From the NCBI GenBank assembly GCA_009379815.1, contig WHSY01000002.1, positions 22,074 through 86,073 of the forward strand: a DNA stretch of 64,000 nt, given 5' to 3'. Below the pieces are notes generated by a model, which saw nothing but the letters and a program-made list of their open reading frames with translations, searched no databases and was not told the DNA's origin. The stretch's first letter is position 1. Every line of letters starts with the position of its first letter. The translations under genes and the position numbers were made by a program. Positions 1 through 64,000 of this stretch are shown piece after piece. Source of the stretch: Pseudonocardiaceae bacterium (GTDB lineage: Bacteria; Actinomycetota; Actinomycetes; Mycobacteriales; Pseudonocardiaceae).

Positions 1-524
1 GGTGTCATACCGCCGGACACCGGGACGACGGTGCAGCCGAGCTTCTCGGCGCCGTAGTGCGCGCCCAGCCCACCGGTGAACAGGCCGTAGCCATAGGCCA
101 CGTGCACCCGGTGGCCGGGACGGCCGCCGGAGGCGCGGATCGAGCGGGCCATCACCTCGGACCAGATGTCGATGTCGCGCTGGGTGTAGCCGACCACGGT
201 GGGCCGTCCGGTGGTGCCGGACGAGGCATGGATGCGACGGACCTGCTCCCGGGGCACCGCGAACATGCCGAACGGGTAGGCCTGCCGCAGGTCGGCCTTC
301 GTGGTGAACGGGAACCGTGCCAGGTCGGCGAGCTCCCGGCAGTCGTCAGGCGCGATGCCGGCCTCGTCGAACGTGCGCCGGTAGAGCGCGACGTTGTCGT
401 AGGCGTGGCGCAGCGTGGCCTGCAGCCGCCGCAGCTGCAGCGCGTGCAGCTCGTCGACGCCCATCCGCTCCGCAGGGTCCAACTCGTCGGCGGGGGGCGC
501 CGTCCCGAGCCTGCGGGCCGTCAC
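1..524 (-). CDS. paaK: Phenylacetate-CoA ligase, N-terminal ~174 codons (gene continues past the left edge)
   Basis: Own reverse-strand translation: [57 protein letters not shown]...[51 protein letters not shown]. It has the SSGTTGxPT adenylation motif and a PaaK-type N-terminus. GTG at 524 is the first in-frame start. It is absent from the ORF track because no stop lies inside the window. Divergent from paaABCDE. Confidence 0.85.
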
Positions 525-658
525 GGCGTCCCCGTCTCTTGTTCGACGGTCCGGCTGCGTCCGCGGAGCTCCCGGGAGGCGCTGTCGGCGGCGAGCATCG
601 CCTCGGCCGGGCCCGCCGTCTCGTCCGCCCGCGGGGCCATCGCAACCTCCCTTGCGGG

Positions 659-672
659 ACCGAATGTTCGGT
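659..672. promoter_or_regulatory. Palindromic box ACCGAA-TG-TTCGGT in the paaK/paaA divergent region (candidate PaaR-type operator)
   Basis: Perfect 6+2+6 palindrome read directly. A near-identical copy lies at 766-779 on the other strand. The position between divergent paa genes fits a TetR-type PaaR site. Confidence 0.4.
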
Positions 673-765
673 AGATAATGCCGCACCGGGCATCGGGCAT
701 GTCAAGGCTCGCGCAGCACCGCGAACGGCGGTTGCGACTGCGGCCGCGGTACTGCACAATTAGTG

Positions 766-779
766 AACGAACATTCGGT
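766..779. promoter_or_regulatory. Second copy of the paa box (reverse strand ACCGAATGTTCGTT)
   Basis: 13 of 14 positions identical to the 659-672 box. It lies just upstream of the paaA Shine-Dalgarno sequence. Confidence 0.4.
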
Positions 780-793
780 TGAAGGAGGTGCGG

Positions 794-1750
794 GTGAGCG
801 CTGCACCCGAGGAGCTGGAGCAGGCCTTCGACGCCACCGTCGCCGCCGACCAGCGTGTCGAGCCGCGGGACTGGATGCCCGAGGCGTACCGCAGGACTCT
901 CATCCGCCAGATCGCGCAGCACGCCCACTCCGAGATCATCGGCATGCAGCCGGAGGGCAACTGGATCCTGCGCGCCCCGTCGCTGCGCCGTAAGGCGATC
1001 CTGCTGGCCAAGGTGCAGGACGAGGCCGGCCACGGGATGTATCTCTACGCGGCCGCCGAGACGCTCGGCGTCGACCGCGCGGAGCTGACCGAGAAGCTGA
1101 TCGAGTCGAAGCAGAAGTACTCCTCGATCTTCAACTACCCCGCGCTGAGCTGGGCCGACATCGGCGTCATCGGCTGGCTGGTCGACGGCGCGGCGGTCTG
1201 CAACCAGGTGCCGCTGTGCCGTTGCTCGTTCGGCCCCTACGCCAGGGCGATGATCCGGATCTGCAAGGAGGAGTCGTTCCACCAGCGGCAGGGCTACGAG
1301 CTGCTCATGGCGATGATGCGAGGCACCGACGCGCAACGGGCGATGGTGCAGGACGCCACCGATCGGTGGTGGTGGCCGTCGCTGATGATGTTCGGCCCGC
1401 CGGACGGGGACTCGCCCAACACGCAGCAGTCCATGCAGTGGCGGATCAAGCGGCACACCAATGACGAGCTTCGACAGCGGTTCGTGGACATGACCGCGCC
1501 GCAGGCCGAGGCGCTGGGCGTCACCCTGCCCGACCCGCAGCTGCGCTGGAATCCCGAGCGCGGCGCGCACGACTACGGGGAGCCGGACTGGGAGGAGCTC
1601 AAGCAGGTGATCTCCGGTGCGGGCCCGTGCAACCAGCAGCGGATCGCCCACCGGCGCGCGGCGCACGAGAGCGGCGCCTGGGTGCGGGAGGCCGCCACCG
1701 CCTACGCCGCCAAGCAGGCCCGCCGCGCCACGGAAGGCGCGGCGGCATGA
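794..1750 (+). CDS. paaA: 1,2-phenylacetyl-CoA epoxidase subunit A
   Basis: ORF track 779..1750. PaaA-like di-iron oxygenase sequence ([42 protein letters not shown]). Start moved to GTG 794, 5 nt after AAGGAGG (782-788). Confidence 0.9.
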
Positions 1751-2061
1751 CCCCGGCCGAGTCGGGCGGGCCGGCGCCGCGCGACTCGTGGCCGCTGTTC
1801 GAGGTGTTCATCCGCGGCAAGCGCGGCCTCAACCACGTCCACGTCGGCTCGCTGCACGCCCCGGACGCCGAGATGGCACTGCACAACGCCCGCGACCTCT
1901 ACACCCGCCGCAACGAGGGCGTGAGCATCTGGGTGGTCGACGCCGCGGCCATCACCGCGTCGAGCCCCGAGGAGAAGGACCCGTTCTTCGCGCCGTCGGG
2001 CGACAAGGTCTACCGGCACCCGACCTTCTACAGCATTCCCGACGACGTGCCACACCTGTAG
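1747..2061 (+). CDS. paaB: 1,2-phenylacetyl-CoA epoxidase subunit B
   Basis: ATG 1747 overlaps the paaA stop (ATGA). [49 protein letters not shown] is typical PaaB. It is the 3' part of track ORF 1627..2061. Confidence 0.9.
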
Positions 2062-2074
2062 GAGGAGTAGCCCG

Positions 2075-3037
2075 GTGAGTTCCGAGGGCCACCACACCGC
2101 CGCCGACGACGACGCCGGCAACGCCTACCGGGCGCTGGCCGAGACGACCTCGGACGGTGATCCCCGGTGGGCGTTCGGCTCCGGGTTCGACTCCGGGTCA
2201 GACGCAGTCGAGGCCGAGATCACCTCCCCGGTCCCGGACGGTGTCGACGCGGCCGACCTGGCCGCCTACTGCCTCATGCTCGGGGACGACGCGCTGATCT
2301 GCTCGCAGCGGCTGGCGGAGTGGGTCGCGGCCGCGCCGGAGCTCGAGGAGGAGGTGGCGCTGGCCAACATCGCGCTCGACCTGCTCGGCCAGGCCAGGGT
2401 GCTGCTCTCCCGCGCCGGTCACGTGGAGGGCCGCGACTCGAGCCCGATGGACGGCACCGCCGTCGCCGACGAAGACGCGCTGGCCTACTTCCGCGACGAG
2501 CGTGCGCTCCGCAACGTCACCCTCGCCGAGGTCGACGGCGGGGACTTCGGCCGCACCATCGCCCGGCTGCTCGTCTTCTCCAGCTGGCGGCTGGCCCTGC
2601 TGCAGCGGCTGACCGCCTCCCGGGACCCGGTGCTCGCCGCCGTCGCCGGCAAGGGCGTCAAGGAGGTGGCTTACCACCGCGACTACGCCGCGCGCTGGAC
2701 ACTGCGCCTCGGTGACGGCACGGCGGTCTCGCGGCAGCGGATGCAGGCCGGGCTGGACGGTATCTGGCCGCACGTCGAGTCGCTGTTCACCACGCACGAC
2801 GTCGAGCGGCGGCTCGCGCATGCGGGTGTCGCGGCCGACCCCGGCGACACCCGCGCCGACGTCGACGCGGTGCTCGACGAGGTGCTGGGCCGCGCCACGC
2901 TGCACCGGCCCGACGTGCCGGCCGTCGGCCTGGTCGCGGGTCGCGGCGGGCGCGACGGGGTGCACACCGAAGCGCTCGGACACCTGCTCGCCGAGATGCA
3001 GAGCCTGGCCCGGATACACCCGGAGGCGGCATGGTGA
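2075..3037 (+). CDS. paaC: 1,2-phenylacetyl-CoA epoxidase subunit C
   Basis: ORF 2075..3037 with GGAGGA at 2061-2066 upstream. PaaC-like helices (YCLMLGDDALICSQRLAEW, ALANIALDLLGQAR). Position within the paaABCDE order supports the call. Confidence 0.85.
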   Translation: MSSEGHHTAADDDAGNAYRALAETTSDGDPRWAFGSGFDSGSDAVEAEITSPVPDGVDAADLAAYCLMLGDDALICSQRLAEWVAAAPELEEEVALANIALDLLGQARVLLSRAGHVEGRDSSPMDGTAVADEDALAYFRDERALRNVTLAEVDGGDFGRTIARLLVFSSWRLALLQRLTASRDPVLAAVAGKGVKEVAYHRDYAARWTLRLGDGTAVSRQRMQAGLDGIWPHVESLFTTHDVERRLAHAGVAADPGDTRADVDAVLDEVLGRATLHRPDVPAVGLVAGRGGRDGVHTEALGHLLAEMQSLARIHPEAAW

Positions 3038-3531
3038 CCCGCAACCCCGCAGCCATCGCCGCCGAGGTGCCCGACCCCGAGCTGCCGATGCTCACGCTCG
3101 CCGACCTCGGGGTGCTGCGCTCGGTCGACGTCGACCCCGGTGGCCGGGTCCGGGTGACGATCACCCCGACCTACTCCGGGTGCCCGGCGCTGGAGGTGAT
3201 GCGCGACGACGTCGCCGGACGGTTGCGCGATGCGGGATACGCCGAGGTCGAGGTCCGCACCGTGTTCTCCCCGGCCTGGAGCACCGACTGGATCTCCGAC
3301 GAGGGCAGGCGCAAGCTGGCCGAGCACGGCATCGCGCCGCCCGGCCACATCGGCCCGCGCCCCGCGGGGCCCGTCCCGCTGACCTTGGACGCCCCGTCGA
3401 GCGTCGTGTGCTGCCCGCGCTGCGGCTGCCCCGCGACGTCGGAGCTGTCGCGCTTCGGCGCCACTGCCTGCACGGCGCTGCGCCGCTGCACCGCATGCCT
3501 GGAACCGTTCGAGCACGTCAAGGAGATCTGA
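3031..3531 (+). CDS. paaD: Phenylacetate degradation protein PaaD (SufT/DUF59-like)
   Basis: ORF 3031..3531; its ATG overlaps the end of paaC. VPDPELPMLTLADLGVLRSV plus C-terminal Cys pairs (CCPRCG...CTAC). Confidence 0.85.
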   Translation: MVTRNPAAIAAEVPDPELPMLTLADLGVLRSVDVDPGGRVRVTITPTYSGCPALEVMRDDVAGRLRDAGYAEVEVRTVFSPAWSTDWISDEGRRKLAEHGIAPPGHIGPRPAGPVPLTLDAPSSVVCCPRCGCPATSELSRFGATACTALRRCTACLEPFEHVKEI

Positions 3532-3533
3532 CG

Positions 3534-4604
3534 GTGCCCGGATTCCACCGGCTGCGCGTCGCCGAGGTCGACCGGCTGTGCGCCGACGCGGTGGCCGTCA
3601 CCTTCGACGTCCCCGACGAGCTGCGCGACACGTTCGCCTTCCGCGCCGGCCAGTACCTGACGCTGCGCCGCCACGTCGACACCGCCGGCGGCCCGCGCGA
3701 GGAGCGCCGCTCGTACTCCCTCTGCGCGCCGGAGGGAGCCCGCCCGCGCGTGGGGGTACGCCGCGTCGCCACCGGCCTGTTCTCCGAATGGCTGGTCGAC
3801 CGGGTCGAGCCGGGCGACGAGATCGAGGTGGGCCCGCCCACCGGCCGCTTCACGCCGGAGCTCACGCCCGCGACGCACCACGCCCTGCTGGCGGCCGGCT
3901 CCGGGATCACGCCGGTGCTGTCCATCGCCGCCACCGTGCTGGCCGCGCACCCGGACAACCGCGTGACGTTGCTCTACGGCAACCGTCGCACCGACACCGT
4001 CATGTTCACCGAGGAGCTGTCCGATCTGAAGAACGTGCACGGCCCCCGGCTGCAGCTGGCCCACGTGCTGTCCCGGGAGCCGATGGCGGCCGAGATCTTC
4101 TCCGGGCGGCTCGACGCGGACCGGATGCGCGCGCTGCTGACCGGCCTGGTCCCCGTGCCCGACATCGACCAGTGGTGGCTGTGCGGGCCGCTGGGCATGA
4201 CCACCGACGCCCGGCAGGTGCTCACCGAGCTCGGGGTGCCCGCCGACCGGGTGCACCGCGAACTGTTCTACGTCGACGAACCGCCACCGGAGCCCGTGCG
4301 CCCCGACGACGCCGCGGACGGCGACGATGGCGCCGCGGCGACCGTCATCCTCAACGGCCGGTCCACGCAGCTCACACTGCCCCGCGCCGTCCCAGTGCTC
4401 GACGCCGCGCAGCGGGTCCGCTCGGACCTCCCGTTCGCCTGCAAGGGCGGGGTGTGCGGGACGTGCCGCGCGAGGGTGACCGGCGGCGAGGTCCGGATGC
4501 GCCGCAACTTCGCGCTCGAGGACGACGAGATCGAGGCCGGGTTCGTGCTGACCTGCCAGTCGCTGCCGGTGTCCGACACCCTCGTCGTCGACTACGACTC
4601 CTGA
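3534..4604 (+). CDS. paaE: 1,2-phenylacetyl-CoA epoxidase reductase subunit (FNR-like, 2Fe-2S)
   Basis: Real gene is the 3' part of track ORF 2712..4604. GTG 3534 lies 3 nt after the paaD stop. Motifs RAGQYLTLRR, RSYSL and GSGITP, with a C-terminal CKGGVCGTCRARV ferredoxin motif. Confidence 0.85.
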   Translation: MPGFHRLRVAEVDRLCADAVAVTFDVPDELRDTFAFRAGQYLTLRRHVDTAGGPREERRSYSLCAPEGARPRVGVRRVATGLFSEWLVDRVEPGDEIEVGPPTGRFTPELTPATHHALLAAGSGITPVLSIAATVLAAHPDNRVTLLYGNRRTDTVMFTEELSDLKNVHGPRLQLAHVLSREPMAAEIFSGRLDADRMRALLTGLVPVPDIDQWWLCGPLGMTTDARQVLTELGVPADRVHRELFYVDEPPPEPVRPDDAADGDDGAAATVILNGRSTQLTLPRAVPVLDAAQRVRSDLPFACKGGVCGTCRARVTGGEVRMRRNFALEDDEIEAGFVLTCQSLPVSDTLVVDYDS

Positions 4605-4608
4605 GCGG

Positions 4609-4654
4609 GTCGTGAGTGATGACGCGAGCTCCCGCTCGCGTCATCACTCACGAC
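4609..4654. repeat. Perfect hairpin (21-bp arms, loop TCCC), member of the CGTGAGTG... palindrome family
   Basis: GTCGTGAGTGATGACGCGAGC-TCCC-GCTCGCGTCATCACTCACGAC read directly. It starts 5 nt after the paaE stop. The arm is related to the repeats at 25100, 35829 and 56531. Confidence 0.75.
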
Positions 4655-4726
4655 TTGGCGGATCCGCAGCGGGGGTGACGGCGCTACCGTCAAGGGTCAG
4701 TCGCTGACCGACGCCGAGGAGGCACC

Positions 4727-6637
4727 GTGACCCGCGTCGAACCCGCCGCCACCGCGGTGAAGCACCCGCTCGAGCCGCTGACCGCAGCCGAGATCACCGC
4801 CGCAGTCGACGTGCTCCGCGCCGAGCGGGGGCTGACCGCCAGCACCCGCTTCGTGTCGATCGCGCTGCGGGAACCGGCCAAGGAGGCGATCCGCGACGGC
4901 GAGGGCGCCGCGGTCGACCGTGAGGCGTTCGTCATCGCGCTGAACCTCGACGACGGGCTGACCTACGAGGGTGCGGTGTCGCTGACCGACCGGGCGGTGC
5001 GGTCGTGGGAGGCGGTGCCGGGCGTGCAGGCGCAGGTCACGATGGACGAGTTCTTCGCCTGCGAGGAGATCGTCAAGAACGATCCCGGCTACCGGGAGGC
5101 GCTGGCGGCCCGCGGGATCACCGACACCGACACGCTGATGGTCGACCCGTGGTCGGCCGGGAACTACGGCGACGAGGTCGAGGGCCGGTTGCTGCGGGCG
5201 CTGTCCTGGGTGCGGCTCGACGGCCCGGACGACAACGGCTACGCCCACCCCGTCGAGAACCTCATCGCCTACGTCGACCTGCACGCGCGCCGGGTGGCCA
5301 AGATCGAGGACCACGGCGTCGTGCCCGTGCCCCGCGCACCGGGAAACTACACGCCCGACGCCGCCGCCCCGCTGCGCCACGACCTGCGGCCGTTGGAGAT
5401 CACGCAGCCCGAGGGCACCAGCATCACCGTCGACGGGCACGAGGTCGGCTGGCAGAAGTGGCGCCTGCGGGTGGGCTTCACCCCGCGCGAGGGCCTGGTG
5501 CTGCACACCGTCAGCTACCAGGACCGCTCCGTCCTGCACCGGGCCTCGCTGGCCGAGATGGTGGTGCCCTACGGTGACCCGGCCCCGACCCACTCGCGCA
5601 AGAACGCCTTCGACGCCGGCGAGTACAACATCGGAGCGCTGGCGAACTCGCTCGAGCTCGGCTGTGACTGCCTCGGCGAGATCCACTACTTCGACGCCGT
5701 GCTCGCCGACTGCGACGGCGAGCCCGTCACGCTGCGCAACGCCGTGTGCCTGCACGAGGAGGACTACGGGCTGCTGTGGAAGCACTTCGACTTCCGCACC
5801 GAGAAGGCCGAGACGCGGCGGTCGCGGCGGCTGGTCATCTCGTTCGTCGCCACCGTCGGCAACTACGAGTACGGCTTCTACTGGTACCTCTACCAGGACG
5901 GCACGATCCAGTGCGAGGTCAAGCTCACCGGCATCATGTCCACCGGCGCGGTGGCGCCCGGGCAGCGCCCGTCGCACGGGCAGCTGCTGACCTCCGAGGG
6001 GCTCTACGCGCCGATCCACCAGCACTTCCTGAACTTCCGGCTCGACTTCGACGTCGACGGGCCGCACAACTCCGTCCAGGAGGTGCACACCGAGGCCGAC
6101 CCACCCGGCCCGGGCAACCCGCTGGGCAACGCGTTCCGGTCCAGGGCCACCGTGCTGGCACGGGAGTCGCAGGCACAGCAGGTCATCGACCCGCTGTCGG
6201 CGCGGACCTGGAAGGTGATCAACCCCTCGGTGCGCAACGCCGTCGGGGAGCCGGTGGGCTACCGGCTGGTGCCCGGCGCCAACGTGCTGCCGTTCGCAGC
6301 CGGCGATGCCAGCGTCTCGCGGCGGGCAGCGTTCGCCACCAAGCACCTGTGGGTCACTCCCTACCGGCAGGCCGAACGGCACCCGGCGGGCGACTACCCC
6401 AACCAGCACGCCGGCGGCGCCGGGCTGCCGGAGTGGACCCGCGCCGACCGGCCGATCGAGGACACCGACGTGGTGGTCTGGTACACGCTGGGCTCGCACC
6501 ACTCCCCTCGGCTGGAGGACTGGCCGGTGATGCCGGTGCAGTACGCCGGGTTCACGCTGGCACCGGACGGGTTCTTCGACCACAGCCCCGCGCTCGACGT
6601 CCCCCCGCCCAGCGGCGACGGACACTGCACACCGTGA
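4727..6637 (+). CDS. Copper-containing primary amine oxidase (TPQ enzyme, phenylethylamine/tyramine oxidase-like)
   Basis: ORF 4727..6637 (GTG, with GAGGAGG at 4716-4722). TPQ consensus TVGNYEYGFYWYLYQDGTI. Copper-His region WYTLGSHHSPRLEDWPVMP. Confidence 0.9.
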   Translation: MTRVEPAATAVKHPLEPLTAAEITAAVDVLRAERGLTASTRFVSIALREPAKEAIRDGEGAAVDREAFVIALNLDDGLTYEGAVSLTDRAVRSWEAVPGVQAQVTMDEFFACEEIVKNDPGYREALAARGITDTDTLMVDPWSAGNYGDEVEGRLLRALSWVRLDGPDDNGYAHPVENLIAYVDLHARRVAKIEDHGVVPVPRAPGNYTPDAAAPLRHDLRPLEITQPEGTSITVDGHEVGWQKWRLRVGFTPREGLVLHTVSYQDRSVLHRASLAEMVVPYGDPAPTHSRKNAFDAGEYNIGALANSLELGCDCLGEIHYFDAVLADCDGEPVTLRNAVCLHEEDYGLLWKHFDFRTEKAETRRSRRLVISFVATVGNYEYGFYWYLYQDGTIQCEVKLTGIMSTGAVAPGQRPSHGQLLTSEGLYAPIHQHFLNFRLDFDVDGPHNSVQEVHTEADPPGPGNPLGNAFRSRATVLARESQAQQVIDPLSARTWKVINPSVRNAVGEPVGYRLVPGANVLPFAAGDASVSRRAAFATKHLWVTPYRQAERHPAGDYPNQHAGGAGLPEWTRADRPIEDTDVVVWYTLGSHHSPRLEDWPVMPVQYAGFTLAPDGFFDHSPALDVPPPSGDGHCTP

Positions 6638-6877
6638 GCCGGGATGCGGTGCCGTGACCACCTGTCCGGAGGCGACGCGGCGTCACGAGCCGGAGGGGCG
6701 CAGAGCCCCTCGACGACGACGACGTACCCGTTCACCGTGTCCCTCCCTCGATTCCTGCCTGTCTCAGGATGCTCCTCTCGGTCATCGCCGCAACGCTTGC
6801 CAGTGACCTCGGCAGCCGGGGCGCGTCGGTAGACTCGGGCGGTCCGTGTAGGGAGTCTCCGGAGGGTTGGCGCGCAG

Positions 6878-8638
6878 GTGAGTGGTGAGGTGCGGTCGCT
6901 GTCGGCGCAGGTGCACGATGCGTTCGCCGCGGCGTTGCGACAGGTCGACCTCGCGGGTGCGGACCCGCTCGTGCGGCCCTCGGACCACGCCGACTTCCAG
7001 TCCAACGCGGCGATGGCGCTGGCCAAGCGCGCCGGCACGAAGCCGCGCGACCTCGCCGAGCGGCTGGCCGCCGCGGTGCGCGAGCAGCCCGGCGCGCCCG
7101 CGGGCGTCGAGCTGTCCGGACCGGGCTTCCTCAACGTGAGCATCGACGACCGCACCGTGTGGCGGCAGGTCGAGCAGCGGCTCGCGGCCCCGCGGCTGGG
7201 CATCGCCGAGTCCCGCAGCGGCGAGCGCACGGTGATCGACTACTCCGGGCCGAACATCGCCAAGGAGATGCACGTCGGTCACCTGCGGACGACGATCCTC
7301 GGCGACGCGCTGGCCCGGGTGCTCGACGGGCTCGGATCGGAGGTGATCCGGCAGAACCACCTCGGCGACTGGGGCACCCAGTTCGGGATGCTCATCCAGT
7401 ACCTCGACGAGCACCCCGAGGCGGTCTGGCGTCCGGAGGACCTCGCCGAGGGCGCCGTGGCCACGACCTCGGCGCTCGACGAGCTCTACCGCCAGGCCCG
7501 CGCGCGGTTCGAGGCCGATCCCGGGTTCGGCGACCGCGCCCGCGACCGCGTCGTCGCCCTGCAGTCCGGTGACGAGACCACGCTGGCGCGGTGGCGGGAA
7601 CTGGTGGCGCAGTCGCAGCGCGCGTTCCAGGCGATCTACGACCGGCTCGGCGTGCTGCTGACGCCGGAGGACTCGCGCGGCGAGTCGTTCTACAACGACC
7701 AGCTCGCCGAGGTGGTCGACGAGCTGGTCAAGGCCGGCGTCGCGGTCGAGAGCGACGGCGCGCTGTGCGTGTTCTCCGACGAGTTCACCGGCCCGGGGGG
7801 CGACCCGGTCCCCCTGATCGTCCGCAAGCGCGACGGCGGCTACAACTACGCCACCACCGACCTGGCGACCATCCGCTACCGCATCCGCGACCTCAAGGCC
7901 TCGCGCATCCTCTACGTCGTCGACGCGCGGCAGGCGATGCACTTCCAGATGATCTTTGCGACCGCGCGGCGGATGGGCTGGCTGACCGAGGGCATCGAGG
8001 CGGTCCACGTCCCGTTCGGGGCCGTCCTCGGCCCCGACGGCAAGCCCTTCAAGACCCGGTCGGGCGGCGCGGCGCGGCTGATGGAGCTGCTCGACTCCGC
8101 AGTCGACCGGGCGCGCCGCGAGATCGAGGGCCGGGCCCACGACCTCGACGCCGCCGAGCTCGAGCGCATCGTGGCCGACGCGGGGATCGGCGCGGTGAAA
8201 TACGCCGACCTGTCCACCTCGCGCACCAAGGACTACGTGTTCGACGTCGACCGGATGGTCTCCTTCAACGGCAACACCGGCGTCTACCTGCAGTACGCCC
8301 ACACCCGCATCCGCTCGATCCTGCGCAAGGCGGGCGACGCGGACACCGAAGTCACCGCGGATGCCCCGCTGCAACCCGCCGAGCGCGCGCTGGTGCTGCT
8401 GCTCGACGGGATGGGCGGCACGCTCGACGAGGTCGCCTCGTCGCTCGAGCCGCACCGGCTGTGCGGCTACCTGTTCGCGCTGGCCAAGGCGTTCACCGAC
8501 TTCTACGAGTCGTGCCCGGTACTCAAGGCAGGCGACGAGCGGGTGCGCGGCAACCGGCTCGCGTTGTGCCGGTTGGTAGGCGACAGCCTCGCCCGGGGAC
8601 TCGGTCTGCTCGGCATCGCCGCACCGGAGCGCATGTAG
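6878..8638 (+). CDS. argS: Arginine--tRNA ligase
   Basis: ORF 6878..8638. Class I HIGH-type motif AKEMHVGHLRTTILGD. ArgS-type architecture and a C-terminal anticodon-binding domain ending GIAAPERM. Confidence 0.95.
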   Translation: MSGEVRSLSAQVHDAFAAALRQVDLAGADPLVRPSDHADFQSNAAMALAKRAGTKPRDLAERLAAAVREQPGAPAGVELSGPGFLNVSIDDRTVWRQVEQRLAAPRLGIAESRSGERTVIDYSGPNIAKEMHVGHLRTTILGDALARVLDGLGSEVIRQNHLGDWGTQFGMLIQYLDEHPEAVWRPEDLAEGAVATTSALDELYRQARARFEADPGFGDRARDRVVALQSGDETTLARWRELVAQSQRAFQAIYDRLGVLLTPEDSRGESFYNDQLAEVVDELVKAGVAVESDGALCVFSDEFTGPGGDPVPLIVRKRDGGYNYATTDLATIRYRIRDLKASRILYVVDARQAMHFQMIFATARRMGWLTEGIEAVHVPFGAVLGPDGKPFKTRSGGAARLMELLDSAVDRARREIEGRAHDLDAAELERIVADAGIGAVKYADLSTSRTKDYVFDVDRMVSFNGNTGVYLQYAHTRIRSILRKAGDADTEVTADAPLQPAERALVLLLDGMGGTLDEVASSLEPHRLCGYLFALAKAFTDFYESCPVLKAGDERVRGNRLALCRLVGDSLARGLGLLGIAAPERM

Positions 8639-8718
8639 CCGCCGACGCCGGCGCGGCGGGAGGTGCTCGGGTCGGCGGCGCGGCGGTGCGGTGGAGTGGC
8701 AGCGGTACAGTTCAGCAG

Positions 8719-11700
8719 GTGGAGACGGGCCGGCTGCGCCTGCGGTTGCTCGGGCGCTTCAGCGTCGAGGGTGACCTCGACGGCCCGCTCCCGAGCGGGA
8801 AGGCGCAGCGGCTGCTCAAGCTGCTCGCCGCCCATCACGGGCAGTTCGTCCCGGTCGACTCGGTGATCGATGCGCTCTGGGGCGACGATCCCCCGCAGCA
8901 CGCCGACCGCAACGTCGCCGTGCTCGTCAGCCGGCTGCGCCGTAGCCTCGGAAGCCGCCGCATCGACGGCGGGCCCAGCGGCTACCGGCTGGTGCTCGAC
9001 GAGCTCACCGTGGTCGACGTCTTCGAGGCCGAGGACCTGGTACAGGCCGCCGAGCGGGAACTGTCCCGGCGGATGTACGCATTGGCCGCGGTGAGCGCGG
9101 AACAGGCGATCAGGCTGCTGGCCGCAGGGCGCCCGCTCACCGACGAGCGCGAGGCGCACTGGGCCGAGGACCTGCAGCGGTTCTCCGAGCGGCAGCTGCG
9201 CCGGGCACGGGCCTGTGGCTGGACCGCGGCGCTGGAGCTCGGCGAGCACCGGACGGCGATCCAGTTGGCCGGTGACGCGGTGGCCGCCGACCCCCTCGAC
9301 GAGGAGGCATGCCGCGCGGTGATGCTCGGTTGCCAGCGTGACGGCGAGTCCGGCGCGGCGCTGGTGGCCTACAAGTCGCTTCGCGCGGCGCTGGCCGAGC
9401 AGCTCGGCAGCGATCCCTCCCCCGCCAGCCAGGCGCTGTTCCTGTCGATCCTGCGTTCCGAGGTTCCGGCGACCTCGTCGCGGTCCAGGTCCCCGGACGC
9501 TGCGGCCGAGCCGTCCCCGCTGGTCGGGCGCGATGCCGAGCTGGAGCGGCTGCTCGACCTGTGGTCGCGGGCCGTGAACGGTTGCGCTGCGGTGGGCCTG
9601 GTCGTCGGGGAGGCCGGGATCGGCAAGAGCGCGCTGGTCGGTGCCGTGGCTGACCAGGTGCGCCATACCGGCGGCCTGGTGCTGGCCACCGGCTGCTCCG
9701 AAGCCGAACGATCGTTGTACCTGCAACCCTTGGTCCAGGCGGTGCGCGAGGCGGTCGCGAGGTTCGACAAGCGCACGATCCGTGACCTAAGCGGGGAGTG
9801 GCTCGGCACGCTCATCGAGCTGGTCCCCGAGCTGGCCCGGCTGACGGGGCCGGTGGGCTACGAGCGGGTCGCGCCCGAGCTCGAACATCGCCGCAGCCTC
9901 GAGGCGCTCGCCGCATTCCTCGCCGGCGTGGCCGAGCGGCAGCCGGTCATGGTGACGATCGAGGACCTGCAGCACGCCGGCCAGTCGACGATCGAGGCGC
10001 TGCACTTCCTCGCCACCCGCTGGGAGCGCGAGCGGATACTCGTGGTCGCCACCGAACGCATGACGGAGGACCCACCTGCCGTGACCCCGCTGCGCGACCT
10101 CGCGTCGTGCCTGCAGCTGCGGCCGTTGCCGATGGCCGCGGTGACGACCCTCGTCGAGCACTCCGGGCTCTCGCTCGACCCCGGTCGGCTCTACGAGTGG
10201 ACCGGCGGGTCGCCGCTGTTCGTCACCGAGCTGCTGCGCCACCCGGGATCGGCCCGGACCGAGCGCATCGAGCTCGGGATCCCGGTCTCGCTGCACGAGG
10301 CGGTCGCGGAGCGGCTGGACCATGCCGGCGAGGACGTCGCACTGGTGCTGGCGCAGGGCGCGATCCTGGGGACGGCCTTCTCGCTGGCGGAGGTCGCCGC
10401 GCTGTCCGGGCTCGACGAGGAGGAGTGTGCGTGGCGGGCGGAACGGGCACTGCGAGCAGGCCTGCTCGTCGAGCGCGGGGACAGCTTCCGGTTCGCCAAC
10501 GACATCGTGCAGCAGGTGGCCTACGACTCGGTCCCGGAGCCGATCCGGATCAGCCGCCACCGCAGGGCAGCCAAGCTGTTCGACGCCCGGCCCGAGGCGG
10601 CCGCGCATCAGCTCGCCGCAGCACACGACTGGCCGGAGGCCGCCAAGGCGTGGCTGCTCGCGGCGCACGCCGCGCACCTCGCGTTCGCGAACCGAGAGGC
10701 CGATCGCCTGCTCACCGAGGCCCTCGGGTCGGCGGAGCGCTCCGGGGACCATGACCTGCTGGCCACCGTCCGGTTCCGTCGGGGCCAGATCCGCACCGAT
10801 CTCGGACGCCACGACGATGCGCGGACCGATCACGAGGGCGCGCTGGCGCTGGCCCGCGAACTCGGCGACGAGGAGCTGGAGGCGCGCGTCCTGGAGCAGC
10901 TCGGCTGGACGGCGCTCTACGCGCGTGACGCGCTGGTCGCGGTGGATCTGGCCGCGCGCGCCAGCCATCTCGCGGAGTCGGCGGCGGCCGCCCCGGGCGC
11001 ACTGCCCAGCTCCCAACTGCTGCTCGGCCGGACGCGGCACTGGGACGGCGACTACTCCGGTGCTGCCTCGGCCTACGAGCAGGTGCTGACCGCGGAGACG
11101 GGTGACACGACGACGGCGATCGCACTGGCGTACCGGGGAGCGCTGCTGCAGCACATGGACCGGTTCGCCGAAGCGCAGTCGGTGCTCGAACGCGCCGCCG
11201 TGCTCTGCCGCCGAAACGGGCAGTTCCGGCTGCTGCTGCAGACGCTGTTCTTCACCGGGCTCGCGCGCGGCGATGTCGGCGACTTCGAGGGCGCGCTGCG
11301 AGCACTGGGCCGGGCTCGGCGACTCCTCGACACCTACGGCGTCAGCTATTACCGCGCGGGGATCGACACCACCACCTCCTGGCTGTGGCAGGAGCTGGGT
11401 GATGTGGGCCGCGCCAGGGAGTACGCCGAGCGTGCGGTGGACCTCGCCCACCGCGGCGGGGGCGCACTCGAGCTGGAGCAGGAGCTGCATGCGCTGCTGG
11501 CGCTGGCCGACTGCGACCTGATGCTCGGGCACGATGACGACGCCGGGGCGCGGGTGGAGGCGGCCGCCCCGATGCTGGAGAAGTCGCTTCCGTTTCAGCC
11601 CCGCGCCACGATGCGGCTGCTGGAGATGCGCGCCCGGTGGGATCCGGGCCAGGCCGAGGCCCTGCTCGAGTACTCGAGGACCTACTCGTCGGCCAAGTAC

Positions 11701-11910
11701 GAGTCGCTGGCACTGCGCCACCTCGGACGCGACGAGGAGGCGGCGCGCAAGGCCGCCGGGACCGGATCGGACCTGCTCGTCGGCCACCTGGGCGGGCCCG
11801 CGGCGAGCCGGGCTGCGGTGGGACGCATCGCCGGGGCGCTCTCGCCCGAGCTCCGGGACAGGTTCCTGTCCGATGGCCGGCTCGTCGGGCCGACCTTCCG
11901 GGCACGCTGA
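8719..11910 (+). CDS. AfsR/SARP-family transcriptional regulator (winged helix + BTAD + NTPase + TPR-like repeats)
   Basis: 3' 1063 codons of track ORF 7591..11910; the 5' part is an argS shadow frame. GTG 8719 gives VETGRLRLRLLGRFSVEG. BTAD region AYKSLRAALAEQLGSDPSPASQALF. Walker A GEAGIGKSAL. The exact start is uncertain. Confidence 0.8.
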   Translation: METGRLRLRLLGRFSVEGDLDGPLPSGKAQRLLKLLAAHHGQFVPVDSVIDALWGDDPPQHADRNVAVLVSRLRRSLGSRRIDGGPSGYRLVLDELTVVDVFEAEDLVQAAERELSRRMYALAAVSAEQAIRLLAAGRPLTDEREAHWAEDLQRFSERQLRRARACGWTAALELGEHRTAIQLAGDAVAADPLDEEACRAVMLGCQRDGESGAALVAYKSLRAALAEQLGSDPSPASQALFLSILRSEVPATSSRSRSPDAAAEPSPLVGRDAELERLLDLWSRAVNGCAAVGLVVGEAGIGKSALVGAVADQVRHTGGLVLATGCSEAERSLYLQPLVQAVREAVARFDKRTIRDLSGEWLGTLIELVPELARLTGPVGYERVAPELEHRRSLEALAAFLAGVAERQPVMVTIEDLQHAGQSTIEALHFLATRWERERILVVATERMTEDPPAVTPLRDLASCLQLRPLPMAAVTTLVEHSGLSLDPGRLYEWTGGSPLFVTELLRHPGSARTERIELGIPVSLHEAVAERLDHAGEDVALVLAQGAILGTAFSLAEVAALSGLDEEECAWRAERALRAGLLVERGDSFRFANDIVQQVAYDSVPEPIRISRHRRAAKLFDARPEAAAHQLAAAHDWPEAAKAWLLAAHAAHLAFANREADRLLTEALGSAERSGDHDLLATVRFRRGQIRTDLGRHDDARTDHEGALALARELGDEELEARVLEQLGWTALYARDALVAVDLAARASHLAESAAAAPGALPSSQLLLGRTRHWDGDYSGAASAYEQVLTAETGDTTTAIALAYRGALLQHMDRFAEAQSVLERAAVLCRRNGQFRLLLQTLFFTGLARGDVGDFEGALRALGRARRLLDTYGVSYYRAGIDTTTSWLWQELGDVGRAREYAERAVDLAHRGGGALELEQELHALLALADCDLMLGHDDDAGARVEAAAPMLEKSLPFQPRATMRLLEMRARWDPGQAEALLEYSRTYSSAKYESLALRHLGRDEEAARKAAGTGSDLLVGHLGGPAASRAAVGRIAGALSPELRDRFLSDGRLVGPTFRAR

Positions 11911-12387
11911 TCAGCCGGTCAGCCCGATCTCCATGAGTACGTGCGGGCGGCCCACGTACTCCTCGACGTCGCCCCGGCGGGCCCAGCCGAGTCGCTCGAA
12001 GAAGCGCTCGTTGGCCAGCTGCACGTGCGCGAGCATCCGGCCACCGCCGCGCCTGCCCGCCGTCTCGACCGCGAAGGCGACCAGCGGGGCGCCCAGACCG
12101 CTGGTCCGGTAGCCGGGCAGCACGGCGAGGCGGTCCCCCTGCCAGGTTCCGGTCGAGGCATCCAGCGGGTAGAGCCGGACGGCACCCGCCGGAACCCCGT
12201 TGTGCAGCCCCAGAACGTGCAGCACGTCGGGCCGCGCGTCCTGGGCGTCCACATCGGACTCGTCGAAGATGGCCTGCTCGCGGACGAAGACCTCGAACCG
12301 GATCCGGTGGTGGGCGGCCAGCTCGGCGGCATCGCCGGCCAGCCGGCAGGACACCGGCCCGGCGCTGACCCCGGACGGCGCGGTCAT
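11911..12387 (-). CDS. GNAT N-acetyltransferase, probably MSMEG_0567/Sll0786 (Nit1C NitE-like) family
   Basis: ATG 12387 overlaps the radical-SAM stop (ATGA). GNAT features FEVFVREQAIF, GAVRLYPL, GDRLAVLPGYRTSGLGAPLV, ANERFFERLGW. The family call rests on coupling to the radical SAM gene. Its stop abuts the AfsR stop with zero spacer. Confidence 0.7.
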   Translation of the reverse strand: MTAPSGVSAGPVSCRLAGDAAELAAHHRIRFEVFVREQAIFDESDVDAQDARPDVLHVLGLHNGVPAGAVRLYPLDASTGTWQGDRLAVLPGYRTSGLGAPLVAFAVETAGRRGGGRMLAHVQLANERFFERLGWARRGDVEEYVGRPHVLMEIGLTG

Positions 12388-13559
12388 CCCGTGCCCTCCC
12401 GCGACGGGCCGGAACCGATCTGCAGCAACGGCTGCACGGTGTTCAGCGCCGAGCACGCCTGGCATCGCGCACACCCGGCGACGGCGGTGTCGGCACCGAG
12501 CCCGCGTTCGGCGAGGTAGCCGGCGACGCGACGGTAGATGCGTTCGGTGTACTCGGCCGGCGGGGCGGGCACGTCCTCCATCAGGCTGCCGGCCACCGGG
12601 CGCAGCGGAACGACGAACGGGTACACCCCGATGTCGATCGCGCGGCGGCACTCGGCCACGGTCAGCTCCGGGTCCTCTCCCATGCCCAGGATCACGTAGG
12701 TCGACACCCGCCCCTCCCCGAACAGCTCCACCGCCCGCTCCCAGGTGCGGAAGTAGGTCTCGATGCCGGTGCGGGCCTTGCCCGGAGCCACCCGCGCGAG
12801 TACCGCCGGGTCGAACGTCTCGACGTGGATCCCGACCGCGTCGATACCGAGACCGGCGACCTCGTCGAGTACCGCGAGGTCACGCGGCGGTTCGAACTGC
12901 ACCTCCACGGGCAGGCCGGCGGCCTCCTTGACGGCGTGACCGCAGCGGGCGACGTAGCGCGCTCCCCGGTCGGGAGCGGCCGAGCTGCCGGTGGTCAGCG
13001 TGGCGTCGACCGCACCATCGAGCTCCTTGGCTGCCACCGCGACCTCGGCGAGCTGCTGCGGCGTCTTGCGCACGATCGTGCGCCCGGCTTCGAGCGACAG
13101 GCCGATGCCGCAGAACCCGCATTGGTCGGAGTTGCCCCAGTAGTTGCAGGTCTGGACCACGGTGCTGGCCAGCGAGTCAAGGTGCAGCAGCGCGATCTTC
13201 CAGTACGGCACGCCGTCGGCGGTCGTCATGTCGTAGAACCGGGGGCGGTGGCTGCTCGTGACCGAGGCGAGCTTTCTCCCGTCCCGGTAGATCCCCTCGC
13301 CGTCGTCCTCGGCCTTGAGTACGTACGGCGAGTGACGTGCGGCCTCGGTCTGCGTGGGCACCGTGGCCGGGATGCCCTCGATCCACAGCATCCCGGAGTC
13401 CGAAGGGCCGGCTCCCCCACGCCGCGTCTCGATCGGCGCCTCGACGCGCAGCCCGACGCTCTGCAGGTCCATGACCAACGCCGCGACGGCTGTCGGGTCC
13501 GCTGCAGTGTCGCGCTCGTCTACTCCCACGACGGACCCGGTACCCAGCTCACCAGTCAT
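12384..13559 (-). CDS. Radical SAM protein, probably MSMEG_0568 (Nit1C NitD-like) family
   Basis: ORF 12384..13559. Cys triad in VVQTCNYWGNSDQCGFCGIG (spacing C-x8-C-x2-C as read). Size and neighbourhood match the Nit1C radical SAM gene. Confidence 0.75.
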   Translation of the reverse strand: MTGELGTGSVVGVDERDTAADPTAVAALVMDLQSVGLRVEAPIETRRGGAGPSDSGMLWIEGIPATVPTQTEAARHSPYVLKAEDDGEGIYRDGRKLASVTSSHRPRFYDMTTADGVPYWKIALLHLDSLASTVVQTCNYWGNSDQCGFCGIGLSLEAGRTIVRKTPQQLAEVAVAAKELDGAVDATLTTGSSAAPDRGARYVARCGHAVKEAAGLPVEVQFEPPRDLAVLDEVAGLGIDAVGIHVETFDPAVLARVAPGKARTGIETYFRTWERAVELFGEGRVSTYVILGMGEDPELTVAECRRAIDIGVYPFVVPLRPVAGSLMEDVPAPPAEYTERIYRRVAGYLAERGLGADTAVAGCARCQACSALNTVQPLLQIGSGPSREGTG

Positions 13560-13645
13560 GCGCTATCCCTCACCTCGAGCACCATTTACTTTAGGAGTCA
13601 GCCATACCTCATAGGAGACCTGTCACCGCATGGTTGTCAAGGCGG

Positions 13646-14005
13646 TCACCCGCGTTCGGTCTCGGACCCGGTGGCGGCGGCCAACTCCCTGCTGCGCAGC
13701 GAACATGCGGCCCGCAGCAACACCTCGTCACCGATCCCGGCAGCAGCGGCCCGATCGACCGTGGCGGCGGCGAGTATCTCGGCAGGCTGCGCCTCGACCG
13801 CGAGCAGCTCCTCGGCGGTGGCCGTCCTGCGGCGCAGCTCGCTGAGCACGGCGCTCACCACGGAGATGACCCGCTGGTAGGCGTCGGGATCGGCCATCAA
13901 CTGCGGGTAGAGCCGGTCCTCGGCAGCCCGCCACCGCATCCGCGCCGCCACCAGCCGGTCAGGTCCCGACCCGCTGCCGTCCACGGGGTCACCTCCCACC
14001 GACAT
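13646..14005 (-). CDS. Hypothetical 119-aa protein heading the rSAM-GNAT unit
   Basis: ORF 13646..14005. ATG preceded by GGAGGAGG (complement of 14012-14019) at 6-nt spacing. Ala/Arg/Leu-rich helical sequence; no family recognised. Confidence 0.5.
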   Translation of the reverse strand: MSVGGDPVDGSGSGPDRLVAARMRWRAAEDRLYPQLMADPDAYQRVISVVSAVLSELRRRTATAEELLAVEAQPAEILAAATVDRAAAAGIGDEVLLRAACSLRSRELAAATGSETERG

Positions 14006-14098
14006 CGACGACCTCCTCCGATGAGTTTACTATAGTGTACGTTGCAGGATCATCCTGAATGTGCAGTGTCCGAGGACGGACCACGGGAGACAACGAAC

Positions 14099-15076
14099 AT
14101 GCCCAGGACAGCCGTCGTCGCGCTCGGGGGCAACGCGATCACCCGAGAGGGCCAGTCCGGCACCCATTCCGAACAGGCGGCCAACGCGCGCGCGATGGCC
14201 GCGGCCGTGTGCTCACTACGTGACGCCGGCTGGCAGGTCGTCCTCGTCCACGGCAACGGGCCGCAGGTGGGCAACCTCGTCATCCAGCAGGACGAGGCTG
14301 CCCACGAAGTGCCACCACTGCCGCTGTTCTGCCTCGACGCGATGACCGAGGGCCAGCTGGGCAGCCTGCTCACGCTGGCGCTGCACGAGCAGGCGGGTGA
14401 CACGCTTCCTGGCGTGGTGTCGGTCGTCACCCACGTGGTGGTCTCGCCGGATGACCCGGCGTTCACCCATCCAGCCAAGCCGATCGGGCCGTTCCTCGAC
14501 CGTGAGCAGGCCGACCGGCTGGCTGCCGGGGGTCGCTGGCAGGTGGCCGAGGATGCCGGGCGTGGCTACCGCCGGGTGGTCGCATCGCCACAGCCGTTGG
14601 ACATCGTCGAGACCGAGGCGATACGGGCGTTGGTCGACCGCGGCATGATCGTCACGGCGGCCGGTGGGGGCGGGGTGCCGGTCGTCGCCGAGGGGCGCGG
14701 CTACCGGGGCATCGACGCCGTCATCGACAAGGACCTCGCGGCGCAGCAGCTGGCGCAGTCGCTCGACGCCGGGGCCCTCGTGCTGGTGACCGACGTGGAC
14801 CAGGTGCTGCTCGACTTCGGCAGTCCGCAGCAGCGGCCGGTCACCGAGCTGACCGCCGATGAGGCGCAACGCCACCTCGACGACGGGCAGTTCCCCGAGG
14901 GGAGCATGGGACCGAAGGTGCGGGCCGCGATCGGCTTCGTCCGGGGCGGCGGCCAGGCCGCCGTGATCACCAGCGCGCAACGGGCCGTACGATCGCTCGA
15001 CGGCGAGCCGCATCCCGATGACGAGGTCGGCACCCGCATCGTCGCGGAGCGGGTGCGGCTGGAGGGAATCTCGTGA
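14099..15076 (+). CDS. arcC: Carbamate kinase
   Basis: ATG 14099 inside track ORF 14042..15076. Hallmarks HGNGPQVG, GGGGVPV, VIDKDL, GSMGPKV. Confidence 0.85.
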   Translation: MPRTAVVALGGNAITREGQSGTHSEQAANARAMAAAVCSLRDAGWQVVLVHGNGPQVGNLVIQQDEAAHEVPPLPLFCLDAMTEGQLGSLLTLALHEQAGDTLPGVVSVVTHVVVSPDDPAFTHPAKPIGPFLDREQADRLAAGGRWQVAEDAGRGYRRVVASPQPLDIVETEAIRALVDRGMIVTAAGGGGVPVVAEGRGYRGIDAVIDKDLAAQQLAQSLDAGALVLVTDVDQVLLDFGSPQQRPVTELTADEAQRHLDDGQFPEGSMGPKVRAAIGFVRGGGQAAVITSAQRAVRSLDGEPHPDDEVGTRIVAERVRLEGIS

Positions 15077-16617
15077 CGACCTCGCTGCGGTTGCACACCG
15101 ACACCTACCTCGACTCGGTGGTGCAGCTGTCCGGAACCCGCGCGATGCGTGAGGTCGACGGCGTGCAGTGGGCGGCAGCCGCGATGGCCACCCCGGCGAA
15201 CCTCGAGACGCTGGCGGGGGAGGGTTTCGGCTCCGAACAGTGGCAAGGCGCGGGCGCCAACGACCTGTTCATCGCGATCCGCGGGGATTCCGAAGACGTG
15301 ATCGAGCAGGCGGTCACGGCCGCCGAGCGGGCGATGTTCGCGCCGCGGGGCGGCGACGAGCCCGGGCAGGGCAGCACCGAGCAACCCGCCAGGACGCTGC
15401 GCGATGCACTGCAGCGCGCGCCGGACAGCAACGTCGCGGTGATCTCGGTGCCCGGCGACTACGCCGCGCTGGAGGCGCACAAGGCGTTGACCGCAGGGCT
15501 GGACGTGCTGCTGTTCAGCGACAACGTGCCCCGCAGCGCCGAGGTCGAGCTCAAGCAGCGTGCCGAACGGCTCGGCCGGCTCGTGATGGGGCCCGGCGCC
15601 GGGACGGCGATGCTCGGTGGCACCTGTCTCGGCTTCGCCAACGTCACCTCGCCGGGGCCGGTCGCCGTCGTCGCGGCCGCCGGTACCGGCGCGCAGGAGG
15701 CGATGAGCCTGCTCGACCGGTGGGGGGTCGGCGTGTCTCATGTCATCGGCCTCGGCGGCCGCGACCTGTCCCGCGAGGTCGGGGGGCCGATGGCCCGCAC
15801 CGCGCTGGCCGCGCTGGCTGCCGACGAGCGCACCGAGCTGATCCTGCTGGTGTCCAAACCGCCGGACCCGGACGTGGCCCGCGCCGTGCTGTCCGCCGCG
15901 GCGGGCACGCCGGTCGTCGCGTCACTGATCGGGCTCGACAGCGGACTGGACGTGCCGGCCGGGGTGACGCAGGCCGCCACCCTCGAGACCGGGGTGGTCG
16001 AGGCGCTGACCGCGATGGGCCGCGCGGCGCCGGACACCGCGGCCGGCCTGGCCGACCGGGTGCGCGAGGTGTGCGAGGAACTGCCGGGCCGGCGCACGCT
16101 GGTCCGCGGCCTGTACTCCGGGGGGACGCTGTGTTACGAGTCCCTGGTGATCCTGTCCCGGATGCTGGGGTCGGTGTATTCGAACACCCCGATCGAGGCC
16201 GGCACCGGGCTGCCCGCCCCGGACGGCAGCCACCTGTGCCTCGACCTGGGCGAGGAGGAGTACACGCAGGGCAGGCCCCACCCGATGATCGACCCGGAGG
16301 CCCGTATCGAGCTGCTGCGGCAGCAGGGTGACGACCCCGACGTGGCGGCGATCATCCTCGACGTCGTGCTCGGCTACGGGGCCCACCCCGACCCCGCGGC
16401 CGAGCTGGCGCCGGTGTGCGCCCAGATCAGCGCGGACGGCGGGCCCAGGGTGGTGACCTACGTGCTGGGCACCGAGCAGGATCCGCAGGGCTTCGCCGCC
16501 CAGCGCAAGGCGTTCTCCGACGCCGGCTGTGTGGTCACCGAGACGGCGGCCCGCGCGTCGCTTGCCGCCGCGGCGATCGCACTGCGCGACCCGGAGCTGG
16601 CCGGGACCGCGCTGTGA
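15073..16617 (+). CDS. FdrA-family protein (succinyl-CoA-ligase-alpha-like; AllF-like)
   Basis: ORF 15073..16617; GTG overlaps the arcC stop (GTGA). N-terminus MTTSLRLHTDTYLDSVVQLSGTRAMR and ~514 aa fit FdrA. Confidence 0.8.
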   Translation: MTTSLRLHTDTYLDSVVQLSGTRAMREVDGVQWAAAAMATPANLETLAGEGFGSEQWQGAGANDLFIAIRGDSEDVIEQAVTAAERAMFAPRGGDEPGQGSTEQPARTLRDALQRAPDSNVAVISVPGDYAALEAHKALTAGLDVLLFSDNVPRSAEVELKQRAERLGRLVMGPGAGTAMLGGTCLGFANVTSPGPVAVVAAAGTGAQEAMSLLDRWGVGVSHVIGLGGRDLSREVGGPMARTALAALAADERTELILLVSKPPDPDVARAVLSAAAGTPVVASLIGLDSGLDVPAGVTQAATLETGVVEALTAMGRAAPDTAAGLADRVREVCEELPGRRTLVRGLYSGGTLCYESLVILSRMLGSVYSNTPIEAGTGLPAPDGSHLCLDLGEEEYTQGRPHPMIDPEARIELLRQQGDDPDVAAIILDVVLGYGAHPDPAAELAPVCAQISADGGPRVVTYVLGTEQDPQGFAAQRKAFSDAGCVVTETAARASLAAAAIALRDPELAGTAL

Positions 16618-17798
16618 CGGCCGCGCGCGCCGGGACGGGCTCCGGCGTTGGGGTCGCACTGGTCACCTACTCCACCAAGCCGCGTGGCGGTGTCGTGCAC
16701 ACGCTGTGCCTGGCCGAGGAGCTGCACCGGCAGGGCTACCCGGTGCATGTGATCACGCTCGGGGATCCCGCGGTGGGCTTCTTCCGGCCGACCACCGTGC
16801 CCCACACGGTGCTACCGGCTCCGGACAAGGGCACCACCCTCGACGAGCGGGTCTTCGCCGCGATCGACGCGCTGACCGAGGGTCTGAGCGACCTCGCCGG
16901 GCACTTCGACATCCTGCACACCCAGGACTGCATCTCCGCGCGGGCCGCAGCCGGAATCCGCGCTGCCGGCCTGCCCGTGACGGTCGTCCGCACGGTGCAC
17001 CACGTCGACGACTTCACCACCCCCGCCCTGATCACCTGCCAGCGCCGGGCGATCGAGGAACCCGATCTGGTGCTCGTGGTCAGCGAGCAGTGGCGGCGGA
17101 TCCTGCGCGCCGACTACGGCGTCGACGCCCTCGTGGTGCCCAACGGCGTCGACACCGAGCGCTTCCCCGCGGTGCCCGCCGCCGCCCGGGCGCAGCTGCG
17201 TGACCGTGCTGGTGCCGACGGGCGGTTCCTGTTCCTGTCCGTCGGTGGTGTCGAGCCCCGCAAGGGCAGCGTGTACCTGTTCGAGGCGCTCGGGCGGTTG
17301 GCGAGCACCCACCGGCTGCGCCCGATGCTCGCCGTCGTCGGCGGGCACTCCTTCCAGGACTACGCGGCCTACCGCGAGGCCGCGCTCGCGTCGCTGCCGT
17401 CGCTCGGGTTGCGGCCCGGCGCGGACGTGATCGAGCTCGGTACCGTCGACGACGCCGAGCTGGCAGGGTGGTACGCCGCCGCCGACGCGCTGGCGTTCCC
17501 CTCGGTCAAGGAGGGCTGGGGGCTGGCGGTGCTCGAGGCGATGAGCATGGACCTGCCGGTGATCGCCAGCAACCTCCCCGTGTTCGGCGAGTACCTCACA
17601 GACGGGCACGACGCGCTGCTCCCGGCCGTCGCCGACAGCACCGCACTGGCCGGCGCCATGGACCGGATGATCACCGACGCTGATCTGCGCGACCGGCTGC
17701 GGACCGGCGGCCGTGAGGTGGTCGAGCGCTTCACCTGGAAAGCCAGCGCCGACCGGCACCGCGACATCTACCGCACGATCCGCTCCGCTCGGCGGTAG
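16614..17798 (+). CDS. GT4 glycosyltransferase, probably MSMEG_0565 family
   Basis: GTG 16614 overlaps the fdrA stop (GTGA), in frame with track ORF 16416..17798. VALVTYSTKPRGGVVHTLCLAEELHRQGYPVHVITLG and FPSVKEGWGLAVLEAMSMDLPVIAS (GT4 C-domain). Confidence 0.75.
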   Translation: MTAARAGTGSGVGVALVTYSTKPRGGVVHTLCLAEELHRQGYPVHVITLGDPAVGFFRPTTVPHTVLPAPDKGTTLDERVFAAIDALTEGLSDLAGHFDILHTQDCISARAAAGIRAAGLPVTVVRTVHHVDDFTTPALITCQRRAIEEPDLVLVVSEQWRRILRADYGVDALVVPNGVDTERFPAVPAAARAQLRDRAGADGRFLFLSVGGVEPRKGSVYLFEALGRLASTHRLRPMLAVVGGHSFQDYAAYREAALASLPSLGLRPGADVIELGTVDDAELAGWYAAADALAFPSVKEGWGLAVLEAMSMDLPVIASNLPVFGEYLTDGHDALLPAVADSTALAGAMDRMITDADLRDRLRTGGREVVERFTWKASADRHRDIYRTIRSARR

Positions 17799-17823
17799 TT
17801 CCGGGTGTGATGAGGTCGCTGCC

Positions 17824-18204
17824 GTGCTTGCCTCACCTCGCCTTGCGGCCGTCCCGTTCGCCGCGGCTGTCGTGCTCAGCGTTCTGGTGCTGTTCACCCC
17901 GGGCGATCGGGTACCGGCCGGTGCGTGGTGGAGCGACGACGTGGTGCACGCGTCACTGTTCGCCCTGCTGGCGGTCACCGGGGTGCTGCTGCCGTGGCGA
18001 TGGACCCGGCTCGCCGCCGGACTCACCGGCTATGCCGTGCTGTCGGAGGTGGTGCACGCGGTCGCCCCGCTGCAGCGCTCGGGCTCGGTGGCGGATGTGG
18101 CGGCCGACCTCGCCGGGATCGCGCTGGGACTCGCCCTGGCCGCCGCGACGGTCACGGTCGCTCGACCGACGGCTCGCTCCACCGACGGGCGGCGCGCCGA
18201 GTGA
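17824..18204 (+). CDS. Small membrane protein, VanZ-like (tentative)
   Basis: In-frame GTG 17824 within track ORF 17713..18204. Three to four hydrophobic segments with DDVVHASLFALLAVTG and VADVAADLAGIALG. The overlapping ORF 17807..18370 is Arg/Cys/Trp-rich junk. Confidence 0.4.
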   Translation: MLASPRLAAVPFAAAVVLSVLVLFTPGDRVPAGAWWSDDVVHASLFALLAVTGVLLPWRWTRLAAGLTGYAVLSEVVHAVAPLQRSGSVADVAADLAGIALGLALAAATVTVARPTARSTDGRRAE

Positions 18205-18251
18205 ACCGGTCCCCCGCCAGGCCGGTACGGCCGCTCGGTCGCGGCGGACGC

Positions 18252-20084
<1,833 letters not shown>

Positions 20085-20150
20085 AACCGGGCCTCCGCGC
20101 CAGGATCACTCCGGCAGTCAGAACCGGAGAGTTCGCTCGGGAACCCGGTG

Positions 20151-21424
20151 TCACATCGTCGGTCGGACCGTCCCCGGCGTCCACGATGGTCGGTTGTTCA
20201 GTGCGTGCACGTCGCCGTGGGTGATCCGCTGGTAGGTCTCGGCCAGTGCGTCGAGCTCGGCCGGGCTGAGCACATCGTCGATGTGGGAGAAGCCGTTCGG
20301 GGCCCGCAGCTCGACCAGCCGCACGTAGTGGTCGGCGGGGTTGGCCCGGGTGGCGAGCACGAGGTCGTTGGTGGGCTGCAAGCGGGCGTGTTCGTAGGCG
20401 CGGATCCCGGCGGCGGGATCTGGCGAGGTCGCGAGCGAGTGTGCGAGTACGCGTCCGTCGATGATGGCTTGCGTGCCGCCGTTGGAGCCGACCGGGAACA
20501 TCGGGTGCGCGGCGTCACCGAGCAGCGTCACCAGCTCGCCGCCCCAATGGGGTAGCGGCTGGCGGTCGACCATCGGGTAGTCCAGGATCTCGGTGGAGCA
20601 GCGGATCAGCCCGGGTGCGTCGAGCCAGTCAGGGCCCCACCCGTCGAAGTGGGCCAAGACGTCGGCGGTGCGGCCGGCGCGGTTCCAGTCCGGCTCGGCG
20701 CCGCCGGCAGCGGCCTGCGGCACCTCGGCCACCCAGTTCACCAACGACCGGCCGCGGTCGGCCGCCTGTTTCGAGATCGGGTATGTCACGATCCGGGGGC
20801 TGCGTTACTGTCGACGATGACCATGCTGTGTCCGGTCAAGAACGGCTCGGTCTCACACACGCCGCGCCACATCCGGATGCCGGCGTAGTGCAACGGCGCC
20901 TGCTCGGGGTGATAGAGCGCTCGTACCGCGGAGTGCAGCCCGTCAGCGCCGACCAACACGTCTCCCGCGAGGGTGCGCGCACTGCCGGTAGACCGGTCGG
21001 TCACTCCAACCGTGACACCGCCGCGCTGCTGCTCGACGCCCTCGAACTGCGCGCCGAGGCGCACCGCGCACGGGCCGAGCCGCGCACGGACCGTGTCCAG
21101 CAACAGCATCTGCAGCTCGCCGCGGTGGATCGAGTACTGCGGCCACCGATACCCGAGAGCCAGCCCGCGGGGCTGGGACCAGATGCGGTTGCCGTGCCGG
21201 TCAACGTGCACGACCTCGGCGGTCGGGATCGCCAGCTCGCGCAGCGCATCGCCCAGGCCGAGCTCGGTGAGCTCGCGCACGGCGTGCGGCTGCAGGTTGA
21301 TGCCCACACCGAGCGGCCGAGGCTCGCGGACGGCCTCGACGACCACGACGTCGACACCGGCCACGCCCAGGCTCAGCGCCGCGGTCAGGCCGCCGATCCC
21401 CGCGCCGACGACGACAACGCGCAT
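20151..21424 (-). pseudogene. FAD-dependent aromatic-ring monooxygenase split by a frameshift
   Basis: N-half (21424..20786) reads MRVVVVGAGIGGLTAALSL..ADGLHSAVR..GHSMVIVDSNAAPGS*. C-half (20789..20151) reads V/MTYPISK..LLGDAAHPMFPVGSNGGTQAIIDG. The two frames overlap by 4 nt next to a C5 run on the coding strand (G run at 20795-20799). Together they form one typical ~425-aa enzyme. Confidence 0.65.
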
Positions 21425-21557
21425 CACGATTCCCCCACGGATCTGGTCACAGGTTGTCGCCGTCGAGCCCGCCCACAGGTCATCGCAGCCTCCAGCCCGT
21501 CCGCTCCACCGGGCAGGGACGCGTGCGCACGAACCGCTCGCGGCGCGATCCACATGT

Positions 21558-21944
21558 CTACGTGCCACTGCCGTAGGGACGGGTGAGGATCTCGAGGTAG
21601 TGGCCGTTCGGGTCCTCGAAGTAGGTGCCGCGGCCGCCGTCGTTATGGTTGATCTGTCCGGGCTGCTGGGGTCCGGGGCCGGCGTAGTGCGTGATCCCGG
21701 CCTGTTGGATGCGAGCGAGGATGGCGTCGAACTCCTGTTCGGACACCAGGAACGCGTAGTGCTGCGGGGTGATCTGGTCGGTGTCGCTGTCGACAAAGTC
21801 CAGGGCGACAGCGTTGCTGGTCTCGACGGGGATGAACGGGCCGTACTGGGCGCCGACCTGCAGCCCCAGGATCGTGGCCAGGAATTCGGCGGCAGCATGC
21901 TTGTCACGGGCCGCGATAACGGTGTGGTTCAGTTCGACGGACAT
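21558..21944 (-). CDS. VOC/glyoxalase-family protein
   Basis: ATG 21944 (GGAGGGC upstream) within track ORF 21558..22052. MSVELNHTVIAARDKHAAAEFLATILGL...YFEDPNGHYLEI is typical of the VOC fold. Confidence 0.8.
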   Translation of the reverse strand: MSVELNHTVIAARDKHAAAEFLATILGLQVGAQYGPFIPVETSNAVALDFVDSDTDQITPQHYAFLVSEQEFDAILARIQQAGITHYAGPGPQQPGQINHNDGGRGTYFEDPNGHYLEILTRPYGSGT

Positions 21945-21997
21945 GGTATTGCCCTCCGGTTCGGTGGTGTCGGCTCTGATCGTTTCCTGAGCTCGGC

Positions 21998-22576
21998 TCA
22001 GGCCTGGTAGGGCTGCTGCGTTCGGTGGTTGCGTAGGGCGTGTGCCCACCACAGGAGCTGGTCAAGTTGCGATTTGGCGGCCGCGTCCGCGGCGGGGTCG
22101 TGGGGGGTTCGGTCGGGGCCGAACCGCTCGGGGTAGTCGTGGAAGCTCACGACGTTGCGGATGGTGGTGGCGTGGACCTCGGCGAAGACCAGCCGCAGCG
22201 CCTCCACCGCCCGCAGCCCCCCGCCGGTGCCGCCGTAGGAGACGAATCCGACGGGTTTGGCCATCCATTCGTCGAAGAACCAGTCGATCGCGGTCTTCAG
22301 CGAGGCGGGGAAGCTGTGGTTGTACTCCGGGGTGACGACCACGAACGCATCCGCGCGCCCGAGCCGGGGCGCCAAGTCGCGCACCGGGGCCGGGGCCGGC
22401 CCGTCCCCCGGTGAGACGTCGGGCAGGTCGGTCTCGACCAGGTCGACGACATCGACGTCGAGGTCCGCGCGCTGGCGTGCCAGGCTGGCGAACCACTCCG
22501 CCACCGTCGGCCCGAACCGCCCGGTGCGGGTGCTGCCGATGATGACCGCCACCCGGGTCCGCTGCGCGCCCACCAT
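21998..22576 (-). CDS. NADPH-dependent FMN reductase
   Basis: ATG 22576 preceded by GAGGAGG. RVAVIIGSTRTGRFGPTVAEWF and AFVVVTPEYNHSFPASLKTAIDW. An alternative ATG lies at 22597. Confidence 0.8.
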   Translation of the reverse strand: MVGAQRTRVAVIIGSTRTGRFGPTVAEWFASLARQRADLDVDVVDLVETDLPDVSPGDGPAPAPVRDLAPRLGRADAFVVVTPEYNHSFPASLKTAIDWFFDEWMAKPVGFVSYGGTGGGLRAVEALRLVFAEVHATTIRNVVSFHDYPERFGPDRTPHDPAADAAAKSQLDQLLWWAHALRNHRTQQPYQA

Positions 22577-22610
22577 GCCGCTCGCCTCCTCGACCATCGA
22601 GAGCGTCGTA

Positions 22611-22634
22611 TCGTTACGTTCCAAGCTGTAACGA
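22611..22634. promoter_or_regulatory. Inverted repeat TCGTTAC-N10-GTAACGA (candidate TetR operator)
   Basis: Perfect 7-bp arms read directly in the 74-nt divergent spacer between the FMN reductase and TetR genes. Confidence 0.4.
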
Positions 22635-22650
22635 AAAGATAGGTTGTGGC

Positions 22651-23310
22651 ATGGCTTCGCGTCAACCCCGTCACGCCTCACCGCCGGCCGGTGGCCGTCC
22701 CCGAGACCCGCACATCGACACGGCGGTGCTCGACGCGACGCTGGCGGTGCTCGACGAGTCGGGATACACCGCGCTCTCGCTCGAAGACATCGCCCGCCGC
22801 GCCGGCACCACCCGACCCGCGATCTACCGCCGCTGGCGCGGACGCGCGCGCCTGGCACTGGCCGCGCTCGCGGTTCGACTCGACGTCGCCGAGGTCCCCG
22901 ACTCCGGCTGCACCCTCTGCGACCTCGGCGAAGGCCTGGGCGTGTTCATCGCCGCGTTCGGCGCCATCCGACCCGATGTGCTCGGACCGCTGCTGGCCGA
23001 ATGCGCACCCGACCCCGAGCTGCACACCGAGTTCATGGCCACCCTGTTCGACCCCCCACGCGCCGCGGTCGCCCGGATGCTCGACCGCGCCGTCGCCCGC
23101 GGCGACCTGCGCGCCGACATCGACCGAGAGCTCGTCCTGGACATGCTCGGCTCCCTCATCCACTACCGCGCCCTGTTCGGACACGCCCCCACGAGCAACA
23201 CCGAGGTCGAAAGCGCCATCGAAGCCCTGCTGCGCGGCATCGCCACCGACTACCCCGCCCTGGTCGAACACAGCAGGCAGCTCCAAGCCGCCCACGCCCC
23301 CCACCCGTAG
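22651..23310 (+). CDS. TetR-family transcriptional regulator
   Basis: ORF 22651..23310. HTH LSLEDIARRAGTTRPAIYRRWRGRARL. Confidence 0.85.
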   Translation: MASRQPRHASPPAGGRPRDPHIDTAVLDATLAVLDESGYTALSLEDIARRAGTTRPAIYRRWRGRARLALAALAVRLDVAEVPDSGCTLCDLGEGLGVFIAAFGAIRPDVLGPLLAECAPDPELHTEFMATLFDPPRAAVARMLDRAVARGDLRADIDRELVLDMLGSLIHYRALFGHAPTSNTEVESAIEALLRGIATDYPALVEHSRQLQAAHAPHP

Positions 23311-23489
23311 TCGAAGGCTGCGCCCCGCCAAAGCCATGTCCGATGCCCCGACAGCGGCTCGCCGTCGTCGCCGGGTGGGACGCCACCCCACCGTGCACTA
23401 CCTACGCCGTGCAACTGGCCAAGGCCTGGGGCGCAGGTCACCGGCGGCGATGCTCGTATAGTTCGATGGCGGGCGGGGCATCCGCCCCG

Positions 23490-23825
23490 TCAGTGGTCGT
23501 GGCCGGCGGGGCGGGATGCGAGCGCCTCGGCGCGGCGGCCGACGTCCTCGGCACCGACCATCCCCCGCTCGACGACCACCGTCTCCAGCGCCTGCAGCCA
23601 GCACCGGTAGTAGCTCCAACACTGTCCGGGCGGATGGTCGCGCTCCCACTCCGCGATCCGCGCGACGAGATGGTCGCGGAAGTCGTCCCAGCCGAACGGC
23701 CCGGCATCGTGCAGCGTCATGGCCAACCCGAACGCGCGGCTCTCCCACGGCTCGCTGAACACCAGCTCGCCGTTGCTGCGCGGGGGCGCCCCGGGGCCCT
23801 CGATGTCGAGCTGCGGTGCCGTCAC
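23490..23825 (-). CDS. Nitrile hydratase accessory protein (small beta-homologous, P14K-type)
   Basis: ORF 23490..23825; GTG overlaps the alpha stop (GTGA). [18 protein letters not shown] parallels [17 protein letters not shown] of the beta subunit encoded upstream. Confidence 0.7.
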
Positions 23826-24418
23826 GACCCGACCTCGGCCACACCTACCATGGTGTCACGGGTGACCATCGCCGCCAGCTCCTCGACTGGGCGCCCCTCG
23901 GTCCCGGCGGGGCGCTGCGGCAGCACGAGGTAGCGGACCTCGGAACTCGAGTCCCACACCTTGATCTCGACATCGGCGGGCAGCGTCAAGCCCATCTCGG
24001 CCAGCACCGCCCGGGGTTCGCGCACCATCCGTGATCGGTAGGCCGGGTCCTTGTACCAGCTGGGGGGCAACCCCAGCACCGGCCAGGGGTAGCACGAGCA
24101 GAGGGAGCAGACGACGACATGGTGGACGTCGGGCGTGTTCTCCACGACGACGATGTGTTCGCCCTGCGGCCCGCCGAAACCCAGCTCCTTGATCGCGGAC
24201 GTGCCCTCGGCGAGCAGCCGTTCCTTGTATTCCGGGTCGGTCCAGGCCTTCGCGACGACCTGCGCCCCGTTGAGTGGGCCGACGTCGTTCTCGTAGGTGG
24301 CGATGAACTTGTCCATCACCGCGGAATCGACCAGGCCGCGCTCGACGAGCAGCTGCTCCAGCGCCTCCGTCCGCAACGACGGCGGCAGCCGATCCCGGTT
24401 CGGTGCGCTCGTGGTCAT
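23822..24418 (-). CDS. nthA: Nitrile hydratase alpha subunit
   Basis: ATG 24418 overlaps the beta stop (ATGA). Metal-binding claw [29 protein letters not shown]. Confidence 0.9.
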
Positions 24419-25080
24419 TCGTCGGCCTCCAGGTAGCTCTCGAACAGGTCCACATGCAGCCGGAAGGACTCCGCGTCCGGACCCCACAGCTCGTGCGAGT
24501 CGAAGCCGACCGCATACACGTACTGCGGGTTCTCGCCGAGGAAGTGCGCGTTGGTGTCGGGCAGCACCGCCGCGGGCTGGATCAGCTCGATCACGCCGCG
24601 GTGGCCCCGCAGGTAGCCGCACAGCCGAGTGTGGCCCTCGGGGTGGATGTCCTTGGCCCGGACCCGGTCGCCCACCGCGAAGCGCGGGGGCTCCGCCACG
24701 GTCCGCAGCTGGCCCGCCGCCGTGTTCTGGTAGTCGGGTTTGTTCGGCTCCGGGAAGGCCGGCTGGTCCGTCTGCTCACCACGGTTGGCGCGGGCCCGCG
24801 CATTGACCGCCCCGGGGGCCAGGATGGCGCTGTCGGTGAGCATCAGCTCGGCGGCGTTGAGCCAGCGCCCGTAGTACCCGTCCGCCAGGTAGTCGTCGCG
24901 AGGCAGCCGTTCGAGGGCGTGCCGGAAGGCGTCGAGGTTGCGGCCGGACACCCGGCCCATCGACAGCAGGGTCAGCGCGAACGCCCGGCCCTCCCAGGAT
25001 TCCGCGAAGACCGGCTCATCGACGGGCACGGGGGCACGTCCCCAACCCCGGGTTCCGCCCATGTCGGCGATCGTTTCCAC
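24415..25080 (-). CDS. nthB: Nitrile hydratase beta subunit
   Basis: GTG 25080 preceded by GGGAGG, in frame with track ORF 24415..25143. [18 protein letters not shown]...[13 protein letters not shown]...[28 protein letters not shown] is a typical beta layout. Confidence 0.85.
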
Positions 25081-25099
25081 ATGGCCTCCCTGCGGTCGG

Positions 25100-25147
25100 C
25101 CTCGTGAGTGGCGATACGAGTCATGACTCGTATCGCCACTCACGAGG
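25100..25147. repeat. 48-bp perfect palindrome of the CGTGAGTGGCGATRCGAG family
   Basis: CCTCGTGAGTGGCGATACGAGTCA|TGACTCGTATCGCCACTCACGAGG read directly. It fills most of the 75-nt spacer between the 161-aa gene and nthB. Confidence 0.85.
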
Positions 25148-25155
25148 CGAAGCCA

Positions 25156-25641
25156 TCACACCGTCCAGGTCTGCATGATCAGAGCGTTCTCGCGACGGGC
25201 GGTGAGCACGGCATCCAGCACGTCGAGCGGGTTGATCGGCTTGACGCCTTCCATCATGTCGACCTCGCGCATGCCGTAGAGCATCGCGGCCGAGAACCGG
25301 CACGCGTAGACGTGCCCACCCTCGTCCATGAACGTCTGCAGCTGCTTGTTGTACATCAGCGCGCCGGGGAACGCCTCGTCACCGACGGTGGGGAAGCCGC
25401 GGGAGGCCGACGCCATCAACGAACCGGGACCGTAGAGCACCAGGTGGGTGTCGAAACCCTTGCGGTTGATCCGGGTACAGGTGAGCTGATTCACCAGGCC
25501 CACCGACCCCTCGAAGGGCACGGTGTGCATCAGCACGTACGCCTTCTCGCCCGGCTGGGCCTGGATGTCCTCGAAGACCTTGTCCTCGTAGTCGACGATC
25601 GCGTCGCCCTTCTTGACCCTTTCACCCACGATCTGAGCCAT
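25156..25641 (-). CDS. 161-aa protein, probably MSMEG_0572/Sll0783 (Nit1C NitB-like) family
   Basis: ORF 25156..25641 with strong AAGGAGG upstream. The size, and its position directly upstream of the nitrile-converting enzyme and downstream of flavoprotein + small ORF, match the Nit1C layout. The family call needs an HMM check. Confidence 0.55.
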
Positions 25642-25693
25642 TACCGGCCTCCTTGTCCTTCTGTCGTTACCGTTGGGTCTGGTGCTCGTTCCG

Positions 25694-25727
25694 ATCGGTG
25701 ATCAAACTGCATCGGTGATCAAACTGC
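25694..25727. repeat. Perfect tandem duplication of 17 bp (ATCGGTGATCAAACTGC x2)
   Basis: Read directly. The second copy contains the stop codon of the small ORF (25719-25721). Confidence 0.85.
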
Positions 25728-25976
25728 GGGGCCCCGGCGTCGGGGCGGTGGTGCCCAGGTCTTGCGGTGGCTGCCCGGCATGGCCTTGAGCACCCGGTGG
25801 CGCACCGACCACGGCAGTGCGTGGTAGACCGGTGCGAAGACCCGCAGCCAGAAGATCTCCTTGGGGCCTCGGGGGGGCCGTGGCGAGCTTGCCCCGTGCC
25901 GGTGGGCGAGCCGCTCGTGCGCGTCGACCAGCAGGTAGTGCTCGGAGTTGGCGCGCAGCCAGCCGGACCAGGACAT
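25719..25976 (-). CDS. Small basic protein (85 aa), possibly MSMEG_0570 (Nit1C NitG-like) family
   Basis: ATG 25976 lies 2 nt after the flavoprotein stop, within track ORF 25719..26006. MSWSGWLRANSEHYLLVDAHERL...FWLRVFAPVYHALPWSVRHRVLKAMPGSHRKTW. The assignment is by size and position only. Confidence 0.45.
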   Translation of the reverse strand: MSWSGWLRANSEHYLLVDAHERLAHRHGASSPRPPRGPKEIFWLRVFAPVYHALPWSVRHRVLKAMPGSHRKTWAPPPRRRGPAV

Positions 25977-25977
25977 C

Positions 25978-27330
25978 TCAGCCCTTCCCCGCCTTGGCCA
26001 GTTCATTCAGACCGTTCGTGGCGGCGACGACGATCGGCTCGTTGAGCGCCCCGATGGGGGGCGAGTAGACATTCTCCATCGTGGACAGGTCGTGCAGGGT
26101 GAAGCCGAACTTCACCGCCATCGCCAGGAAGTCGGCACGTTCCTTGATGCCCTCACCGCCGCCGACCATCTGCGCGCCGATCAGACGCAGACTGCCGGGC
26201 TCGGCGAGCAGCTTCACCTTGATCTTGTGCACACCCGGGTAGTAGCGCGCCCGGGAGATGCCCTCCGCGGTGGCGAGCACGTACGGGATGCCGAGCGCGG
26301 TGGCGGTGGTCTCGCCGAAGGAGGCCCCACCGATGACCCACTTCCCGGCCGGGGTGCCCCAGGGCACGTAGACCGACTGGTAGGTGCGCGATCCGCCGCC
26401 TGCGTTGGTGCCCGCGACCTTGCCCTGGGCGTAGGCGTGGCTGCCGGTCAGGCCCTGCAGCGGGACCTGGGTGAAGCCGTGCGGGATCTCGGTGCAGTCG
26501 CCGGCAGCGAACACGCCATCGGCCGAGGTGGCCATCCGCTCGTCCACCACGATCCCGCCGGTGGTCCCGATGCGGAGGCCGGCCGCCGAGGCCAGCGCGT
26601 TGTTGGGCGTCTTGTGCGTGCACACCACCACGACATCGGCGGGGAACTCCCCGGCCGAGGTCTGTACGCCCCGGACATGACCGCCGTCACCGAGGAACGC
26701 CTCGAGGGTGGTGTTGAAGTGCAGCTTGACCCCCATCTCGCGCCAGGACTCCTCGACGGGCGCCATGATGTCGGGGTCGGCCATCTCCCCCAGCGCCCAG
26801 GGATTCGGGTCGACGAGATGGGTCTCGATGCCCCGGTGGGCCAGCGCGGTCACCATCTCCAGACCGAGCGGGGAGGCGTCGACCACCACGGCGACCTTGG
26901 TCCGGTCGAGGACCTTGTCCCACTCCATCGCCTCGCGGATGTTCTTGACGTAGTACAGCCCCTCGAGGTCGCCCCCCGGCACGCCGGGGTCGGCGTAGTC
27001 GAAGCCCGTGCCCAGCACGAGCCGGTCGTAGGAGACCTCGCCCTCGGCTGCCGCGGTGACGGTCTTGCGGGCGATGTTGAGCGCGGTGACCTCGGTGTTG
27101 TAGTGCACGTCGATGCCGGCGTCGACGTAGGCCTGCTTACCGGCGAGGAACAACCGCTGGAAGTCCTCGATCTCGCCACCATGGACGTACGGGATGCCGC
27201 AGGGGCTGTAGGCGATGTCCTCGTACTCGGTGTAGACGGTCACCTCGGCGTCCGGATCCGCCGCCTTGACACCGCCCGCGGCCCCCAGACCCGCGGCGCC
27301 ACCTCCCACGATCACGGTCCTGCGTGGCAC
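25978..27330 (-). CDS. FAD/NAD(P)-dependent pyridine-nucleotide-disulfide oxidoreductase (single-Cys CoA-disulfide-reductase/NADH-oxidase-like), in the Nit1C flavoprotein position
   Basis: Track ORF 25978..27375. Start moved to GTG 27330 (GAGGAG 5 nt upstream). VIVGGGAAGLGAAG dinucleotide fold and redox Cys context YSPCGIPYVHGG. Confidence 0.8.
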   Translation of the reverse strand: MPRRTVIVGGGAAGLGAAGGVKAADPDAEVTVYTEYEDIAYSPCGIPYVHGGEIEDFQRLFLAGKQAYVDAGIDVHYNTEVTALNIARKTVTAAAEGEVSYDRLVLGTGFDYADPGVPGGDLEGLYYVKNIREAMEWDKVLDRTKVAVVVDASPLGLEMVTALAHRGIETHLVDPNPWALGEMADPDIMAPVEESWREMGVKLHFNTTLEAFLGDGGHVRGVQTSAGEFPADVVVVCTHKTPNNALASAAGLRIGTTGGIVVDERMATSADGVFAAGDCTEIPHGFTQVPLQGLTGSHAYAQGKVAGTNAGGGSRTYQSVYVPWGTPAGKWVIGGASFGETTATALGIPYVLATAEGISRARYYPGVHKIKVKLLAEPGSLRLIGAQMVGGGEGIKERADFLAMAVKFGFTLHDLSTMENVYSPPIGALNEPIVVAATNGLNELAKAGKG

Positions 27331-27442
27331 ACGAACTCCTCTTCCACGACCTAGGATGGTGCCGTCCTTCGGCAAAGACGTTCACCATATGCAATACCGA
27401 TCTACTATACTAATCGCGATCACCGTGTCAAGGAGCGTCAGC

Positions 27443-28060
27443 ATGGCCAGGTCGGCGACCAGCGCGCACGAGCCCGGGCGCGACGGCGGGCTCGCCCGCG
27501 ACTGGGAACCGATCGTCGGATCGATCGGGCCGAAGGTGCGCGAGCTGCGCCAGCAGCTCGGGCTGTCGCTACAGCAGCTCGCCCAGCAGTCCGAGGTTTC
27601 GGCAGCGGCCATCCACAAGGTCGAGCGGGGTGACATGGTCCCCACCATCACCACGCTGCTCAAGCTCGCGGCCGCACTCGACCGGCCGATCGGGCACTTC
27701 GTGGAGGACACCACCCCCATAGGTCCGGTGGCTTCCCACGTCCCGGCGGCGGGCCGTACCGCGCTGCGGTCCGCGGCCGACGGGGTGGACCTGGCCGGTT
27801 TCTCGGGGTCTGCGGACAGGTTTCGCACCGCCGGTGCGGTCGCCACCATCGCGCCCGGCGCGCAGGGCACCGGCGCGCAGCGCCCCGGCGAGGACCTGAT
27901 GCTCGTGCTCAGCGGCACGCTGGCCGTCGAGATCGCGGGCGAGCACTACACGCTGCGCAAGGGCGACGCGCTGCACTACCCGACCGATCGGCCGTATTGC
28001 TGGTCGAACCCCGGGCGCTCCGAGACCAGGGCGGTGTGGATCTCGCTGCCTGGCAGCTGA
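27443..28060 (+). CDS. XRE-family HTH regulator with C-terminal cupin domain
   Basis: ATG 27443 (AGGAGCG upstream) in frame with track ORF 27266..28060. LRQQLGLSLQQLAQQSEVSAAAIHKVERGD, then a cupin region GEHYTLRKGDALHYPTDRPYCWSN. Confidence 0.8.
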   Translation: MARSATSAHEPGRDGGLARDWEPIVGSIGPKVRELRQQLGLSLQQLAQQSEVSAAAIHKVERGDMVPTITTLLKLAAALDRPIGHFVEDTTPIGPVASHVPAAGRTALRSAADGVDLAGFSGSADRFRTAGAVATIAPGAQGTGAQRPGEDLMLVLSGTLAVEIAGEHYTLRKGDALHYPTDRPYCWSNPGRSETRAVWISLPGS

Positions 28061-28797
28061 GCCGCTGCCGGCTCGAGCCCGAGACCCGGCTCCAGCCCGA
28101 GACCCGACTCCAGCCCGAATCGCAGCGCGCGGCCGGAGCTGGCCCCCACCCGGTCCAGCCTCGCGAGCGCCTGCGCGGCCCGCACGCGATCGCCGCCGGC
28201 CTGTGCGGCCAGCCAGCTGTGCGCCGGCTCGATGCACTGCCCCCTCGCGGCCCAGGCCAAGAACGCCGCGGCGACATCGGTCGTCACGACCGAGCCGGCG
28301 ACCGCGGCCAGCCCGGGTTCGGCTGCCGCGCCGTGCAGCGCTCGGGCTACCAGCAGCACGCCGGCCAGCACGTCGTCCCCGGAGGGTGTCAGGCCCGGCC
28401 CGCGCCCGCCGATCCTGCCTGCGAGCGCCGCGACACCATCGGACCGCAGCACCGGGCCGAGCCGATCGCCGGTCCCCGGCGGGTGCCGTCGCCGGTATCG
28501 CGCGAGCTCCTCGGCGCCCGGCAGCTGCCCGGTCCAGGTCGGCGCATCGAGGGGCACCGACCACTGCCGACCGTGCAACCCGGTCGGGTCGATGTCCACC
28601 GCGTCGCCCGGTGCCAGCTGCGGCAGCGTCGCCACCCGCAGGTGCAGCGGTCCGGACGGCGCGCGGCCGTCGGTCAGCGCCAGCAGGCCGGCCGGAAAGC
28701 GCAGGTAGGCCGCCGCCCGGTACACCGCGACCACCCGACCGGCCCCGCGGCGCCCCGCGACCCGGCGAGCACCCACACCGACGTCCAGCGTGGTCAT
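27976..28797 (-). CDS. DUF2877-like protein (YlbF/AllH-like)
   Basis: ATG 28797 overlaps the DUF1116 stop (ATGA), in frame with track ORF 27976..29316. GRGPGLTPSGDDVLAGVLL motif; ~273 aa as in YlbF. Its last 85 nt overlap the XRE-cupin gene on the opposite strand. Confidence 0.65.
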   Translation of the reverse strand: MTTLDVGVGARRVAGRRGAGRVVAVYRAAAYLRFPAGLLALTDGRAPSGPLHLRVATLPQLAPGDAVDIDPTGLHGRQWSVPLDAPTWTGQLPGAEELARYRRRHPPGTGDRLGPVLRSDGVAALAGRIGGRGPGLTPSGDDVLAGVLLVARALHGAAAEPGLAAVAGSVVTTDVAAAFLAWAARGQCIEPAHSWLAAQAGGDRVRAAQALARLDRVGASSGRALRFGLESGLGLEPGLGLEPAAAQLPGSEIHTALVSERPGFDQQYGRSVG

Positions 28798-30200
28798 CTC
28801 GCGCGCGCGAGCTCCAGCAGCGCGTCGACGAAGCAGGCCAGCGGCGCGGTCGCCACGCCGGCACCGACCTGTCCCGCTCCGGATCTCGCGTGCAGGATCC
28901 CGGTGTTCACCGTCGGTGTCACCCCCAGCTCGACGACCTGACGGACGTCGACCCCGAGCGGCGTCCCGGAAAAGCCCAGTGGTGGCAGCGTGAAGCGGCT
29001 GCTGCGGCTCGCGCAGATCTGCCGGAACCCCTCGGTCGCCGCGGCGCCGTCGGCCATCGTGCCGCCGAGGAACGCCGCCACTGCCGGGGAGCCCCCGGCG
29101 GCCGGCCCGCCGAGCCCGACGAGCTCGAGTACCGCGCTGTCGCCGATGTCGGGTGCCGCGTCGTCGGGCCCGTAGCCGGAGTAGTACAACGCATCGGCCA
29201 CCGGTGGCGCGTCGGTGACATACCAGGCGTCGGACCCCGGCAGCCGGATGCCGAACGTCGTCCCGTTGCGACTCATCGTGGTCACGATGCTGGAGCCGGG
29301 CACCTGCCCGGCCCATGCGGTCAACGAACGCGCCGCCCCCATCGCCAGGGTGAGGAAGAACAGGTGGTTGCCGGACAGGAACCGGGCCAGCTCCGTCCGG
29401 CTCGGGGCGGGCAGCTCCGCGAGGTGGGGCAGCCAGTTACGGATCAGCAGGTTGGTGGTGGCCTGGGTGCGCATGTGCAGGTCGTCACCCATGGCGACAC
29501 CCTGCGCGGCGAGTCCGAGGATGTCGAGCGAGCCGGCCTGGTCGACGACCTGCCGCAGCGCCGGGCCCGCCACGTCGCGCAGGAAGCGCAACCGCTCGAT
29601 CGCCGCGTCGGTGTCGCGTCCGAACCACGGCACCTCGCCGGGACCCTGGCTGATCGGGGCGAACGCGCGAGTCCCGCCGTCGGGGCAGTCGACGACCCAC
29701 ACCGGCGCCGACGGGCCGATCGCGCTGGCCATCGGCACCACGGTGTCGTGGTGGTTGGCCGGCGCGAGCCCCACCGTGCCGCTCTCGAGCAACCGGTGGG
29801 CCTGCGCCGTGTCCGCCGCCCAACCCTCCGCGACGACCGCCGCCCCCATCGACCGTCGAAGCGGGTCGCACACCTGTGGCCACTCGATCGCGGGTCCGCA
29901 GTGCAGCAGGGTGTTGCCGTCCATCCCCGGCACCACCTCGTCGGCCCGCGCCACCCCGACCAGCCACGGCACGCCCTGGTCGAGGCGGCGCAGCACCTCG
30001 GCGTTGGCCGCGTCCACCTCATCGGCGGCGGTGCCGTAGAGCCGTGCCAGCGCCGCCACGAGCGAGGTGTCACCCCCCGCCGGGATCCGCCAGTCGACCT
30101 GTTGCACCGGGCTGCCCTGGGCGGCCACCGCATCGGCGAACATCGGCAACCCGATGTTGATGACGTCGACCCGCTCGGGCAACGCCAGCTGACCGGGCAT
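28794..30200 (-). CDS. DUF1116-domain protein (YlbE/AllG-like)
   Basis: ATG 30200 shares one nt with the upstream stop (TGATG). MPGQLALPERVDVINIGLPMFADAVAAQGSPVQQVDWRIPAGGD is a typical DUF1116 N-terminus; 468 aa. Confidence 0.75.
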   Translation of the reverse strand: MPGQLALPERVDVINIGLPMFADAVAAQGSPVQQVDWRIPAGGDTSLVAALARLYGTAADEVDAANAEVLRRLDQGVPWLVGVARADEVVPGMDGNTLLHCGPAIEWPQVCDPLRRSMGAAVVAEGWAADTAQAHRLLESGTVGLAPANHHDTVVPMASAIGPSAPVWVVDCPDGGTRAFAPISQGPGEVPWFGRDTDAAIERLRFLRDVAGPALRQVVDQAGSLDILGLAAQGVAMGDDLHMRTQATTNLLIRNWLPHLAELPAPSRTELARFLSGNHLFFLTLAMGAARSLTAWAGQVPGSSIVTTMSRNGTTFGIRLPGSDAWYVTDAPPVADALYYSGYGPDDAAPDIGDSAVLELVGLGGPAAGGSPAVAAFLGGTMADGAAATEGFRQICASRSSRFTLPPLGFSGTPLGVDVRQVVELGVTPTVNTGILHARSGAGQVGAGVATAPLACFVDALLELARAR

Positions 30201-31705
30201 CACGAACCACTCCCATTCGTGTCGTTGACGACGGTCCGGGCGGTGTCGAGCAGTTCCTGTTCGGCCCGGTCGAAGCCCGCCGTGCGCTGTCGAGCCCTGA
30301 CTGCCAGGTCGGCCAGCGTCGTACGCAGCGAGGTGACCATCGTGGCCAGCGCCTCGGGCGCTGCGCCACCCTGCGCGCGGCGTGACAGCACGATCTGCCA
30401 GGGGTCGAGCACCTCCGACAGGTCGGCCCCGGCCAGCCCCCAGGACCGCCCGGTGTGCTCCAGTGCCGCGCGGTCGATCATCTCGCCGGTGATCCCCACA
30501 CCGGGGACCCCCTCGCGGCTGGCCGCCCGAACCGTGTTGCCGACGACCAGGTAGGCGGTGCGGTAGTCCACCCCGCAACGCTGCACGAGATCCTCCGCCA
30601 GGTCCGTGGCCTGCGCGTAGCCACCGCGCAGCTCCTCGGCCATCCGCTCGGGATTGACCCGCACGGTGCGCACCACACCGGTGATCAGCCGCGTGATCCG
30701 CAACGTCAGGTCCAGCGCGCGCGGGACCTCACCGTAGGCGAAGATCAGGTTGTCACTGCGCGCCGACGGGCTCTTGGTGACGGCCAGGAATCCCGTGAGT
30801 CGTCCGATCAGGACTCCGGACGCACCGCGCACGATGGACAGCGAGTACGGGTTGCGCTTCTGCGGCATCAGCACGCTGGCCCGCGTGTAGGCGTCGGCCA
30901 GATCGACGAAGTCGAACTCGCTGCTGGAGAAGATCTCCAGGTCCTCGCCGAGCTTGCTGAAGTTCGACAGCAGGCTCGCCGCGGTGGCCAGCAGATGGAT
31001 GAGCCCGTCGACCTGCCACATGGCGTCCCGGGTGTGCTCGATGACCCCCTCGAAGCCCAGCATGTTCGCGACGAAGCTGCGGTCATCGAGCAGCCGGGTG
31101 CCGTTCACGCAGCCTGCCCCGCCCGGGCTGCAGTCCACCCAGTCCAGCTCGTCGAGCAGCCGCCGCACGTCGCGGACCGTCGAGTACACGAACGACAGCA
31201 GGTAGTGCCCGAAGGTGGACGGCTGCGCCTGCTGCAGGTAGGTCTGATCGGGCAGCAGCGTCTCGGCGTGCTCGAGGGCCCGCTCGGCGGTCACCTCCGC
31301 GAAGGTGACGGCTTCGTCCGCCAGCTCCGCGAGCTGTCGGCGCAGGTGCAGCCGCAGCGCGATCCGGACCGCCTCCCGGCGCGGCCGCCCGGCGTGCAGC
31401 CAGCCTGCGAGGTCACCGATGCGGGCGACGAAGTAGTGCTCCCGGGAGTTGTAGGGCTCGCCGAGGGCCGGGTCGTACGGGAAGTCCTCGGCCGCCGTCT
31501 GCTGCACATCGAGCAGCAGGCCCAGCAGCCGGCGCTGCGCGTCGGCGGGCACGACACCGCGCCGGCCGAGGTCGAGCACGTGGGTGATGTCGGCCAGGTT
31601 CAGGCCGTTGTGCAGGAACTCCGCGTCGGCGTTCTCCAGGCTGAAGCCGGAATCCACCAGTTCCTGCGCGGGGCCGTCCTGCGGCGGGCCCTCCTGACGG
31701 GTCAT
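30200..31705 (-). CDS. Argininosuccinate-lyase-like enzyme (aspartase/fumarase superfamily)
   Basis: ATG 31705 overlaps the upstream stop (ATGA). Signature region TRASVLMPQKRNPYSL and QTYLQQAQPSTFGHY; 501 aa. Confidence 0.8.
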   Translation of the reverse strand: MTRQEGPPQDGPAQELVDSGFSLENADAEFLHNGLNLADITHVLDLGRRGVVPADAQRRLLGLLLDVQQTAAEDFPYDPALGEPYNSREHYFVARIGDLAGWLHAGRPRREAVRIALRLHLRRQLAELADEAVTFAEVTAERALEHAETLLPDQTYLQQAQPSTFGHYLLSFVYSTVRDVRRLLDELDWVDCSPGGAGCVNGTRLLDDRSFVANMLGFEGVIEHTRDAMWQVDGLIHLLATAASLLSNFSKLGEDLEIFSSSEFDFVDLADAYTRASVLMPQKRNPYSLSIVRGASGVLIGRLTGFLAVTKSPSARSDNLIFAYGEVPRALDLTLRITRLITGVVRTVRVNPERMAEELRGGYAQATDLAEDLVQRCGVDYRTAYLVVGNTVRAASREGVPGVGITGEMIDRAALEHTGRSWGLAGADLSEVLDPWQIVLSRRAQGGAAPEALATMVTSLRTTLADLAVRARQRTAGFDRAEQELLDTARTVVNDTNGSGS

Positions 31706-32709
31706 GCGGCTCCTCTCGTGGCACTGTCGAGCGCGGCGACGGCGGGGATCAACCCGCCGGTGTGCCAGTAGACGACCGGCCGCGACTCCCGGCGAGGCAG
31801 CCGGTCGGCGGTCGCCGCGAACGCCTTGGCGCCGTAGGTGTCGTCGAGCAGCAGCCCCTCGGTGTGCAGCGCCAGCCTGCCGCGGTCGCGGTCGGCCTCG
31901 GCGGCGACACCGAAGCCGGGCCCGCGACCGTCGACGATCTCCAGCAGGTCGAGCCGGGGCGCTGCCGCGCCCAACGCGCTCGCGCACTGCTGCGCCAGTT
32001 CCGCGATGCGCGACGAGATCTCCGCCGGGGGCCTGCTGACCGAGATGCCGAGCACCGGCCATTCCTGTCCGGTGACGGCGAGCCCCGCGAGCAGCCCGGC
32101 GCAGCTGCCGCCGGACCCGACGGCCAGCGCCACGAACGCCGGTGGCCCGTCGAGCTGGGCGACGAGCTCCGCGGCCGCCACCGCGAACCCGGCGGCGCCC
32201 ACTGCGGTGGACCCGCCACGAGGGACCGGATACGGGCGACGACCCTGGGACGCGAGCGCGGCGGCACGGTCCTCGACGGCGGCGTCGACGGCGTCGCGCC
32301 GGTCATCGCCGGTGCGGTGCAGCCGTGCCCCTGCCGCCGCGGCGAGCGCGATGTTGGGAGCGGCCGTGATGTCGCCCCACACCACGAGCTCGCAGTCGAG
32401 CCCGGCGGCGCGGGCGGCCAGCGCCGCGGCCGGGCAGAAGTTCGAGCCGGGGCCGCCGCCGGTGACCAGGACGTCGCAGCCTTCGGCCAGTGCGGCGCCG
32501 AGCAGGTACTCCAGCGGCCGGGTCTTGTTGCCCGCTGCGGCGAAACCCGCGAGGTCATCGCGCTTGAGCAGCAGCGGCCCGCAGCGCAGCGCGGCCTCCA
32601 GCCGGTGCGCGCGCACCAGCGGGGTGGGCAGCACGGCCAGCGGGAAGCGCGGCCACGGGACCTGTGGCAACGGGACCCGTGGCCGTGCAGGGGGTGGCGG
32701 CACAGTCAT
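31702..32709 (-). CDS. PLP-dependent ACC-deaminase / D-cysteine-desulfhydrase-family enzyme
   Basis: ATG 32709 overlaps the upstream stop (ATGA). PLP-lysine motif LLKRDDLAGFAAAGNKTRPLEYLL and a C-terminal LDDTYGAKAF. Confidence 0.8.
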   Translation of the reverse strand: MTVPPPPARPRVPLPQVPWPRFPLAVLPTPLVRAHRLEAALRCGPLLLKRDDLAGFAAAGNKTRPLEYLLGAALAEGCDVLVTGGGPGSNFCPAAALAARAAGLDCELVVWGDITAAPNIALAAAAGARLHRTGDDRRDAVDAAVEDRAAALASQGRRPYPVPRGGSTAVGAAGFAVAAAELVAQLDGPPAFVALAVGSGGSCAGLLAGLAVTGQEWPVLGISVSRPPAEISSRIAELAQQCASALGAAAPRLDLLEIVDGRGPGFGVAAEADRDRGRLALHTEGLLLDDTYGAKAFAATADRLPRRESRPVVYWHTGGLIPAVAALDSATRGAA

Positions 32710-34091
32710 GTCCACCTGCGCTGCGATGTCCACTCGGCGGCCTCGGCATCCCGGGCGGCATGCGCCCTGGCCAGCACCGTGTCGACCATGGTGGCGGCGG
32801 TGTCGATCGCGGGCCGCTGCATCCAGGAGCGCACGTCCGCGGCGCTGGCCACCCCGCGCTCGACCACCCCGCGCTCGACCAGCCCGCGACCCGGGTCGCC
32901 GCCGTCCTCGCGTAGCACCTCGTGCAGCAGCTGCTGGGCGCGATGCTTGCCGATCCGCGACGACAGCCCGGCCAGCACCCGCTCCGAGCTCAGCGCCTCG
33001 CCGTAGCGGTCGAGGTTGGCCGCCATCGCGCCGGCATCGACCTCGAGACCGGTGACCAGCTGTCGACCCAGCGCCAGCGCCGCCCCGGTCAGCAGGCATA
33101 CCTCGGGCAGTGCCGCCCACTCGGCCTTCCAGGCACGGCCGTCGCGCTCGCCGGCGGCGACCATCCCCTCGGTGAGCACCCCGGCCGAGGAGCGGGCCAG
33201 CCGGGCCAGCGTGTCGAGGTGCTCGCTGCCCTCGGGGTTGCGCTTGTGCGGCATGGTGATGCTGCTGACCGCGCCGGGTGGGGCGGCTTCCGCGAGCTCG
33301 CCGATCTCGGGCCGGGCGAGCTCGTAGACCTCGGCGCCGATCCGCGCGAGCGTGCCGGCGACCATCGCGAGCAGCTGGCCGAAGTCGGCGATGCGGTCCC
33401 GGCAGGTCAGCCACGAGATGCCGGGATCGGCCAGCCCCACCTCGGCGCAGAACATCCTGCGCAGCTCGGTGGCTGCAGGGCCGAAGAACCCCAGCGCGCC
33501 GACCGCGCCCCCGAGCTGGCCGACCAGCCAGCGGTCCCGGCCGTCGCGCAGCCGCTCGACGTGCCTGCGCACCTCGTCGGCCCAGGACGCAGCCTTGAGC
33601 CCGAAGGTGACGGGGGCACCCGGCTGGCCGTGGGTGCGGCCCGCCATGGCCGTGTCGCGGTGGGCGGCGGCCAGCTCGAGCAGTGACGCCTCGAGCGCGC
33701 GCAGGTCACGCCACACCACGGTGCCGACCTCGCGCATCACCACCCCGAACCAGGTGTCGGTGACGTCCTGGACCGTGACACCGAAGTAGACGTGCTCGCG
33801 GGCGTGCTCGGGCAGCACCCGCATCAGGCCACGGATGAGGCCCAGCGTCGAGTGCGAGGTCAGCCGGGTCTGCTCGGCCACGTAGTCCATGTCGAGCGCG
33901 TCGGCACGGGCAGCGGCGATCGCGTCGGCCGAGGCCGCCGGGATGATGCCCAGCCGGGCCTGCGCCCGAGCCAGCCCGGCCAGGATGTCGCACCAGGACT
34001 GCAGCCGGGCCCGCTCGTCGAACACCGCCGCGAGTTCCGGCGTGGCCCACAGGTGGGCGTACATGACCGAGTCGGTCAGGCGGGTGCCCAT
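32706..34091 (-). CDS. Adenylosuccinate-lyase / carboxymuconate-cycloisomerase-like enzyme (aspartase/fumarase superfamily)
   Basis: ATG 34091, in frame with track ORF 32706..34724. Signature VSSITMPHKRNPEGSE and MAGRTHGQPGAPVTFG; 461 aa. Confidence 0.8.
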   Translation of the reverse strand: MGTRLTDSVMYAHLWATPELAAVFDERARLQSWCDILAGLARAQARLGIIPAASADAIAAARADALDMDYVAEQTRLTSHSTLGLIRGLMRVLPEHAREHVYFGVTVQDVTDTWFGVVMREVGTVVWRDLRALEASLLELAAAHRDTAMAGRTHGQPGAPVTFGLKAASWADEVRRHVERLRDGRDRWLVGQLGGAVGALGFFGPAATELRRMFCAEVGLADPGISWLTCRDRIADFGQLLAMVAGTLARIGAEVYELARPEIGELAEAAPPGAVSSITMPHKRNPEGSEHLDTLARLARSSAGVLTEGMVAAGERDGRAWKAEWAALPEVCLLTGAALALGRQLVTGLEVDAGAMAANLDRYGEALSSERVLAGLSSRIGKHRAQQLLHEVLREDGGDPGRGLVERGVVERGVASAADVRSWMQRPAIDTAATMVDTVLARAHAARDAEAAEWTSQRRWT

Positions 34092-34975
34092 GCGGGCTCC
34101 CGTTGCGCGGCAAGGCGGCCCAGCGCCGTGCGGACCTGCTCGAGCGAGGAACCCCACGGCACCGAGACGCAACCCTCGCTCTCCTCGAGGTGCTCCTCCT
34201 GCAGGCAGCATTTGGACAGCACCGGCCCGGCGACCGCGACCGCCGCACGCCGCGGGCAGAAGTCGACGTGGGGAGCGTCGTCGCCGTAGAACCAGCGGTG
34301 GATCTGCCGCGAGCGGGTGCATCCCAGCAGCGTCCAGTCCGCTCGGTCCGGTCGTTCGTCCAGGTACGAGATCGTCGCGCCCGGCACCTCGCCGCCCGAT
34401 CCGCGGCAGGGCAACAGGTAGTGATCCGCAGGGCGGGTGGCGGCGAGTTCGGCCAGGTCGACCAGCTCGGCCACCAGTTCGATCGGGGGCAGCTCCTCGG
34501 CGACCGTGAGCACCCGGCGAGCCTGGTCGAGCAGCTTCGCCTGCTCCGGGGGCACCACCTCGCGCACCACGATGCGCAACGGGCGGGGGTCGATGATGAA
34601 GTTCACGTGCCCGGACCGACCGTGCACCACGACGGCGCGGGTGCCGGGCGCCGCTGCGGCTGCCGTGGCCGCCAGCATCGACGGGATGGCGGTGTCGGTC
34701 TCCGGCTCGTGCACGTAGGCGCACTCGTCGGGGCCTGCGAGCAGCGCGACGTCGACGACGGGAGTGAACAGCTCGGTATCGGACTCGCGGGTGACGGCGA
34801 GCAGCGCGGTCTGCGCGCCACGGCGCGCGACGACGAACCGGGTGCGCCGGTAGACCTCCCTACCCAGGAAGTGCGCGCGCAGCGAGGATTCCGCGAGCTC
34901 GACACCCGCCGGCAGCGTCGCGACGGACACCCCGCGGTAACGGCCGGGCACCACGTTCGGACCGTGCGGGATCAC
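34076..34975 (-). CDS. Hypothetical 299-aa protein with Cys-rich C-terminal region
   Basis: GTG 34975 overlaps the comA-like stop (GTGA); its 3' end overlaps the next gene by 16 nt. C-terminal cysteines in LLPCRGSGG, LLGCTRSRQIHRWFYG, DFCPRR, SKCCLQEEHLEESEGCVSVPWG. No family recognised. Confidence 0.55.
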   Translation of the reverse strand: MIPHGPNVVPGRYRGVSVATLPAGVELAESSLRAHFLGREVYRRTRFVVARRGAQTALLAVTRESDTELFTPVVDVALLAGPDECAYVHEPETDTAIPSMLAATAAAAAPGTRAVVVHGRSGHVNFIIDPRPLRIVVREVVPPEQAKLLDQARRVLTVAEELPPIELVAELVDLAELAATRPADHYLLPCRGSGGEVPGATISYLDERPDRADWTLLGCTRSRQIHRWFYGDDAPHVDFCPRRAAVAVAGPVLSKCCLQEEHLEESEGCVSVPWGSSLEQVRTALGRLAAQREPAWAPA

Positions 34976-35775
34976 GCCGGGCCCGATCCCACCGCGCCGT
35001 GCTCGCCGTTGCCCAGCACGCCATCCCAGACAGCGGTGTCCGATCGCAGCCCGAGGCGCAGCGTCTCGACGCCGAGCACGTCGGACAGTGCGACGTTGCC
35101 CAGGTTGACACCGGTCCCGAACCGGCGGACGAACCACGCCTGCTGGGCGGTTCGCGGCGCTTCGAAAATCACCCGGTCACGTCCCACCGCGGCGACCACC
35201 GCCTCGACCACGTCGGGCCGCACCCGTCCGGAGGAGGTGAAGGTCCCGACCGTGCCACTCTGCCTGCCCTCGGTGACCACGAGCTGTGCCCCCGCGTCGA
35301 GATCCGAGGACGCCTCGGCCGGCCAGTGCCGTGCCGCCAGCGCCTCGTCGGGCGACTTCGTGCCGACCTCGGCCAGCACGACGAAGTCCCTCGCGGCGAG
35401 CCGGATCAGCTCGCGCTTGTCGTGCAGGCTCATCGGTACTGTGCCGCGGGAGACCTCGACGTGGTCGAAGCCGGTCGCTGCGGCCCACTGCAGGCACTCG
35501 CCGGCCCTGCCCTGCGCCCAGGCGAGCTCCAGCAGGGTCCCACCCAGGCAGCTCGACACCCCGTGCTCGGCGAGCAACGCGAGCTTGGTCTCCAGGGCGC
35601 CGTCGAGATACGCGACGCCCCAGCCGACCTTCCAGATGTCGATGTACTGCGCGCCCGAGGCCAGCACGTCGGCCGCGGCCGCCGGCCCGACACCGGGGTC
35701 GATGACATGGGTCAGCCCGGTGCTGCGCGGCTTGGGCGTACGGTCGGGCAGCTCGAGGAAGCTCGCGTGGGCCAC
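34972..35775 (-). CDS. comA: Phosphosulfolactate synthase (ComA) family protein
   Basis: ORF 34972..35775 (GTG). FLELPDRTPKPRSTGLTHVIDPG, IDIWKVGWGVAYL, VLGVETLRLGLRSDT match ComA-family blocks. No SD; a TACCAT hexamer lies 6 nt upstream, so the transcript may be leaderless. Confidence 0.8.
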   Translation of the reverse strand: MAHASFLELPDRTPKPRSTGLTHVIDPGVGPAAAADVLASGAQYIDIWKVGWGVAYLDGALETKLALLAEHGVSSCLGGTLLELAWAQGRAGECLQWAAATGFDHVEVSRGTVPMSLHDKRELIRLAARDFVVLAEVGTKSPDEALAARHWPAEASSDLDAGAQLVVTEGRQSGTVGTFTSSGRVRPDVVEAVVAAVGRDRVIFEAPRTAQQAWFVRRFGTGVNLGNVALSDVLGVETLRLGLRSDTAVWDGVLGNGEHGAVGSGPA

Positions 35776-35828
35776 GCTTCGATGGTAGATCAGATAGTGG
35801 AGAAGCGCCTACTATCAGAAACGTACTC

Positions 35829-35870
35829 CGTGAGTGGCGATGCGAGTCCTTGCTCACATCACCGCCACGG
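35829..35870. repeat. Degenerate copy of the CGTGAGTGGCGATGCGAG palindrome family
   Basis: The left arm CGTGAGTGGCGATGCGAG (35829-35846) is identical to the arm at 56531. The partner arm has decayed (CTCACATCACCGCCACGG). It lies in the comA/PurM-like divergent region. Confidence 0.45.
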
Positions 35871-35892
35871 CAGCGATGCTCATGGAGGTGGC

Positions 35893-36843
35893 ATGCTCGG
35901 CGAGATCGTCGAGGCGGTGCGGTCGCACGCGGGGATGCGCGACAAGTCCGCGATCGGCATCGTCTCCGAGGTCCTCGGCGCGAGCGACTGGCTCGCCGGT
36001 CCGGGTGACGACGGCGCCGTCGTCGACGCCTTCGGGGGCAAGGTCGTGGCGTGCGGGGAGGCACTGTGGCCACCGTTCGTGCGGGCGGACCCGTTCGGGG
36101 CAGGCTTCGCCGCGGTGCTGACCAACATCAACGACCTCGCGGCGATGGGCGCGACTCCGCTGGGCATCGTCGACACCATCGTCGCTTCCGAGGACACGGC
36201 CCGCGCCGCGCTGCGGGGCATGCGTCACGCAGGCGAGCTCTACGACGTGCCGATCCTGGGCGGGCACCTGACCCCGCACGACGGCGAACCCGCGGTCTCC
36301 GCGTTCGGTGTCGGCAGCACCGGCCACCCGCTGTCGGTCACCCGGATCATCGCCGGGCAGAGCCTGCTGATGTGCTGCGCCCTCGACGGGCAGCTGCGTC
36401 CCGACTTCCCCTTCTTTCCCGCCTTCGAGCAGCGCGGTACCCGTTGCGCCGGGGATGTGCGGCTGCTCGCGCAGGTCGCGTCCTCCGGTGCCTGCGTTGC
36501 GGCCAAGGACGTCAGCATGGCCGGCCTGGTCGGTTCGCTGGCGATGCTGCTCGAGTGGGGCGGGTTCGGTACCACCGTCGACCTCGATGTGCTGCCCGTC
36601 CCGGCCGGGGTCGGCCTGCCGCGGTGGCTGACCTGCTTTCCCAGCTTCGCCTTCCTGCTGTGCGTCCCGCCCGGCCGGGAGCAGGAGTGTGCCGGGCAGT
36701 TCCACGACCGCGGCCTGCACGCGGCGACGATCGGCCGGATCGACACCTCGGGCGAGCTGAGGTTGCGGCTGGGCTCGGCGTCGGCGACGGTGCTCGACAC
36801 CAGCGATGCCCCGGTCACCGGCCTGGGCAGGGCGCAGCGGTGA
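35893..36843 (+). CDS. AIR-synthase-related (PurM-like) protein, probably sll0787 (Nit1C NitF-like) family
   Basis: ATG 35893 (GGAGGTGG upstream), in frame with track ORF 34999..36843. GPGDDGAVV and NINDLAAMGATPLG PurM-type motifs; 316 aa. Confidence 0.75.
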   Translation: MLGEIVEAVRSHAGMRDKSAIGIVSEVLGASDWLAGPGDDGAVVDAFGGKVVACGEALWPPFVRADPFGAGFAAVLTNINDLAAMGATPLGIVDTIVASEDTARAALRGMRHAGELYDVPILGGHLTPHDGEPAVSAFGVGSTGHPLSVTRIIAGQSLLMCCALDGQLRPDFPFFPAFEQRGTRCAGDVRLLAQVASSGACVAAKDVSMAGLVGSLAMLLEWGGFGTTVDLDVLPVPAGVGLPRWLTCFPSFAFLLCVPPGREQECAGQFHDRGLHAATIGRIDTSGELRLRLGSASATVLDTSDAPVTGLGRAQR

Positions 36844-36857
36844 CGAGGCCGGTGGCG

Positions 36858-37211
36858 CTACCCGGCGGCGGCGAAGACCGGGTTCCGCGGGGCGGCAGCT
36901 GTGTCGCCGCGACTCGACCGCGACGCGATGTCGGTGGCCAGGCTGAAGACCCGCAGCATCCGGTCGGGGTCACGCCACTGGTGGCACAGCGCGAAATCCA
37001 ACCACTGCTGCGGCGGCACGAGCGGCTCGCGGGAGTAGTCCAGCTCCCCCCAGGTGACCGCGAGCTCGAAGAGCTCGAGCAGCTCGTCGCCATCGGTCTC
37101 CACCGCGAGCAGCCGATCATGATGCCGTCGCAGCGCGGCATCGACACAGCCACCCCGGCAGGTGGCGAGGCCCACGACGTCTTCCTGACGGACGCAGAGC
37201 GTTGGCGACAC
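36858..37211 (-). CDS. Hypothetical 117-aa protein
   Basis: ORF 36858..37211; GTG preceded by GGGAGG at 5-nt spacing. No family recognised. Convergent with the PurM-like gene. Confidence 0.45.
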   Translation of the reverse strand: MSPTLCVRQEDVVGLATCRGGCVDAALRRHHDRLLAVETDGDELLELFELAVTWGELDYSREPLVPPQQWLDFALCHQWRDPDRMLRVFSLATDIASRSSRGDTAAAPRNPVFAAAG

Positions 37212-37319
37212 GGTGACCTCCCTGGCAGCGACGACGTCAGGTCATGATGGGCATCACGATCGCCGACGTGATTGCACACGTGTTGCAGTGCCGGTGAAGC
37301 CGAGCTGGAGGTGGCGCAG

Positions 37320-37715
37320 GTGACCGATCGGACCGTGCAGTCGCGGTGGGACGGCGGGCTGCGCGCCGTGGTGCAAGCCGGTGGTTTCGAGCTCACCGTG
37401 GACGAGCCGGAGTCCATGGGCGGCACGGATCGGGGGCCGCAACCGACCGATCTGCTGCTGGCGTCGGTCGCGTCCTGCTTCACCCTCGCGATGGCCTACA
37501 GCGCAGCCAAGCGCGACATCGAGCTCGAGGGCCTCGACGTCGACGTCACCGGCCGCTACGACGGGCCGCGGTTCTCCCGGTTGCTGATCGAGGTCCGGGC
37601 GCAGCGGCCGGCGGGCGCCGAGCTGGCCCGGCTGGTCAGCGCGGCAGAACGGGTCTGCTACGTGACCAACACGCTACGGCGCCCTCCCGAGATCGAGATC
37701 GTCGGCGCCAGCTGA
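37320..37715 (+). CDS. OsmC/Ohr-family peroxiredoxin-like protein
   Basis: Track ORF 37272..37715. Start moved to GTG 37320 (GGAGGTGG upstream). GGTDRGPQPTDLLLASVASCFTLAMAY and ERVCYVTNTL hold the two conserved Cys. Its 3' end overlaps larC by 42 nt (convergent). Confidence 0.75.
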   Translation: MTDRTVQSRWDGGLRAVVQAGGFELTVDEPESMGGTDRGPQPTDLLLASVASCFTLAMAYSAAKRDIELEGLDVDVTGRYDGPRFSRLLIEVRAQRPAGAELARLVSAAERVCYVTNTLRRPPEIEIVGAS

Positions 37716-38846
37716 CTCCCGTCGTGCCCTGTCGGCCACCACCCGCACGGGCACGTCGAGCGCCACGGCCGCCGCCACCACGTCGTCGTGCTCGGGCTTG
37801 GCTCCCCACGGACCGCGCTTGACCCTGATCGGGTGGCCGTCGACGTCGACGGTGCTGTCGCTGCGGGGCAGTGCCAGCCGGTCGACGTGGCTTCGGCGAA
37901 GCCCGAGGCTGCCGGTCTCGGCGAGCACGAGCCGCTCGAGCTGCGCGGCACGTTCCGGCGGGGCGAGCACGTGCACGGTGTGCGCCGGGCGGTTCTTCTT
38001 CATCACGATCGGCGAGACCCAGACGTCCGCCGCTCCGGCCTGCAGCGCCACGCCGATGAGGTGGCCGAGCACCTCGCCGGTCACGTCGTCGACGTTGGTC
38101 TCGAGGAGCACGAACGACGCGGCGGTCGGCGAACGCGAACCCAGCACGACCTGCAGCACGTTGGGCCGGTCCTCGAACTGCTTGCTGCCCGCGCCGTAGC
38201 CCGCGCCTCGCAGCGTCATCGCCGGCAGCGCCCCGTACCGCGCACCGGCCGCGAGCAGCAGGGCGGCGCCGGTCGGGGTGACGGTCTCGCCGTCGAGCCC
38301 GGCACCGGTGATCTCCGCGCCCGCCTCGGCGAGCAGGGCCAGCGTGGCGGGAGCGGGAGCGGGCAGCGCGCCGTGCCTGGTGGCCACCGAGCCCGCACCC
38401 AGCCCCAGCGGGCCGCAGTGCACTTCGGTCACGCCGAGTAGGTGCAGGGCGGCCGCGACCCCCACGGTGTCGACCACGGTGTCCAGCCCGCCGATCTCGT
38501 GCAGCGCAACCTGGTCGGGATCCGCGGCGTGCAGCCGCCCCTCGACGCCGGCGATCGCCGTCACGGCGGCGGCGGCCAGCTGCGCCACCGGCGCCGGCCG
38601 GGCGTGGCCGATCAGCTCGAGGAGCTGCGCCGCCCGCCGCTCGGTCGCCGTGTCGGTCACCCCCACGACCGCGCGGGTAGCGCCGAGACCGCCCCGCCGG
38701 ACGCGCTCCGCGGCCAGCGTCCAGCCGGTGATCCCGGTGCTCGCGACCGCGTCACGGATGCCGTCGACCGGGGCGCCGAGGTCGATGAGGGCACCGAGCA
38801 GCATGTCCCCGGAGATCCCGTTGAACGGGTTGCACCAGAGGATCAC
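37674..38846 (-). CDS. larC: Nickel-pincer cofactor biosynthesis protein LarC (nickel insertion)
   Basis: GTG 38846 overlaps the larB stop (GTGA), in frame with track ORF 37674..38936. VILWCNPFNGISGDMLLGALIDLGAP is the typical LarC N-terminus. Confidence 0.8.
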   Translation of the reverse strand: MILWCNPFNGISGDMLLGALIDLGAPVDGIRDAVASTGITGWTLAAERVRRGGLGATRAVVGVTDTATERRAAQLLELIGHARPAPVAQLAAAAVTAIAGVEGRLHAADPDQVALHEIGGLDTVVDTVGVAAALHLLGVTEVHCGPLGLGAGSVATRHGALPAPAPATLALLAEAGAEITGAGLDGETVTPTGAALLLAAGARYGALPAMTLRGAGYGAGSKQFEDRPNVLQVVLGSRSPTAASFVLLETNVDDVTGEVLGHLIGVALQAGAADVWVSPIVMKKNRPAHTVHVLAPPERAAQLERLVLAETGSLGLRRSHVDRLALPRSDSTVDVDGHPIRVKRGPWGAKPEHDDVVAAAVALDVPVRVVADRARRESAGADDLDLGRAP

Positions 38847-39523
38847 CGCCGCTCCCGGACCGTCGCGATCCGGTGTGCGGCCATGGCGGCACCGAACCCG
38901 GAGTCGATGTTCACCACGACCACGCCGGCCGCGCACGAGGTGAGCATCGCCAGCATCGGCGTGATCCCGTCGAGTGCAGCCCCGTAGCCCACCGAGGTGG
39001 GGACCGCGATCACCGGGCAGTCCACCAGACCGCCCACCACGCTGGGCAGCGCGCCATCCATGCCGGCCACGCAGATCAGCGCATCCGCGGCGGCCAGGTC
39101 GTCGGTCTCGGCGAGCAGCCGGTGGATCCCGGCCACGCCGACATCGGCCAGCAGCCGGGCGGACAGGCCGATCGCCGTGGCCACTGCCACCGCCTCGGCC
39201 GCGACCGGCCCGTCCGAGGTACCGGCCGAGGCCACCACGACCCGGAACCCCCGCGACCGGGCGTGCCGCCAGCTCAGCACGCGGGCGACCTCGTCGTAGC
39301 TGCCGCCGGGCAGCTGTGCGGAAACCTCGTCGGCCTTCTGCGGCGCCAGCCGCGTCGCCAGCACCGGCCCGGTGTTGGCCTCGAGCAGGCTCCCGACGAT
39401 CGCGACGATCTGCCCGGGGGCCTTGCCCGGCCCGTACACGACCTCCGGAAGGCCCTGACGGCTCTCCCGGCCCACGTCCGGGCGGGCGAAGCCGAGATCG
39501 GTGAAGCCACCCCCACCGCTCAC
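38843..39523 (-). CDS. larB: Nickel-pincer cofactor biosynthesis protein LarB (PurE-like carboxylase/hydrolase)
   Basis: GTG 39523 overlaps the larE stop (GTGA). VVVASAGTSDGPVAAEA and VAGMDGALPSVVGGL PurE-like motifs; 226 aa. Confidence 0.8.
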   Translation of the reverse strand: MSGGGGFTDLGFARPDVGRESRQGLPEVVYGPGKAPGQIVAIVGSLLEANTGPVLATRLAPQKADEVSAQLPGGSYDEVARVLSWRHARSRGFRVVVASAGTSDGPVAAEAVAVATAIGLSARLLADVGVAGIHRLLAETDDLAAADALICVAGMDGALPSVVGGLVDCPVIAVPTSVGYGAALDGITPMLAMLTSCAAGVVVVNIDSGFGAAMAAHRIATVRERR

Positions 39524-40359
39524 CGGGCGGCCGCAGCCGGCATACCGAGCAGCACGTTCATCCGGCCGCTGGCAAAGCCCTGCAGGTCCAGCGCGCAGAA
39601 CGCGAACCCCGCACCGCGAACCGCGGCGTCGAGATCCGTCCGCAGCCCGGCAGCGCGGTCCACCTCGTCGGCGGGCACCTCGACCCTGGCCACGGCGCCG
39701 TCGCCGTGCGAGCGCACCCGGCAGACCGGGAAGCCCAGCGCCCGGACCGCCTCCTCGGCGACCTCGATGCGGTGCAGGAGCTCCTCGGTGACCGGCTCCC
39801 CGTAGGCGACGCGCGAGGCGAGGCAGGCCGCCGCAGGCTTCGCCGCGGTCGACAGCCCCAGCGCCGCGCTCACCCGGCGCACCTCGGCCTTGCCGAAACC
39901 GACGTCGCACAGCGGCGCGATGGCACCTCGGGCAGCGGCGGCGTGCTGGCCGGGACGGTGATCTCCGAGGTCGTCGACATTCGTGCCCAGTGCCACGTTG
40001 GCGCCGGACAGCGTCGCCAGCGGCTCGACCGCGTCGAACAGCGCCGACTTGCAGTGGTAGCAGCGGTCGCCCGCATTGGCCACGTACTCGGGGCGCTCGA
40101 TCTCGTCGGTGCGCACCTCGACGTGGGCGATGCCGCGAGCCCGGGCGAGCTCCCTGGCGGCCCTGCGCTCGGCGGCGGGCAGGCTCGACGAGACGGCCGT
40201 GACGGCGACGGCCCGATCACCGAGCACCTCGGTGGCCACCGCCGCCACCAGCGCGGAGTCCACGCCCCCGGAGTAGGCGACGATCAGCCGCTGTTCGCCC
40301 CGCAGGCGTTCCCGCAACCGCGCCAGGAGAGCCCCCGCCGGGGTTTCGACCTCGTCCAT
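39520..40359 (-). CDS. larE: ATP-dependent sacrificial sulfur transferase LarE (PP-loop)
   Basis: Track ORF 39520..40398. ATG 40359 preferred (GAAGGTG upstream). PP-loop IVAYSGGVDSALVA and Cys in KPAAACLASRV. Confidence 0.8.
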   Translation of the reverse strand: MDEVETPAGALLARLRERLRGEQRLIVAYSGGVDSALVAAVATEVLGDRAVAVTAVSSSLPAAERRAARELARARGIAHVEVRTDEIERPEYVANAGDRCYHCKSALFDAVEPLATLSGANVALGTNVDDLGDHRPGQHAAAARGAIAPLCDVGFGKAEVRRVSAALGLSTAAKPAAACLASRVAYGEPVTEELLHRIEVAEEAVRALGFPVCRVRSHGDGAVARVEVPADEVDRAAGLRTDLDAAVRGAGFAFCALDLQGFASGRMNVLLGMPAAAAR

Positions 40360-40462
40360 CCAGGCACCTTCGGCCGCCACGGTCGTTGACCCCATCACCT
40401 TAGGTACGCTTCACCGTCCCGTACAGGCTCGCCGCGCGACGCACCCGCGCGTCCCCGCCCCG

Positions 40463-40681
40463 TCAGGCCGCTTCGGCGTCGGGAACCGGCCGGTCGAGCA
40501 CGTCCGTGACCACCTGCGACATCAGCGCCTCCCCGCCCAGGCGGTATCCGAACTCCTCCCAGGACATTATCTCCCGGGACAGCAGCTCCCCCACGGCTCC
40601 CGGATAGATCTGCTTGGCCCGATACGCCGCGGCGCGGAACCTGCTCCTGACGTGGAGCTCGGCGTGCGCGTCGTCCCGCAC
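40463..40681 (-). CDS. Small conserved-looking hypothetical protein (72 aa)
   Basis: GTG 40681 preceded by GAGGAGG, in frame with track ORF 40463..40783. VRDDAHAELHVRSRFRAAAYRAKQIYPGAVGELLSREIMSWEEFGYRLGGE. No family recognised. Confidence 0.35.
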   Translation of the reverse strand: MRDDAHAELHVRSRFRAAAYRAKQIYPGAVGELLSREIMSWEEFGYRLGGEALMSQVVTDVLDRPVPDAEAA

Positions 40682-40843
40682 TGCGCCCTCCTCACTGCTG
40701 GCTCGACCACGTCCCTCCTGGATACCCCCACGGCGGCAAAGTATGTGAGTTGAGCCCGACAATCTTGTCGTGGGCTGCGCCACGCGCGCCGTGCTCGCGC
40801 CCTAGGCTCCCGCCATCACCCCGCCGAGCCGAGGGAGTAACAA

Positions 40844-41269
40844 GTGACGACCGTGTTCAGCCGGATCATCGAGGGCGAGCTGCCGGGCCGGTTCGTCTGG
40901 AGCGACGACCGGTGCGTCGCGTTCCTGTCCATCGCACCCCTTCGCACCGGGCACACGCTGGTCGTGCCGCGCGAGGAGGTCGACAACTGGACCGACGCCG
41001 ACGACGACCTGCTCGCCCATCTCCTCACGGTCGCCAAGCAGATCGGCGCTGTGCAGCGCGGCGCGTTCGACGCGCCCCGCTCCGGTGTGGTCATCGCCGG
41101 TTTCGAGGTGCCCCACCTGCACGTGCACGTCTTCCCGGCGTGGGGCATGACGGACTTCGACTTCGCACTCGCGGAGTCCGACCCCGACCCCGACGAGATG
41201 GACGCCGCCGCCGAGATGCTGCGCCGAGCGCTGCGTGACGCAGGGCACGCCACACGTGTCCCGGCCTGA
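40844..41269 (+). CDS. HIT-family nucleotide hydrolase/transferase
   Basis: ORF 40844..41269 (GTG, GAGGGAG upstream). Histidine triad VPHLHVHVFP. Confidence 0.85.
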   Translation: MTTVFSRIIEGELPGRFVWSDDRCVAFLSIAPLRTGHTLVVPREEVDNWTDADDDLLAHLLTVAKQIGAVQRGAFDAPRSGVVIAGFEVPHLHVHVFPAWGMTDFDFALAESDPDPDEMDAAAEMLRRALRDAGHATRVPA

Positions 41270-41290
41270 TCCGCAGGAGCCGCGCCTGAC

Positions 41291-43564
41291 TCAGGTGGAC
41301 GGGGCGAGCGGGCGGAAGCGGCGCAACCGCAGGCTGTTGGACACCACGAACGCGCTGGACAACGCCATCGCCGCTCCCGCGATCATGGGGTTGAGCAGCC
41401 CCAACGCGGCCAGCGGCAGCGCTGCCACGTTGTAGGCGAACGCCCAGAACAGGTTGCCCTTGATCGTGCCCAGCGTGCGGCGGGACAGCCGGATTGCGTC
41501 CGCAGCCACCCGCAGATCGCCACGTACGAGGGTGAGGTCACCTGCCTCCATGGCGACATCGGTGCCGGTGCCCATCGCCAGGCCCAGGTCGGCCTGTGCC
41601 AGCGCAGCGGCGTCATTGACGCCGTCACCGACCATCGCGACGACGCGGCGCTGCGACTGCAGCCGCCGCACCTCCTCGACCTTGCCCTCGGGCAGCACCC
41701 CGGCAATGACGTCGTCGATGCCCACCTCGGCGGCCACGGCACGGGCGACCGTCTCGTTGTCGCCGGTGAGCAGCACCGGGTGCAACTCGAGCTCACGCAG
41801 CGATGCCACTGCCGGGGCGCTGGTGGGCTTGACGGTGTCGGCGACGGTGAGCAGGCCCCGCACCTGCCCGTCCCAGGCGACGGCGACGACGGTGCGGCCG
41901 TTGCGCTCCGACTGCGCCGACGCCCCGGCCAGCGCCCCGGGCAGGGCCGACGACCACGCTTCGGCGAGCCAGGCCGGTCGCCCCACCAGCACGGCCCGGC
42001 CCTCGACCTCGCCGGCGACGCCGAGGCCTTCGCTCGAGGTGAACCCCGACACCGCCGGGAGGGAGCTGCAGCGCTGCCGGGCCCCGTCGGCGATGGCGCG
42101 GGCGACCGGGTGCTCGGAGGCGTCTTCCACCGCCCCGGCCAGGCGCAGCACGTCGCCGGCGTCCTGGCCGGGCACGGGCAGCACGTCGACCAGCGACATG
42201 GTGCCGGTGGTGATGGTGCCGGTCTTGTCCAGCAGCACGGTGTCGACACGGCGGGTCGACTCCAGCACCTCCGGACCCTTGATCAAAATGCCCAGCTGCG
42301 CGCCCCGGCCGGTGCCGACGAGCAGCGCGGTCGGCGTCGCGAGGCCCAGCGCACAGGGGCAGGCGATGATGAGCACGGCGACGGCGGCGGTGAAGGCCGC
42401 GGCCGCCGCTGCCCCGGCGGCGAGCCACACCACCAGGGTGGCCGCCGCGATCACGATGACGACCGGCACGAACACGGCGGAGATGCGGTCGGCCAGCCGC
42501 TGCACCTGCGCCTTGCCGCTCTGCGCTTCCTGCACCAGCTTCGTCATCTGCGCCAGCCGGGTATCGGCGCCGACGTGGGTGGCACGAACCGTCAGCCGGC
42601 CGCCGGAGTTCACCGTCCCGCCGGTGACGGCCGAACCGGGTGACACCTGGACCGGCACCGACTCTCCGGTGAGCATGCTCTCGTCGATGGCCGAGGAGCC
42701 GTCGACGACCTCCCCGTCGGTGGCGAGCCGCTCGCCCGGCCGCACCAGGAACCGGTCACCGACCGCGAGCTCCTCGGTCGGGATCCGCACCTCGGTGAGG
42801 CTGCCGGGGCCGTCGCGCAGCACTGCGACATCGCGGGCACCGAGATCCAGCAGCGCTCGAAGCGCGGCGCCGGCCCGCCGCTTGGACCGCGCCTCGAAAT
42901 AGCGCCCCAGCAGGATGAATGTGGTGACCCCCGCGGCCACCTCGAGGTAGATCTGCCCATCGCCTGCCATCCGGCTGGCGGTGAGGCTGAACTCATGGGT
43001 CATCCCCGGCACTCCGGCCGAGCCCAGGAACAGCGCGTAGAGCGACCAGCCGAACGCGGCGAGCACGCCCATGGAGATCAGGGTGTCCATCGTGGCCGCG
43101 CCGTGGCGCAGGTTGGCCCAGGTGGCGCGGTGAAACGGCAGCGCGCCCCAGACCACGACCGGGGAGGCCAGCACCAGCGAGAGCCACTGCCAGTGGGTGA
43201 ACTGCAGCGGTGGCACCATCGCCAGCACGATCACCGGTACCGACAGGGTGGTCGAGACCAGCACCCGGTCGCGCAGCGCCCCGATCTCGCCCGGTTGCTC
43301 GGCATCGCCGGGCTCGGGAGTGGCCAGCTCCGGCAGTTCGGCTGTGTAGCCGGTCCGGACGACCGCGTCCACCAGGTCGTCCGGTGTCACGGCGTCGGCA
43401 TAGCGGACCCGGGCCTTCTCGGTGGCATAGTTGACGCTCGCACTCACCCCGTCGAGCCGGTTGAGCTTCTTCTCGATCCGCGCCGCGCAGGAGGCGCAGG
43501 TCATACCCCCGATCGACAGCTCGACTCGGTGGTCCAGTGGTGCCGGATCGGTGGCCGTGCTCAT
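41291..43564 (-). CDS. copA: Copper-translocating P-type ATPase
   Basis: ATG 43564 overlaps the copZ stop (ATGA), in frame with track ORF 41291..43726. GMTCASCAARIEKKL, CPC (IIACPCALGLATP), DKTGT, GDGVNDAAAL. Confidence 0.9.
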   Translation of the reverse strand: MSTATDPAPLDHRVELSIGGMTCASCAARIEKKLNRLDGVSASVNYATEKARVRYADAVTPDDLVDAVVRTGYTAELPELATPEPGDAEQPGEIGALRDRVLVSTTLSVPVIVLAMVPPLQFTHWQWLSLVLASPVVVWGALPFHRATWANLRHGAATMDTLISMGVLAAFGWSLYALFLGSAGVPGMTHEFSLTASRMAGDGQIYLEVAAGVTTFILLGRYFEARSKRRAGAALRALLDLGARDVAVLRDGPGSLTEVRIPTEELAVGDRFLVRPGERLATDGEVVDGSSAIDESMLTGESVPVQVSPGSAVTGGTVNSGGRLTVRATHVGADTRLAQMTKLVQEAQSGKAQVQRLADRISAVFVPVVIVIAAATLVVWLAAGAAAAAAFTAAVAVLIIACPCALGLATPTALLVGTGRGAQLGILIKGPEVLESTRRVDTVLLDKTGTITTGTMSLVDVLPVPGQDAGDVLRLAGAVEDASEHPVARAIADGARQRCSSLPAVSGFTSSEGLGVAGEVEGRAVLVGRPAWLAEAWSSALPGALAGASAQSERNGRTVVAVAWDGQVRGLLTVADTVKPTSAPAVASLRELELHPVLLTGDNETVARAVAAEVGIDDVIAGVLPEGKVEEVRRLQSQRRVVAMVGDGVNDAAALAQADLGLAMGTGTDVAMEAGDLTLVRGDLRVAADAIRLSRRTLGTIKGNLFWAFAYNVAALPLAALGLLNPMIAGAAMALSSAFVVSNSLRLRRFRPLAPST

Positions 43565-43782
43565 CCGGCCACGACCTCGTAACCTGCCTCGTCGATCGCC
43601 GCCCGGACCTCGGCGTCGTCGAGCGCCCGGTCGCTGTGTACGCGGACCCGGCCACTGTCGAGGTCGACGTCGACACCGGCGACGCCGTCGATGCGGCCGA
43701 CCGCATCGGTGACCGCGTCGATGCAATGCCGGCAGCTCATCCCGCTGACGGTGTACTCGAACACGGTGTCGGTGCCGGCCAT
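43561..43782 (-). CDS. copZ: Heavy-metal-associated copper chaperone
   Basis: ATG 43782 (GAGGAG upstream), in frame with track ORF 43561..43842. VSGMSCRHCIDAV metal-binding motif; 73 aa. Confidence 0.8.
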   Translation of the reverse strand: MAGTDTVFEYTVSGMSCRHCIDAVTDAVGRIDGVAGVDVDLDSGRVRVHSDRALDDAEVRAAIDEAGYEVVAG

Positions 43783-43813
43783 GGAAGCGCTCCTCGGTGT
43801 CGTCGTCTGCCGC

Positions 43814-44095
43814 TCAGGACCGCACCAGGCGGGCGATGGCATCGGAGGCCTCCTTGACCTTCACGGCCGCCTCCCCACCACCCTCGGCAGCCGCATCGAC
43901 GACGCAGGTGCTCATGTGCTCCTCGAGCATTGCCAGTGCGAAGGATTGCAGCGCCTTGGTCGAGGCGCTGACCTGGGTGAGCACGTCGATGCAGTACTCG
44001 TCGCGCTCCACCATGCGCTGCAGCCCTCGGATCTGGCCCTCGATACGCCGGAGCCGCTTGAGGTAGAGCTCACGGTCGGTGCTGTAACTGGCCAT
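43814..44095 (-). CDS. csoR: Copper-sensing repressor CsoR
   Basis: ATG 44095 (AGGAGGGG upstream), in frame with track ORF 43814..44293. [31 protein letters not shown]...EEHMSTC (C-H-C ligand set). Confidence 0.85.
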
Positions 44096-44133
44096 GGGTA
44101 CCGTCCCCTCCTGCTCTCGACGCCAGTTTACAC

Positions 44134-44152
44134 TATACCCCCGTTGGGTATA
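44134..44152. promoter_or_regulatory. Inverted repeat TATACCC-CCGTT-GGGTATA (candidate CsoR operator)
   Basis: Perfect 7-bp arms read directly, 39 nt upstream of the csoR start. A GC-tract-centred pseudo-palindrome is typical of CsoR sites. Confidence 0.5.
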
Positions 44153-44199
44153 TTCGGCGGCTGTGGAAGATCCGGTGCGCTCCCGGCGTTGCGCCGGAC

Positions 44200-45264
44200 G
44201 TGACCGGCCCAACCGCCACTGGCGCGACCCCCGTACCGCTGTCCGTCCTCGATCTGGCCCCGGTCGGCACCGGCAGCACACCGGGTCATGCACTGCGGGC
44301 GAGCCTCGAGCTGGCCAGCCGGGCCGAGGACCTCGGCTTCACCCGCTACTGGCTGGCCGAGCATCACAACATGCCCGGTATCGCCAGCTCGGCGACTGCG
44401 GTGATGATCGGACAGGTCGCGGCCGTGACCAGCCGGATGCGGATCGGTTCGGGCGGGGTGATGCTGCCCAACCACGCTCCGCTGGTGGTGGCCGAACAGT
44501 TCGGCACGCTCGAGGCCCTCTACCCCGGCCGGATCGACCTCGGCATCGGCCGAGCTCCCGGCACCGACCAGGCCACCGCCATGGCGCTGCGGCGGTCGGC
44601 GGAGGCGCTGTCCGCGGACGACTTCCCCGACCAGCTCGTCGAGCTGCGAGCGTTCCTGTCCGGCCGGTTCCCCGACGGCCATCCCTACGCCGGGATCACC
44701 GCGGTACCGGGCCGGGGCGCCACACCGGCGGTGTGGCTGCTCGGCTCGTCCGGGTTCAGTGCCCAGGTCGCCGGCCACCTCGGCCTGCCGTTCGCCTTCG
44801 CCCACCACTTCAGCGCCACGAACACGCTGCCGGCGCTGGAGCTCTACCGCGCGACGTTCCGGCCCTCCGACGTCCTGGCGCGCCCCTACGCGATGGTCAC
44901 CGCGTCGGTCGTCTGCGCCGAGGACGACCAGCGGGCGCGCTGGCTCGCCGCGCCCGGTGGTCTGTCGTTCCTGCGGCTGCGCGCCGGGCGACCCACGCCG
45001 TTGCCCAGCCCCGAGGAGGCTGCCGCCGCCCCGTTGACCGGACGCGACCGTGCCGTGATCGCGCAGTGGACCGAGGGGCATGTGGTGGGCACGCCGGATG
45101 CCGTGCGCGAGCAGCTGGCAGATCTGCAGGATCGCACCGGCGCCGACGAGCTGATGATCTCGACGATGCTCCACGACCCGGCTGACCGGCTGCACTCCTA
45201 CGAGCTGGTCGCCGGGGCGGTGCCGTTCGCCCCTTCCGGGCACGAGGCCGCGGTCGGCGGTTGA
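44200..45264 (+). CDS. LLM-class (luciferase-like) flavin-dependent oxidoreductase
   Basis: ORF 44200..45264. LSVLDLAPV and [21 protein letters not shown] are typical of the YhbW-like LLM group. Confidence 0.8.
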
Positions 45265-45274
45265 TGCAGCGCCG

Positions 45275-46264
45275 CTAGCCCGGAGCAGGCACGAGAATCA
45301 CCCACACCTTTCCCGGCGCGAGGGGCAGCGGCGTGCCGTCGGAACGGCTGAACGTGGTCGGGGCAGGCGGCGCCGGCCGCGACCACTGGCCCTGGAAGGA
45401 CCGCCCGTCGCGCAGCACCACCGCCTCGCCGTGGCCCACCGTCACGGCGAACGGCGACACCGCCCCCGTCGCGTCCCGGATCGCGGTGGGCTTCAACCGA
45501 ACGCGTTGTAGCACCACCGTCGCGGCACCCGGACGGCCGCCCTCCGCGGCTCGCAGTGGCGCCCCATCCATCGCGAAGACCCAGCGGTGCTGGGCCTGTG
45601 CCCACTCGATGCCGATCCGCGCGCTCCGGTAGCTCACGGAGGTGGCCTCGACCGGTCGCCCGCCTGCAGGTGTGGGACCGAACTCGAAGCCGATGTCGAC
45701 CGGTGGCGCCCCGGCGGGTGCCAACCGGGCGGCGTCGCCGTAGAGGTTGTGCGGACGCGGGCGCGCCCCCTCCCGGAAGTAAGCGCCGGGACGTGCGGGC
45801 GCCGAGACGTCCACCGCCGGGGACCGGTCCAGCAGCGGCCGCAGCTCGGGAGCCTCGCCGGAGAACGCGAACGCCGGCCTGCCGAAGTTCGCCAGCAGCT
45901 GCACGTCGGTCCGGCGGACGCTGCGCACTGGGCCCACGACGGGCGGGACCTGGGACTGGAACACGGCGGCCAACCGGCTGATCCCGCCCTCGACCGGTTC
46001 GACGTAGACGAGATCGGCCGCGGTGAGACCCGTCTGCGGCCGCGCCTGCCCGACATTGTCGATCTTGACGACGAGCACCGGCGCGGCCAGGTCCGTCGGC
46101 AAGCCGGTGAAGGGCGAGACAGGAGGCGATGGGGTCGGCGAGCTCGACCCCGGTGCGCTCGGCGAGCCCGGGGCACCAGGCAGCGAGCCGGTCGTGCAGC
46201 CGGCGAGCAGGACCGCGAGAACGGCGATGGCCGCGGTGCGACAGCGGGTGGCCCCATGGCTCAT
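45275..46264 (-). CDS. DUF3048-domain lipoprotein
   Basis: ATG 46264, in frame with track ORF 45275..46660. Lipobox AVLAVLLAGC, then SPFTGLP...VLVVKIDNVGQARPQTGLTAADLVYVEPVEGGISRLAAVF. Confidence 0.7.
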   Translation of the reverse strand: MSHGATRCRTAAIAVLAVLLAGCTTGSLPGAPGSPSAPGSSSPTPSPPVSPFTGLPTDLAAPVLVVKIDNVGQARPQTGLTAADLVYVEPVEGGISRLAAVFQSQVPPVVGPVRSVRRTDVQLLANFGRPAFAFSGEAPELRPLLDRSPAVDVSAPARPGAYFREGARPRPHNLYGDAARLAPAGAPPVDIGFEFGPTPAGGRPVEATSVSYRSARIGIEWAQAQHRWVFAMDGAPLRAAEGGRPGAATVVLQRVRLKPTAIRDATGAVSPFAVTVGHGEAVVLRDGRSFQGQWSRPAPPAPTTFSRSDGTPLPLAPGKVWVILVPAPG

Positions 46265-46555
46265 CACCCCATGCTGACGCAGCGGCGGCGTCGACGGAAT
46301 GCGTTTCGCTACCCTCCGGGTACATCGGGTGACTACTCGGACCGAAGATCGGGTGCCGCTCGTCGCGCGATGAGAGCCGCTCAGCGGCCCGGCCGGGTAG
46401 GTCTGGCCGCGTGTGTTGCCCCGGGCGGTGGCCGGTCGATAGCTTCCCCCAGTCCTCATCACGGCCCTGTAACGGAGGTAGGAGCTCACCCCGAATGCGG
46501 CTCCCCGGGATCCCCCGCCCGGCACCTCAGCGGCCCCCCGAATGGAAGGGCAGTC

Positions 46556-47428
46556 TTGTCTCGACACCGCTCCCCCGGCGGCAACAGACCCAGTACAGCC
46601 CTCGATACGGCACCCGCGCACGCCCGCGGCCATAGTCGAGGTGCGCACCGGCTCCCCCACCCCTCACCCAGCGCACGTGGCCGCGTCATGGTGGCCGCCG
46701 TCGCCGTTGGCGCCGTCACCGCCGCGGCCCAGGGACTCGACCCGGCCGGCGGTGACAAGCCGGCAGACACCACGCTGCTGGCCTTCGGCGGCGACGCCGC
46801 GGCGGGATTCACCGGAGTCGGCGGCGCCGCGCCCGCACCCGGGGTACTCCCGCTGCCCGACGTCATGCCGGTGACGCAGGACAGCGGCGTCCAGGACGTC
46901 GCGAGCCTGGCCAAAGGTCAGCAGCTCGCGGAGGAGCGTGCCGCCGCCGAGCGGGAGGCCGCCGAGCAAGCGGCCGCCGAACGCGCCGCCGCCGAGCGGG
47001 AGGCCGCCGCGGACGGTGCCTCGCAGCTGCCGGTATCGGCCGGCGAGGTCGTCAGGCCGGCTTCCGGGGAACTCACCTCGGGCTTCGGTTCCCGCTGGGG
47101 CTCGTCGCACAACGGCATCGACATCGCCAACGAGATCGGGACTCCGATCTACTCGACCACCGACGGGATCGTCGTCGAGTCCGGCCCGGCGAGCGGGTTC
47201 GGGATGTGGGTGCAGGTCGAGCACCCCGACGACACCATCTCGGTCTACGGTCACATCCACGACTCCCTGGTCTCGGAGGGCCAGCAGGTCAAGGCCGGCG
47301 AGCAGATCGCGACGATGGGCAACCGCGGCCAGTCGACCGGCCCGCACCTGCACTTCGAGATCTGGCAGAACGGCGACGAGAAGATCAACCCGCTGAGCTG
47401 GCTGCAGCAGTACGGCGTCGACATCTGA
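46556..47428 (+). CDS. M23-family peptidoglycan metalloendopeptidase
   Basis: 3' part of track ORF 45587..47428. TTG 46556 (GGAAGGG upstream) is tentative; ATG 46688 is the alternative. Catalytic motifs HNGIDIANEIGTPIYSTTDG and GQSTGPHLHFEI. Confidence 0.8.
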   Translation: MSRHRSPGGNRPSTALDTAPAHARGHSRGAHRLPHPSPSARGRVMVAAVAVGAVTAAAQGLDPAGGDKPADTTLLAFGGDAAAGFTGVGGAAPAPGVLPLPDVMPVTQDSGVQDVASLAKGQQLAEERAAAEREAAEQAAAERAAAEREAAADGASQLPVSAGEVVRPASGELTSGFGSRWGSSHNGIDIANEIGTPIYSTTDGIVVESGPASGFGMWVQVEHPDDTISVYGHIHDSLVSEGQQVKAGEQIATMGNRGQSTGPHLHFEIWQNGDEKINPLSWLQQYGVDI

Positions 47429-47610
47429 CGCCTGCGAGCCCCTCAGGCCGCCGGCGCCACCGCGGCATCGCGCTCGGGCACCGGCAGGCCGGTGATCCTG
47501 CGAGGTCGGCCGGTACCGCCCCAGGAACGCTGCCAGGCTCAGCCCCGCCCAGCGCACCTCGGAGACGGTCCACGCGGTGCGCCACCAGGCAAGCTCCATA
47601 CCTGCCAGCA

Positions 47611-47632
47611 TGTCTGCGCAATCACGCAGACA
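47611..47632. promoter_or_regulatory. Inverted repeat TGTCTGCG-CAATCA-CGCAGACA (candidate ArsR/SmtB operator)
   Basis: Perfect 8-bp arms read directly, ending 22 nt upstream of the arsR-family start codon. Confidence 0.45.
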
Positions 47633-47654
47633 CGAAGGTTAGTACTCTCAAGGC

Positions 47655-47987
47655 GTGCACGATGGGATCCCCGACCTCGACATGCCCGCCGACGAGCAGG
47701 TCCACCTCGCGGCGGAGTCGTTCCGCCTGCTCTGCGATCCCACCCGGATCAAGATCTTGTGGGCGCTGCTGCAGGGCGAGTCCTCGGTGTCCTGCCTGGC
47801 CGAGCTGGTCGGGGCGGCACCGACCGCGGTGAGTCAGCACCTGGCCAAGCTGCGGCTGGCCGGGCTGGTGTCAGGGCGCCGCGAGGGCACCTTCGTCTAC
47901 TACACCGCGGCGAGCGATCACGTACGAGGCCTGCTCGCCGAGGCGCTCGGGCACGCGGAGGGCGCCGAGCGCGCCACCGCCCGATGA
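47655..47987 (+). CDS. ArsR/SmtB-family metalloregulator
   Basis: ORF 47655..47987. LLCDPTRIKILWALLQGESSVSCLAELVGAAPTAVSQHLAKLRLAGLV. Confidence 0.85.
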   Translation: MHDGIPDLDMPADEQVHLAAESFRLLCDPTRIKILWALLQGESSVSCLAELVGAAPTAVSQHLAKLRLAGLVSGRREGTFVYYTAASDHVRGLLAEALGHAEGAERATAR

Positions 47988-48034
47988 GGCGGCCGGTGGC
48001 CCGGCCCGGCCCGGATCCCCGCGCGCGGGACCGT

Positions 48035-48154
48035 TCAGTGCCACTCGGAGCCGGCAACGGCACGGTGCCACTCGGAACCCCTGTGCCACTCGGAACTCGC
48101 CGCTCCTGCCGCGAGCCGGTGCCACTCGGAACCAGCGGAGGTGAAGTGCGTCAT
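48035..48154 (-). CDS. Candidate 39-aa peptide with four SEWH repeats
   Basis: ATG 48154 preceded by AAGGAG at 7-nt spacing. It translates MTHFTSAGSEWHRLAAGAASSEWHRGSEWHRAVAGSEWH*. It is the internal part of track ORF 48035..48247. Coding status is unproven. Confidence 0.4.
   Translation of the reverse strand: MTHFTSAGSEWHRLAAGAASSEWHRGSEWHRAVAGSEWH
48038..48132. repeat. Four dispersed direct copies of GTGCCACTCGGA(A/G)C
   Basis: Copies start at 48038, 48065, 48083 and 48119 (read directly). The 12-nt core is identical in all four. On the minus strand they encode SEWH with identical codons. Confidence 0.85.
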
Positions 48155-48278
48155 GTGAATCTCCTTCGATCGGCTCCGTCCATGGCGTGCGTCACACCAC
48201 CAATCGGAGCAGCGACAGTTGGTGAACCAGCGGTTACGGTGGATCACACTGTCGGATAACTCTTACGGGGAATGCATC

Positions 48279-49580
48279 GTGAGTGTCGCCCCTACGGCGC
48301 GGGCAGGGGAAGCACAGTTCGTCACACTCCGGCGTCGATTGTCACCTGGGCGATGGCCGTTATGGTCCCAGCCGGGTCGAGTCGTCGCGCTCGTTCTGCT
48401 CGTCGACACACTCGCGGTCCTGCTCGCGGCGCTGGCCCTCCGGACTCCCACCACCCCGAAGGACGCGCTCGGCTTCGCCGTCCTCGCGGTCGGTGCGATC
48501 CTGCACCTGGAGGCGGCTCGCGGCATCGAGCGGCTGCGGGAAGTGGCATCCGAGGGCGTCGCCTACGTCAACCTCAAGGCGATGTGGAACTTCGCGGCCG
48601 TGCTGCTGCTGCCCCCGGCACTGGCCGTGGCGCTGGTCGCTGTGACCTACACGCACTGCTGGGTGCGTGTCACCCGTCGCACACCGCTCTACCGCAAGGC
48701 GTTCTCGGCGGCCACCATCGTGCTGGCCGGCGCGGCCGCGCTGCTCGTGCTCGCCGCGATCGACCCGCCGACGCGGCTGGGACTGGCGGAAGGTCCGGTC
48801 GGGCTGCTCGCGATGCTCCTGGCCGCGACGGCATTCTGGCTGGTCAACCATGGTCTCGTGGTTGGTGCCATCCTGCTGTCCCGGCCGGGAACGCGAATCC
48901 GCACCGCGATCGGTGAACCGAGTGACCAGCTGGTGCTGGCCGGTTCCATCGGGCTCGGCGTCGCCATCGCCTCGCTGATGAACAGCGAGTCGTGGCTGGT
49001 CGTGGTGCTCATGGTGTCGGTGCTCGCGCTGCACCGGGCCGTGCTGGTACCGCAGTTCCGCAACGCCGCGCGGCACGACCCGAAGACCGGTCTCGCCAAC
49101 TCCGTGTTCTGGCACGAGATGGCAGGCAAGGAGCTTGAACGCTCCCGGCGCACCGGCGTCCCACTGGGCATCCTGATGATCGACATCGATCACTTCAAGA
49201 CCCTCAACGACGGGCACGGGCACCTCGCAGGCGATGAAGTCCTCAAGGCCGTCGCCCGCGAGCTGCAGCAGCAGATGCGCCCGTACGACCTGGCCGGTCG
49301 CTTCGGCGGGGAGGAGTTCGTGCTGCTGCTGCCGGGCGTGGGTGCCGGTGAGGTCGGTCACGTCGCCGAGCGGATCCGGGCCCGGATCTCCGGGCTCGCC
49401 GTGCCGGTGCTCGGGCTCGACGGGAAGGCTTCGCAGCTCGACCACATCACCGTCTCGGTCGGCGCGGCGGTCGGCCCCGCCGACGCCGAGGAGCTCGACC
49501 GGCTGCTGCTGGCCGCGGACACGGCCCTGCTCCACGCCAAGGAGGCGGGACGCAACCAGGTCGTCCTCGCACCGTGCTGA
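48279..49580 (+). CDS. Membrane-anchored diguanylate cyclase (GGDEF domain)
   Basis: Track ORF 48219..49580; GTG 48279 chosen and the start is uncertain. About six hydrophobic helices, then DIDHFKTLNDGHGHLAGDEVL and RFGGEEFVLLLPG. Confidence 0.85.
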   Translation: MSVAPTARAGEAQFVTLRRRLSPGRWPLWSQPGRVVALVLLVDTLAVLLAALALRTPTTPKDALGFAVLAVGAILHLEAARGIERLREVASEGVAYVNLKAMWNFAAVLLLPPALAVALVAVTYTHCWVRVTRRTPLYRKAFSAATIVLAGAAALLVLAAIDPPTRLGLAEGPVGLLAMLLAATAFWLVNHGLVVGAILLSRPGTRIRTAIGEPSDQLVLAGSIGLGVAIASLMNSESWLVVVLMVSVLALHRAVLVPQFRNAARHDPKTGLANSVFWHEMAGKELERSRRTGVPLGILMIDIDHFKTLNDGHGHLAGDEVLKAVARELQQQMRPYDLAGRFGGEEFVLLLPGVGAGEVGHVAERIRARISGLAVPVLGLDGKASQLDHITVSVGAAVGPADAEELDRLLLAADTALLHAKEAGRNQVVLAPC

Positions 49581-49693
49581 ACGGTGCCACCGAAAATCCG
49601 GTGACGACGGTGCGGGCGCCGTGGGCAGCGCCGGTGATGGGCGGTTACGGTCCTGGAGGATCAGGGGGAGCAGCAACGTCAGGAGGGCACGGG

Positions 49694-52048
49694 ATGATCG
49701 ACGGCGGCGATCTTGGCGACCTGGACACCGCGGAGCTGCTCGCGAGGGCCGCCGCACTGCGCGACGTCAGACACGGCAGCCGAGTGACCTTCTCGCCCAA
49801 GGTGTTCGTGCCGCTGACGATGCTGTGCCGGGACCGCTGCGGTTACTGCACGTTCGCGCACGCCCCCCGGGAGCTGCCGTCGGCCTACCTCGAACCTGAC
49901 GAGGTGCTGGCGATCGCGCGCCGTGGCGCCGAGTTCGGCTGCCACGAGGCGCTGTTCACGCTCGGAGAGCGGCCCGAGGAGCGCTACTCGGCGGCCCGGG
50001 AATGGCTGGCGCAGCGGGGCTACACGTCGACCGTGGACTACCTGGTGGACGCCTGCCGGATGGTGGTCGAGGAGACCGGGTTGCTGCCGCACGCCAACGC
50101 CGGCGCGCTGCACCGTGACGACCTCGCCGTGCTGCGCGAGGTCACCGCGAGCCAGGGGATGATGATCGAGTCGCTGCGGTCGGGCCTGCGCGCCCACCGC
50201 GGCGCGCCCGACAAGGACCCGGCGCGGCGGCTGGCCACCCTGGAGTCCGCAGGCGAGCTCGCGATCCCGTTCACCACGGGCATCCTGGTGGGCATCGGCG
50301 AGACCGAGGCCGACCGGGTGTCGGCGCTGCGGGCCATCGCCGAGGCGCACCGCCGGCACGGGCACGTGCAGGAGGTGATCGTGCAGAACTTCCTGCCCAA
50401 GCCGGGCACGGCGATGCGCGACGAGCCCGCCTGCCCGCCCGAGGAGCATGCCCGAGCGATCGCGCTGGCCCGGCTCATCCTGCCGCCCGAGGTACACGTG
50501 CAGGCGCCGCCGAACCTGTCCGACGACCCGGCCGGGTTGCTCGCCGCCGGCCTCGACGACTGGGGCGGGGTCTCCCCCGTCACCGCGGATCACGTCAATC
50601 CGGAGCGGCCCTGGCCCGGCCTCGACGAGCTGCGGGGCGTGACCGAGTCGGCGGGTCACGTGCTGGCACCGCGGCTGACGATCTACCCGGAGTATGCGCT
50701 GGACCCGTCGCGGTGGCTCGACGAGGCGATGCACTTCCCGGTGCTCGACCGCTCCGACGCCGAGAGCCTGGGCCGCGACGATCCCGGCGCGGTGGTCCGA
50801 GAGGAGTCGCAGGACGCCGCGAACGTCGGCGACGGCGCCGAGGTCTCGCTGTCCGGTCGCCACTCCACCGCGTGGTACTCCGGATCCGACGCACCGCCGC
50901 CCGCCCTGCTACCCGGTCCGGCGAGTGCAGGCGGGGCGGTCGCGGAGGTGCTCGACGGGGTGCGCGCGGGCCAGGAGCCCGGTATCGACGAGCTGGTCAC
51001 GCTGTTCTGCGCGCGGGGGCCGGAGGTCGCCGCCGTGGCCGAGCTGGCCGACGAACTGCGCGCGGTGACCGTGGGCGACACCGTCACCTGGGTGGCCAAC
51101 CGCAACATCAACTACACCAACGTGTGCACCTTCCGCTGCCGCTTCTGCGGGTTCTCCAAGGGCAAGCTGTCACTGAACCTGCGTGGCGCGCCCTACCTGC
51201 TCGAGCACGAAGAGATCATCGACCGCGTGCTGGAAGCGCAGCAGCTCGGCGCCACCGAGGTGTGCCTGCAGGGCGGCATCCATCCCAGCTTCGACGGCGA
51301 GTACTACCTTTCGGTGTGCCGGGCGATCCACGAGGCGGCACCGGGGATGCACATCCACGGCTTCACCGCGCTGGAGGTCACCGAGGGCGCCCGCCGGCTC
51401 GGCGAGCCGCTCGCCGACTACCTGGCCCGGCTGCGCGAGGCGGGTCTGAAGACGCTGCCCGGCACCGCCGCCGAGATCCTCGACGATGAGGTGCGCGCGG
51501 TGCTGTGCCCCGACAAGATCGATACCGAGGAGTGGCTCGAGGCACACCGGGTGGCGCATTCGGTGGGCCTGCGCTCCAACGTCACGATGATGTTCGGCGC
51601 CATCGAGCAGCCGGTGCACTGGGCGCGGCACCTGGTACGCACCCGGGACTTGCAGCGCGAGACGGGAGGGTTCACCGAGTTCGTCGGGTTGCCGTTCGTG
51701 CACATGGCCACCCCGATGTACCTCAAGCGCGCCGCCCGCCGCGGGCCGACCTGGCGGGAGGTGCTGCTGGTGCACGCCGTGGCGCGGATCGCCTATCGCG
51801 GCCTGATCGACCACGTGCAGGCGTCCTGGGTCAAACTCGGCGCCAGCGGCGCCCGGCAGCTGTTGCAGGCAGGGGTGGACGACCTCGGCGGCACGCTGAT
51901 GGACGAGAACATCAGCCGGGCTGCAGGCGCGAGCCATGGGCAGGGCCTCGACGAGGCGGGGTTCCGCGCGATCGTCGCGCCACTCGACCGGCCGCTGGCG
52001 CAGCGCACCACCCTCTACGGGCCGATCGAGCCGCTGCCCGTCGGATAG
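49694..52048 (+). CDS. fbiC: Bifunctional FO synthase (CofG+CofH fusion) for coenzyme F420
   Basis: Track ORF 49574..52048; ATG 49694 with AGGAGGG upstream. Two radical SAM motifs, CRDRCGYCTF and CTFRCRFCGF. Confidence 0.9.
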   Translation: MIDGGDLGDLDTAELLARAAALRDVRHGSRVTFSPKVFVPLTMLCRDRCGYCTFAHAPRELPSAYLEPDEVLAIARRGAEFGCHEALFTLGERPEERYSAAREWLAQRGYTSTVDYLVDACRMVVEETGLLPHANAGALHRDDLAVLREVTASQGMMIESLRSGLRAHRGAPDKDPARRLATLESAGELAIPFTTGILVGIGETEADRVSALRAIAEAHRRHGHVQEVIVQNFLPKPGTAMRDEPACPPEEHARAIALARLILPPEVHVQAPPNLSDDPAGLLAAGLDDWGGVSPVTADHVNPERPWPGLDELRGVTESAGHVLAPRLTIYPEYALDPSRWLDEAMHFPVLDRSDAESLGRDDPGAVVREESQDAANVGDGAEVSLSGRHSTAWYSGSDAPPPALLPGPASAGGAVAEVLDGVRAGQEPGIDELVTLFCARGPEVAAVAELADELRAVTVGDTVTWVANRNINYTNVCTFRCRFCGFSKGKLSLNLRGAPYLLEHEEIIDRVLEAQQLGATEVCLQGGIHPSFDGEYYLSVCRAIHEAAPGMHIHGFTALEVTEGARRLGEPLADYLARLREAGLKTLPGTAAEILDDEVRAVLCPDKIDTEEWLEAHRVAHSVGLRSNVTMMFGAIEQPVHWARHLVRTRDLQRETGGFTEFVGLPFVHMATPMYLKRAARRGPTWREVLLVHAVARIAYRGLIDHVQASWVKLGASGARQLLQAGVDDLGGTLMDENISRAAGASHGQGLDEAGFRAIVAPLDRPLAQRTTLYGPIEPLPVG

Positions 52049-52226
52049 CCGGCGGCTGCCGCGACCGCGGCGGCCCAGTCGCCGTCAAGGGCACCTGCAC
52101 TGCGTCAGCTGCGGTGAAGGTGCCCTCCACGGCGCGTGGCGGGCGGCGTCCTGCCCCTGGTGGCGCCGGCTATCCGGCGCGTGGTGGGCGGCGCATGGCG
52201 GGCGGCGAGGAATGCGGCGTGCGGGG

Positions 52227-52751
52227 TCAGCCGATCCGGGCGTCGAGGTCGGCGACCAGCTCTGCGGCGCCGTCGGCCCTGCTGCGGTCGATCACCAGGC
52301 AGGGTGCGGCGTCGAGCAGGAACACCAGCACCGGCCCGCTACGGGCGACCAGCGACCAGCCGTCGCCGTGCAGGACGAGCACCTCGGCGCCGCCGTCGGG
52401 CGCAATCCGGTGCGCCGATCCCGCGGCGAGCCCGAGCGCCACCGCGTCCATGGCCTGACTCTCCGCGCGACGCAGCACCACCCGCTCCCGGGACGGCAGC
52501 CGCGCCAGCTGCTCGCACAGCGCCACATCGGCTGCCAGCTCGGCCGCCATCGTCGCGACCACGTGCTCACACACGGTGGTATGGCTCAATCCACGGGCCA
52601 GTGCCGCTGCGAGCTGGGGGCGCGGCACGTCCATGCCGTCCGCGACCCGGGCCCCGATCGGCTCAGTGGTGCTCCTGCTCATCCTCACTACGACGGCCAT
52701 CGGCAGCCGGGCAGTGCGGCTGAACACCACCGAGCCGGAAATCACCCGCAT
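52227..52751 (-). CDS. Hypothetical protein (possible small regulator)
   Basis: ORF 52227..52751 has plausible composition, whereas the competing frames are Arg-rich junk. It contains LARLPSRERVVLRRAESQAMDAVALGL, faintly HTH-like. Start and function are uncertain. Confidence 0.35.
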   Translation of the reverse strand: MRVISGSVVFSRTARLPMAVVVRMSRSTTEPIGARVADGMDVPRPQLAAALARGLSHTTVCEHVVATMAAELAADVALCEQLARLPSRERVVLRRAESQAMDAVALGLAAGSAHRIAPDGGAEVLVLHGDGWSLVARSGPVLVFLLDAAPCLVIDRSRADGAAELVADLDARIG

Positions 52752-52779
52752 GCGGGACCGGTTGACCCACCCGCTAGTT

Positions 52780-52791
52780 TACTGATCAGTA
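52780..52791. promoter_or_regulatory. Perfect 12-bp palindrome TACTGATCAGTA in a divergent promoter region
   Basis: Read directly. It lies in an AT-richer patch 35 nt upstream of the reductase ATG (52826) and 29 nt from the divergent ORF start (52751). Confidence 0.35.
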
Positions 52792-52825
52792 GCAAAGCCC
52801 GCCGGGACTGACGAACGGAGGCGCC

Positions 52826-54826
52826 ATGCGGTACCTGGTCACCGGGGGGACCGGCTTCCTCGGCCGCCACGTGCTGGCCCGCCTGGTGTCACGGCAGGAC
52901 TGCGACGCGGTCACCGTGCTGATCCGCGAGGCATCGCGGGACCGGCTTACCCGGCTCGCGGCCCGTCTCGACGGCGGCGAGCGCATCAGGCCGGTGGTCG
53001 GCGACCTCACCGCACCCGACCTGGGGCTGCGCCAGGCCGACCTCGACGAGCTGACCGGTGTCGACCACGTGGTGCACCTCGCCGCGATCTACGACCTCGC
53101 GGCGGGCGAGGAGGCCAACCGCAAGGCCAACGTGGACGGAACCGGCCGGGTGGTCGAACTCGCCACCCGGGTCGGCGCGGGCTGCCTGCACCACGTGTCC
53201 TCGGTGGCTGTGGCGGGGGACCATCCGGGCCGCTTCACCGAGGCCGACTTCGACACCGGCCAGGGGTTGCCCTCGCCGTATCACGCCACCAAGTTCGCAG
53301 CCGAGGCGCTGGTGCGGGAATCGGCGACGCCCTGGCGCGTCTACCGGCCGGCGGTGGTGGTCGGCGACTCGCGCACCGGGGAGATGGTCAAGGTCGACGG
53401 GCCCTACTACCTGCTGCCCGCGATCGCGTGGCTGGCGTCACTGCGCGCTCCGGCCCCGGTGCCGATGCCGATGCCGCTGCCGGACCTCGGCGCGACGAAC
53501 ATCGTGCCGGTCGACTACGTGGCCGACGCGCTGGTCGAGCTGGCGCACCGGCCCGGGCTCGACGGTCGCGCGTTTCACCTCGTCGCGCCACGGCCACAGG
53601 GCATGGTGGAGGTCTATGACGCCTTCGCCCGCGCGGCCGGGGCGCCACGGGCCAGCACCGTACTGCCGGGGGCCGTGAGCCGGCCGCTGCTCGGGCTGGC
53701 CGGGGCGGCAGGGGGGCTGCTCGGCCGGCTGCCGGGCGCGGACTCGTTGCGGTCGGCGGCGCTGGCCGAGCTGGGCGTCCCCGAGGAGGTCCTGCCGCAC
53801 CTGACCTTCCGCCCGGTGTTCGACAGCACGGCCACCCAGGCGGAGCTCGCGGGCAGCGGCATCCGGGTGCCGGATCTGTCCGAGTACGCATCCGTGCTGT
53901 GGGGCTACTGGGCGCGCCACCTCGACCCGTTGCGGCCCCGGCTGCCCCGGCCGGGCGGGCCACTGGCGGGGCGCCGGGTGGTCGTCACGGGAGCGTCGTC
54001 GGGGATCGGGCGCGCCACCGCACTGCAGATCGCCGAGCGTCACGGCGTACCGCTACTGGTCGCGCGGCGCGCCGAGGAGCTCGAGGAGGTCCGCGCCGAG
54101 ATCGAGCGCGGTGGCGGGCAGGCGCACGTCTACTCCTGCGACATCACCGAACCCGAGTCCGTGGACGAGCTGATCAAACAGCTGCTCGCCGACCACGAGA
54201 GCATCGACATGCTGGTCAACAACGCCGGCCGCTCGATCCGCCGCTCGGTGCGGCTGTCCTACGACCGCATGCACGACTACGAGCGCACCATGGCGGTCAA
54301 CTACTTCGGCGCCGTGCGGCTGACCCTGGGCCTGCTCCCGCACATGACGACCCGGCAGTTCGGCCACATCGTGAACATCTCCTCGATCGGAGTGCAGACC
54401 AACACCCCCCGCTTCTCCGCCTACGTGTCTTCCAAGGCAGCGCTCGATGCGTTCGCGCGGGTGGTGGCCAGTGAGACCTACGGCAACGGCGTCACCTTCA
54501 CGATCGTGCACATGCCGCTGGTGCGCACCCCGATGATCGAACCCACCAAGATCTACCGAGCGTTCCCGGCCGCCACTCCGGAGGAAGCTGCCGGGATGGT
54601 GGTTCGCGCGCTCGAGCAGCGCCCCAAAGAGATCAGCACAGCGCTGGGCACCGCCGGGGCGATCGCCTACACGGTCGCGCCGCGGCTCACCGATTCCCTG
54701 CTGCACGTGGCCTACCGGGTCTTTCCCGATTCCCCCTCCGACCGCGAATCCGAGACCGACGAGAGCACCGCGCTGACCCGCGGCGCCAGGGCCATGATCC
54801 GGCTGCTCCCGGGTGTGCACTGGTGA
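52826..54826 (+). CDS. Two-domain SDR: N-terminal fatty-acyl-CoA-reductase-like domain + C-terminal classical short-chain dehydrogenase (AcrA1/FcrA-like)
   Basis: ORF 52826..54826. MRYLVTGGTGFLGRHV (extended SDR) and VVVTGASSGIGRATA...YVSSKAAL (classical SDR). Confidence 0.8.
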   Translation: MRYLVTGGTGFLGRHVLARLVSRQDCDAVTVLIREASRDRLTRLAARLDGGERIRPVVGDLTAPDLGLRQADLDELTGVDHVVHLAAIYDLAAGEEANRKANVDGTGRVVELATRVGAGCLHHVSSVAVAGDHPGRFTEADFDTGQGLPSPYHATKFAAEALVRESATPWRVYRPAVVVGDSRTGEMVKVDGPYYLLPAIAWLASLRAPAPVPMPMPLPDLGATNIVPVDYVADALVELAHRPGLDGRAFHLVAPRPQGMVEVYDAFARAAGAPRASTVLPGAVSRPLLGLAGAAGGLLGRLPGADSLRSAALAELGVPEEVLPHLTFRPVFDSTATQAELAGSGIRVPDLSEYASVLWGYWARHLDPLRPRLPRPGGPLAGRRVVVTGASSGIGRATALQIAERHGVPLLVARRAEELEEVRAEIERGGGQAHVYSCDITEPESVDELIKQLLADHESIDMLVNNAGRSIRRSVRLSYDRMHDYERTMAVNYFGAVRLTLGLLPHMTTRQFGHIVNISSIGVQTNTPRFSAYVSSKAALDAFARVVASETYGNGVTFTIVHMPLVRTPMIEPTKIYRAFPAATPEEAAGMVVRALEQRPKEISTALGTAGAIAYTVAPRLTDSLLHVAYRVFPDSPSDRESETDESTALTRGARAMIRLLPGVHW

Positions 54827-54936
54827 CCGCCGACGCACTCTTCTCCGCGGAGGCGGCATCGTGACCGCCGACGCACTCTTCTCCGCGGAGGCGGCATCGT
54901 GACCGCCGACGCACTCTTCTCCGCGGAGGCGGCATC
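54823..54936. repeat. 38-bp unit GTGACCGCCGACGCACTCTTCTCCGCGGAGGCGGCATC repeated three times in perfect tandem
   Basis: Copies at 54823-54860, 54861-54898 and 54899-54936 (read directly). Copy 1 starts inside the reductase stop (GTGA). The next unit begins the acyl-CoA synthetase gene (GTGACCGCCGAgg). Confidence 0.9.
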
Positions 54937-56535
54937 GTGACCGCCGAGGACCCGCGGCTCACCGCCCGCAGCCTGGCCCTGCTGGTGAGCTCCGGGGTGC
55001 TCGCGCCGATGCGACCGGACCGGCTGGTGGGCTCGGTGGCCGCGCTTGCCCGCTACCGGCTCACCGTGGCCACCGGCTACGCGGCGGGAGCGGCCCGCCA
55101 CCCGGACCGTCCGGCCGTCATCGACGAGCGGGGGACGCTGACCTACCGGCAGGTCCACGAGCGTTCCGACCGGCTGGCCCGCGCGCTGGCCGATCGCGGA
55201 ATCGGGGCCTGCAGCCGGGTGGCGCTGCTGTGCCGCAACCACCGTGGCCCCGTCGAGACGATGGCCGCGTGCGCCAAGCTCGGCGCCGACGTGGTGCTGC
55301 TCAACACCGGCCTGTCGGCCGAGCAGCTGCATGCGGTGCTCGGCGAGCAGCGCGCCGACCTGGTGGTGGTCGACGAGGAGTTCGCCCCGGCGCTGGAGGC
55401 CGGCTATCCGACGGTGCTCGGCTGGACCGACGGCCACGGCAACGCGGCGGACCTGGAGGGCCTGATCGACGCGGGCGGCGGCGTGGCGCTGCCGGTTCGC
55501 CCGACGCTCGGCCGGCTCATCGTGCTCACCTCGGGCACCACGGGGACGCCCAAGGGCGCGCGGCGCCCCAGCCCCAAGGGGCTCGGCCCTGCCGGGGCGA
55601 TCCTGTCCCGGATCCCGCTGCGCGCGGGCGAGCCGGTGCTGCTGGCTGCGCCGCTGTTCCACGCCTGGGGTTTCGCCGGCTTCCAGCTCGCGTTCCTGCT
55701 CGGGGCGCCGCTGGTGCTGCACCGGCGGTTCGACCCGGGCCAGGCGCTACGTGCCGTCGGCGATCACCGGGTGGCGACGATCATGGCTGTGCCCGTGATG
55801 CTGCAGCGGATCCTCGAGCTCCCCGACGCGGAACTCGACGCCGCTGCGACGAGCACGCTGCGTGTGGTCGCGGTGAGCGGCTCGGCGCTGTCGGCCCAGC
55901 TCGCCGGGCGCTTCACCGACCGGTTCGGGCCGGTGCTCTACAACCTCTACGGCTCCACCGAGGTCTCGTGGGCGAGCATCGCCACACCGCTGGACATGCG
56001 CACCGCACCGGGGACGGTCGGCCGTCCCCCGCTCGGCACGACGCTGCGGATCATGGGCGAGGACGGTCGGCCGGTCCCCGACGGCGAGATCGGCCGGATC
56101 TTCGTCGGCAACGACATGCTCTTCGAGGGCTACACCCGCTCGGGCACCGGCACCGACGTCGTGAACGGGTTGATGGGCACCGGCGACCTCGGGATGGTCG
56201 ACGCCCACGGGCTGCTGCACGTCACGGGACGCAGCGACGACATGATCGTCTCCGGTGGGGAGAACGTGCACCCGGGCCAGGTCGAGGAGCTGGCCTCGCA
56301 GTGGCCGGAGGTGCGCGAGGCGGCGGTGACCGGCGTCGACGACCCGGATTTCGGGCAACGGCTGGCGGCCTACCTGGTGCTGGCACCCGGTGGCGACCTC
56401 GACGCCGACACGGTGCGCGACCGGGTGCGTTCCCGGCTCGCCCGCTTCGCGGTCCCCCGCGACGTGCACTTCGTCGACGAGCTGCCCCGCAACGCCACCG
56501 GCAAGGTCGACAACCTGCGGCTCCGCCGCCCGTGA
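54937..56535 (+). CDS. AMP-dependent acyl-CoA synthetase/ligase (FadD-like)
   Basis: ORF 54937..56535. LTSGTTGTPKGA and GDLGMVDAHGLLHVTGRSDDMIVSGGENV motifs. Confidence 0.85.
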   Translation: MTAEDPRLTARSLALLVSSGVLAPMRPDRLVGSVAALARYRLTVATGYAAGAARHPDRPAVIDERGTLTYRQVHERSDRLARALADRGIGACSRVALLCRNHRGPVETMAACAKLGADVVLLNTGLSAEQLHAVLGEQRADLVVVDEEFAPALEAGYPTVLGWTDGHGNAADLEGLIDAGGGVALPVRPTLGRLIVLTSGTTGTPKGARRPSPKGLGPAGAILSRIPLRAGEPVLLAAPLFHAWGFAGFQLAFLLGAPLVLHRRFDPGQALRAVGDHRVATIMAVPVMLQRILELPDAELDAAATSTLRVVAVSGSALSAQLAGRFTDRFGPVLYNLYGSTEVSWASIATPLDMRTAPGTVGRPPLGTTLRIMGEDGRPVPDGEIGRIFVGNDMLFEGYTRSGTGTDVVNGLMGTGDLGMVDAHGLLHVTGRSDDMIVSGGENVHPGQVEELASQWPEVREAAVTGVDDPDFGQRLAAYLVLAPGGDLDADTVRDRVRSRLARFAVPRDVHFVDELPRNATGKVDNLRLRRP

Positions 56536-56583
56536 GTGGCGATGCGAGCTATAGCTCGTCTATAGCTCGCATCGCCACTCACG
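56531..56583. repeat. Hairpin with 24-bp perfect arms (loop CTCGT) of the CGTGAGTGGCGATRCGAG family
   Basis: CGTGAGTGGCGATGCGAGCTATAG-CTCGT-CTATAGCTCGCATCGCCACTCACG read directly. The TGA inside the left arm (56533-56535) is the stop codon of the acyl-CoA synthetase. Confidence 0.85.
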
Positions 56584-56605
56584 ACCTGTCCACAGCTGGG
56601 CTACG

Positions 56606-57754
56606 GTGCGCGTGATGCATGTCGCGGAGCTGTTCGCCCCGCCTGCCGAGGTCGCGGCGCACCCCGCCGTCACGGCGGCCCGGCGGCTGTGCGACGAGCT
56701 GCTCGAACCACACGCGGCGGCCGCCGACGATCCGGCACGCGGGGTGCGGCGCGAGCACCTCGACGCGCTGGCCGACGCCGGTCTGTTCTCGATGACGGTG
56801 CCCACCGACGAGGGTGGGCTCGGCGCATCGGCCGCGGTGGACCGCGAGGTCATCGAGCTGCTCGCCGGCGCATGCGGCGCGACCTGGTTCGTGCTCACCC
56901 AGCACGAGACACCACAGAACCTGGTCCGTGGGCGGCTGCCGCCAGACCCGGACGCCGCGACCGCCGGTCCCGCCGCCACGCGGCATCACCAGGCATTGTG
57001 CGACGGCAGCGCGCTGGCCGGGATCGCGCTGGCCCACCTGCGCCGCCCCGGCCCACCCGCGGTGACCGCCGAGCCCGACGGCCGTGGCGGCTACCTGATC
57101 TCCGGCCGGTCCGACTGGTGCACCGGCTGGGGCCTGGTCGACGTGCTGCTGCTCGCCGCCACCGGCCCGGACGGCGAGGTGGTGTTCGGGCTGATCGAGG
57201 CCACCGAGCGAGCCGGGCTGCGGCCCGGTGCACCGCTGCCGCTGGCGGTGATGGGCGGCACCGCCACCGTCGCGCTGGAGTTCGACCGGTGCCGGTTGGG
57301 CGCCGACGAGGTCGCGCTCACCATGCACGCACGTGCGTGGCCGGAGCTCGAGGCGGTCCGGAGCGCGAACACCAGGCCTGCCTCGCTCGGGCTGCTGCGC
57401 CGGATGCTCGTCGAACTGGAACGGCTCGGCCACGAGCACGACCGGCCGGAGGGTGTCGAAGCGGCACTCGAACTCGTGCGGGTCGCCGTCCCGCTGCGGG
57501 CCGAGGCCTACGCGCTGCTCGACACCCCGGCGCGGGTGCACATCGCGCGGCGCACCCAGCTGCGGGGAACGCTCGCCGAGCTGACCGTGCGCGCCGCCGC
57601 CGCGCTGGTCGCCACCCGGTCCGGGTCGGCCATGCTGTCGACCAGTCCGGAGCAGCGCTGGGCACGGGAGGCGGCGTTTCACCTGGTGCAGGCCCAGAAC
57701 CCGGCGGTGCGCACCGCCCAGCTCGGCGCGCTCGCGCGGGGCAAGGAGGTGTGA
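56606..57754 (+). CDS. Acyl-CoA dehydrogenase-family protein
   Basis: ORF 56606..57754. HLDALADAGLFSMTVPTDEGGLG and the ACAD-like domain order; the catalytic base was not identified by eye. Confidence 0.7.
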   Translation: MRVMHVAELFAPPAEVAAHPAVTAARRLCDELLEPHAAAADDPARGVRREHLDALADAGLFSMTVPTDEGGLGASAAVDREVIELLAGACGATWFVLTQHETPQNLVRGRLPPDPDAATAGPAATRHHQALCDGSALAGIALAHLRRPGPPAVTAEPDGRGGYLISGRSDWCTGWGLVDVLLLAATGPDGEVVFGLIEATERAGLRPGAPLPLAVMGGTATVALEFDRCRLGADEVALTMHARAWPELEAVRSANTRPASLGLLRRMLVELERLGHEHDRPEGVEAALELVRVAVPLRAEAYALLDTPARVHIARRTQLRGTLAELTVRAAAALVATRSGSAMLSTSPEQRWAREAAFHLVQAQNPAVRTAQLGALARGKEV

Positions 57755-58414
57755 GTGAGCTACCCCGGCGGCGACCTGCGCGACCAGCTCGCCCACGTCG
57801 GTGCCGAGGCCGTGCGGACCGGGCTGGTCATCGGGTCCGGCGGTAACCTCTCCGCCCGCGAGCCCGGCCAGGACGCCTGCTGGGTCACCTCGTCCGGCAG
57901 CTGGCTCGACCGGCTCGACCGGGGCGAGTTCTCGTTGCTGGCGATCCCCGGCGGCGAGGTGCGAGACGGGCGGCCGACGCCGTCGTCGGAGTGGCGGCTG
58001 CACACCGAGACCTACGCGCGGCGCCCCGACGTCAACGCGGTCATCCACCTGCACCCGCAGACCAGCGTGCTGCTGTCCGCGCTGGGCCACGACGTCGCAC
58101 TGCTGACCACCGACCACGCCTACTACCTGCGCGAGGTCGCCACGGTCGGCTTCGACCAGCCCGGCACCGCCGACCTCGCGGTCACGGCAGCCGAGGCGGT
58201 CGCAGGCGGGGTCAACGCGCTCGTGCTGGGACACCACGGCTGCTCGGTGCTCGCCGACACGGTCGAGCTCGCACACAAGCGGGCGTTCAACCTCGAGGAG
58301 GCGGCGCGCGCGACGTACTCGGCGCTGCTGCTGACCGGCGACGACGGGTCCCGCATCCCGCGCGTGCCGCAGCGCTTCCTCGACGCGGTGCGCACGGGTG
58401 AGGCCTCGGCGTGA
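57755..58414 (+). CDS. Class II aldolase/adducin-family protein
   Basis: ORF 57755..58414; GTG lies directly after the ACAD stop. GSGGNLSAR, SSEWRLHTETY, VIHLHPQ motifs. Confidence 0.8.
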   Translation: MSYPGGDLRDQLAHVGAEAVRTGLVIGSGGNLSAREPGQDACWVTSSGSWLDRLDRGEFSLLAIPGGEVRDGRPTPSSEWRLHTETYARRPDVNAVIHLHPQTSVLLSALGHDVALLTTDHAYYLREVATVGFDQPGTADLAVTAAEAVAGGVNALVLGHHGCSVLADTVELAHKRAFNLEEAARATYSALLLTGDDGSRIPRVPQRFLDAVRTGEASA

Positions 58415-58460
58415 GGTCCTCCCGGCACTGAGCACTGAGCGGATACGGCATGGTGGTGGG

Positions 58461-58961
58461 GTGCAGAGATCGGAACCGCTGCGGCTGCGACCGCCCCGCC
58501 ACCAGGTCAGCGACCGTGCGATCCCCTGGTGGACGCTGCAGGCGGTGGCGTCCGTGCTCACCGTGCTGGTTCCCCTGGGCATCGCGCTGGCCATGTGGGA
58601 CAGCGTCCGGGCGTGGCTGGGGTGGAGCTGCGTTGCCGTGCTGCTGCTCGGTACGGTCTACGTCGTCGTGATGCCGCGGTGGCGGTTCCGGGTGCATCGG
58701 TGGGAGGTCACCGACGAGGCGGTCTACACCTCGGCCGGATGGCTGAGCCAGGAGTGGCGGGTGGCGCCGCTGTCGCGCATCCAGACGATCGACACCGAGC
58801 GCGGACCGTTGCAGCAGCTCTTCGGCCTGTCCACGGTCACCGTCACCACCGCCTCGGCGGCGGGAGCCCTGCAGGTGACCGGTCTCGACCGCCGGCTGGC
58901 ACGAGACCTCGTCGAGCAGCTCACCGCCACCACGCAGGCCACGCCGGGGGACGCCACGTGA
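58461..58961 (+). CDS. Membrane PH-domain protein (YdbS-like, bPH_2)
   Basis: GTG 58461 in frame with track ORF 58398..58961. Two TM helices, then RWRFRVHRWEVTDEAVYTSAGWLSQEWRVAPLSRIQTIDTERGPLQQLFGLSTVTV. Confidence 0.7.
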   Translation: MQRSEPLRLRPPRHQVSDRAIPWWTLQAVASVLTVLVPLGIALAMWDSVRAWLGWSCVAVLLLGTVYVVVMPRWRFRVHRWEVTDEAVYTSAGWLSQEWRVAPLSRIQTIDTERGPLQQLFGLSTVTVTTASAAGALQVTGLDRRLARDLVEQLTATTQATPGDAT

Positions 58962-60502
58962 CCGACGCCGCGCCTGCCCGGGGCTGGCACCGGCTCGACC
59001 CACGGATGCTCGCGGTGACCCCGCTGCGCCAGCTCACCGGGTTCCTGCCGGTCATCGTGATCTTCCTGATCGCGGGCGGCACCCGCCTCGACGGCCGGTT
59101 CTACGGCGTGCTCGCCGCCGTGGTGGCGGTGGTGATCGCCGGGATCGCCCGGTGGTTCACGACCCGTTACCGGGTCACCGAGGAGCGAGTCGAGCTGCGG
59201 TCGGGCCTGCTGTTCCGCCGCAGGCGTTCGGTACCCCGCGACCGCATCCGCACCGTCGACCTCACCGCGGGCCCGGTGCACCGGATCTTCGGCCTGTCGG
59301 TCGTCAACGTCGGCACGGGCCAGCGCACCGAGGGCACCGAGGCCGGCGAGCTGTCGCTGGACGCGGTGGCGGCCGCCGAGGCCGACCGGCTGCGACAGCG
59401 GCTGCTCGAACGCGCCACCGACATCCCGCAGCCCGACGCCGACACCCCGCCCGATCAGGAGATCGCGCGGCTGGACTGGTCGTGGCTGCGCTTCGCTCCG
59501 CTGACCGTGTCCAGCCTGGTGGCGGTCGGTGCCGTCGCCGGTGCCGGTAGCCAACTGGCAGGCGATCTCGGTGTCGACCCGTCCGACATCGGCGAGCTCA
59601 ACGGTGCCCGCCAGCAGCTCGAGACCGCGCCGCTGTGGCTCGGCGTGGCCCTGTTCGCGTTGCTCGTGCTGCTGGTCGGACTGCTCGGCTCGGTGCTGCT
59701 CTTCATCGAGGCCTGGTGGGGCTACCGGCTGGCCCGGGAACCCGGCGGGACGCTGCGGGTACGCCGCGGGGCACTGACGACGCGCTCGATCTCGCTGGAG
59801 GAGCGGCGGCTGCGCGGTGTCGAGGTCGCCGAGCCGCTGCTGCTGCGGGCGGGCGGCGGTGCCCGCCTCACCGCGGTCGCGACCGGTCTCGGCGGCGCCA
59901 AAGCCGAGGGTCGCGGCACCCTGCTACCGCCGGCGCCGGTGGCCGAGGCGCACCGGGTGTCCGCCGCCGTTCTCGCCGAGCAACCCGCGCCCACCACCAT
60001 CGCGCTGCGCCGGCACCCACCCGCCGCGCGACGCCGCAGGCTGCTGCGCGCCGTGGTACCCGTCGCCGTCCTGGTCGCACTGCTGTGGCTGCTCCCGGTG
60101 CCGGGCTGGTTGCCCTGGACAGCCGCCACACTGCTTCCGGTGGCGGTGCTGCTCGCGCTCGACGCCTACCGCAACCTCGGGCACGCCCTGGCCGGCCGCT
60201 ATCTGGTGACCCGGCACGGCGCCGCGGTGCGCAGCACGGCCGCGTTGCAGCGCAGCGGGGTGATCGGCTGGACGGTGTCGCAGTCGATCTTCCAGCGACG
60301 CTCGGAGCTGGTGACGCTGGCGGCGACCACCGCGGCGGGCAGCGGCGCGTACGCCGTCTACGACGTCGGCACCGCGGACGGGCTGGCGCTGGGCGAGCAG
60401 GTCGTCCCCGGGCTGCTCGCGCCGTTCCTCACCACGGCGGCGGCAGGCGACGAGGCCCCCGACCAGGAGGTTCTGCCAGGTCACCGACCGTTTACCAAGT
60501 AG
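58958..60502 (+). CDS. Membrane protein with repeated PH domains (YdbT-like)
   Basis: GTG 58958 overlaps the upstream stop (GTGA), in frame with track ORF 58529..60502. Repeated units of the type [44 protein letters not shown]. Confidence 0.7.
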
Positions 60503-60512
60503 GCTCTGCGGG

Positions 60513-61130
60513 GTGAACGACCGACTGGTGTGGATCGACTGCGAGATGACCGGGCTGGATCTCGGCAAGGATGCGCTCATCGAGATCGCGGCGCTGGTCA
60601 CCGACGGCGATCTGCGGGTGCTCGGCGAGGGGGTCGACGTGGTCATCCACACCGACGACGGCGTGCTCGACTCGATGCCCGACGTGGTGCGCGAGATGCA
60701 CGAGGCGTCGGGCCTGACGGAGGCGTCGCGGCGCTCGACGGTGACCGTGGCCAACGCCGAGCAGCAGGTGCTGGACTACGTACGGCAGTTCGTTCCGGAC
60801 GCACGCTCGGCGCCGCTGGCGGGCAACTCGGTGGCGACCGACCGCAACTTCATCGCCCGTGACATGCCGTCACTGGATGCCCACCTGCACTACCGGATGG
60901 TGGACGTCTCCTCCATCAAGGAGCTGTGCCGCCGCTGGTACCCGAGGATCTACTACGCCCAGCCCGAGAAGGGCCTGTCGCACCGCGCGCTGGCCGACAT
61001 CACCGAGTCGATCCACGAGCTGACCTACTACCGGCGCACCGCGTTCGTGGCGGCGCCGGGTCCGACCAGCGAGCAGGCCCAGGCTGTGGCGCGGCAGATC
61101 GTCGAGGGCCAACCGGGCGGCGGGCGGTGA
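60513..61130 (+). CDS. orn: Oligoribonuclease
   Basis: ORF 60513..61130. DEDDh exonuclease motifs [38 protein letters not shown]. Confidence 0.9.
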
Positions 61131-61179
61131 GGCGCACCCGCTAGACTCAGGCAGGCGCCGGTCACGTGCCGGCGTGCAT

Positions 61180-61253
61180 GGTGGGTGTAGCTCAGTAGGT
61201 AGAGCACCTGGTTGTGGTCCAGGAAGTCGCGGGTTCAAGTCCCGTCACTCACC
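61180..61253 (+). tRNA. tRNA-His: tRNA-His (anticodon GTG)
   Basis: Cloverleaf read by hand. G-1 plus acceptor GTGGGTG pairs with CACTCAC+C. D arm GCTCAGTAGGTAGAGC. Anticodon stem CCTGG/CCAGG with loop TTGTGGT. T arm GCGGGTTCAAGTCCCGT. CCA is not encoded. Confidence 0.9.
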
Positions 61254-61271
61254 CCGAAGGCGGGTGCCCGC

Positions 61272-62123
61272 TCACGGGATCATGCCCTCCCGGCGCGCCG
61301 CTGCCACCGCCTCCACCCGGTTGCGAACACCGAGCTTGCGGGTGGCCGACTGCAGGTAGGACTTCACGGTGGAGGCGACCAGTCCGAGGCGTTCCCCGGC
61401 CTCGCGGTTGCTGCAGCCGATCGCGACCTGGGCCAGGACCTCGATCTCGCGCGGCGACAGAGCCGGTCGGGCGGTGCCACCGCCCGGGGCCGCCGGCCGA
61501 TCACGCAGCGAGGCCGCGACCCGGCGCATGAGCTCCTCGACGAGCTCCTTGGTAGGAGCTTCGGACGCCTGGTTCCGGATGAACACGAGCTCGGCGTAGA
61601 TGTCGCGAAACCGTTGATCGGCACCGCGCGCGCTCGCGCTGCCGGGCGCCGTGTCGCCCAGTTCCTCGATCCGCCGGACGACCTCGGCGTTGACAGCCGA
61701 CTCGTACTCGAGCCTGCGCACGACAGCGACCGCCTTGTCGATCACACGATCACCGAGCACAGCCGGGCGCCGCAGGCCGCCGTACACCACACCGCGGGAA
61801 CCCCCGGGTGCCTGCACCGGCACGGCGAACACCGCGCGGAGCCCTTCCTGCCGGACCGCGACGTCGTAGTGATGGGTGATCCCGCGAGCGGCGAAGTAGT
61901 CCCGGACATGGACCGGTTTGCCCATGGCGAGAGCCTTGCCACCGAGCCCGAACCCGGTGGTGAGCTGCAGGTTGCGCAGGCCGTCGGACCGGTTTCCGAT
62001 CAGCTCGTCGAGAACTACCGGCGAGTCCGCTCCCGCGGTCATGCCGCCGAAGGCCATGTCGACCGACGTCGCCGTCCTGATCTCGTGCAGGAACGGCGTC
62101 AGGCTCCACTCATCATGCGTCAT
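61272..62123 (-). CDS. LuxR-family transcriptional regulator with N-terminal sensor (GAF-like) domain
   Basis: ATG 62123, in frame with track ORF 61272..62273. C-terminal HTH LSPREIEVLAQVAIGCSNREAGERLGLVASTVKSYLQSATRKLGVRNRVEAV. Confidence 0.75.
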   Translation of the reverse strand: MTHDEWSLTPFLHEIRTATSVDMAFGGMTAGADSPVVLDELIGNRSDGLRNLQLTTGFGLGGKALAMGKPVHVRDYFAARGITHHYDVAVRQEGLRAVFAVPVQAPGGSRGVVYGGLRRPAVLGDRVIDKAVAVVRRLEYESAVNAEVVRRIEELGDTAPGSASARGADQRFRDIYAELVFIRNQASEAPTKELVEELMRRVAASLRDRPAAPGGGTARPALSPREIEVLAQVAIGCSNREAGERLGLVASTVKSYLQSATRKLGVRNRVEAVAAARREGMIP

Positions 62124-62970
62124 CGCGTCCACAAGGCCGACCCCCGTCTGTCGAGTGCGTCCTGTGAACGGAACAACGAGCCAAGAGCATCCGTGGGTGC
62201 GCGCGGGTTCACAACGACGGCGATGTTCGGCCGGGTACCTACCGATGGAGGTAGCTCCCCCGGGCTTCATCACTCAGCTAGGCGTATTCCGAATCTGTAA
62301 ACAGACATGAGTCTTTCGACATAAAGAATGACGCTCGTTCGAGTGATGCCCTGGACCGGTGCCCGTGCTCGTGACAGGCACGCCGTAGCCCCGCACGAGG
62401 CGGTGAGCAGCAGAAATGCCAGCGCACAACCCGCTCGGCACGTTGTGCAATCGCCCACGGGCTGTGACGGGATCGCCTGACGGTACGCCGCGCTTACCCC
62501 GATCGCGACCGCCGGGTGCTGCACAGCTCGTAGGACGACCGACATTTTCACCCGCAACCCACCGCCCGATCCGTCGTTAGGCTTCGTATCGGCGCTGTGA
62601 CCTGCACTTCCTCGCCTACCGCATGACCCACACCGTCCACCGGCACCGCGCCGTGCCTGGCCCCTCGCTCATCGACGGGCGCCCCGCGAGCACTCGTGGA
62701 GCCGTAGACCCCGTGGAAGGAAACCGTGATGGCCGCACCAGTGCAGTCGCCCACTTCCTTGACGCACCGTCGGACGGGCCAGGAAGGTTCGCTCACTCTG
62801 CATACCCGTCCCATCGCTTGCCGTACCTGACCTGGGTAGCGGCTAGTCAGGTACATCAGAGTCCGCCACCGACCACGCTGACACCGACTTCCCCGACTAC
62901 ACGCCGCATCCCATCGACCACCACCCGTACCTGAGGTCGTACCGACCCGGGCCCGTAGAAAGGACAGGGC

Positions 62971-64000
62971 ATGGAATCGGATCGCTCGACGGGCGAAACC
63001 ACCCCCGGCCCGGCGGCGAAGGCCGCCAAGCACGCGGCGGCAGTGGGCCAGCACGTCACCGGCCGGCGCCGCTTCCTGGGTTACCTGCTGGCCGCGCCCA
63101 CCGTGGTAGCGGCCGCCCAGCTCGGCGGGTCCGTTCTCGACCCGCGCCAGGCTCACGCAGCACCGGTGCCGTCGAACCCGCAGACCGCCGACAACTACGA
63201 CCTCAGCGACGCGTTGAGCGACGCGGCGTTGCCCACGTCCAACCTGATCTCGGTCCAGATCCACCCCGATGGCACCGCCTCGCACAACATGGTCCGCACC
63301 GAGGTTGGCCAGGGCGTCCAGACCGCGATCGCGATGCTGATCGCCGAGGAGCTGGACCTTCCGATCGAGAAGGTCAACGTCGGGCATGCCCCCGCCCGCC
63401 CGGAGCTGGTGTGGAATCAGCTCACCGGCGGATCGAACAGCCTCCGATCGCAGTACTATCCGGTGCGGGTGGCCGCGGCGATCGCCAAGGGAGCGCTGAT
63501 GCAGGCCGCGGCCCACGAGCTGGACTTCGCGATGTCGGAACTGACCGGCCAGGGCGGGAAGATTCTCGCCCCGACCGGGGTGAGCCTGTCCTACGGGGAG
63601 CTGGCCGCGAAGGCCGCCAGCACGACCACCAAGGAGGTGTCGGTTCAGCTCAAGCCGGAGTCCGAGTTCAAGATCATCGGCAAGCCGCAGCGGCGCACCG
63701 ATGCGCCGGACATCGTCACCGGCCGCAAGCAGTTCGTCACGGACTTCGACATGCCGGACGCCCTGCCGACCATGGTGTGCCGGCCGCCGACGATCAACGG
63801 CACCGTCAAGTCGGTCAACAACGCTGGGCAGGTCCAGAACATGCCCGGCGTCACCGACGTGGCGGCGATCACCACCGGGGTGGCGGTGCGCGCCAGGACG
63901 TTCGGTCAGTGCATCGACGCGATCCAGGCGATGGACGTGACCTGGAACCCGGGCCCGGTGGTGGGCACGTCGGACGAGTCGATCGAGCAGGAGCTGAAGG
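62971..64000 (+). CDS. Molybdopterin-dependent hydroxylase large/beta subunit (IorB / aldehyde-oxidase family), TAT-exported; 5' part only
   Basis: Own translation from ATG 62971: MESDRSTGETTPG...TGRRRFLGYLLAAPTVVAAAQ (twin-arginine signal), then VRTEVGQGVQTAIAMLIAEELD and KIIGKPQRRTDAPDIVTGRKQF. The frame is open to the window edge, so it is absent from the ORF track. Confidence 0.8.
   Translation, partial: MESDRSTGETTPGPAAKAAKHAAAVGQHVTGRRRFLGYLLAAPTVVAAAQLGGSVLDPRQAHAAPVPSNPQTADNYDLSDALSDAALPTSNLISVQIHPDGTASHNMVRTEVGQGVQTAIAMLIAEELDLPIEKVNVGHAPARPELVWNQLTGGSNSLRSQYYPVRVAAAIAKGALMQAAAHELDFAMSELTGQGGKILAPTGVSLSYGELAAKAASTTTKEVSVQLKPESEFKIIGKPQRRTDAPDIVTGRKQFVTDFDMPDALPTMVCRPPTINGTVKSVNNAGQVQNMPGVTDVAAITTGVAVRARTFGQCIDAIQAMDVTWNPGPVVGTSDESIEQELK

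Follow-up and report, generated by a model that had tools for sequence, protein, structure and literature searches.

The window, that is, the whole 64,000-nucleotide stretch of DNA analysed, carries three adjoining genes on the plus strand: an arcC-like carbamate kinase gene (14099..15076), fdrA (15073..16617), encoding an FdrA/AllF-type subunit with a succinyl-CoA-synthetase-alpha-like fold, and a gene for an MSMEG_0565-family GT4 glycosyltransferase (GT; 16614..17798). The first-pass annotation had described these genes as connected by GTGA stop/start overlaps at both junctions and as divergent from a unit of hypothetical, radical SAM, and GNAT genes, and both statements were confirmed by the window sequence, the second also by profile matches. 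At each junction (15073..15076, atctcGTGAcgacc, and 16614..16617, gcgctGTGAcggcc, both on the plus strand), the downstream GTG start shares 4 nt with the upstream TGA stop. The arcC gene starts at ATG 14099, with GGGAG upstream and the profile alignment starting three codons later. The start of fdrA is GTG 15073, where residue 8 of the protein is aligned to profile position 7 and a Shine-Dalgarno sequence (GGAGGG) lies 7 nt upstream, within the 3' end of arcC. For the GT, a start at GTG 16614 fits the lengths of homologues (385–395 aa); the database gene model (GTG 16416) gives 460 aa.

Four-nucleotide stop/start overlaps are frequent in high-GC actinobacteria, and a single overlap is therefore weak evidence. 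In a set of 80 species-level related loci (FdrA at least 59% identical), the arcC/fdrA and fdrA/GT overlaps were kept at 65 of 77 and 62 of 72 junctions, respectively, despite differing local bases (ATGA or GTGA, with varied flanking codons), and this retention is far above chance. In most relatives a convergent operon lies 40–200 nt from the 3' end of the GT gene, which makes the GT the last gene of its operon. From these sequence features, we tentatively predict that arcC, fdrA, and the GT gene form a genuine three-gene operon that is translationally chained and ends with the GT.

ArcC matched NF009007 over its cutoff (302 and 266 bits, respectively) and TIGR00746 just under its cutoff (349 and 358 bits, respectively); it also matched PF00696 and shares 44% identity with E. 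coli AllK. FdrA scored 411.6 bits against NF004760, under the cutoff of 433, with profile positions 7–493 of 555 covered and the C-terminal tail of the profile lacking. Its Pfam domains are CoA_binding (PF02629) and Ligase_CoA (PF00549). Over 490 aa it shares 40% identity with E. coli AllF, along with the motifs GTGAQE, GGRDLS, SKPP, and GRPHPMIDP, and it matches PDB 3dmy (FdrA) at 1e-75. The GT matched TIGR04047 with 369 bits (cutoff 260), and TIGR04043, TIGR04045, and TIGR04044 all exceeded their cutoffs in the window, which places the GT in a cluster with the MSMEG_0568 rSAM, MSMEG_0567 GNAT, and MSMEG_0572 families.

Divergent unit and distant cluster genes

The divergent unit, on the minus strand, begins with a hypothetical 119-aa gene (hyp119; 13646..14005), a high-GC3 frame that had no match in Pfam or NCBIfam and is weakly conserved among Pseudonocardiaceae loci. 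It is followed by genes for an MSMEG_0568-family radical SAM protein (rSAM; 12384..13559; TIGR04043, 401 bits, cutoff 304) and an MSMEG_0567/Sll0786-family protein consisting of the GNAT domain only (11911..12387; TIGR04045, 99 bits, cutoff 68), which share an ATGA overlap. The rSAM gene was divergent from fdrA and at most 2.5 kb away from it in 51 of 64 loci. Between hyp119 and arcC, in the divergent promoter region, lies the palindrome ACTATAGT (14029..14036), which has its sole exact copy in the window here and two copies in the whole 5.4-Mb genome. The pattern ACTA[TG]NNT was present in the 160 nt preceding arcC in 67 of 74 related loci (exact palindrome match in 38 of 74), at a median distance of 63 nt before the arcC start, and its background rate was 0.011 per 160 nt. 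The palindrome may serve as a bidirectional -10 element or as an operator.

Homologues of AllG (DUF1116; 28794..30200, minus strand; PF06545, 218 bits) and AllH (DUF2877; 27976..28797, minus strand; PF11392, 73 bits) belong to the same cluster as FdrA but lie 12 kb off, at the tail of a ComA/Xcb-like operon. These predicted partners are not co-translated with FdrA, which is itself chained to the GT. The AllG homologue shares 37% identity with E. coli AllG and matches PDB 3clq, and the AllH homologue is 36% identical to the C-terminal part of E. coli AllH. Compared with E. coli AllF, the window FdrA lacks a C-terminal tail of approximately 50 aa, which is found instead at the N-terminus of AllG, whose residues 7–54 match the tail (positions 507–554) of the E. 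coli-type FdrA profile. This homology argues for a physical FdrA–AllG complex.

The cluster also contains an MSMEG_0572/Sll0783-family protein, a Nit1C marker (25156..25641, minus strand; TIGR04044, 223 bits, cutoff 110), and a putative sll0787-type AIR-synthase-like (PurM-superfamily) protein (35899..36843, plus strand, start approximate; TIGR04049, 243 bits, cutoff 321), whose gene was located by tblastn with the canonical MSMEG_0567 C-terminal domain. A nitrile hydratase (NHase) cassette lies at 23490–25143, and a flavoprotein gene at 25978–27375, the latter matching CoA-disulfide reductase models only, below their cutoffs. The arcC, fdrA, allG, and allH genes occur in one copy each in the genome, all inside the cluster. 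Neither allC nor allE was found in the source genome, where allB- and allD-like matches were weak only, and no allantoin/oxalurate genes (allECD) were found in the window or the related loci.

Conservation of the arrangement in actinobacteria

The arrangement spans many actinobacterial families and approximately 80 species. Among the related loci, arcC immediately preceded fdrA in 75 of 77, and the GT gene immediately followed it in 69 of 75. In a phylum-level sample of 401 Actinomycetota genomes, with the TIGR04047 GT as marker, the GT was present in 16, with FdrA immediately upstream in 13 of them, and the association that the first-pass annotation had seen in one genome thus recurs outside it. 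One more of the 16 genomes has FdrA and GT split at contig ends, and the two without FdrA carry canonical gpr-type clusters. Genomes with a GT-linked FdrA contained AllG in 15 of 15 cases and ArcC in 12, and AllH was detected in 10 and undetected in 5; none of the three proteins was found in either canonical genome. One genus is without ArcC, and the same genus has an N-terminally shorter FdrA.

The GT-linked FdrA proteins formed a clade with SH-aLRT support of 100, the cluster-type AllG proteins formed a clade with support of 100, and cluster-type ArcC occupied its own side of a branch (SH-aLRT 98). FdrA-linked and CN-hydrolase-linked GTs fell on opposite sides of a branch (SH-aLRT 100), the canonical and FdrA-type GTs being sister clades. 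The FdrA, AllG, and ArcC clades were separate from E. coli AllFG/AllK and from loci in which fdrA and allG are adjacent, as was the GT clade, and no grouping of FdrA, AllG, or ArcC with ordinary allantoin loci was seen. Other actinobacterial fdrA-allG(-arcC) loci encode the same families (38–49% identity to the window FdrA), but allG directly follows fdrA there, no TIGR04047 GT or Nit1C marker is near, and they fall outside the GT-linked clade. Overall, the conserved arrangement, the distinct clades, the single gene copies, and the lack of allC and allE strongly support the earlier proposal of a single pathway comprising both the carbamoyl/ATP genes and the Nit1C-type genes. No prior description of the arcC-fdrA-GT arrangement was found in the literature searched.

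Comparison with canonical clusters and known carbamoyl-transfer systems

Canonical Nit1C/gpr clusters (nitBCDEFGH of Pseudomonas; sll0783-0787; MSMEG_0565-0572) share with the window the MSMEG_0572/Sll0783, radical SAM, GNAT, and GT4 families and, putatively, the AIR-synthase-like family. The GT comes last in both cluster types, closely coupled to a C–N-bond-cleaving enzyme encoded upstream of it, a predicted one in the case of the window. In the canonical set, which includes metagenome loci that are not all independent and some near-duplicates, an MSMEG_0566-type CN-hydrolase lay directly upstream of the GT in 62 of 63 loci; the CN-hydrolase/GT junctions were tight, and the remaining genes occurred in at least three differing orders. 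FdrA, ArcC, AllG, AllH, ComA, and NHase were found in 0 of 80 canonical-type loci, and a CN-hydrolase was found within 10 kb in no FdrA-type locus, the window's cluster included. FdrA holds the slot that the MSMEG_0566-type CN-hydrolase occupies in canonical clusters, a positional swap newly seen here. Positional replacement is no proof of functional equivalence, and the matches of the MSMEG_0566-type protein to carbamoylase and nitrilase models reach superfamily level only.

Compared with the canonical clusters, the window lacks a nitrilase (TIGR04048) as well as a CN-hydrolase, and it has the CoA-disulfide-reductase-like protein instead of the MSMEG_0569 flavoprotein (TIGR04046), which was found only in loci L086 and L087. 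The GNAT and AIR-like proteins are encoded by separate genes in the window. The added genes are arcC, those for FdrA, AllG, and AllH, and Xcb-like coenzyme-M-type genes, with NHase added in about half of the FdrA-type loci.

Two routes are known for removing the carbamoyl group of N-carbamoylputrescine, one through the CN-hydrolase AguB and the other through putrescine transcarbamylase together with carbamate kinase. In the agmatine deiminase pathway, one decarbamoylation is accordingly hydrolytic or phosphorolytic with ATP harvest by carbamate kinase, and the swap seen here may follow the same logic. The window enzyme is predicted to be of the AllFGH type, which is unrelated to putrescine transcarbamylase and not of the OTC/ATC fold, and the suggested equivalence is one of gene position only.

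The E. coli K-12 genes fdrA-ylbE-ylbF-ybcF form an uninterrupted run next to allECD; their products are the oxamic transcarbamylase AllFGH and a catabolic carbamate kinase, AllK (PMC11326118, PMC9843812). The first-pass annotation had correctly stated the contiguity and both activities. The cluster encodes the same four protein families at 36–44% identity to AllF, AllG, AllH, and AllK, with the AllF motifs kept, and the same chemistry is therefore plausible: the expected shared reaction would pass a carbamoyl group between phosphate and an N-acyl-urea-type compound, operating with a carbamate kinase (PMC11326118, PMC9843812). In contrast to E. coli, the window genes are not contiguous, arcC-fdrA being chained to the GT and allG-allH ending the other operon, the cluster has no allantoin genes, and FdrA, AllG, and ArcC belong to separate clades. 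The substrate of the window enzyme is probably not oxalurate.

Proposed reaction and alternative readings

Our leading proposal, which we put forward with reserve on the basis of homology and gene order, is that FdrA and AllG/AllH constitute a cluster-dedicated oxamate-transcarbamylase-like enzyme, with arcC-fdrA replacing the CN-hydrolase in a variant Nit1C/gpr cluster. We infer its activity, direction, and substrate as follows. A pathway intermediate would have a heteroatom-bound carbamoyl group (of the ureido, acyl-urea, or thiocarbamate type), and phosphate instead of water would cleave it, yielding the free intermediate and carbamoyl phosphate. ArcC would convert carbamoyl phosphate into ATP, NH3, and CO2, and in arcC-less lineages carbamoyl phosphate would enter the general carbamoyl-phosphate pool. 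The GT would act on the same small-molecule scaffold, and phosphorolysis with ArcC harvest would replace the hydrolytic step. Counting against the proposal are the scores of FdrA and, for TIGR00746, of ArcC just under the curated cutoffs, the location of AllG/AllH in another operon, and the patchy occurrence of AllH and ArcC. For a gene cluster whose role has been obscure for 20 years, the FdrA/CN-hydrolase swap offers a chemical clue that can be tested.

The direction of the reaction is not readable from sequence, and the enzyme might instead work biosynthetically, a reading we consider possible but rather unlikely. FdrA/AllG/AllH would then carbamoylate an amide, amine, or thiol of the glycosylated product, with carbamoyl phosphate supplied by ArcC or carbamoyl-phosphate synthetase, by analogy with E. 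coli AllFGH, which acts on oxamate in vitro and was assayed with carbamoyl phosphate plus oxamate (PMC11326118). Consistent with this, the operon closes with a biosynthetic-type GT4 of the MshA/BshA-like superfamily, the rSAM, GNAT, AIR-synthase-like, and Xcb-like genes look biosynthetic, and ArcC is dispensable in some lineages, as expected if primary metabolism can supply carbamoyl phosphate. However, bacterial carbamate kinases usually operate in the ATP-forming direction, known natural-product carbamoylations rely on other transferase families, and the canonical clusters place a hydrolase in the slot, which fits removal of a group rather than its addition. A link between the cluster family and nitrogen starvation has also been reported for Mycobacterium smegmatis and cyanobacteria (PMC6039565).

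A reading without carbamoyl chemistry appears improbable. FdrA would activate a carboxylate for the GT or GNAT step, either as an NDP-forming acyl-CoA-synthetase-like enzyme or by forming an acyl phosphate, and arcC would be a kinase co-opted for another acyl phosphate. FdrA does share its CoA_binding and CoA-ligase domains with succinyl-CoA synthetase alpha, is labelled ‘acyl-CoA synthetase FdrA’ in databases, and is chained to the GT, not to AllG/AllH. Yet the SucD-type GHAGA phosphohistidine loop is absent from FdrA and AllF-specific motifs are present, AllG co-occurs in all 15 genomes, ArcC adjoins in nearly every locus (75/77), and the sole family member with proven activity is a carbamoyltransferase (PMC11326118). 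That ordinary oxalurate/allantoin genes merely lie beside the Nit1C-type genes with no shared pathway is highly improbable. Homologues of all four E. coli genes allFGHK do occur, but the comparative data already contradict this reading: the arrangement is kept in approximately 80 species and 13 of 16 GT-bearing genomes, the clades lie apart from the E. coli proteins and from loci in which fdrA and allG adjoin, no allB, allC, allD, or allE is nearby and none is convincing in the genome, and the genes are divided between two cluster operons.

NHase alpha and beta genes lay within 10 kb in 35 of the 80 related loci, and in 25 of 53 among loci with at least 9 kb downstream. The earlier suggestion that an NHase-derived amide is the carbamoyl acceptor or product therefore does not hold in general, given the near-universal arcC-fdrA-GT arrangement. 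In the NHase-bearing clusters, such an amide might still have that role, but only if the nitrile is on a heteroatom.

Organization and conservation of the arcC–fdrA–glycosyltransferase operon

The window had a GC content of approximately 72%, was of actinobacterial character, and originated from a genome of 5.4 Mb in 733 contigs. Its gene layout was obtained from third-position GC frame analysis and profile searches. On the plus strand, carbamate kinase (arcC, 14099–15076), FdrA (15073–16617), and the MSMEG_0565-family GT4 glycosyltransferase (GT, 16614–17798) were chained by 4-nt stop/start overlaps (ctcGTGAcg at arcC/fdrA and ctGTGAcg at fdrA/GT). On the minus strand, a hypothetical 119-aa gene predicted by frame analysis (hyp119, 13646–14005), the radical SAM gene (rSAM, TIGR04043; 12384–13559), and the GNAT gene (TIGR04045; 11911–12387) formed a divergent unit with a further overlap (ATGA) at the rSAM/GNAT junction, followed by a SARP-family regulator on the plus strand (8641–11910). 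The two GTGA overlaps and the divergent orientation described in the first-pass annotation were thus borne out by the junction sequences and the gene layout, respectively. The start codons of arcC, fdrA, and GT agreed with the profile alignments, and these choices were supported by a GGAGGG motif 7 nt upstream of the fdrA GTG and by the lengths of GT homologues (385–395 aa, versus 460 aa for the database gene model, which begins at an upstream GTG). The FdrA and ArcC scores were slightly below the strict equivalog cut-offs. An Rfam scan of 13500–18400 gave no match, nor did a scan of 11800–18400 for consensus promoters and terminators, for which a consensus says little in high-GC actinobacteria. 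The 86-nt spacer between hyp119 and rSAM (13560–13645) was relatively AT-rich and carried an exact TTGACA, and may contain an internal promoter for rSAM–GNAT.

Scanning the FdrA protein against one genome per species yielded 504 relatives, the best 80 of which (59–75% identity) were analysed. They spanned Pseudonocardiaceae, Actinomycetospora, Acidimicrobiales, Nocardioidaceae, Jiangellaceae, Jatrophihabitantaceae, Microbacteriaceae, Micromonosporaceae, and others. Searching these 80 loci with the window proteins (tblastn; denominators are loci with enough sequence) placed arcC immediately 5' of fdrA in 75 of 77, GT immediately 3' of fdrA in 69 of 75, and a divergent rSAM gene within 2.5 kb in 51 of 64, so the arrangement is not peculiar to this genome. 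The 4-nt overlap was found at 65 of 77 arcC/fdrA junctions and 62 of 72 fdrA/GT junctions. Because its bases varied among loci (ATGA or GTGA, with differing adjacent codons), the overlap is being preserved and not just inherited. In most relatives the GT ended 40–200 nt from a convergent operon, which delimits arcC–fdrA–GT as a three-gene unit. The homologues listed for GT and for a Thermoleophilia FdrA were close relatives only, all from Actinomycetota.

Several loci departed from this plan. In a Thermoleophilia operon (related loci L088, 4141–11276, and L090), arcC was followed by a class I/II aminotransferase, a luciferase-like monooxygenase, an Orn/DAP/Arg-type PLP decarboxylase, fdrA, and GT; in this variant, rSAM and MSMEG_0572 were also separated by an Amidohydro_2 gene, and ComA and Xcb genes were absent within 20 kb. 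A 905-aa ORF in L090 was considered as an FdrA–GT fusion and rejected: the GT frame is merely open through the fdrA region, and FdrA lies in a different frame, with its stop just 5' of the GT start. No FdrA–GT fusion proteins were found in the loci examined. Three genomes of one genus (G223, G236, and G360; 1.5–1.8 Mb) kept the fdrA–GT adjacency and AllG, with arcC and detectable AllH absent; their FdrA match began only at approximately residue 93.

In a sample of 401 Actinomycetota genomes spread evenly over the phylum, the GT, counted if over the TIGR04047 cut-off, was present in 16 genomes and an FdrA homologue in 47. Coordinate comparison located FdrA immediately upstream of the GT on the same strand in 13 of the 16 GT-bearing genomes; in one more the pair was split at contig ends, and the remaining two (G178 and G366) carried canonical gpr-type clusters. 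In the other 33 FdrA-bearing genomes, allG directly followed fdrA and arcC was often near, and these fdrA–allG loci contained neither Nit1C markers nor allantoin genes. AllG, ArcC, and AllH were found in 15 (mostly on the same contig), 12, and 10, respectively, of the 15 genomes with GT-linked FdrA, and were all absent from the two canonical genomes. The window's genome contained a single arcC, fdrA, allG (28794–30200, minus strand), and allH (27976–28797, minus strand), all within the cluster; allC and allE were absent, and the allB- and allD-like matches were weak only.

The arcC/hyp119 intergenic region contained the palindrome ACTATAGT at 14029–14036, which occurs only twice genome-wide (the second copy is at position 14449 of contig C554). 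A matching element preceded arcC in 67 of 74 related loci (L006–L085) at a median of 63 nt, against a background of 0.011 per 160 nt, and was often lengthened to a form such as TCTACTATAGTAGA. Since ACTATAGT reads TATAGT on either strand, it is a candidate bidirectional −10 element or operator common to both divergent operons.

Separate clades and the exchange of the GT partner

Trees were inferred by quick searches with SH-aLRT as the only support measure, and the FdrA tree was rooted on the genome's own SucD. One clade (SH-aLRT 100) took in all GT-linked FdrAs and left out E. coli AllF and every allG-adjacent FdrA; the members of this clade without a neighbouring GT were mostly cut at contig ends, and a few lacked an adjacent GT. 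Cluster-type AllG also formed a clade (support 100), the sole outlier being a second, fdrA-adjacent copy in L077, and cluster-type ArcC made up one side of a branch (support 98). FdrA, AllG, and ArcC of the cluster were thus separate from ordinary allantoin loci, the grouping that would have spoken against the first-pass proposal, and the trees indicate that this module co-evolved with the Nit1C-type cluster. L077, an Actinophytocola MAG, carried both FdrA types side by side, namely a canonical fdrA–allG pair (38% identity) and a GT-linked arcC–fdrA–GT.

In the GT tree, one branch (SH-aLRT 100) divided FdrA-linked from CN-hydrolase-linked GTs, with the partner changing only once. The two canonical actinobacterial clusters had the orders MSMEG_0572 – CN-hydrolase – MSMEG_0569 – rSAM – GNAT::AIR-like – CN-hydrolase (MSMEG_0566) – GT and MSMEG_0572 – rSAM – GNAT::AIR-like – CN-hydrolase – MSMEG_0569 – CN-hydrolase (MSMEG_0566) – GT. 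A census of canonical GTs covered 80 metagenome loci, some of them near-duplicates; the MSMEG_0566-type CN-hydrolase was directly 5' of the GT in 62 of the 63 canonical-type loci with enough sequence, with tight junctions (4-nt overlap in 28), and the rest of the cluster occurred in at least three different gene orders. FdrA, ArcC, AllG, AllH, ComA, and NHase were found in none of the 80 loci, and CN-hydrolase was absent from every FdrA-type locus examined. With FdrA in the slot otherwise held by CN-hydrolase, and the GTs on sister sides of one branch, the MSMEG_0565-type GT always has, chained to it on the upstream side, an enzyme predicted to break an amide or carbamoyl C–N bond; this enzyme is a hydrolase in canonical clusters and belongs to the AllF type here. 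A replacement of the canonical AIR-synthase-like (PurM-type) domain by arcC/FdrA was rejected, because an sll0787-type AIR-synthase-like gene was present at approximately 35.9–36.8 kb of the window and in 29 related loci.

Identity of the window proteins to their E. coli counterparts was 40% for FdrA (to AllF), 37% for AllG, 36% for AllH (C-terminal part only), and 44% for ArcC (to AllK). The AllF-specific motifs GTGAQE, GGRDLS, SKPP, and GRPHPMIDP were conserved in both FdrA clades, and the SucD-type phosphohistidine loop, which was sought in FdrA, was absent from both. The E. coli-type FdrA profile includes a C-terminal tail that the window FdrA lacks, whereas residues 7–54 of the window AllG matched the C-terminal ~50 residues of that profile. 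Judged by this match, the subunit boundary is shifted between the lineages, which argues that FdrA and AllG belong to one complex despite their genes being 12 kb apart. Activity has been proven for one member alone, E. coli AllFGH (oxalurate + Pi <-> oxamate + carbamoyl phosphate), and AllK is the catabolic carbamate kinase of E. coli (PMC11326118, PMC9843812). The structures for these families are orphans only (3dmy for FdrA and 3clq for DUF1116). In the full-text literature, no paper was found that ties FdrA, DUF1116, or DUF2877 to Nit1C, nitrile hydratase, coenzyme M, or MSMEG_0565–0572, and the canonical nit1C gene list is without genes for these three (PMC11049912).

Possible role in carbamoyl removal

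The occurrence of FdrA in the CN-hydrolase slot predicts that the intermediate adjacent to the GT step would bear a carbamoyl or amide group open to hydrolysis or phosphorolysis. FdrA/AllG/AllH would carry out the same step as the MSMEG_0566-type hydrolase, with phosphate in place of water, taking a carbamoyl group off a pathway intermediate, and ArcC would then convert carbamoyl phosphate to ATP, NH3, and CO2. N-carbamoylputrescine provides a precedent: its removal is carried out by the CN-hydrolase AguB or, alternatively, by putrescine transcarbamylase together with carbamate kinase. The gpr cluster of M. smegmatis is GlnR-dependent (PMC6039565), and this nitrogen-starvation context, also stated in the NCBIfam family names, fits the release of NH3 by the proposed route. 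Carbamoyl transfer may instead run in the opposite, biosynthetic direction.

The earlier suggestion of an NHase-derived amide as the carbamoyl partner was weakened, as NHase was present in only 35 of the 80 loci (25 of the 53 with at least 9 kb downstream), and the Thermoleophilia variants carry other genes (amidohydrolase, aminotransferase, luciferase-like monooxygenase, and PLP decarboxylase). Because a hydrated nitrile would be a transferable carbamoyl only on N or S, feeding by NHase would require an N- or S-bound nitrile. A wider reading, which we consider improbable, sees the cluster as an energy-conserving route for one-carbon C–N units on a heteroatom. A carrier made by the cluster, perhaps a coenzyme-M-type thiol that the CoA-disulfide-reductase-like flavoprotein keeps reduced, would bear a cyano group on S or N, and nitrile hydratase or, in other lineages, an amidohydrolase would hydrate this group to a carbamoyl. 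FdrA/AllG/AllH would split this off with phosphate for ArcC to yield ATP, NH3, and CO2, and canonical Nit1C clusters would do likewise with two CN-hydrolases and no ATP gain. If so, the Nit1C family would serve cyanide-, cyanamide-, or thiocyanate-type nitrogen scavenging, and the AllFGH family would be a general 'carbamoyl phosphorylase', not an allantoin enzyme.

The Nit1C/gpr/sll0783–0787 cluster, described in 2005, has been associated with cyanide assimilation, nitrogen starvation, PHB accumulation, and peroxide resistance; the gpr phenotypes of M. smegmatis concern peroxide resistance and biofilm on low nitrogen (PMC6039565). The function of AllFGH was assigned only in 2024, for oxalurate only. 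An entire AllF/AllG/ArcC clade is tightly tied to the Nit1C glycosyltransferase across many Actinomycetota, and the expected substrate range of AllFGH transcarbamylases is widened; the carriers include cultured Pseudonocardia, Actinomycetospora, and Nocardioides species, among them Pseudonocardia hydrocarbonoxydans NBRC 14498 and Actinomycetospora chibensis (loci L023 and L047).

Neighbouring regions

Approximately 5.6 kb (17800–23400) separated the GT from the convergent NHase operon and contained a VanZ-like ORF, a DUF222 protein (18252–20084), an FAD monooxygenase, VOC/FosA-like and FMN-reductase-like genes, and a TetR regulator. This region looks like an insertion, since in relatives only 40–200 nt lie between the 3' end of the GT and the NHase or MSMEG_0572 operon. 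The PRK07538-type FAD monooxygenase was divided on the minus strand into an N-terminal half (20786–21424; profile positions 3–209) and a C-terminal half (20151–20789; profile positions 215–416) in different frames meeting at 20786–20789, and is either a frameshifted pseudogene or the result of a sequencing error.

Directly upstream of allG, an XcbC-like lyase (30200–31708, minus strand) missed the XcbC cut-off (420 vs 575 bits) and exceeded that of argininosuccinate lyase (argH; 291 vs 279.5). The other Xcb-like genes were also under their cut-offs (XcbD 570/600, XcbE 237/450, and ComA 226/280), and the sulfonate made may therefore be something other than coenzyme M itself. In a canonical mycobacterial-type locus (L086, 10849–13519), the genes after the GT encode an NtaA/DmoA-family monooxygenase and an SsuD-like alkanesulfonate monooxygenase, a second hint at a sulfonate link in Nit1C-type clusters.

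Follow-up and report, generated by a model that had tools for sequence, protein, structure and literature searches.

A conserved operon that encodes a flavoprotein, an 85-aa protein and a protein of the MSMEG_0572/Sll0783 (NitB) type, hereafter 0572, appears to have a nitrile hydratase (NHase) cassette integrated at its 3′ end. There the cassette may hydrate a pathway nitrile in the slot that a nitrilase holds in canonical Nit1C clusters, a reading to which we give about an even chance. It comes from sequence comparison of the window (the whole 64-kb stretch of DNA that was analysed) with 80 sister loci, each viewed over ±10 kb.

Organization of the six-gene unit

The original prediction had described a minus-strand unit running from 27330 to 23490 in the order flavoprotein, 85-aa ORF, 161-aa ORF, nthB, nthA and accessory gene. 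All six ORFs lie where it had placed them (Table 1), and direct reading of the sequence bore out the tight junctions: the 85-aa start is 2 nt past the flavoprotein stop (TGAgATG), nthB and nthA overlap by ATGA, and nthA and the accessory gene overlap by GTGA. The sole site of the form TTGACA-16-TATAGT within 23000-28200 is found at 27431-27404, in a 112-bp divergent region common to the flavoprotein and XRE-cupin regulator genes. At the other end, the unit likely stops at a short GC hairpin, given that the neighbouring TetR gene is convergent. The flavoprotein/85-aa/161-aa triad was present in essentially all 80 sister loci, which come from different species, and in 32 of them the 161-aa gene is followed by NHase beta, alpha and accessory genes; therefore, the gene order is not due to chance.

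Table 1. Features of the NHase unit and its surroundings, in window positions
Feature	Positions	Strand	Remarks
Large SARP/AfsR-type regulator	8719-11910	+	Conserved at this end of NHase-type clusters
MSMEG_0567 GNAT	11911-12387	-	99 bits, cutoff 68
MSMEG_0568 radical SAM	12384-13559	-	401 bits, cutoff 304
Conserved 119-aa protein	13646-14005	-	
Carbamate kinase-like	14066-15076	+	
FdrA/AllF-like	15073-16617	+	
MSMEG_0565-family glycosyltransferase	16614-17798	+	
Short GC hairpin	23470-23489	-	Directly after accessory-gene stop
Accessory gene (small beta-like NHase activator)	23490-23825	-	TIGR03889, 75 bits, cutoff 46
nthA (NHase alpha)	23822-24418	-	TIGR01323, 300 bits, cutoff 250
nthB (NHase beta)	24415-25080	-	TIGR03888, 175 bits, cutoff 152
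Perfect 48-nt palindrome	25100-25147	-	RNA hairpin in 161-aa/nthB spacer 25081-25155
161-aa ORF	25156-25641	-	TIGR04044 MSMEG_0572/Sll0783 (NitB), 223 bits, cutoff 110
85-aa ORF	25719-25976	-	No Pfam/NCBIfam match
Flavoprotein gene	25978-27330	-	Pyr_redox_2, 160 bits; NCBIfam CoA-disulfide reductase, 252 bits, under cutoff
Promoter-like site TTGACA-16-TATAGT	27404-27431	-	11/12 consensus matches; upstream of flavoprotein gene
XRE-HTH + cupin regulator (PuuR-like), divergent	27443-28060	+	Conserved beside flavoprotein gene
AllH-like, oxamate-carbamoyltransferase-type subunit	27976-28797	-	End of Xcb-like operon
AllG-like, oxamate-carbamoyltransferase-type subunit	28794-30203	-	End of Xcb-like operon
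XcbC-like	30200-31705	-	
XcbE-like PLP enzyme	31702-32733	-	
XcbD-like	32706-34091	-	
XcbA family	34076-34975	-	Model above cutoff
Phosphosulfolactate synthase ComA	34972-35775	-	
sll0787-type AIR-synthase-like protein (Nit1C NitF counterpart)	35893-36843	+	243 bits, below curated cutoff 321
OsmC-like protein	37311-37715	+	

The first three genes had been likened to the order MSMEG_0569-0570-0572, and this parallel held for 0572 alone. The 161-aa protein passes the TIGR04044 cutoff, is 80 to 94% identical across Actinomycetota, has an invariant Cys114 and is predicted to adopt a DsrE/DsrF-like fold (pLDDT 80; structure matches 3mc3, 3pnx and 2hy5). Its score identifies it as a bona fide MSMEG_0572/Sll0783 member. 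The parallel fails for the other two genes because neither product belongs to the proposed family. The 85-aa protein gave no HMM match, no BLASTP alignment and an hhalign probability of 1% with MSMEG_0570; it is basic and represents a family that is conserved but lacks annotation, in which the motif MPGSH is invariant, and tblastn matched it at 41 to 71% identity in nearly all sister loci. The flavoprotein, whose gene is kept across sister loci, was rejected as MSMEG_0569. It is an FAD enzyme that groups with CoA-disulfide reductase (CoADR), NADH oxidase and CoA-persulfide reductase and has one redox Cys, in the sequence SPCGIPY.

Type and relatives of the NHase cassette

All three NHase family models (beta, alpha and accessory) score above their cutoffs. 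The nthB gene starts with GTG (N terminus METIADMGG), and its product matches a protein from a Pseudonocardiaceae MAG at NCBI with 100% identity. The nthA product carries the metal motif VCSLCSCY, and its best solved relatives are Co-type NHases (265 to 276 bits); the nthB product, whose best solved relatives are likewise Co-type, is much more divergent, at 106 to 133 bits. Beta, alpha and a small beta-like activator together make up an ordinary cobalt-type NHase cassette.

Near-identical cassettes also occur in unrelated contexts, and three of the four close NHase-beta relatives that were checked (68 to 74% identity) are stand-alone cassettes in unrelated neighbourhoods. Because such stand-alone cassettes nest among the in-cluster NHases in the NHase tree, the enzyme is, on this phylogeny, not a specialised lineage. 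The nesting fits an alternative that we consider unlikely, namely that a mobile, general-purpose nitrile-catabolic cassette with no role in the cluster chemistry landed past the terminator of the triad operon in a Pseudonocardiales ancestor and a second time in a different lineage, and has simply been retained from then on. The closeness of the alpha subunit to broad-specificity Co-type enzymes and the lack of NHase in over half of the sister clusters also agree with such a passenger. However, the junction that carries the cassette never varies (32 species-level loci and L086), and two deeply divergent NHase lineages hold this position. Moreover, when the NHase and core-gene trees were compared by eye within Pseudonocardiales, the major groupings of the former came back in the latter, and cassette and cluster seem to have diverged together there.

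A conserved hairpin precedes nthB

The spacer palindrome, as RNA, folds at -57.8 kcal/mol (z = -8.8), and none of 200 shuffles folded as well. This hairpin lacks a U-tract, and within roughly 25 nt of it come a ribosome-binding site (GGGAGG) and the GTG start of nthB. The structure is conserved in sister loci, with differing sequences. In the 32 NHase-bearing sister loci the spacer spans only 63 to 96 nt, mostly hairpin, so that a promoter would not fit before nthB, which argues against a passenger; stand-alone cassettes have longer upstream regions without the hairpin. Of 22 loci without NHase that were examined, many, though not every one, also have a hairpin 3′ of the 161-aa gene, where it looks like the operon terminator. 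Consequently, the NHase could be poorly or separately expressed, and the terminator-like structure in front of nthB also speaks for the passenger alternative. Under the integrated reading that we prefer, the NHase would be transcribed by read-through from the flavoprotein promoter, crossing the conserved hairpin, which would lower or shape its expression.

The slot beside the 0572 gene holds alternative enzymes

In canonical Nit1C clusters, a 0572-type gene is followed directly by a Nit6803-family nitrilase (PMC11049912), as the original prediction had it; annotated clusters read 0572, nitrilase, radical SAM and GNAT. Using tblastn with two canonical nitrilases, we found no Nit1C nitrilase in the 64-kb window or the 80 sister loci, whereas the same search with 0572, radical-SAM, GNAT, AIR-synthase-like and glycosyltransferase queries gave matches for all. 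Canonical 0570 and 0569, searched alongside, had no real match in the window and sister loci. The cassette thus stands where the nitrilase normally does, with no such nitrilase beside it.

Besides this window, the NHase is found in 32 of the 80 sister loci, and 41 others encode an uncharacterised Amidohydro_2 protein; the remaining 7, which have neither, are contigs that are truncated or rearranged. Within the regions viewed (±10 kb per sister locus and 64 kb here), no locus with both was found. In type-C loci, Amidohydro_2 is directly 3′ of the 0572 gene. On a midpoint-rooted neighbor-joining tree of flavoprotein plus 161-aa protein, the two states are interleaved, with several switches. The deepest branch (L077) has an operon of 0572, a small ORF, Amidohydro_2, radical SAM and GNAT, in which Amidohydro_2 occupies the position of the canonical nitrilase between the 0572 and radical-SAM genes. 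From these comparisons, the hydrolytic slot beside 0572 can be described as holding a nitrilase in canonical Nit1C clusters and Amidohydro_2 or NHase in this cluster type, and the NHase as an optional module that alternates with Amidohydro_2 among close relatives. Such perfect complementarity, maintained over several switches, would not be expected of a neutral passenger, which it disfavours.

Replacement of the nitrilase by an NHase, as first proposed, is supported as far as the slot is concerned, but the nearest relatives hold Amidohydro_2 there and not a nitrilase. A one-for-one swap within an otherwise orthologous 0569/0570/0572 module is highly improbable. It would explain the 0572 identity, the canonical 0572-nitrilase adjacency and the missing nitrilase, but neither the flavoprotein nor the 85-aa protein is related to 0569 or 0570, which in canonical clusters lie at the far operon end and not upstream of 0572. 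Amidohydro_2, the commoner occupant, is not a known nitrile-converting family; hence, the step shared by the two cluster versions may not involve a nitrile.

The unit belongs to a larger supercluster

By its gene content, the NHase unit is one block of a large, conserved actinobacterial supercluster, apparently undescribed so far. It joins Nit1C-type genes (TIGR04044, 04043, 04045 and 04047 above cutoffs in the window), a coenzyme-M (CoM)-type sulfonate/thiol pathway as in PMC9457059, AllF/G/H with carbamate kinase, and OsmC-like, XRE-cupin and SARP genes; the nitrilase, MSMEG_0570 and MSMEG_0569 are missing throughout the window and 80 sister loci. The sll0787-type protein is 38% identical to a Methylorubrum protein. 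In other cluster layouts the OsmC-like gene adjoins the 161-aa or flavoprotein gene, and the carbamate kinase/AllF/0565 block of sister loci is immediately adjacent and convergent to the NHase accessory gene. The predicted amide- and carbamoyl-handling genes are indeed nearby (carbamate kinase, AllF/FdrA, AllG and AllH), and they are conserved in both NHase and non-NHase cluster versions. An NHase alone frees no ammonia, and the cluster showed no recognisable amidase, which weighs against the preferred reading.

These surroundings raise the possibility, which we regard as quite doubtful, that NHase and Amidohydro_2 are mutual alternatives of which neither replaces the nitrilase reaction. In a cluster far diverged from Nit1C, both might act on a sulfur-linked cyano or carbamoyl group, for example in an organic thiocyanate or an S-carbamoyl derivative of a CoM-like thiol, and AllF/G/H with carbamate kinase would draw on the product and yield carbamoyl phosphate, ATP and ammonia. 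The CoM-type pathway, the CoADR-like thiol-disulfide flavoprotein, the DsrE-fold protein with its invariant Cys and the OsmC-like protein all surround the slot, and the carbamoyl genes are kept with and without NHase. Canonical Nit1C is tied to cyanide assimilation and nitrogen starvation (PMC7815647, PMC11049912, PMC6039565). NHase is homologous to thiocyanate hydrolase, whose model gives 200 bits on the alpha subunit; however, the subunit passes the NHase cutoff and not that of thiocyanate hydrolase. This chemistry is read purely from gene content and leaves the radical-SAM, GNAT, AIR-synthase-like and glycosyltransferase genes unexplained. The thiol product itself is uncertain because, among the five Xcb/ComA homologues, only the XcbA-family model passes, the others scoring 570/600, 420/575, 237/450 and 226/280 (score/cutoff).

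Returning to the preferred reading, hydration in the nitrilase slot, we infer that the NHase would turn the pathway nitrile into a carboxamide rather than acid and ammonia, and that the amide would stay available to the carbamoyl- and amide-handling enzymes of the cluster. The toyocamycin nitrile hydratase ToyJKL, a biosynthetic NHase, reportedly converts a pathway nitrile to an amide and offers a precedent. The alternation of NHase and Amidohydro_2 is a testable clue to the chemistry of Nit1C clusters.

Comparison with known systems

Like canonical Nit1C (nitBCDEFGH; sll0783-0787; MSMEG_0565-0572 'gpr'), this cluster has a clear NitB/0572 homologue (about 60% identity), homologues of radical SAM 0568, GNAT 0567, the sll0787-type AIR-synthase-like protein and glycosyltransferase 0565, and a gene for a C-N-bond hydrolytic enzyme directly after 0572. 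It differs in lacking the Nit6803-family nitrilase, 0570 and 0569, in being spread over at least four transcription units where Nit1C has a single operon, and in adding the CoM-type pathway, AllF/G/H with carbamate kinase, the CoADR-like flavoprotein, the 85-aa protein, OsmC-like and SARP. Within this cluster type the 0572 proteins group closely together, with at least 78% mutual identity, whereas the best plasmid-borne Nit1C-type homologues are only about 54 to 65% identical.

Each of the five enzymes for bacterial coenzyme M biosynthesis encoded by xcbABCDE in Xanthobacter autotrophicus Py2 (PMC9457059) has a homologue here, and the genes for these share a single operon beside the NHase unit. 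Unlike xcbABCDE, this operon runs on into AllG and AllH, and no alkene or epoxide genes are among those called and annotated in the window. Escherichia coli has the oxamate carbamoyltransferase AllFGH with the carbamate kinase AllK. The window encodes FdrA/AllF-, AllG- and AllH-like proteins as well as a carbamate kinase (Pfam PF06545, PF11392), but their genes are divided between two operons, with no allantoin genes.

The NHases of Rhodococcus rhodochrous J1 (nhhBAG) and Pseudonocardia thermophila are Co-type enzymes with the order beta-alpha-activator. The cassette shares this order, the small beta-like activator and the C-x-L-C-S-C-Y metal site, with Ser (CSLCSC) where Co-type NHases usually have Thr; unlike those operons, it has no upstream regulatory region of its own and is appended to another operon. 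ToyJKL likewise lies inside a SARP-type actinomycete gene cluster (toyocamycin/sangivamycin), but it has three subunits and a known nucleoside substrate, whereas the cassette described here is interchangeable with Amidohydro_2.

Identification of the nitrile hydratase cassette

The three genes that follow the 161-aa gene form a standard cobalt-type nitrile hydratase (NHase) cassette, appended to the MSMEG_0572/Sll0783 (NitB, here 0572) operon of a Nit1C-related supercluster that lacks a nitrilase. Three sources agreed on the gene models of this minus-strand unit: a list of ORFs, a gene caller based on codon usage, and the public gene calls for an identical Logan contig. The G+C content of the window is 72%. 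The flavoprotein and 85-aa genes meet at TGAgATG, nthB and nthA overlap by ATGA, and nthA and the accessory gene overlap by GTGA. Gene calls and junctions thus bear out the gene order and overlaps of the original prediction. A near-consensus promoter-like site (TTGACA-16-TATAGT, 27431-27404) lies in the divergent region common to the unit and an XRE-cupin regulator gene. At the other end, a GC hairpin lies directly past the accessory-gene stop codon, and the neighboring TetR gene is convergent. Within the unit, a 15-nt direct repeat, AGTTTGATCACCGAT, occurs in two tandem copies (25694-25725, minus strand) that span the stop of the 85-aa ORF upstream of the ribosome-binding site of the 161-aa gene.

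Coordinates of the NHase-containing unit and of cluster genes in the window
Feature	Position	Strand	Evidence
Flavoprotein	25978-27330	minus	three gene-call sources concordant
85-aa ORF	25719-25976	minus	three gene-call sources concordant
161-aa ORF	25156-25641	minus	three gene-call sources concordant
nthB	24415-25080	minus	three gene-call sources concordant
nthA	23822-24418	minus	three gene-call sources concordant
Accessory gene	23490-23825	minus	three gene-call sources concordant
MSMEG_0567 GNAT	11911-12387		TIGR04045, 99 bits (cutoff, 68)
MSMEG_0568 radical SAM	12384-13559		TIGR04043, 401 bits (cutoff, 304)
MSMEG_0565 glycosyltransferase	16614-17798		TIGR04047, 369 bits (cutoff, 260)
sll0787-type AIR-synthase-like	35893-36843		TIGR04049, 243 bits (cutoff, 321); 38% identity to canonical protein
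Xcb/ComA-like operon	30200-35775, continuing to 27976	minus	homologues of all five bacterial coenzyme M enzymes

NthA scored 300 bits against the NHase alpha-subunit model TIGR01323 (cutoff, 250) and 292 bits against PF02979, and its translation contains VCSLCSCY, which corresponds to the C-(S/T)-L-C-S-C metal-binding motif. NthB scored 175 bits against TIGR03888 (cutoff, 152), carries the N- and C-terminal beta domains (PF21006 and PF02211), and has a 100% identical counterpart in a Pseudonocardiaceae metagenome-assembled genome (MAG). The 111-aa accessory protein, with an NHase_beta_N domain, scored 75 bits against TIGR03889 (cutoff, 46); the activator is therefore the small beta-homologous (self-subunit-swapping) type and not the large GTPase type. 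The closest solved structures in the PDB are cobalt-type NHases (approximately 265 to 276 bits for alpha and only 106 to 133 bits for beta). The metal motif reads C-S-L-C-S-C-Y, with serine in place of the threonine usual in cobalt-type enzymes (C-T-L-C-S-C) and with tyrosine after the motif. Serine in the motif is typical of Fe-type NHases, and tyrosine after it is typical of Co-type enzymes.

Two other identities were considered. The gamma-subunit model of thiocyanate hydrolase, TIGR03887, gave only 200.6 bits on the alpha subunit against a cutoff of 291. Orthology with the Pseudonocardia thermophila NHase was unsupported for the beta subunit, which scored 106 bits, compared to 64 to 75% identity among sister loci.

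Proteins encoded upstream of the cassette

The original prediction drew a parallel between the first three genes of the unit and MSMEG_0569-0570-0572. This parallel held for the 161-aa protein, which scored 223 bits against TIGR04044 (MSMEG_0572/Sll0783; cutoff, 110) and has hundreds of actinobacterial relatives at 80 to 94% identity. It failed for the other two proteins. The flavoprotein belongs to the CoA-disulfide reductase/NADH oxidase/CoA-persulfide reductase group and has the single-cysteine motif SPCGIPY. Its top families were CoA-disulfide reductase (CoADR) and NADH oxidase; the MSMEG_0569 model TIGR04046 was absent from the best 25 of 58 families, and alignment to an MSMEG_0569 protein was limited to Rossmann-motif fragments. 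A divergent MSMEG_0570 was rejected for the 85-aa ORF, as it gave no Pfam or NCBIfam HMM match, no BLASTP alignment and an hhalign probability of 1%. Nor did a profile search of PDB sequences yield any relative. Of the two small proteins proposed for HMM confirmation, only the 161-aa one thus matches a model. The 85-aa family is nevertheless well conserved, though unannotated, and its gene always comes immediately 3' of that for the CoADR-like flavoprotein. Its members are basic proteins with a high content of W, P and R; W6, R8, P49, Y51, P55-W56 and M66-PGSH70 (the MPGSH motif) are invariant.

A Pfam sequence search with the 161-aa protein returned no match. Its AlphaFold model (pLDDT, 80) was similar to DsrE/DsrF/TusD-type structures (3mc3, 3pnx, 2qs7 and 2hy5; probability, 1.0; TM, 0.55 to 0.79). 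The predicted fold thus matches a DsrE/DsrF-like one, with an invariant cysteine.

A Nit1C-related gene set without a nitrilase

A pattern scan covering one genome for each GTDB species gave 307 proteins related to the 161-aa protein. Of these, the best 80 (84 to 93% identity) were taken with 10 kb on either side; these sister loci came from Pseudonocardiaceae, Actinomycetospora, Nocardioidaceae, Jiangellaceae, Propionibacteriaceae and others. As canonical references we used two annotated plasmids, pCMU01 of Methylorubrum extorquens CM4 and an IncFIB plasmid of Klebsiella pneumoniae. Both have the order 0572, Nit6803-family nitrilase, radical SAM (0568), GNAT (0567), sll0787 AIR-synthase-like protein, (glycosyltransferase 0565), 0570 and 0569, in agreement with the literature (PMC11049912, PMC7815647).

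The canonical Methylorubrum and Klebsiella Nit1C proteins were then used as tblastn queries against the whole window and the 80 sister loci. The 0572 query matched every sequence at about 60% identity, and the radical SAM, GNAT, AIR-synthase-like and glycosyltransferase queries matched 29 to 56 loci as well as the window. Neither of the two canonical nitrilases found a Nit6803/sll0784-family homologue in the window or the 80 loci at an E value of ≤1e-3. In these same sequences, both canonical 0570 proteins gave no match, and MSMEG_0569 gave no real match. This search gave no sign of a nitrilase elsewhere in the window; the remaining scanned genes were housekeeping genes (Paa genes, amine oxidase, ArgS, CopA, CofGH and others). 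The window therefore carries a Nit1C-related gene set without a nitrilase, and the gene directly 3' of its 0572 homologue is nthB. The tblastn results and the two plasmid clusters confirm that the Nit1C nitrilase is absent from the sequences searched and that it adjoins 0572 in the canonical arrangement.

A search for this cluster type on plasmids did not find it: the best plasmid-borne 0572 homologues reached no more than 65% identity, and the two records inspected were canonical Nit1C clusters. Genes of the MSMEG_0572 (NitB) family are common on clinical plasmids. PLSDB holds 516 records with a homologue, including 374 from Klebsiella, 30 from E. coli and 16 from Acinetobacter; full Nit1C content was verified for two.

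Three enzymes at an apparently shared position

The flavoprotein/85-aa/161-aa triad was found essentially everywhere among the 80 loci by tblastn and gene clustering, mostly with the divergent XRE-cupin gene. The beta-alpha-accessory NHase genes lay 3' of the 161-aa gene in 32 of the 80 loci, and also in the metagenomic contig L086. A conserved Amidohydro_2 protein of about 287 aa was encoded in 41 loci, all without NHase; its gene lies on the far side of the XRE gene or immediately 3' of the 161-aa gene. No locus had both, and the seven with neither were short or rearranged contigs ending where the gene would sit. The Amidohydro_2 protein matched Pfam PF04909 modestly or weakly, and had no match in NCBIfam or among PDB sequences.

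The original prediction, that NHase had replaced the nitrilase in the slot next to 0572, thus stands as to the slot and the missing nitrilase. It does not stand as a simple swap, since the replacement is three-way and optional. In a tree of the flavoprotein and 161-aa proteins, loci with NHase and loci with the amidohydrolase intermingle within a single clade, implying several switches. [quoted passage not shown]

Origin of the cassette and the spacer hairpin

We inspected the context of four close NthB relatives on long contigs. One (L086) lies in the cluster; the other three belong to stand-alone beta-alpha-accessory cassettes in unrelated neighborhoods, in a Streptosporangium sp. and two metagenomic contigs. 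In an alpha-plus-beta tree, the stand-alone cassettes are nested within the in-cluster NHases of Pseudonocardiales, which argues for a mobile cassette and not a specialized lineage. The NHases found in a second layout of the cluster (L033, L043 and L071) form a deep, separate branch, and two divergent NHase lineages nevertheless share exactly one junction. Compared by eye, the major groupings of the NHase tree within Pseudonocardiales also appear in the core-gene tree.

The spacer between the 161-aa gene and nthB is 75 nt long and contains a perfect 48-nt palindrome. In all 32 NHase sister loci, this spacer measures 63 to 96 nt; 25 have a stem of ≥10 bp without interruption, 6 a long bulged helix and 1 a weak structure. 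Hairpin sequences differ between lineages, and it is therefore the structure that is conserved. Hairpins were also present 3' of the 161-aa gene in many, but not all, of 22 NHase-less loci examined, where the next gene is convergent. This distribution, and the lack of such a hairpin upstream of the stand-alone cassettes, ruled out that the hairpin is part of the mobile NHase cassette. No U-tract intrinsic terminator was found within 23000-28200. From these comparisons, the hairpin is best read as the former 3' end of the flavoprotein operon. The NHase genes would have joined behind it without a promoter of their own, in which case their expression must rely on read-through and is probably attenuated.

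The surrounding cluster

Upstream of the unit, on the same strand, lies an operon for ComA, XcbA-family, XcbD-like, XcbE-like and XcbC-like proteins, AllG and AllH. We compared it with the five-enzyme bacterial coenzyme M (CoM) pathway (PMC9457059). Of the five, only the XcbA-family protein exceeded its curated NCBIfam cutoff (339 bits versus 150); XcbD (570 versus 600), XcbC (420 versus 575), XcbE (237 versus 450) and ComA (226 versus 280) fell below theirs. This operon adjoins the flavoprotein/85-aa/161-aa operon in sister loci too, and no alkene or epoxide genes were seen among the annotated genes of the window. Farther out on this side are an OsmC-like gene and then, at the cluster edge, the nickel-pincer cofactor biosynthesis genes larC, larB and larE (37674-40398, minus strand); no LarA-type enzyme turned up in the genes scanned.

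Downstream of the unit are genes for carbamate kinase, FdrA/AllF and the glycosyltransferase, and beyond them lie a conserved 119-aa gene, radical SAM, GNAT and the gene for a large SARP regulator. Where sister loci share this layout, the carbamate kinase-AllF-glycosyltransferase block and the NHase accessory gene are usually convergent neighbors; a few loci have one or two short ORFs between the accessory gene and the MSMEG_0565 glycosyltransferase. At this place, the window has an insertion of its own (5.6 kb, 17800-23400) encoding a VanZ-like ORF, a 600-aa DUF222 protein, a glyoxalase/FosA-like protein, an FMN reductase and the TetR gene. Two adjacent minus-strand ORFs, 20151-20789 and 20786-21427, correspond to the C half (profile positions 215-416) and N half (3-209) of the FAD monooxygenase PRK07538; the pair reflects a frameshift, a split gene or a sequencing error. 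The SARP/AfsR-type regulator (1,063 aa; 8719-11910, plus strand) abuts the GNAT gene. Its position is kept in NHase-type sister loci, and this conservation at the cluster end hints at secondary-metabolite-style regulation.

Possible chemistry and relation to known Nit1C clusters

Nit1C clusters occur widely and are switched on by nitrogen starvation or by cyanide, and their physiological substrate and product are still open (PMC7815647, PMC11049912, PMC6039565). In position, and probably also in function, nitrilase, NHase and Amidohydro_2 appear to be alternatives at a single hydrolytic step, which in the NHase version would convert a nitrile to an amide. The presence of two nitrile-specific families, nitrilase and NHase, in one slot favors a nitrile intermediate and is the best comparative hint so far of nitrile involvement. 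Caution is needed because the amidohydrolase is the commonest occupant of the slot among close relatives. The conserved neighbors point to sulfur-linked and carbamoyl chemistry: they comprise the CoM-type pathway, the CoADR-like flavoprotein, the DsrE-fold protein with its invariant cysteine, the OsmC-like protein, and AllF/G/H with carbamate kinase. These genes agree with reports that connect Nit1C with nitrogen starvation, cyanide and peroxide resistance (PMC6039565, PMC11049912); concrete schemes are speculation.

One such scheme, which we consider rather unlikely, is that Actinomycetota have a pathway, so far undescribed, in which the Nit1C-type enzymes act on or with a CoM-like sulfonate thiol. 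The cyano step, adjoining the DsrE-like NitB protein, would use a nitrile or an S-cyano/thiocyanate ester. It would be filled, by lineage, by one of three unrelated enzymes: nitrilase where Nit1C is canonical, and in the present cluster type either NHase or a new subfamily of Amidohydro_2. In the NHase version, a (thio)carboxamide would be handed to the AllF/G/H-type carbamoyltransferase and carbamate kinase. If true, the CoM-thiol scheme would name the type of intermediate of Nit1C clusters, an open matter since the cluster was defined, and would tie them to thiol/sulfur chemistry and to the peroxide-resistance and cyanide-assimilation phenotypes.

Our literature searches on NHase together with Nit1C, or with phosphosulfolactate/CoM genes, gave no account of this arrangement. 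The loci amount to a natural experiment, in which one position holds a nitrilase, an NHase or an unstudied amidohydrolase across clusters sharing NitB, radical SAM, GNAT, AIR-synthase-like and glycosyltransferase homologues. The Amidohydro_2 alternative is a possible new enzyme for the slot step, and the tight linkage to the CoM-type pathway, the CoADR-like flavoprotein and AllF/G/H with carbamate kinase suggests where to seek the metabolite. Both versions occur in culturable species, making knockouts and cross-complementation feasible: the NHase version in Pseudonocardia (such as P. parietis and P. endophytica) and Actinomycetospora spp. (loci L058, L064 and L066-L076), and the Amidohydro_2 version in Nocardioides (for example, N. 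guangzhouensis, L008). The variant is relevant to the Nit1C, nitrile-enzyme and low-molecular-weight-thiol fields mainly because it renders Nit1C chemistry testable in culturable strains.

Canonical Nit1C is a single co-directional operon, whereas the homologues in the window are spread over at least four differently oriented units between 11.9 and 36.8 kb, with the radical SAM and GNAT genes in a separate operon 11 to 13 kb from the 0572 gene. A closer match is L077, a deep-branching MAG locus that forms the deepest branch of a midpoint-rooted neighbor-joining tree of the flavoprotein and 161-aa proteins. There, the genes for the flavoprotein, 85-aa protein, 161-aa protein, a 218-aa ORF, Amidohydro_2, radical SAM and GNAT form one co-directional operon (L077:3133-8226). 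Of all loci, this layout is the most colinear with the canonical order of 0572, nitrilase, radical SAM and GNAT.

Follow-up and report, generated by a model that had tools for sequence, protein, structure and literature searches.

A predicted coenzyme M biosynthetic operon inside a Nit1C/gpr-type gene cluster of a soil actinobacterium

Bacterial coenzyme M (CoM) genes described to date lie beside alkene-degrading genes, whereas in a soil actinobacterium (Pseudonocardiaceae bacterium) a set of xcb genes lies inside a Nit1C/gpr-type cluster. This raises the question of what these genes make, and for what. To address it, a window comprising 64,000 nt of contig WHSY01000002.1 was analysed and compared with 52 related genome loci (±10 kb each). 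Judged from sequence, the operon is most likely a real biosynthetic set for CoM, or a near relative of CoM, that supplies a nitrogen-starvation, nitrile or redox system.

The xcb operon and its enzymes

Five consecutive minus-strand genes at 30200-35775, in the order xcbB(ComA)-xcbA-xcbD-xcbE-xcbC, lie where the sequence-only reading of this DNA had placed them (Table 1), and its five quoted peptides are exact (35698-35757; LRLGLRSDT, 35035-35061; SSITMPHKRNP, 33234-33266; GNKTRPLEYLL, 32500-32532; LMPQKRNP, 30848-30871). Neighbouring genes overlap by 4 (GTGA), 16, 4 (ATGA) and 4 (ATGA) nt in gene order, which fits the 1-16 nt given there; the stop codon of xcbD and the xcbE ATG at 32709 together make up ATGA. 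That reading had the operon end at 30200, but overlapping stop and start codons carry it on to 27976, making seven translationally coupled genes from 35775 to 27976: the xcb five, then allG- and allH-like genes. The allG-like start overlaps the xcbC stop (GTGATG) and the gene lies immediately 3' of xcbC in 18 of the 52 loci; the allH-like ATG at 28797 overlaps the allG stop, and this gene has a third-position GC of 0.86-0.94 and is matched by Ruegeria AllH in tblastn. AllFGH has been identified as oxamic transcarbamylase (PMC11326118). The five-gene xcb block was found again in more than 50 genomes and is, given this recurrence, far beyond chance.

The family of each xcb gene was confirmed with Pfam and NCBIfam, and the best curated-HMM match of every window protein is its own Xcb model, above ArgH, PurB and DcyD; comparison of the two lyases with the housekeeping ArgH and PurB models had been proposed as a check beforehand. 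The Xanthobacter architecture given in the sequence-only reading (a ComA homolog with two aspartase/fumarase-superfamily enzymes and a PLP enzyme resembling D-Cys desulfhydrase) agrees with PMC9457059, in which the roles of XcbA-E are assigned. XcbB (42% identical to Py2 XcbB, 50% to JS614) matches Pfam ComA with 264 bits and the structures 1u83 and 1qwg with 177 and 148 bits, all motif blocks being aligned; its TIGR03849 score is 226 bits, under the cutoff of 280. The 299-aa gene, formerly called unknown, turned out to be XcbA (DUF7714), the fifth pathway enzyme, with 339 bits against NF052538 (cutoff 150) and 315 bits against Pfam DUF7714, and it is the best conserved of the five. None of its residues C190, C219, C240, C256, C257, H123 and H226 varies among 56 homologs. 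Its AF2 model (pLDDT 92.8) has no structural relative in the PDB; the role of XcbA in the last CoM step comes from PMC9457059.

The remaining three proteins, like ComA, score under the NCBI curated cutoffs. XcbD (44% identical to Py2 XcbD, 51% to JS614) reaches 570 bits with NF052536 (cutoff 600), ahead of a PurB subfamily (395 bits) and pcaB (278 bits), and has the SS loop GAVSSITMPHKRNP. XcbE reaches 237 bits with NF052537 (cutoff 450) and 188 bits with CuyA, and its PLP lysine (GNKTR) aligns with that of the DCyD structures 7ysk and 4d8t. XcbC reaches 420 bits with NF052535 (cutoff 575); its SS loop, R-[AS]-S-x-[LI]-[LM]-P-[QN]-K-R-N-P, is common to XcbC of Py2, JS614 and NBB4 and carries Arg in the window protein, whereas true ASL has GTSS there.

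The window proteins are 35-45% identical to the characterised Xanthobacter Py2 enzymes and 42-51% to those of Nocardioides JS614, while Py2 and JS614, both validated, share only 36-46% with each other. The B-A-D-E-C order is that of JS614 and NBB4. Of the columns that do not vary among the alkene-linked enzymes, the window proteins retain 74-86% (72% in XcbE), and clade-specific substitutions in the Nit1C-linked enzymes are few and mostly conservative. One of them, a clade-wide Tyr-to-Phe change, turns GYG of alkene-linked XcbE into GFG in all Nit1C-linked XcbE. In the phylogeny, another check proposed earlier, {Py2, JS614} separate from all Nit1C-linked sets with bootstrap 100/100.

Table 1. 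Features of the xcb operon and its neighbourhood (positions in the window)
Feature	Position	Strand	Remarks
SARP/BTAD-ATPase-TPR regulator	8719..11910	+	NCBIfam SARP-type matches
MSMEG_0567 GNAT	11911-12387	-	TIGR04045 99 bits, cutoff 68
MSMEG_0568 radical SAM	12384-13478	-	TIGR04043 402 bits, cutoff 304
Small ORF, Nit1C/gpr-type set	13646-13951	-	
Carbamate kinase	14099-15076	+	PRK12352 303 bits, cutoff 266
FdrA/AllF	15073-16617	+	FdrA 412 bits, cutoff 433
MSMEG_0565 glycosyltransferase	16695-17798	+	TIGR04047 332 bits, cutoff 260
Nitrile hydratase accessory protein	23490-23825	-	TIGR03889 75 bits, over cutoff
Nitrile hydratase alpha	23822-24418	-	TIGR01323 300 bits, over cutoff
Nitrile hydratase beta	24415-25029	-	TIGR03888 160 bits, over cutoff
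MSMEG_0572/Sll0783 (NitB, DsrE-like) nitrogen-starvation response protein	25156..25641	-	TIGR04044 223 bits, cutoff 110
Conserved 85-aa ORF between CoADR-like gene and MSMEG_0572 homolog	25719..25976	-	tblastn
CoADR-family flavoprotein, single active-site Cys (YSPCGIPY)	25978..27375	-	TIGR03385 252 bits, cutoff 579
Sigma-70-like promoter TTGACA-16-TATAGT upstream of CoADR-like gene	27404..27431	-	11/12 consensus positions
XRE-HTH + cupin regulator (PuuR-like), convergent with allH	27443..28060 (start uncertain)	+	Pfam HTH_3, Cupin_2
allH-like gene	27976..28797	-	Pfam PF11392 (AllH) 73 bits, cutoff 25
allG-like gene, homolog of oxamate carbamoyltransferase subunit	28794..30203	-	Pfam AllG 218 bits
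xcbC, argininosuccinate-lyase-like (ArgH-like)	30200..31705	-	ATG start, 501 aa
xcbE, D-cysteine-desulfhydrase-fold PLP enzyme	31702..32709	-	ATG start, 335 aa
xcbD, adenylosuccinate-lyase/CMLE-like (PurB/CMLE-like lyase)	32706..34091	-	ATG start, 461 aa
xcbA (DUF7714), predicted [2Fe-2S] sulfoethanethioaldehyde reductase	34076..34975	-	GTG start, 299 aa
xcbB, ComA-family (2R)-phospho-3-sulfolactate synthase (PEP + sulfite)	34972..35775	-	GTG start, 267 aa
Palindrome GATAGT-N12-ACTATC, candidate operator, divergent xcbB/AIR-synthase-like promoter region	35793..35816	.	
AIR-synthase-like (sll0787-type, PurM superfamily), divergent from xcbB	35893..36843	+	TIGR04049 243 bits, cutoff 321
Conserved 81-aa ORF	36858..37103	-	beside xcbB or OsmC in 44/52 loci
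OsmC-related protein (thiol-dependent peroxidase family)	37311..37715	+	NF041052 68 bits

The Nit1C/gpr-type neighbourhood

The operon had been said to lie in a nitrogen cluster. This holds, and the specific type, missing from that description, is a relative of Nit1C / MSMEG_0565-0572 (gpr), the second part of which spans 11911..17798. Cyanide assimilation needs Nit1C (PMC11049912), and the orthologous M. smegmatis cluster is GlnR-induced and required for peroxide resistance (PMC6039565). Markers of this type (Sll0783/MSMEG_0572, radical SAM, GNAT, AIR-synthase-like, nitrile hydratase, AllF/G/carbamate kinase) occur in 44 of the 52 loci, most of which are Pseudonocardiaceae, making the counts phylogenetically non-independent. 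The linkage extends, with rearranged gene orders, to Acidimicrobiales, Euzebyales, Jiangellaceae, Intrasporangiaceae and Micromonosporaceae, and is also found in Alphaproteobacteria (Methylocystis, Sphingobium, Ruegeria) and a marine lineage. The large majority of loci carry the full, co-translated set of five Xcb functions; xcbE is absent from L010, L047 and Ruegeria L057, and xcbB from L026, L029 and L030. The Ruegeria locus has a Cys/Met-metabolism PLP enzyme nearby.

The most conserved neighbour is OsmC (47/52 loci, plus Methylocystis, Sphingobium, Ruegeria and the marine lineage), for which the Ohr and SACOL1771 families score lower than NF041052. The CoADR-like gene, which starts between about 27330 and 27375, is found near xcb in 35/52 loci and in Ruegeria and the marine lineage; its YSPCGIPY aligns with YGLCGLPY of the single-Cys FAD oxidoreductases (33% identity) that adjoin xcb in the JS614 and NBB4 alkene clusters. 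The AIR-synthase-like gene, whose second match is methanogenesis marker 2 (161 bits), adjoins xcbB in 25/52 loci, and the MSMEG_0572/Sll0783 homolog is present in 33/52. The 85-aa ORF has tblastn matches in 37 loci (62-74% identity) and no NCBIfam family; the 81-aa ORF matches neither Pfam nor NCBIfam. The only di-iron monooxygenase in the window is phenylacetyl-CoA epoxidase, PaaABCDE.

Regulators are retained as well: the XRE-HTH and cupin protein in 24/52 loci and in the Sphingobium and marine loci, and the SARP/BTAD protein near xcb in 15 loci, a BTAD regulator adjoining ComA in the marine lineage. The candidate operator occurs once in the window (0 expected) and, as an exact match, in 8 related loci, seven of which have it just upstream of xcb. 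The sigma-70-like promoter stands alone in 25000-38000, where 0.4 such sites are expected.

Product of the operon and alternative readings

The 35775-27976 operon probably encodes the complete bacterial CoM pathway as a fixed module of its Nit1C/gpr-type nitrogen-starvation cluster. The earlier suggestion that it would make CoM or a related sulfonate or thiol is supported. We infer both the product, CoM (2-mercaptoethanesulfonate), and its role; the step chemistry is established for the Xanthobacter enzymes and carried to the window proteins by homology. XcbB would convert phosphoenolpyruvate and sulfite to phosphosulfolactate, from which XcbC would β-eliminate phosphate to give sulfoacrylate; XcbD is predicted to add the L-cysteine thiol to sulfoacrylate, forming 3-sulfopropionyl-cysteine; the PLP enzyme XcbE would decarboxylate this and cleave the C-S bond to give sulfoethanethioaldehyde, which the Fe-S protein XcbA would reduce to CoM. 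An alternative raised before, that the ComA-like enzyme adds a different nucleophile to PEP, lacks support, given that the pathway downstream of it is conserved throughout.

The xcb genes are co-translated with two carbamoyltransferase-type subunits (allG-, allH-like) in a host cluster containing nitrile hydratase or nitrilase, radical SAM, GNAT, AIR-synthase-like and Sll0783 proteins, AllF/G/H with carbamate kinase, a glycosyltransferase and OsmC. CoM or a very close analogue would most likely be the dedicated small thiol of the Nit1C/gpr-type system, which the CoADR-like flavoprotein may keep reduced, or whose mixed disulfide it may handle, and which OsmC may take as reductant. A thiol-redox partnership of the flavoprotein had been proposed already and gains support from its synteny, including that in JS614 and NBB4. 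The canonical Nit1C clusters of Pseudomonas, Synechocystis and M. smegmatis function with no xcb genes, which means that Nit1C chemistry as a whole cannot depend on CoM.

It is unlikely, though not negligibly so, that the operon makes a related sulfonated thiol or intermediate (a sulfoacrylate-cysteine adduct, 2-mercapto-3-sulfopropionate) as a building block that the radical SAM, GNAT, AIR-synthase-like and glycosyltransferase proteins would elaborate into a larger metabolite. The Nit1C-linked enzymes do form a separate clade, marked by GFG in XcbE, but the substitutions specific to it are few and mostly conservative. XcbC, XcbD and XcbE lie under their cutoffs, XcbE being the weakest, yet the divergence from the validated enzymes does not exceed the distance separating two validated CoM producers from each other, which we count against a different product. 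Three clusters lack xcbE, Ruegeria having its other PLP enzyme, whereas the five functions stand together in the large majority of loci. The MSMEG_0565-type glycosyltransferase bears a distant resemblance to MshA and BshA of thiol biosynthesis; the sole known role of XcbA, the best conserved member, is the last reduction to CoM.

Still less probable is an ordinary supply of CoM to an epoxide, alkene or vinyl chloride pathway elsewhere in the genome, with the Nit1C neighbourhood as a lineage-specific accident. As noted previously for the window, no epoxyalkane:CoM transferase (EaCoMT) homolog is present in its 64 kb; nor is one found in any of the 52 loci (±10 kb) or on two complete 276-320 kb Methylocystis plasmids carrying xcb and Nit1C. 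These stretches cover part of each genome, and precedent favours such a supply, all bacterial CoM pathways described so far serving alkene or epoxide metabolism (PMC11507031); a flanking CoADR-like flavoprotein is likewise shared with the JS614 and NBB4 alkene clusters. However, linkage of xcb with Nit1C and OsmC is seen again, in other gene orders, in unrelated phyla; translation of allG and allH is coupled to that of xcbC; and the alkene-linked sets fall into a clade of their own (100/100).

A chance gathering of housekeeping ArgH, PurB and D-cysteine desulfhydrase beside ComA, with no dedicated pathway, is effectively refuted: the ArgH-like protein passes the generic argH cutoff (291 vs 279.5 bits), but each protein scores higher with its Xcb model than with ArgH, PurB or DcyD, the SS loop of the ArgH-like protein has the XcbC-type Arg, the stop of each gene overlaps the start of the next, and the five occur together in more than 50 genomes from several phyla.

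No description of CoM genes in a Nit1C-type context was found in the literature searched. Since the pairing of xcb with Nit1C recurs in dozens of other bacteria, it points to an undescribed role for CoM as a small thiol.

An xcb-type operon with joined allG and allH genes

Genes in the window, which has a G+C content of 72%, were called by third-position G+C and then refined manually. Seven minus-strand genes, whose successive stop and start codons overlap, form one operon, along which the Pfam families ComA, DUF7714, Lyase_1, PALP, Lyase_1 with ASL_C2, and AllG follow one another. Five of its genes are contiguous coenzyme M (CoM) pathway (xcb) genes in the order B-A-D-E-C, as in Nocardioides JS614 and Mycolicibacterium chubuense NBB4. 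A sequence-only reading of this DNA had proposed a five-gene CoM-type module and quoted five peptide motifs from it. All five motifs were located at their given places, which confirms that observation, and the five genes stand as described, but the operon is 2.2 kb longer than was given there.

Features of the window, with match scores (curated cutoff in brackets) and the number of 52 related loci in which a homologue is a neighbour
Feature	Position	Strand	Overlap with preceding gene (nt)	Scores and remarks	Loci (of 52)
PaaABCDE	779-4604			Phenylacetyl-CoA epoxidase	
PaaABCDE, copper amine oxidase, ArgS	779-8638			Unrelated content	
MSMEG_0567/Sll0786 GNAT	11911-12387			99 bits (68)	26
MSMEG_0568 radical SAM	12384-13478			402 bits (304)	
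Carbamate kinase and FdrA/AllF	14099-16617			Carbamate kinase subfamily 303 bits (266); FdrA/AllF 412 bits (433)	
MSMEG_0565 glycosyltransferase	16695-17798				
Unrelated 5.5-kb block	17872-23310			VanZ-like gene, DUF222 protein, glyoxalase, FMN reductase, TetR	
FAD monooxygenase, two overlapping ORFs	20151-20789, 20786-21427			Within the unrelated block	
Nitrile hydratase alpha, beta, accessory protein	23490-25029				
MSMEG_0572/Sll0783 (NitB)	25156-25641			TIGR04044 223 bits (110)	33
85-aa ORF	25719-25976	-		No NCBIfam family; kept in 37 related loci	
Single-Cys CoADR-family flavoprotein	25978-27375			TIGR03385 252 bits (equivalog cutoff 579)	35
allH-like	27976-28797	-	4	Pfam AllH 73 bits	
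allH/XRE-cupin convergent 3' overlap	27976-28060	-/+		About 85 nt	
XRE-cupin regulator		+		Among the genes around the xcb operon	24
allG-like	28794-30203	-	1-4	Pfam AllG 218 bits	18
xcbC	30200-31705	-	4	XcbC 420 bits (575); next best argH, 291 bits	
xcbE	31702-32709	-	4	XcbE 237 bits (450); next best CuyA, 188 bits	
xcbD	32706-34091	-	16	XcbD 570 bits (600); next best PurB subfamily, 395 bits	
xcbA	34076-34975	-	4	XcbA family (NF052538) 339 bits (150); no next best	
xcbB/ComA	34972-35775	-		First gene of the operon	
sll0787 AIR-synthase-like	35893-36843	+		Divergent from xcbB; best match TIGR04049, 243 bits (321); second-best family methanogenesis marker 2, 161 bits	25
81-aa ORF	36858-37103	-		No Pfam or NCBIfam family; beside OsmC and xcbB	44
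OsmC	37311-37715				47
LarC, LarB, LarE	37674-40359	-		Nickel-pincer nucleotide cofactor	
Copper ATPase, copper chaperone, CsoR-type repressor	41291-44095			Three putative genes, read from sequence only	
Two-domain radical SAM	49694-52048			CofH/MqnC C-terminal region; putative FbiC-like	
tRNA	61181-61253			Rfam	

NCBIfam includes models for the bacterial CoM pathway, and the best NCBIfam match of every protein is its own Xcb model, with XcbE the weakest-scoring member of the set. In the published pathway, XcbB joins sulfite to PEP to form phosphosulfolactate, from which XcbC removes phosphate, leaving sulfoacrylate; cysteine is then added by XcbD, the PLP enzyme XcbE carries out decarboxylation and cleavage, and XcbA, a [2Fe-2S] protein, reduces sulfoethanethioaldehyde to CoM (Wu et al. 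2022, PMC9457059). The proposed ComA family of XcbB was recovered with Pfam ComA (264 bits) and with ComA and YitD in the PDB (148-177 bits), the archaeal ComA equivalog model scoring 226 bits, under its cutoff of 280. XcbB keeps the motifs KxGWG, GGTLxE, EGRxSG, FEAP and ETLRLGLRSDT, and its ComA motif blocks line up with the structures from M. jannaschii and B. subtilis.

The 299-aa gene noted in the sequence-only reading is present but is not unknown, as was said there: it is XcbA, because the NCBIfam XcbA-family model matches it. Five Cys and two His residues of XcbA are invariant across 56 homologues, and the family is small, with 451 representatives (E≤1e-3) among 1.84 billion cluster representatives. 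An AF2 model of XcbA is confident (pLDDT 92.8). Foldseek against the PDB gave no match at E≤1e-3 (TM≤0.22), so the fold yields no mechanistic lead, and a sequence search of the PDB returned chance matches only.

The proposal that the two aspartase/fumarase-superfamily lyases are pathway enzymes is supported: each scores higher with its Xcb model than with argH or PurB. The SS loop of XcbC, xR[AS]S...PQKRNP, is common to Xanthobacter autotrophicus Py2, JS614 and NBB4, whereas true argininosuccinate lyase has GTSS. XcbD is 44-51% identical to its Py2 and JS614 counterparts and XcbE 41-42%, compared with 45% between the XcbE proteins of Py2 and JS614. The PLP lysine of XcbE aligns with that of D-cysteine desulfhydrase structures. 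The sole notable clade-wide change is in a GYG motif, which reads GFG (GRGPGFGV in the window) in all homologues from Nit1C-linked clusters, including that of Methylocystis, and GYG in the three alkene-linked enzymes. The tyrosine of GYG probably corresponds to an active-site tyrosine found in ACC deaminase and in D-Cys desulfhydrase, and the change may be a specificity switch.

The curated cutoffs are unreached by XcbC, XcbD, XcbE and ComA, which counts against the CoM reading. However, the Py2 and JS614 proteins, both from validated CoM systems, are only 36-46% identical to each other, and therefore sub-cutoff HMM scores alone are no argument for another function. Compared with reference clusters taken from plasmids pXAUT01, pNOCA01 and pMYCCH.01, the window proteins are 35-45% identical to those of Xanthobacter and 42-51% to those of JS614, and they keep 60 of 70 (XcbB), 88 of 105 (XcbA), 134 of 178 (XcbD), 83 of 115 (XcbE) and 114 of 140 (XcbC) columns invariant among the alkene-linked proteins. 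A catabolic sulfonate pathway, suggested by CuyA as the second-best match of XcbE, was rejected: all of the biosynthetic genes, xcbA among them, are conserved and stand in biosynthetic order. Housekeeping ArgH and PurB were likewise rejected, as the Xcb models outscore both and the XcbC loop lacks the GTSS of argininosuccinate lyase.

The promoter region between the divergent xcbB and AIR-synthase-like (AIRS) genes is 117 bp long and contains a perfect palindrome, GATAGT-N12-ACTATC. The exact palindrome also occurs in eight related loci, seven of which have it a short way upstream of xcb genes, and no further copy with up to two mismatches was found elsewhere in the window. It is a candidate operator, perhaps a target of the conserved XRE-cupin regulator. 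The GlnR box GTnAC-n6-GnAAC has no match in the window, so there is no sequence support for GlnR control. An Rfam scan of the window returned only a tRNA, with no riboswitch upstream of xcb, and a scan of 25-38 kb found no terminator. The CoADR-like gene, preceded by a near-consensus sigma-70 promoter, forms its own unit with the conserved 85-aa ORF and the MSMEG_0572 homologue.

A Nit1C-type neighbourhood conserved across phyla

Genes of a Nit1C/gpr-type nitrogen-starvation cluster surround the operon in two stretches, 11.9-17.8 kb and 23.5-36.8 kb, and occupy both strands instead of forming one compact operon. The unrelated block between them includes an FAD monooxygenase whose split into two ORFs looks like a frameshift or a pseudogene. 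No Nit6803-type nitrilase (NitC) was matched in the window by tblastn, and no MSMEG_0569-type flavin oxidoreductase (NitH) was among the matches listed for the window proteins scanned (for the CoADR-like gene, the best 25 of 34-36 families). The CoADR-like flavoprotein has the single-Cys motif and scores far below the equivalog cutoff; from its sequence it would work like its family, yet it should not be filed as CoADR. The sequence-only reading had seen neither an epoxyalkane:CoM transferase (EaCoMT) nor an alkene monooxygenase here, and this holds: the window has no homologue of XecA or EtnE, and PaaABCDE is its sole di-iron monooxygenase.

Several further genes were observed nearby. The LarC, LarB and LarE genes adjoin OsmC and xcb, likewise in about 20 Pseudonocardia loci, and the scanned genes of the window include no LarA-type enzyme that would use the cofactor. 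Methanogenesis marker 2, the second-best family of the AIRS protein, is a PurM-like protein of unassigned function that occurs in CoM-using methanogens, a curious echo beside xcbB. The remaining window content is unrelated housekeeping.

The XcbA-like protein of the window was scanned against one genome per species, which gave 52 loci, and all window proteins were compared with these by tblastn (fetched parts up to ±10 kb). The loci are mostly from Pseudonocardia and other Pseudonocardiaceae, so that one family dominates the counts; Micromonosporaceae, Nocardioidaceae, Jiangellaceae, Euzebyales, Intrasporangiaceae, Acidimicrobiales and Dormiibacterota are also represented. At least one Nit1C/gpr-type marker was found in 44 of the 52 loci (34 of the 37 that are at least 15 kb long), and EaCoMT in none. 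Outside Pseudonocardia the gene content is alike and the order different, with compact versions at four loci (L042, L046, L047 and L048). A nitrile hydratase is in view at 12 loci, 11 of which also have AllG, FdrA or carbamate kinase; of two nitrilase loci, one has none of these and the other has FdrA.

In Methylocystis iwaonis, OsmC and xcbBADEC are plasmid-borne and lie directly beside a textbook Nit1C set (Nit6803 nitrilase, radical SAM, GNAT, AIRS and Pnap_2097), and EaCoMT is absent from the entirety of both Methylocystis plasmids. Searching with the Methylocystis XcbA led to a proteobacterial clade with Ensifer, Sphingobium, Hoeflea, Ruegeria and a marine lineage (80 collection blocks). 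The Sphingobium chungbukense locus holds nitrilase, radical SAM, GNAT, AIRS, OsmC, xcbBADEC and XRE-cupin genes, and that of the marine lineage radical SAM, GNAT, AIRS, AllG, xcbBADEC, XRE-cupin, nitrile hydratase, OsmC and Pyr_redox. In Ruegeria THAF57, nitrile hydratase, OsmC, AllG, AllH, ComA, DUF7714, XcbD and XcbC are followed by Pyr_redox, a 162-aa protein, GT4, AllF and carbamate kinase. An xcb-type gene set that is complete and co-translated stands in a neighbourhood of the Nit1C type, not of alkene metabolism, and the conservation of this neighbourhood extends across phyla.

A complete xcb set is present in at least 50 species-level genomes; carriers include many cultured Pseudonocardia, other actinobacterial orders, the proteobacterial genera named above and the marine lineage, which is widespread. 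In the 59 loci whose context was examined, no CoM-using epoxide enzymes were seen nearby, and the sets are linked to the Nit1C/gpr cluster. Three related clusters (L010, L047 and the Ruegeria cluster, L057) lack xcbE and have xcbC directly behind xcbD; the Ruegeria cluster carries a Cys/Met-metabolism PLP enzyme instead. In three loci from Pseudonocardiaceae metagenome-assembled genomes (L026, L029 and L030), the fetched sequence (up to ±10 kb) showed no xcbB; two of them (L029 and L030) have the promoter palindrome just ahead of xcbA. A search for EaCoMT in a collection of 5.8 billion proteins gave at least 120 matches, of which the best 120 are all at least 75% identical to XecA and the few with organism names mostly proteobacterial, a result that says nothing about Pseudonocardia.

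Comparison with known CoM and nitrogen clusters

A neighbour-joining tree of concatenated XcbBADEC (42 taxa, 1751 columns, Kimura distance) separated the alkene-linked from all Nit1C-linked sets with a bootstrap of 100/100, a split to which long-branch attraction may contribute with this method. The alkene-linked sets come from a proteobacterium (Py2) and an actinobacterium (JS614), and the Nit1C-linked sets from both actinobacteria and alphaproteobacteria: context, rather than taxonomy, predicts Xcb relatedness. A single-Cys CoADR-family flavoprotein (33% identity) adjoins xcb in both the alkene-linked actinobacterial and the Nit1C-linked clusters, which hints that its partnership with CoM is older than the split of the two contexts.

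The Py2 xcbABCDE cluster comprises the same five families, contiguous and co-oriented; its XcbA cysteines and the SS loop typical of XcbC are both conserved in the window. Its order is A-B-C-D-E, it lies on an alkene megaplasmid, and xecA-E and an alkene monooxygenase adjoin it. In contrast, the window locus is probably chromosomal, has none of these genes beside xcb, carries joined allG and allH, and belongs to a separate phylogenetic clade. The etn-linked clusters on the ethene/vinyl chloride plasmids of JS614 and NBB4 share with the window both gene order and the flavoprotein beside xcb. However, their EaCoMT is on the same or a companion plasmid, and SDRs and CoA-transferases lie beside xcb, none of which is found at the window, whereas Nit1C genes, OsmC, allG/allH and nitrile hydratase are present only in the latter. 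With the archaeal CoM route (ComA-ComB-ComC-ComDE, MMP16/ComF) only the ComA step is shared (148 bits to M. jannaschii 1qwg); the later archaeal enzymes have no counterpart in the operon, and the route after phosphosulfolactate is the bacterial one.

With the Nit1C/gpr clusters (Pseudomonas nitABCDEFGH, Synechocystis sll0783-0787 and M. smegmatis MSMEG_0565-0572) the window shares homologues of Sll0783, radical SAM, GNAT and the glycosyltransferase, and probably one of AIRS, whose best match is TIGR04049 but under the cutoff. Nitrile hydratase replaces the Nit6803 nitrilase, which the Methylocystis and Sphingobium relatives keep, and a CoADR-type enzyme is found instead of the MSMEG_0569-type flavoprotein. 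The Nit1C-type genes of the window are spread over several operons, and the described clusters are without the xcb, OsmC, AllFGH and carbamate kinase genes that the window has. The flavoprotein resembles the CoADR/NADH oxidase/persulfide reductase family in its Pyr_redox_2 fold and its single redox Cys, part of an SxxC-type motif close to the N-terminus, but its conserved partners are xcb, the 85-aa ORF and a DsrE-like protein.

E. coli AllFGH is an oxamic transcarbamylase (PMC11326118) and YbcF a catabolic carbamate kinase (PMC9843812). Homologues of all three subunits and of the kinase make up a full set in the window. Unlike in E. coli, no allantoin genes are present, and allG and allH are coupled to xcbC, with allF and carbamate kinase 12 kb away; the substrate of the AllFGH-type enzyme is therefore probably not oxalurate.

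Possible roles of a CoM-type thiol

The operon is of a known kind, xcb. What is new relative to the searchable literature is its embedding in a Nit1C/gpr-type cluster, with joined allG and allH and no CoM-dependent epoxide enzymes nearby. According to a comparative genomics study of 2024, methanogenic archaea and aerobic bacteria that use alkenes are the only organisms with known CoM biosynthesis genes (PMC11507031), and no published link of CoM or xcb to Nit1C, Pseudonocardia, nitrile hydratase or OsmC was found in searchable full texts. We infer that the product would be CoM or a near relative, serving the Nit1C/gpr-type system; the CoM-type interpretation of the sequence-only reading is thus supported as far as sequence evidence reaches. 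Against it count the related clusters without xcbE or xcbB, the canonical Nit1C clusters without xcb, the weight of one family in the locus counts and the fact that the inspected regions are parts of each genome.

To our knowledge, the chemistry of the Nit1C/gpr cluster has been without explanation since 2005. In Pseudomonas, the assimilation of cyanide depends on Nit1C, most of whose genes have no known role (PMC11049912). The gpr genes MSMEG_0565-0572 are induced more than 500-fold by nitrogen starvation via GlnR and are needed for peroxide resistance (PMC6039565). In its simplest role, the product would be a dedicated low-molecular-weight thiol, with OsmC as a thiol-dependent peroxidase using it, a role that fits the gpr peroxide phenotype, and the CoADR-like enzyme as its reductase. 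CoADR-family enzymes act via a Cys-S-S-thiol mixed disulfide.

The translational coupling of xcbC, allG and allH is the starting point for a further reading, which we offer as speculation and consider improbable: that CoM acts as a catalytic thiol to which a cyano or carbamoyl group is attached in a cycle scavenging cyanide-type ('CN') nitrogen. OsmC turnover would form CoM disulfide or Cys-S-S-CoM, or the CoADR-like enzyme would hold a mixed disulfide, and cyanide would cleave the disulfide to S-cyano-CoM. Nitrile hydratase would turn this into S-carbamoyl-CoM, which AllFGH would phosphorolyse to carbamoyl phosphate and free CoM, and carbamate kinase would then yield NH3, CO2 and ATP. Clusters of the nitrilase type would instead convert S-cyano-CoM to NH3, CO2 and CoM by direct hydrolysis. 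The co-occurrence of nitrile hydratase with AllG, FdrA or carbamate kinase and the pattern at the nitrilase loci fit such a cycle. If it were true, it would explain the chemistry behind the 20-year-old Nit1C cluster and give CoM a third biological role, and this lineage might be the source of the xcb genes recruited by alkene degraders.

If CoM is made in these organisms, Actinomycetota would have a further low-molecular-weight thiol, new for them, besides mycothiol and ergothioneine, with the CoADR-like enzyme as candidate dedicated reductase and OsmC as candidate peroxidase. XcbA-family genes should then not be read as markers of alkene or vinyl chloride degradation in genome annotation. The function of Nit1C would gain a concrete, testable handle, and the finding would bear on the origin of the bacterial CoM pathway.
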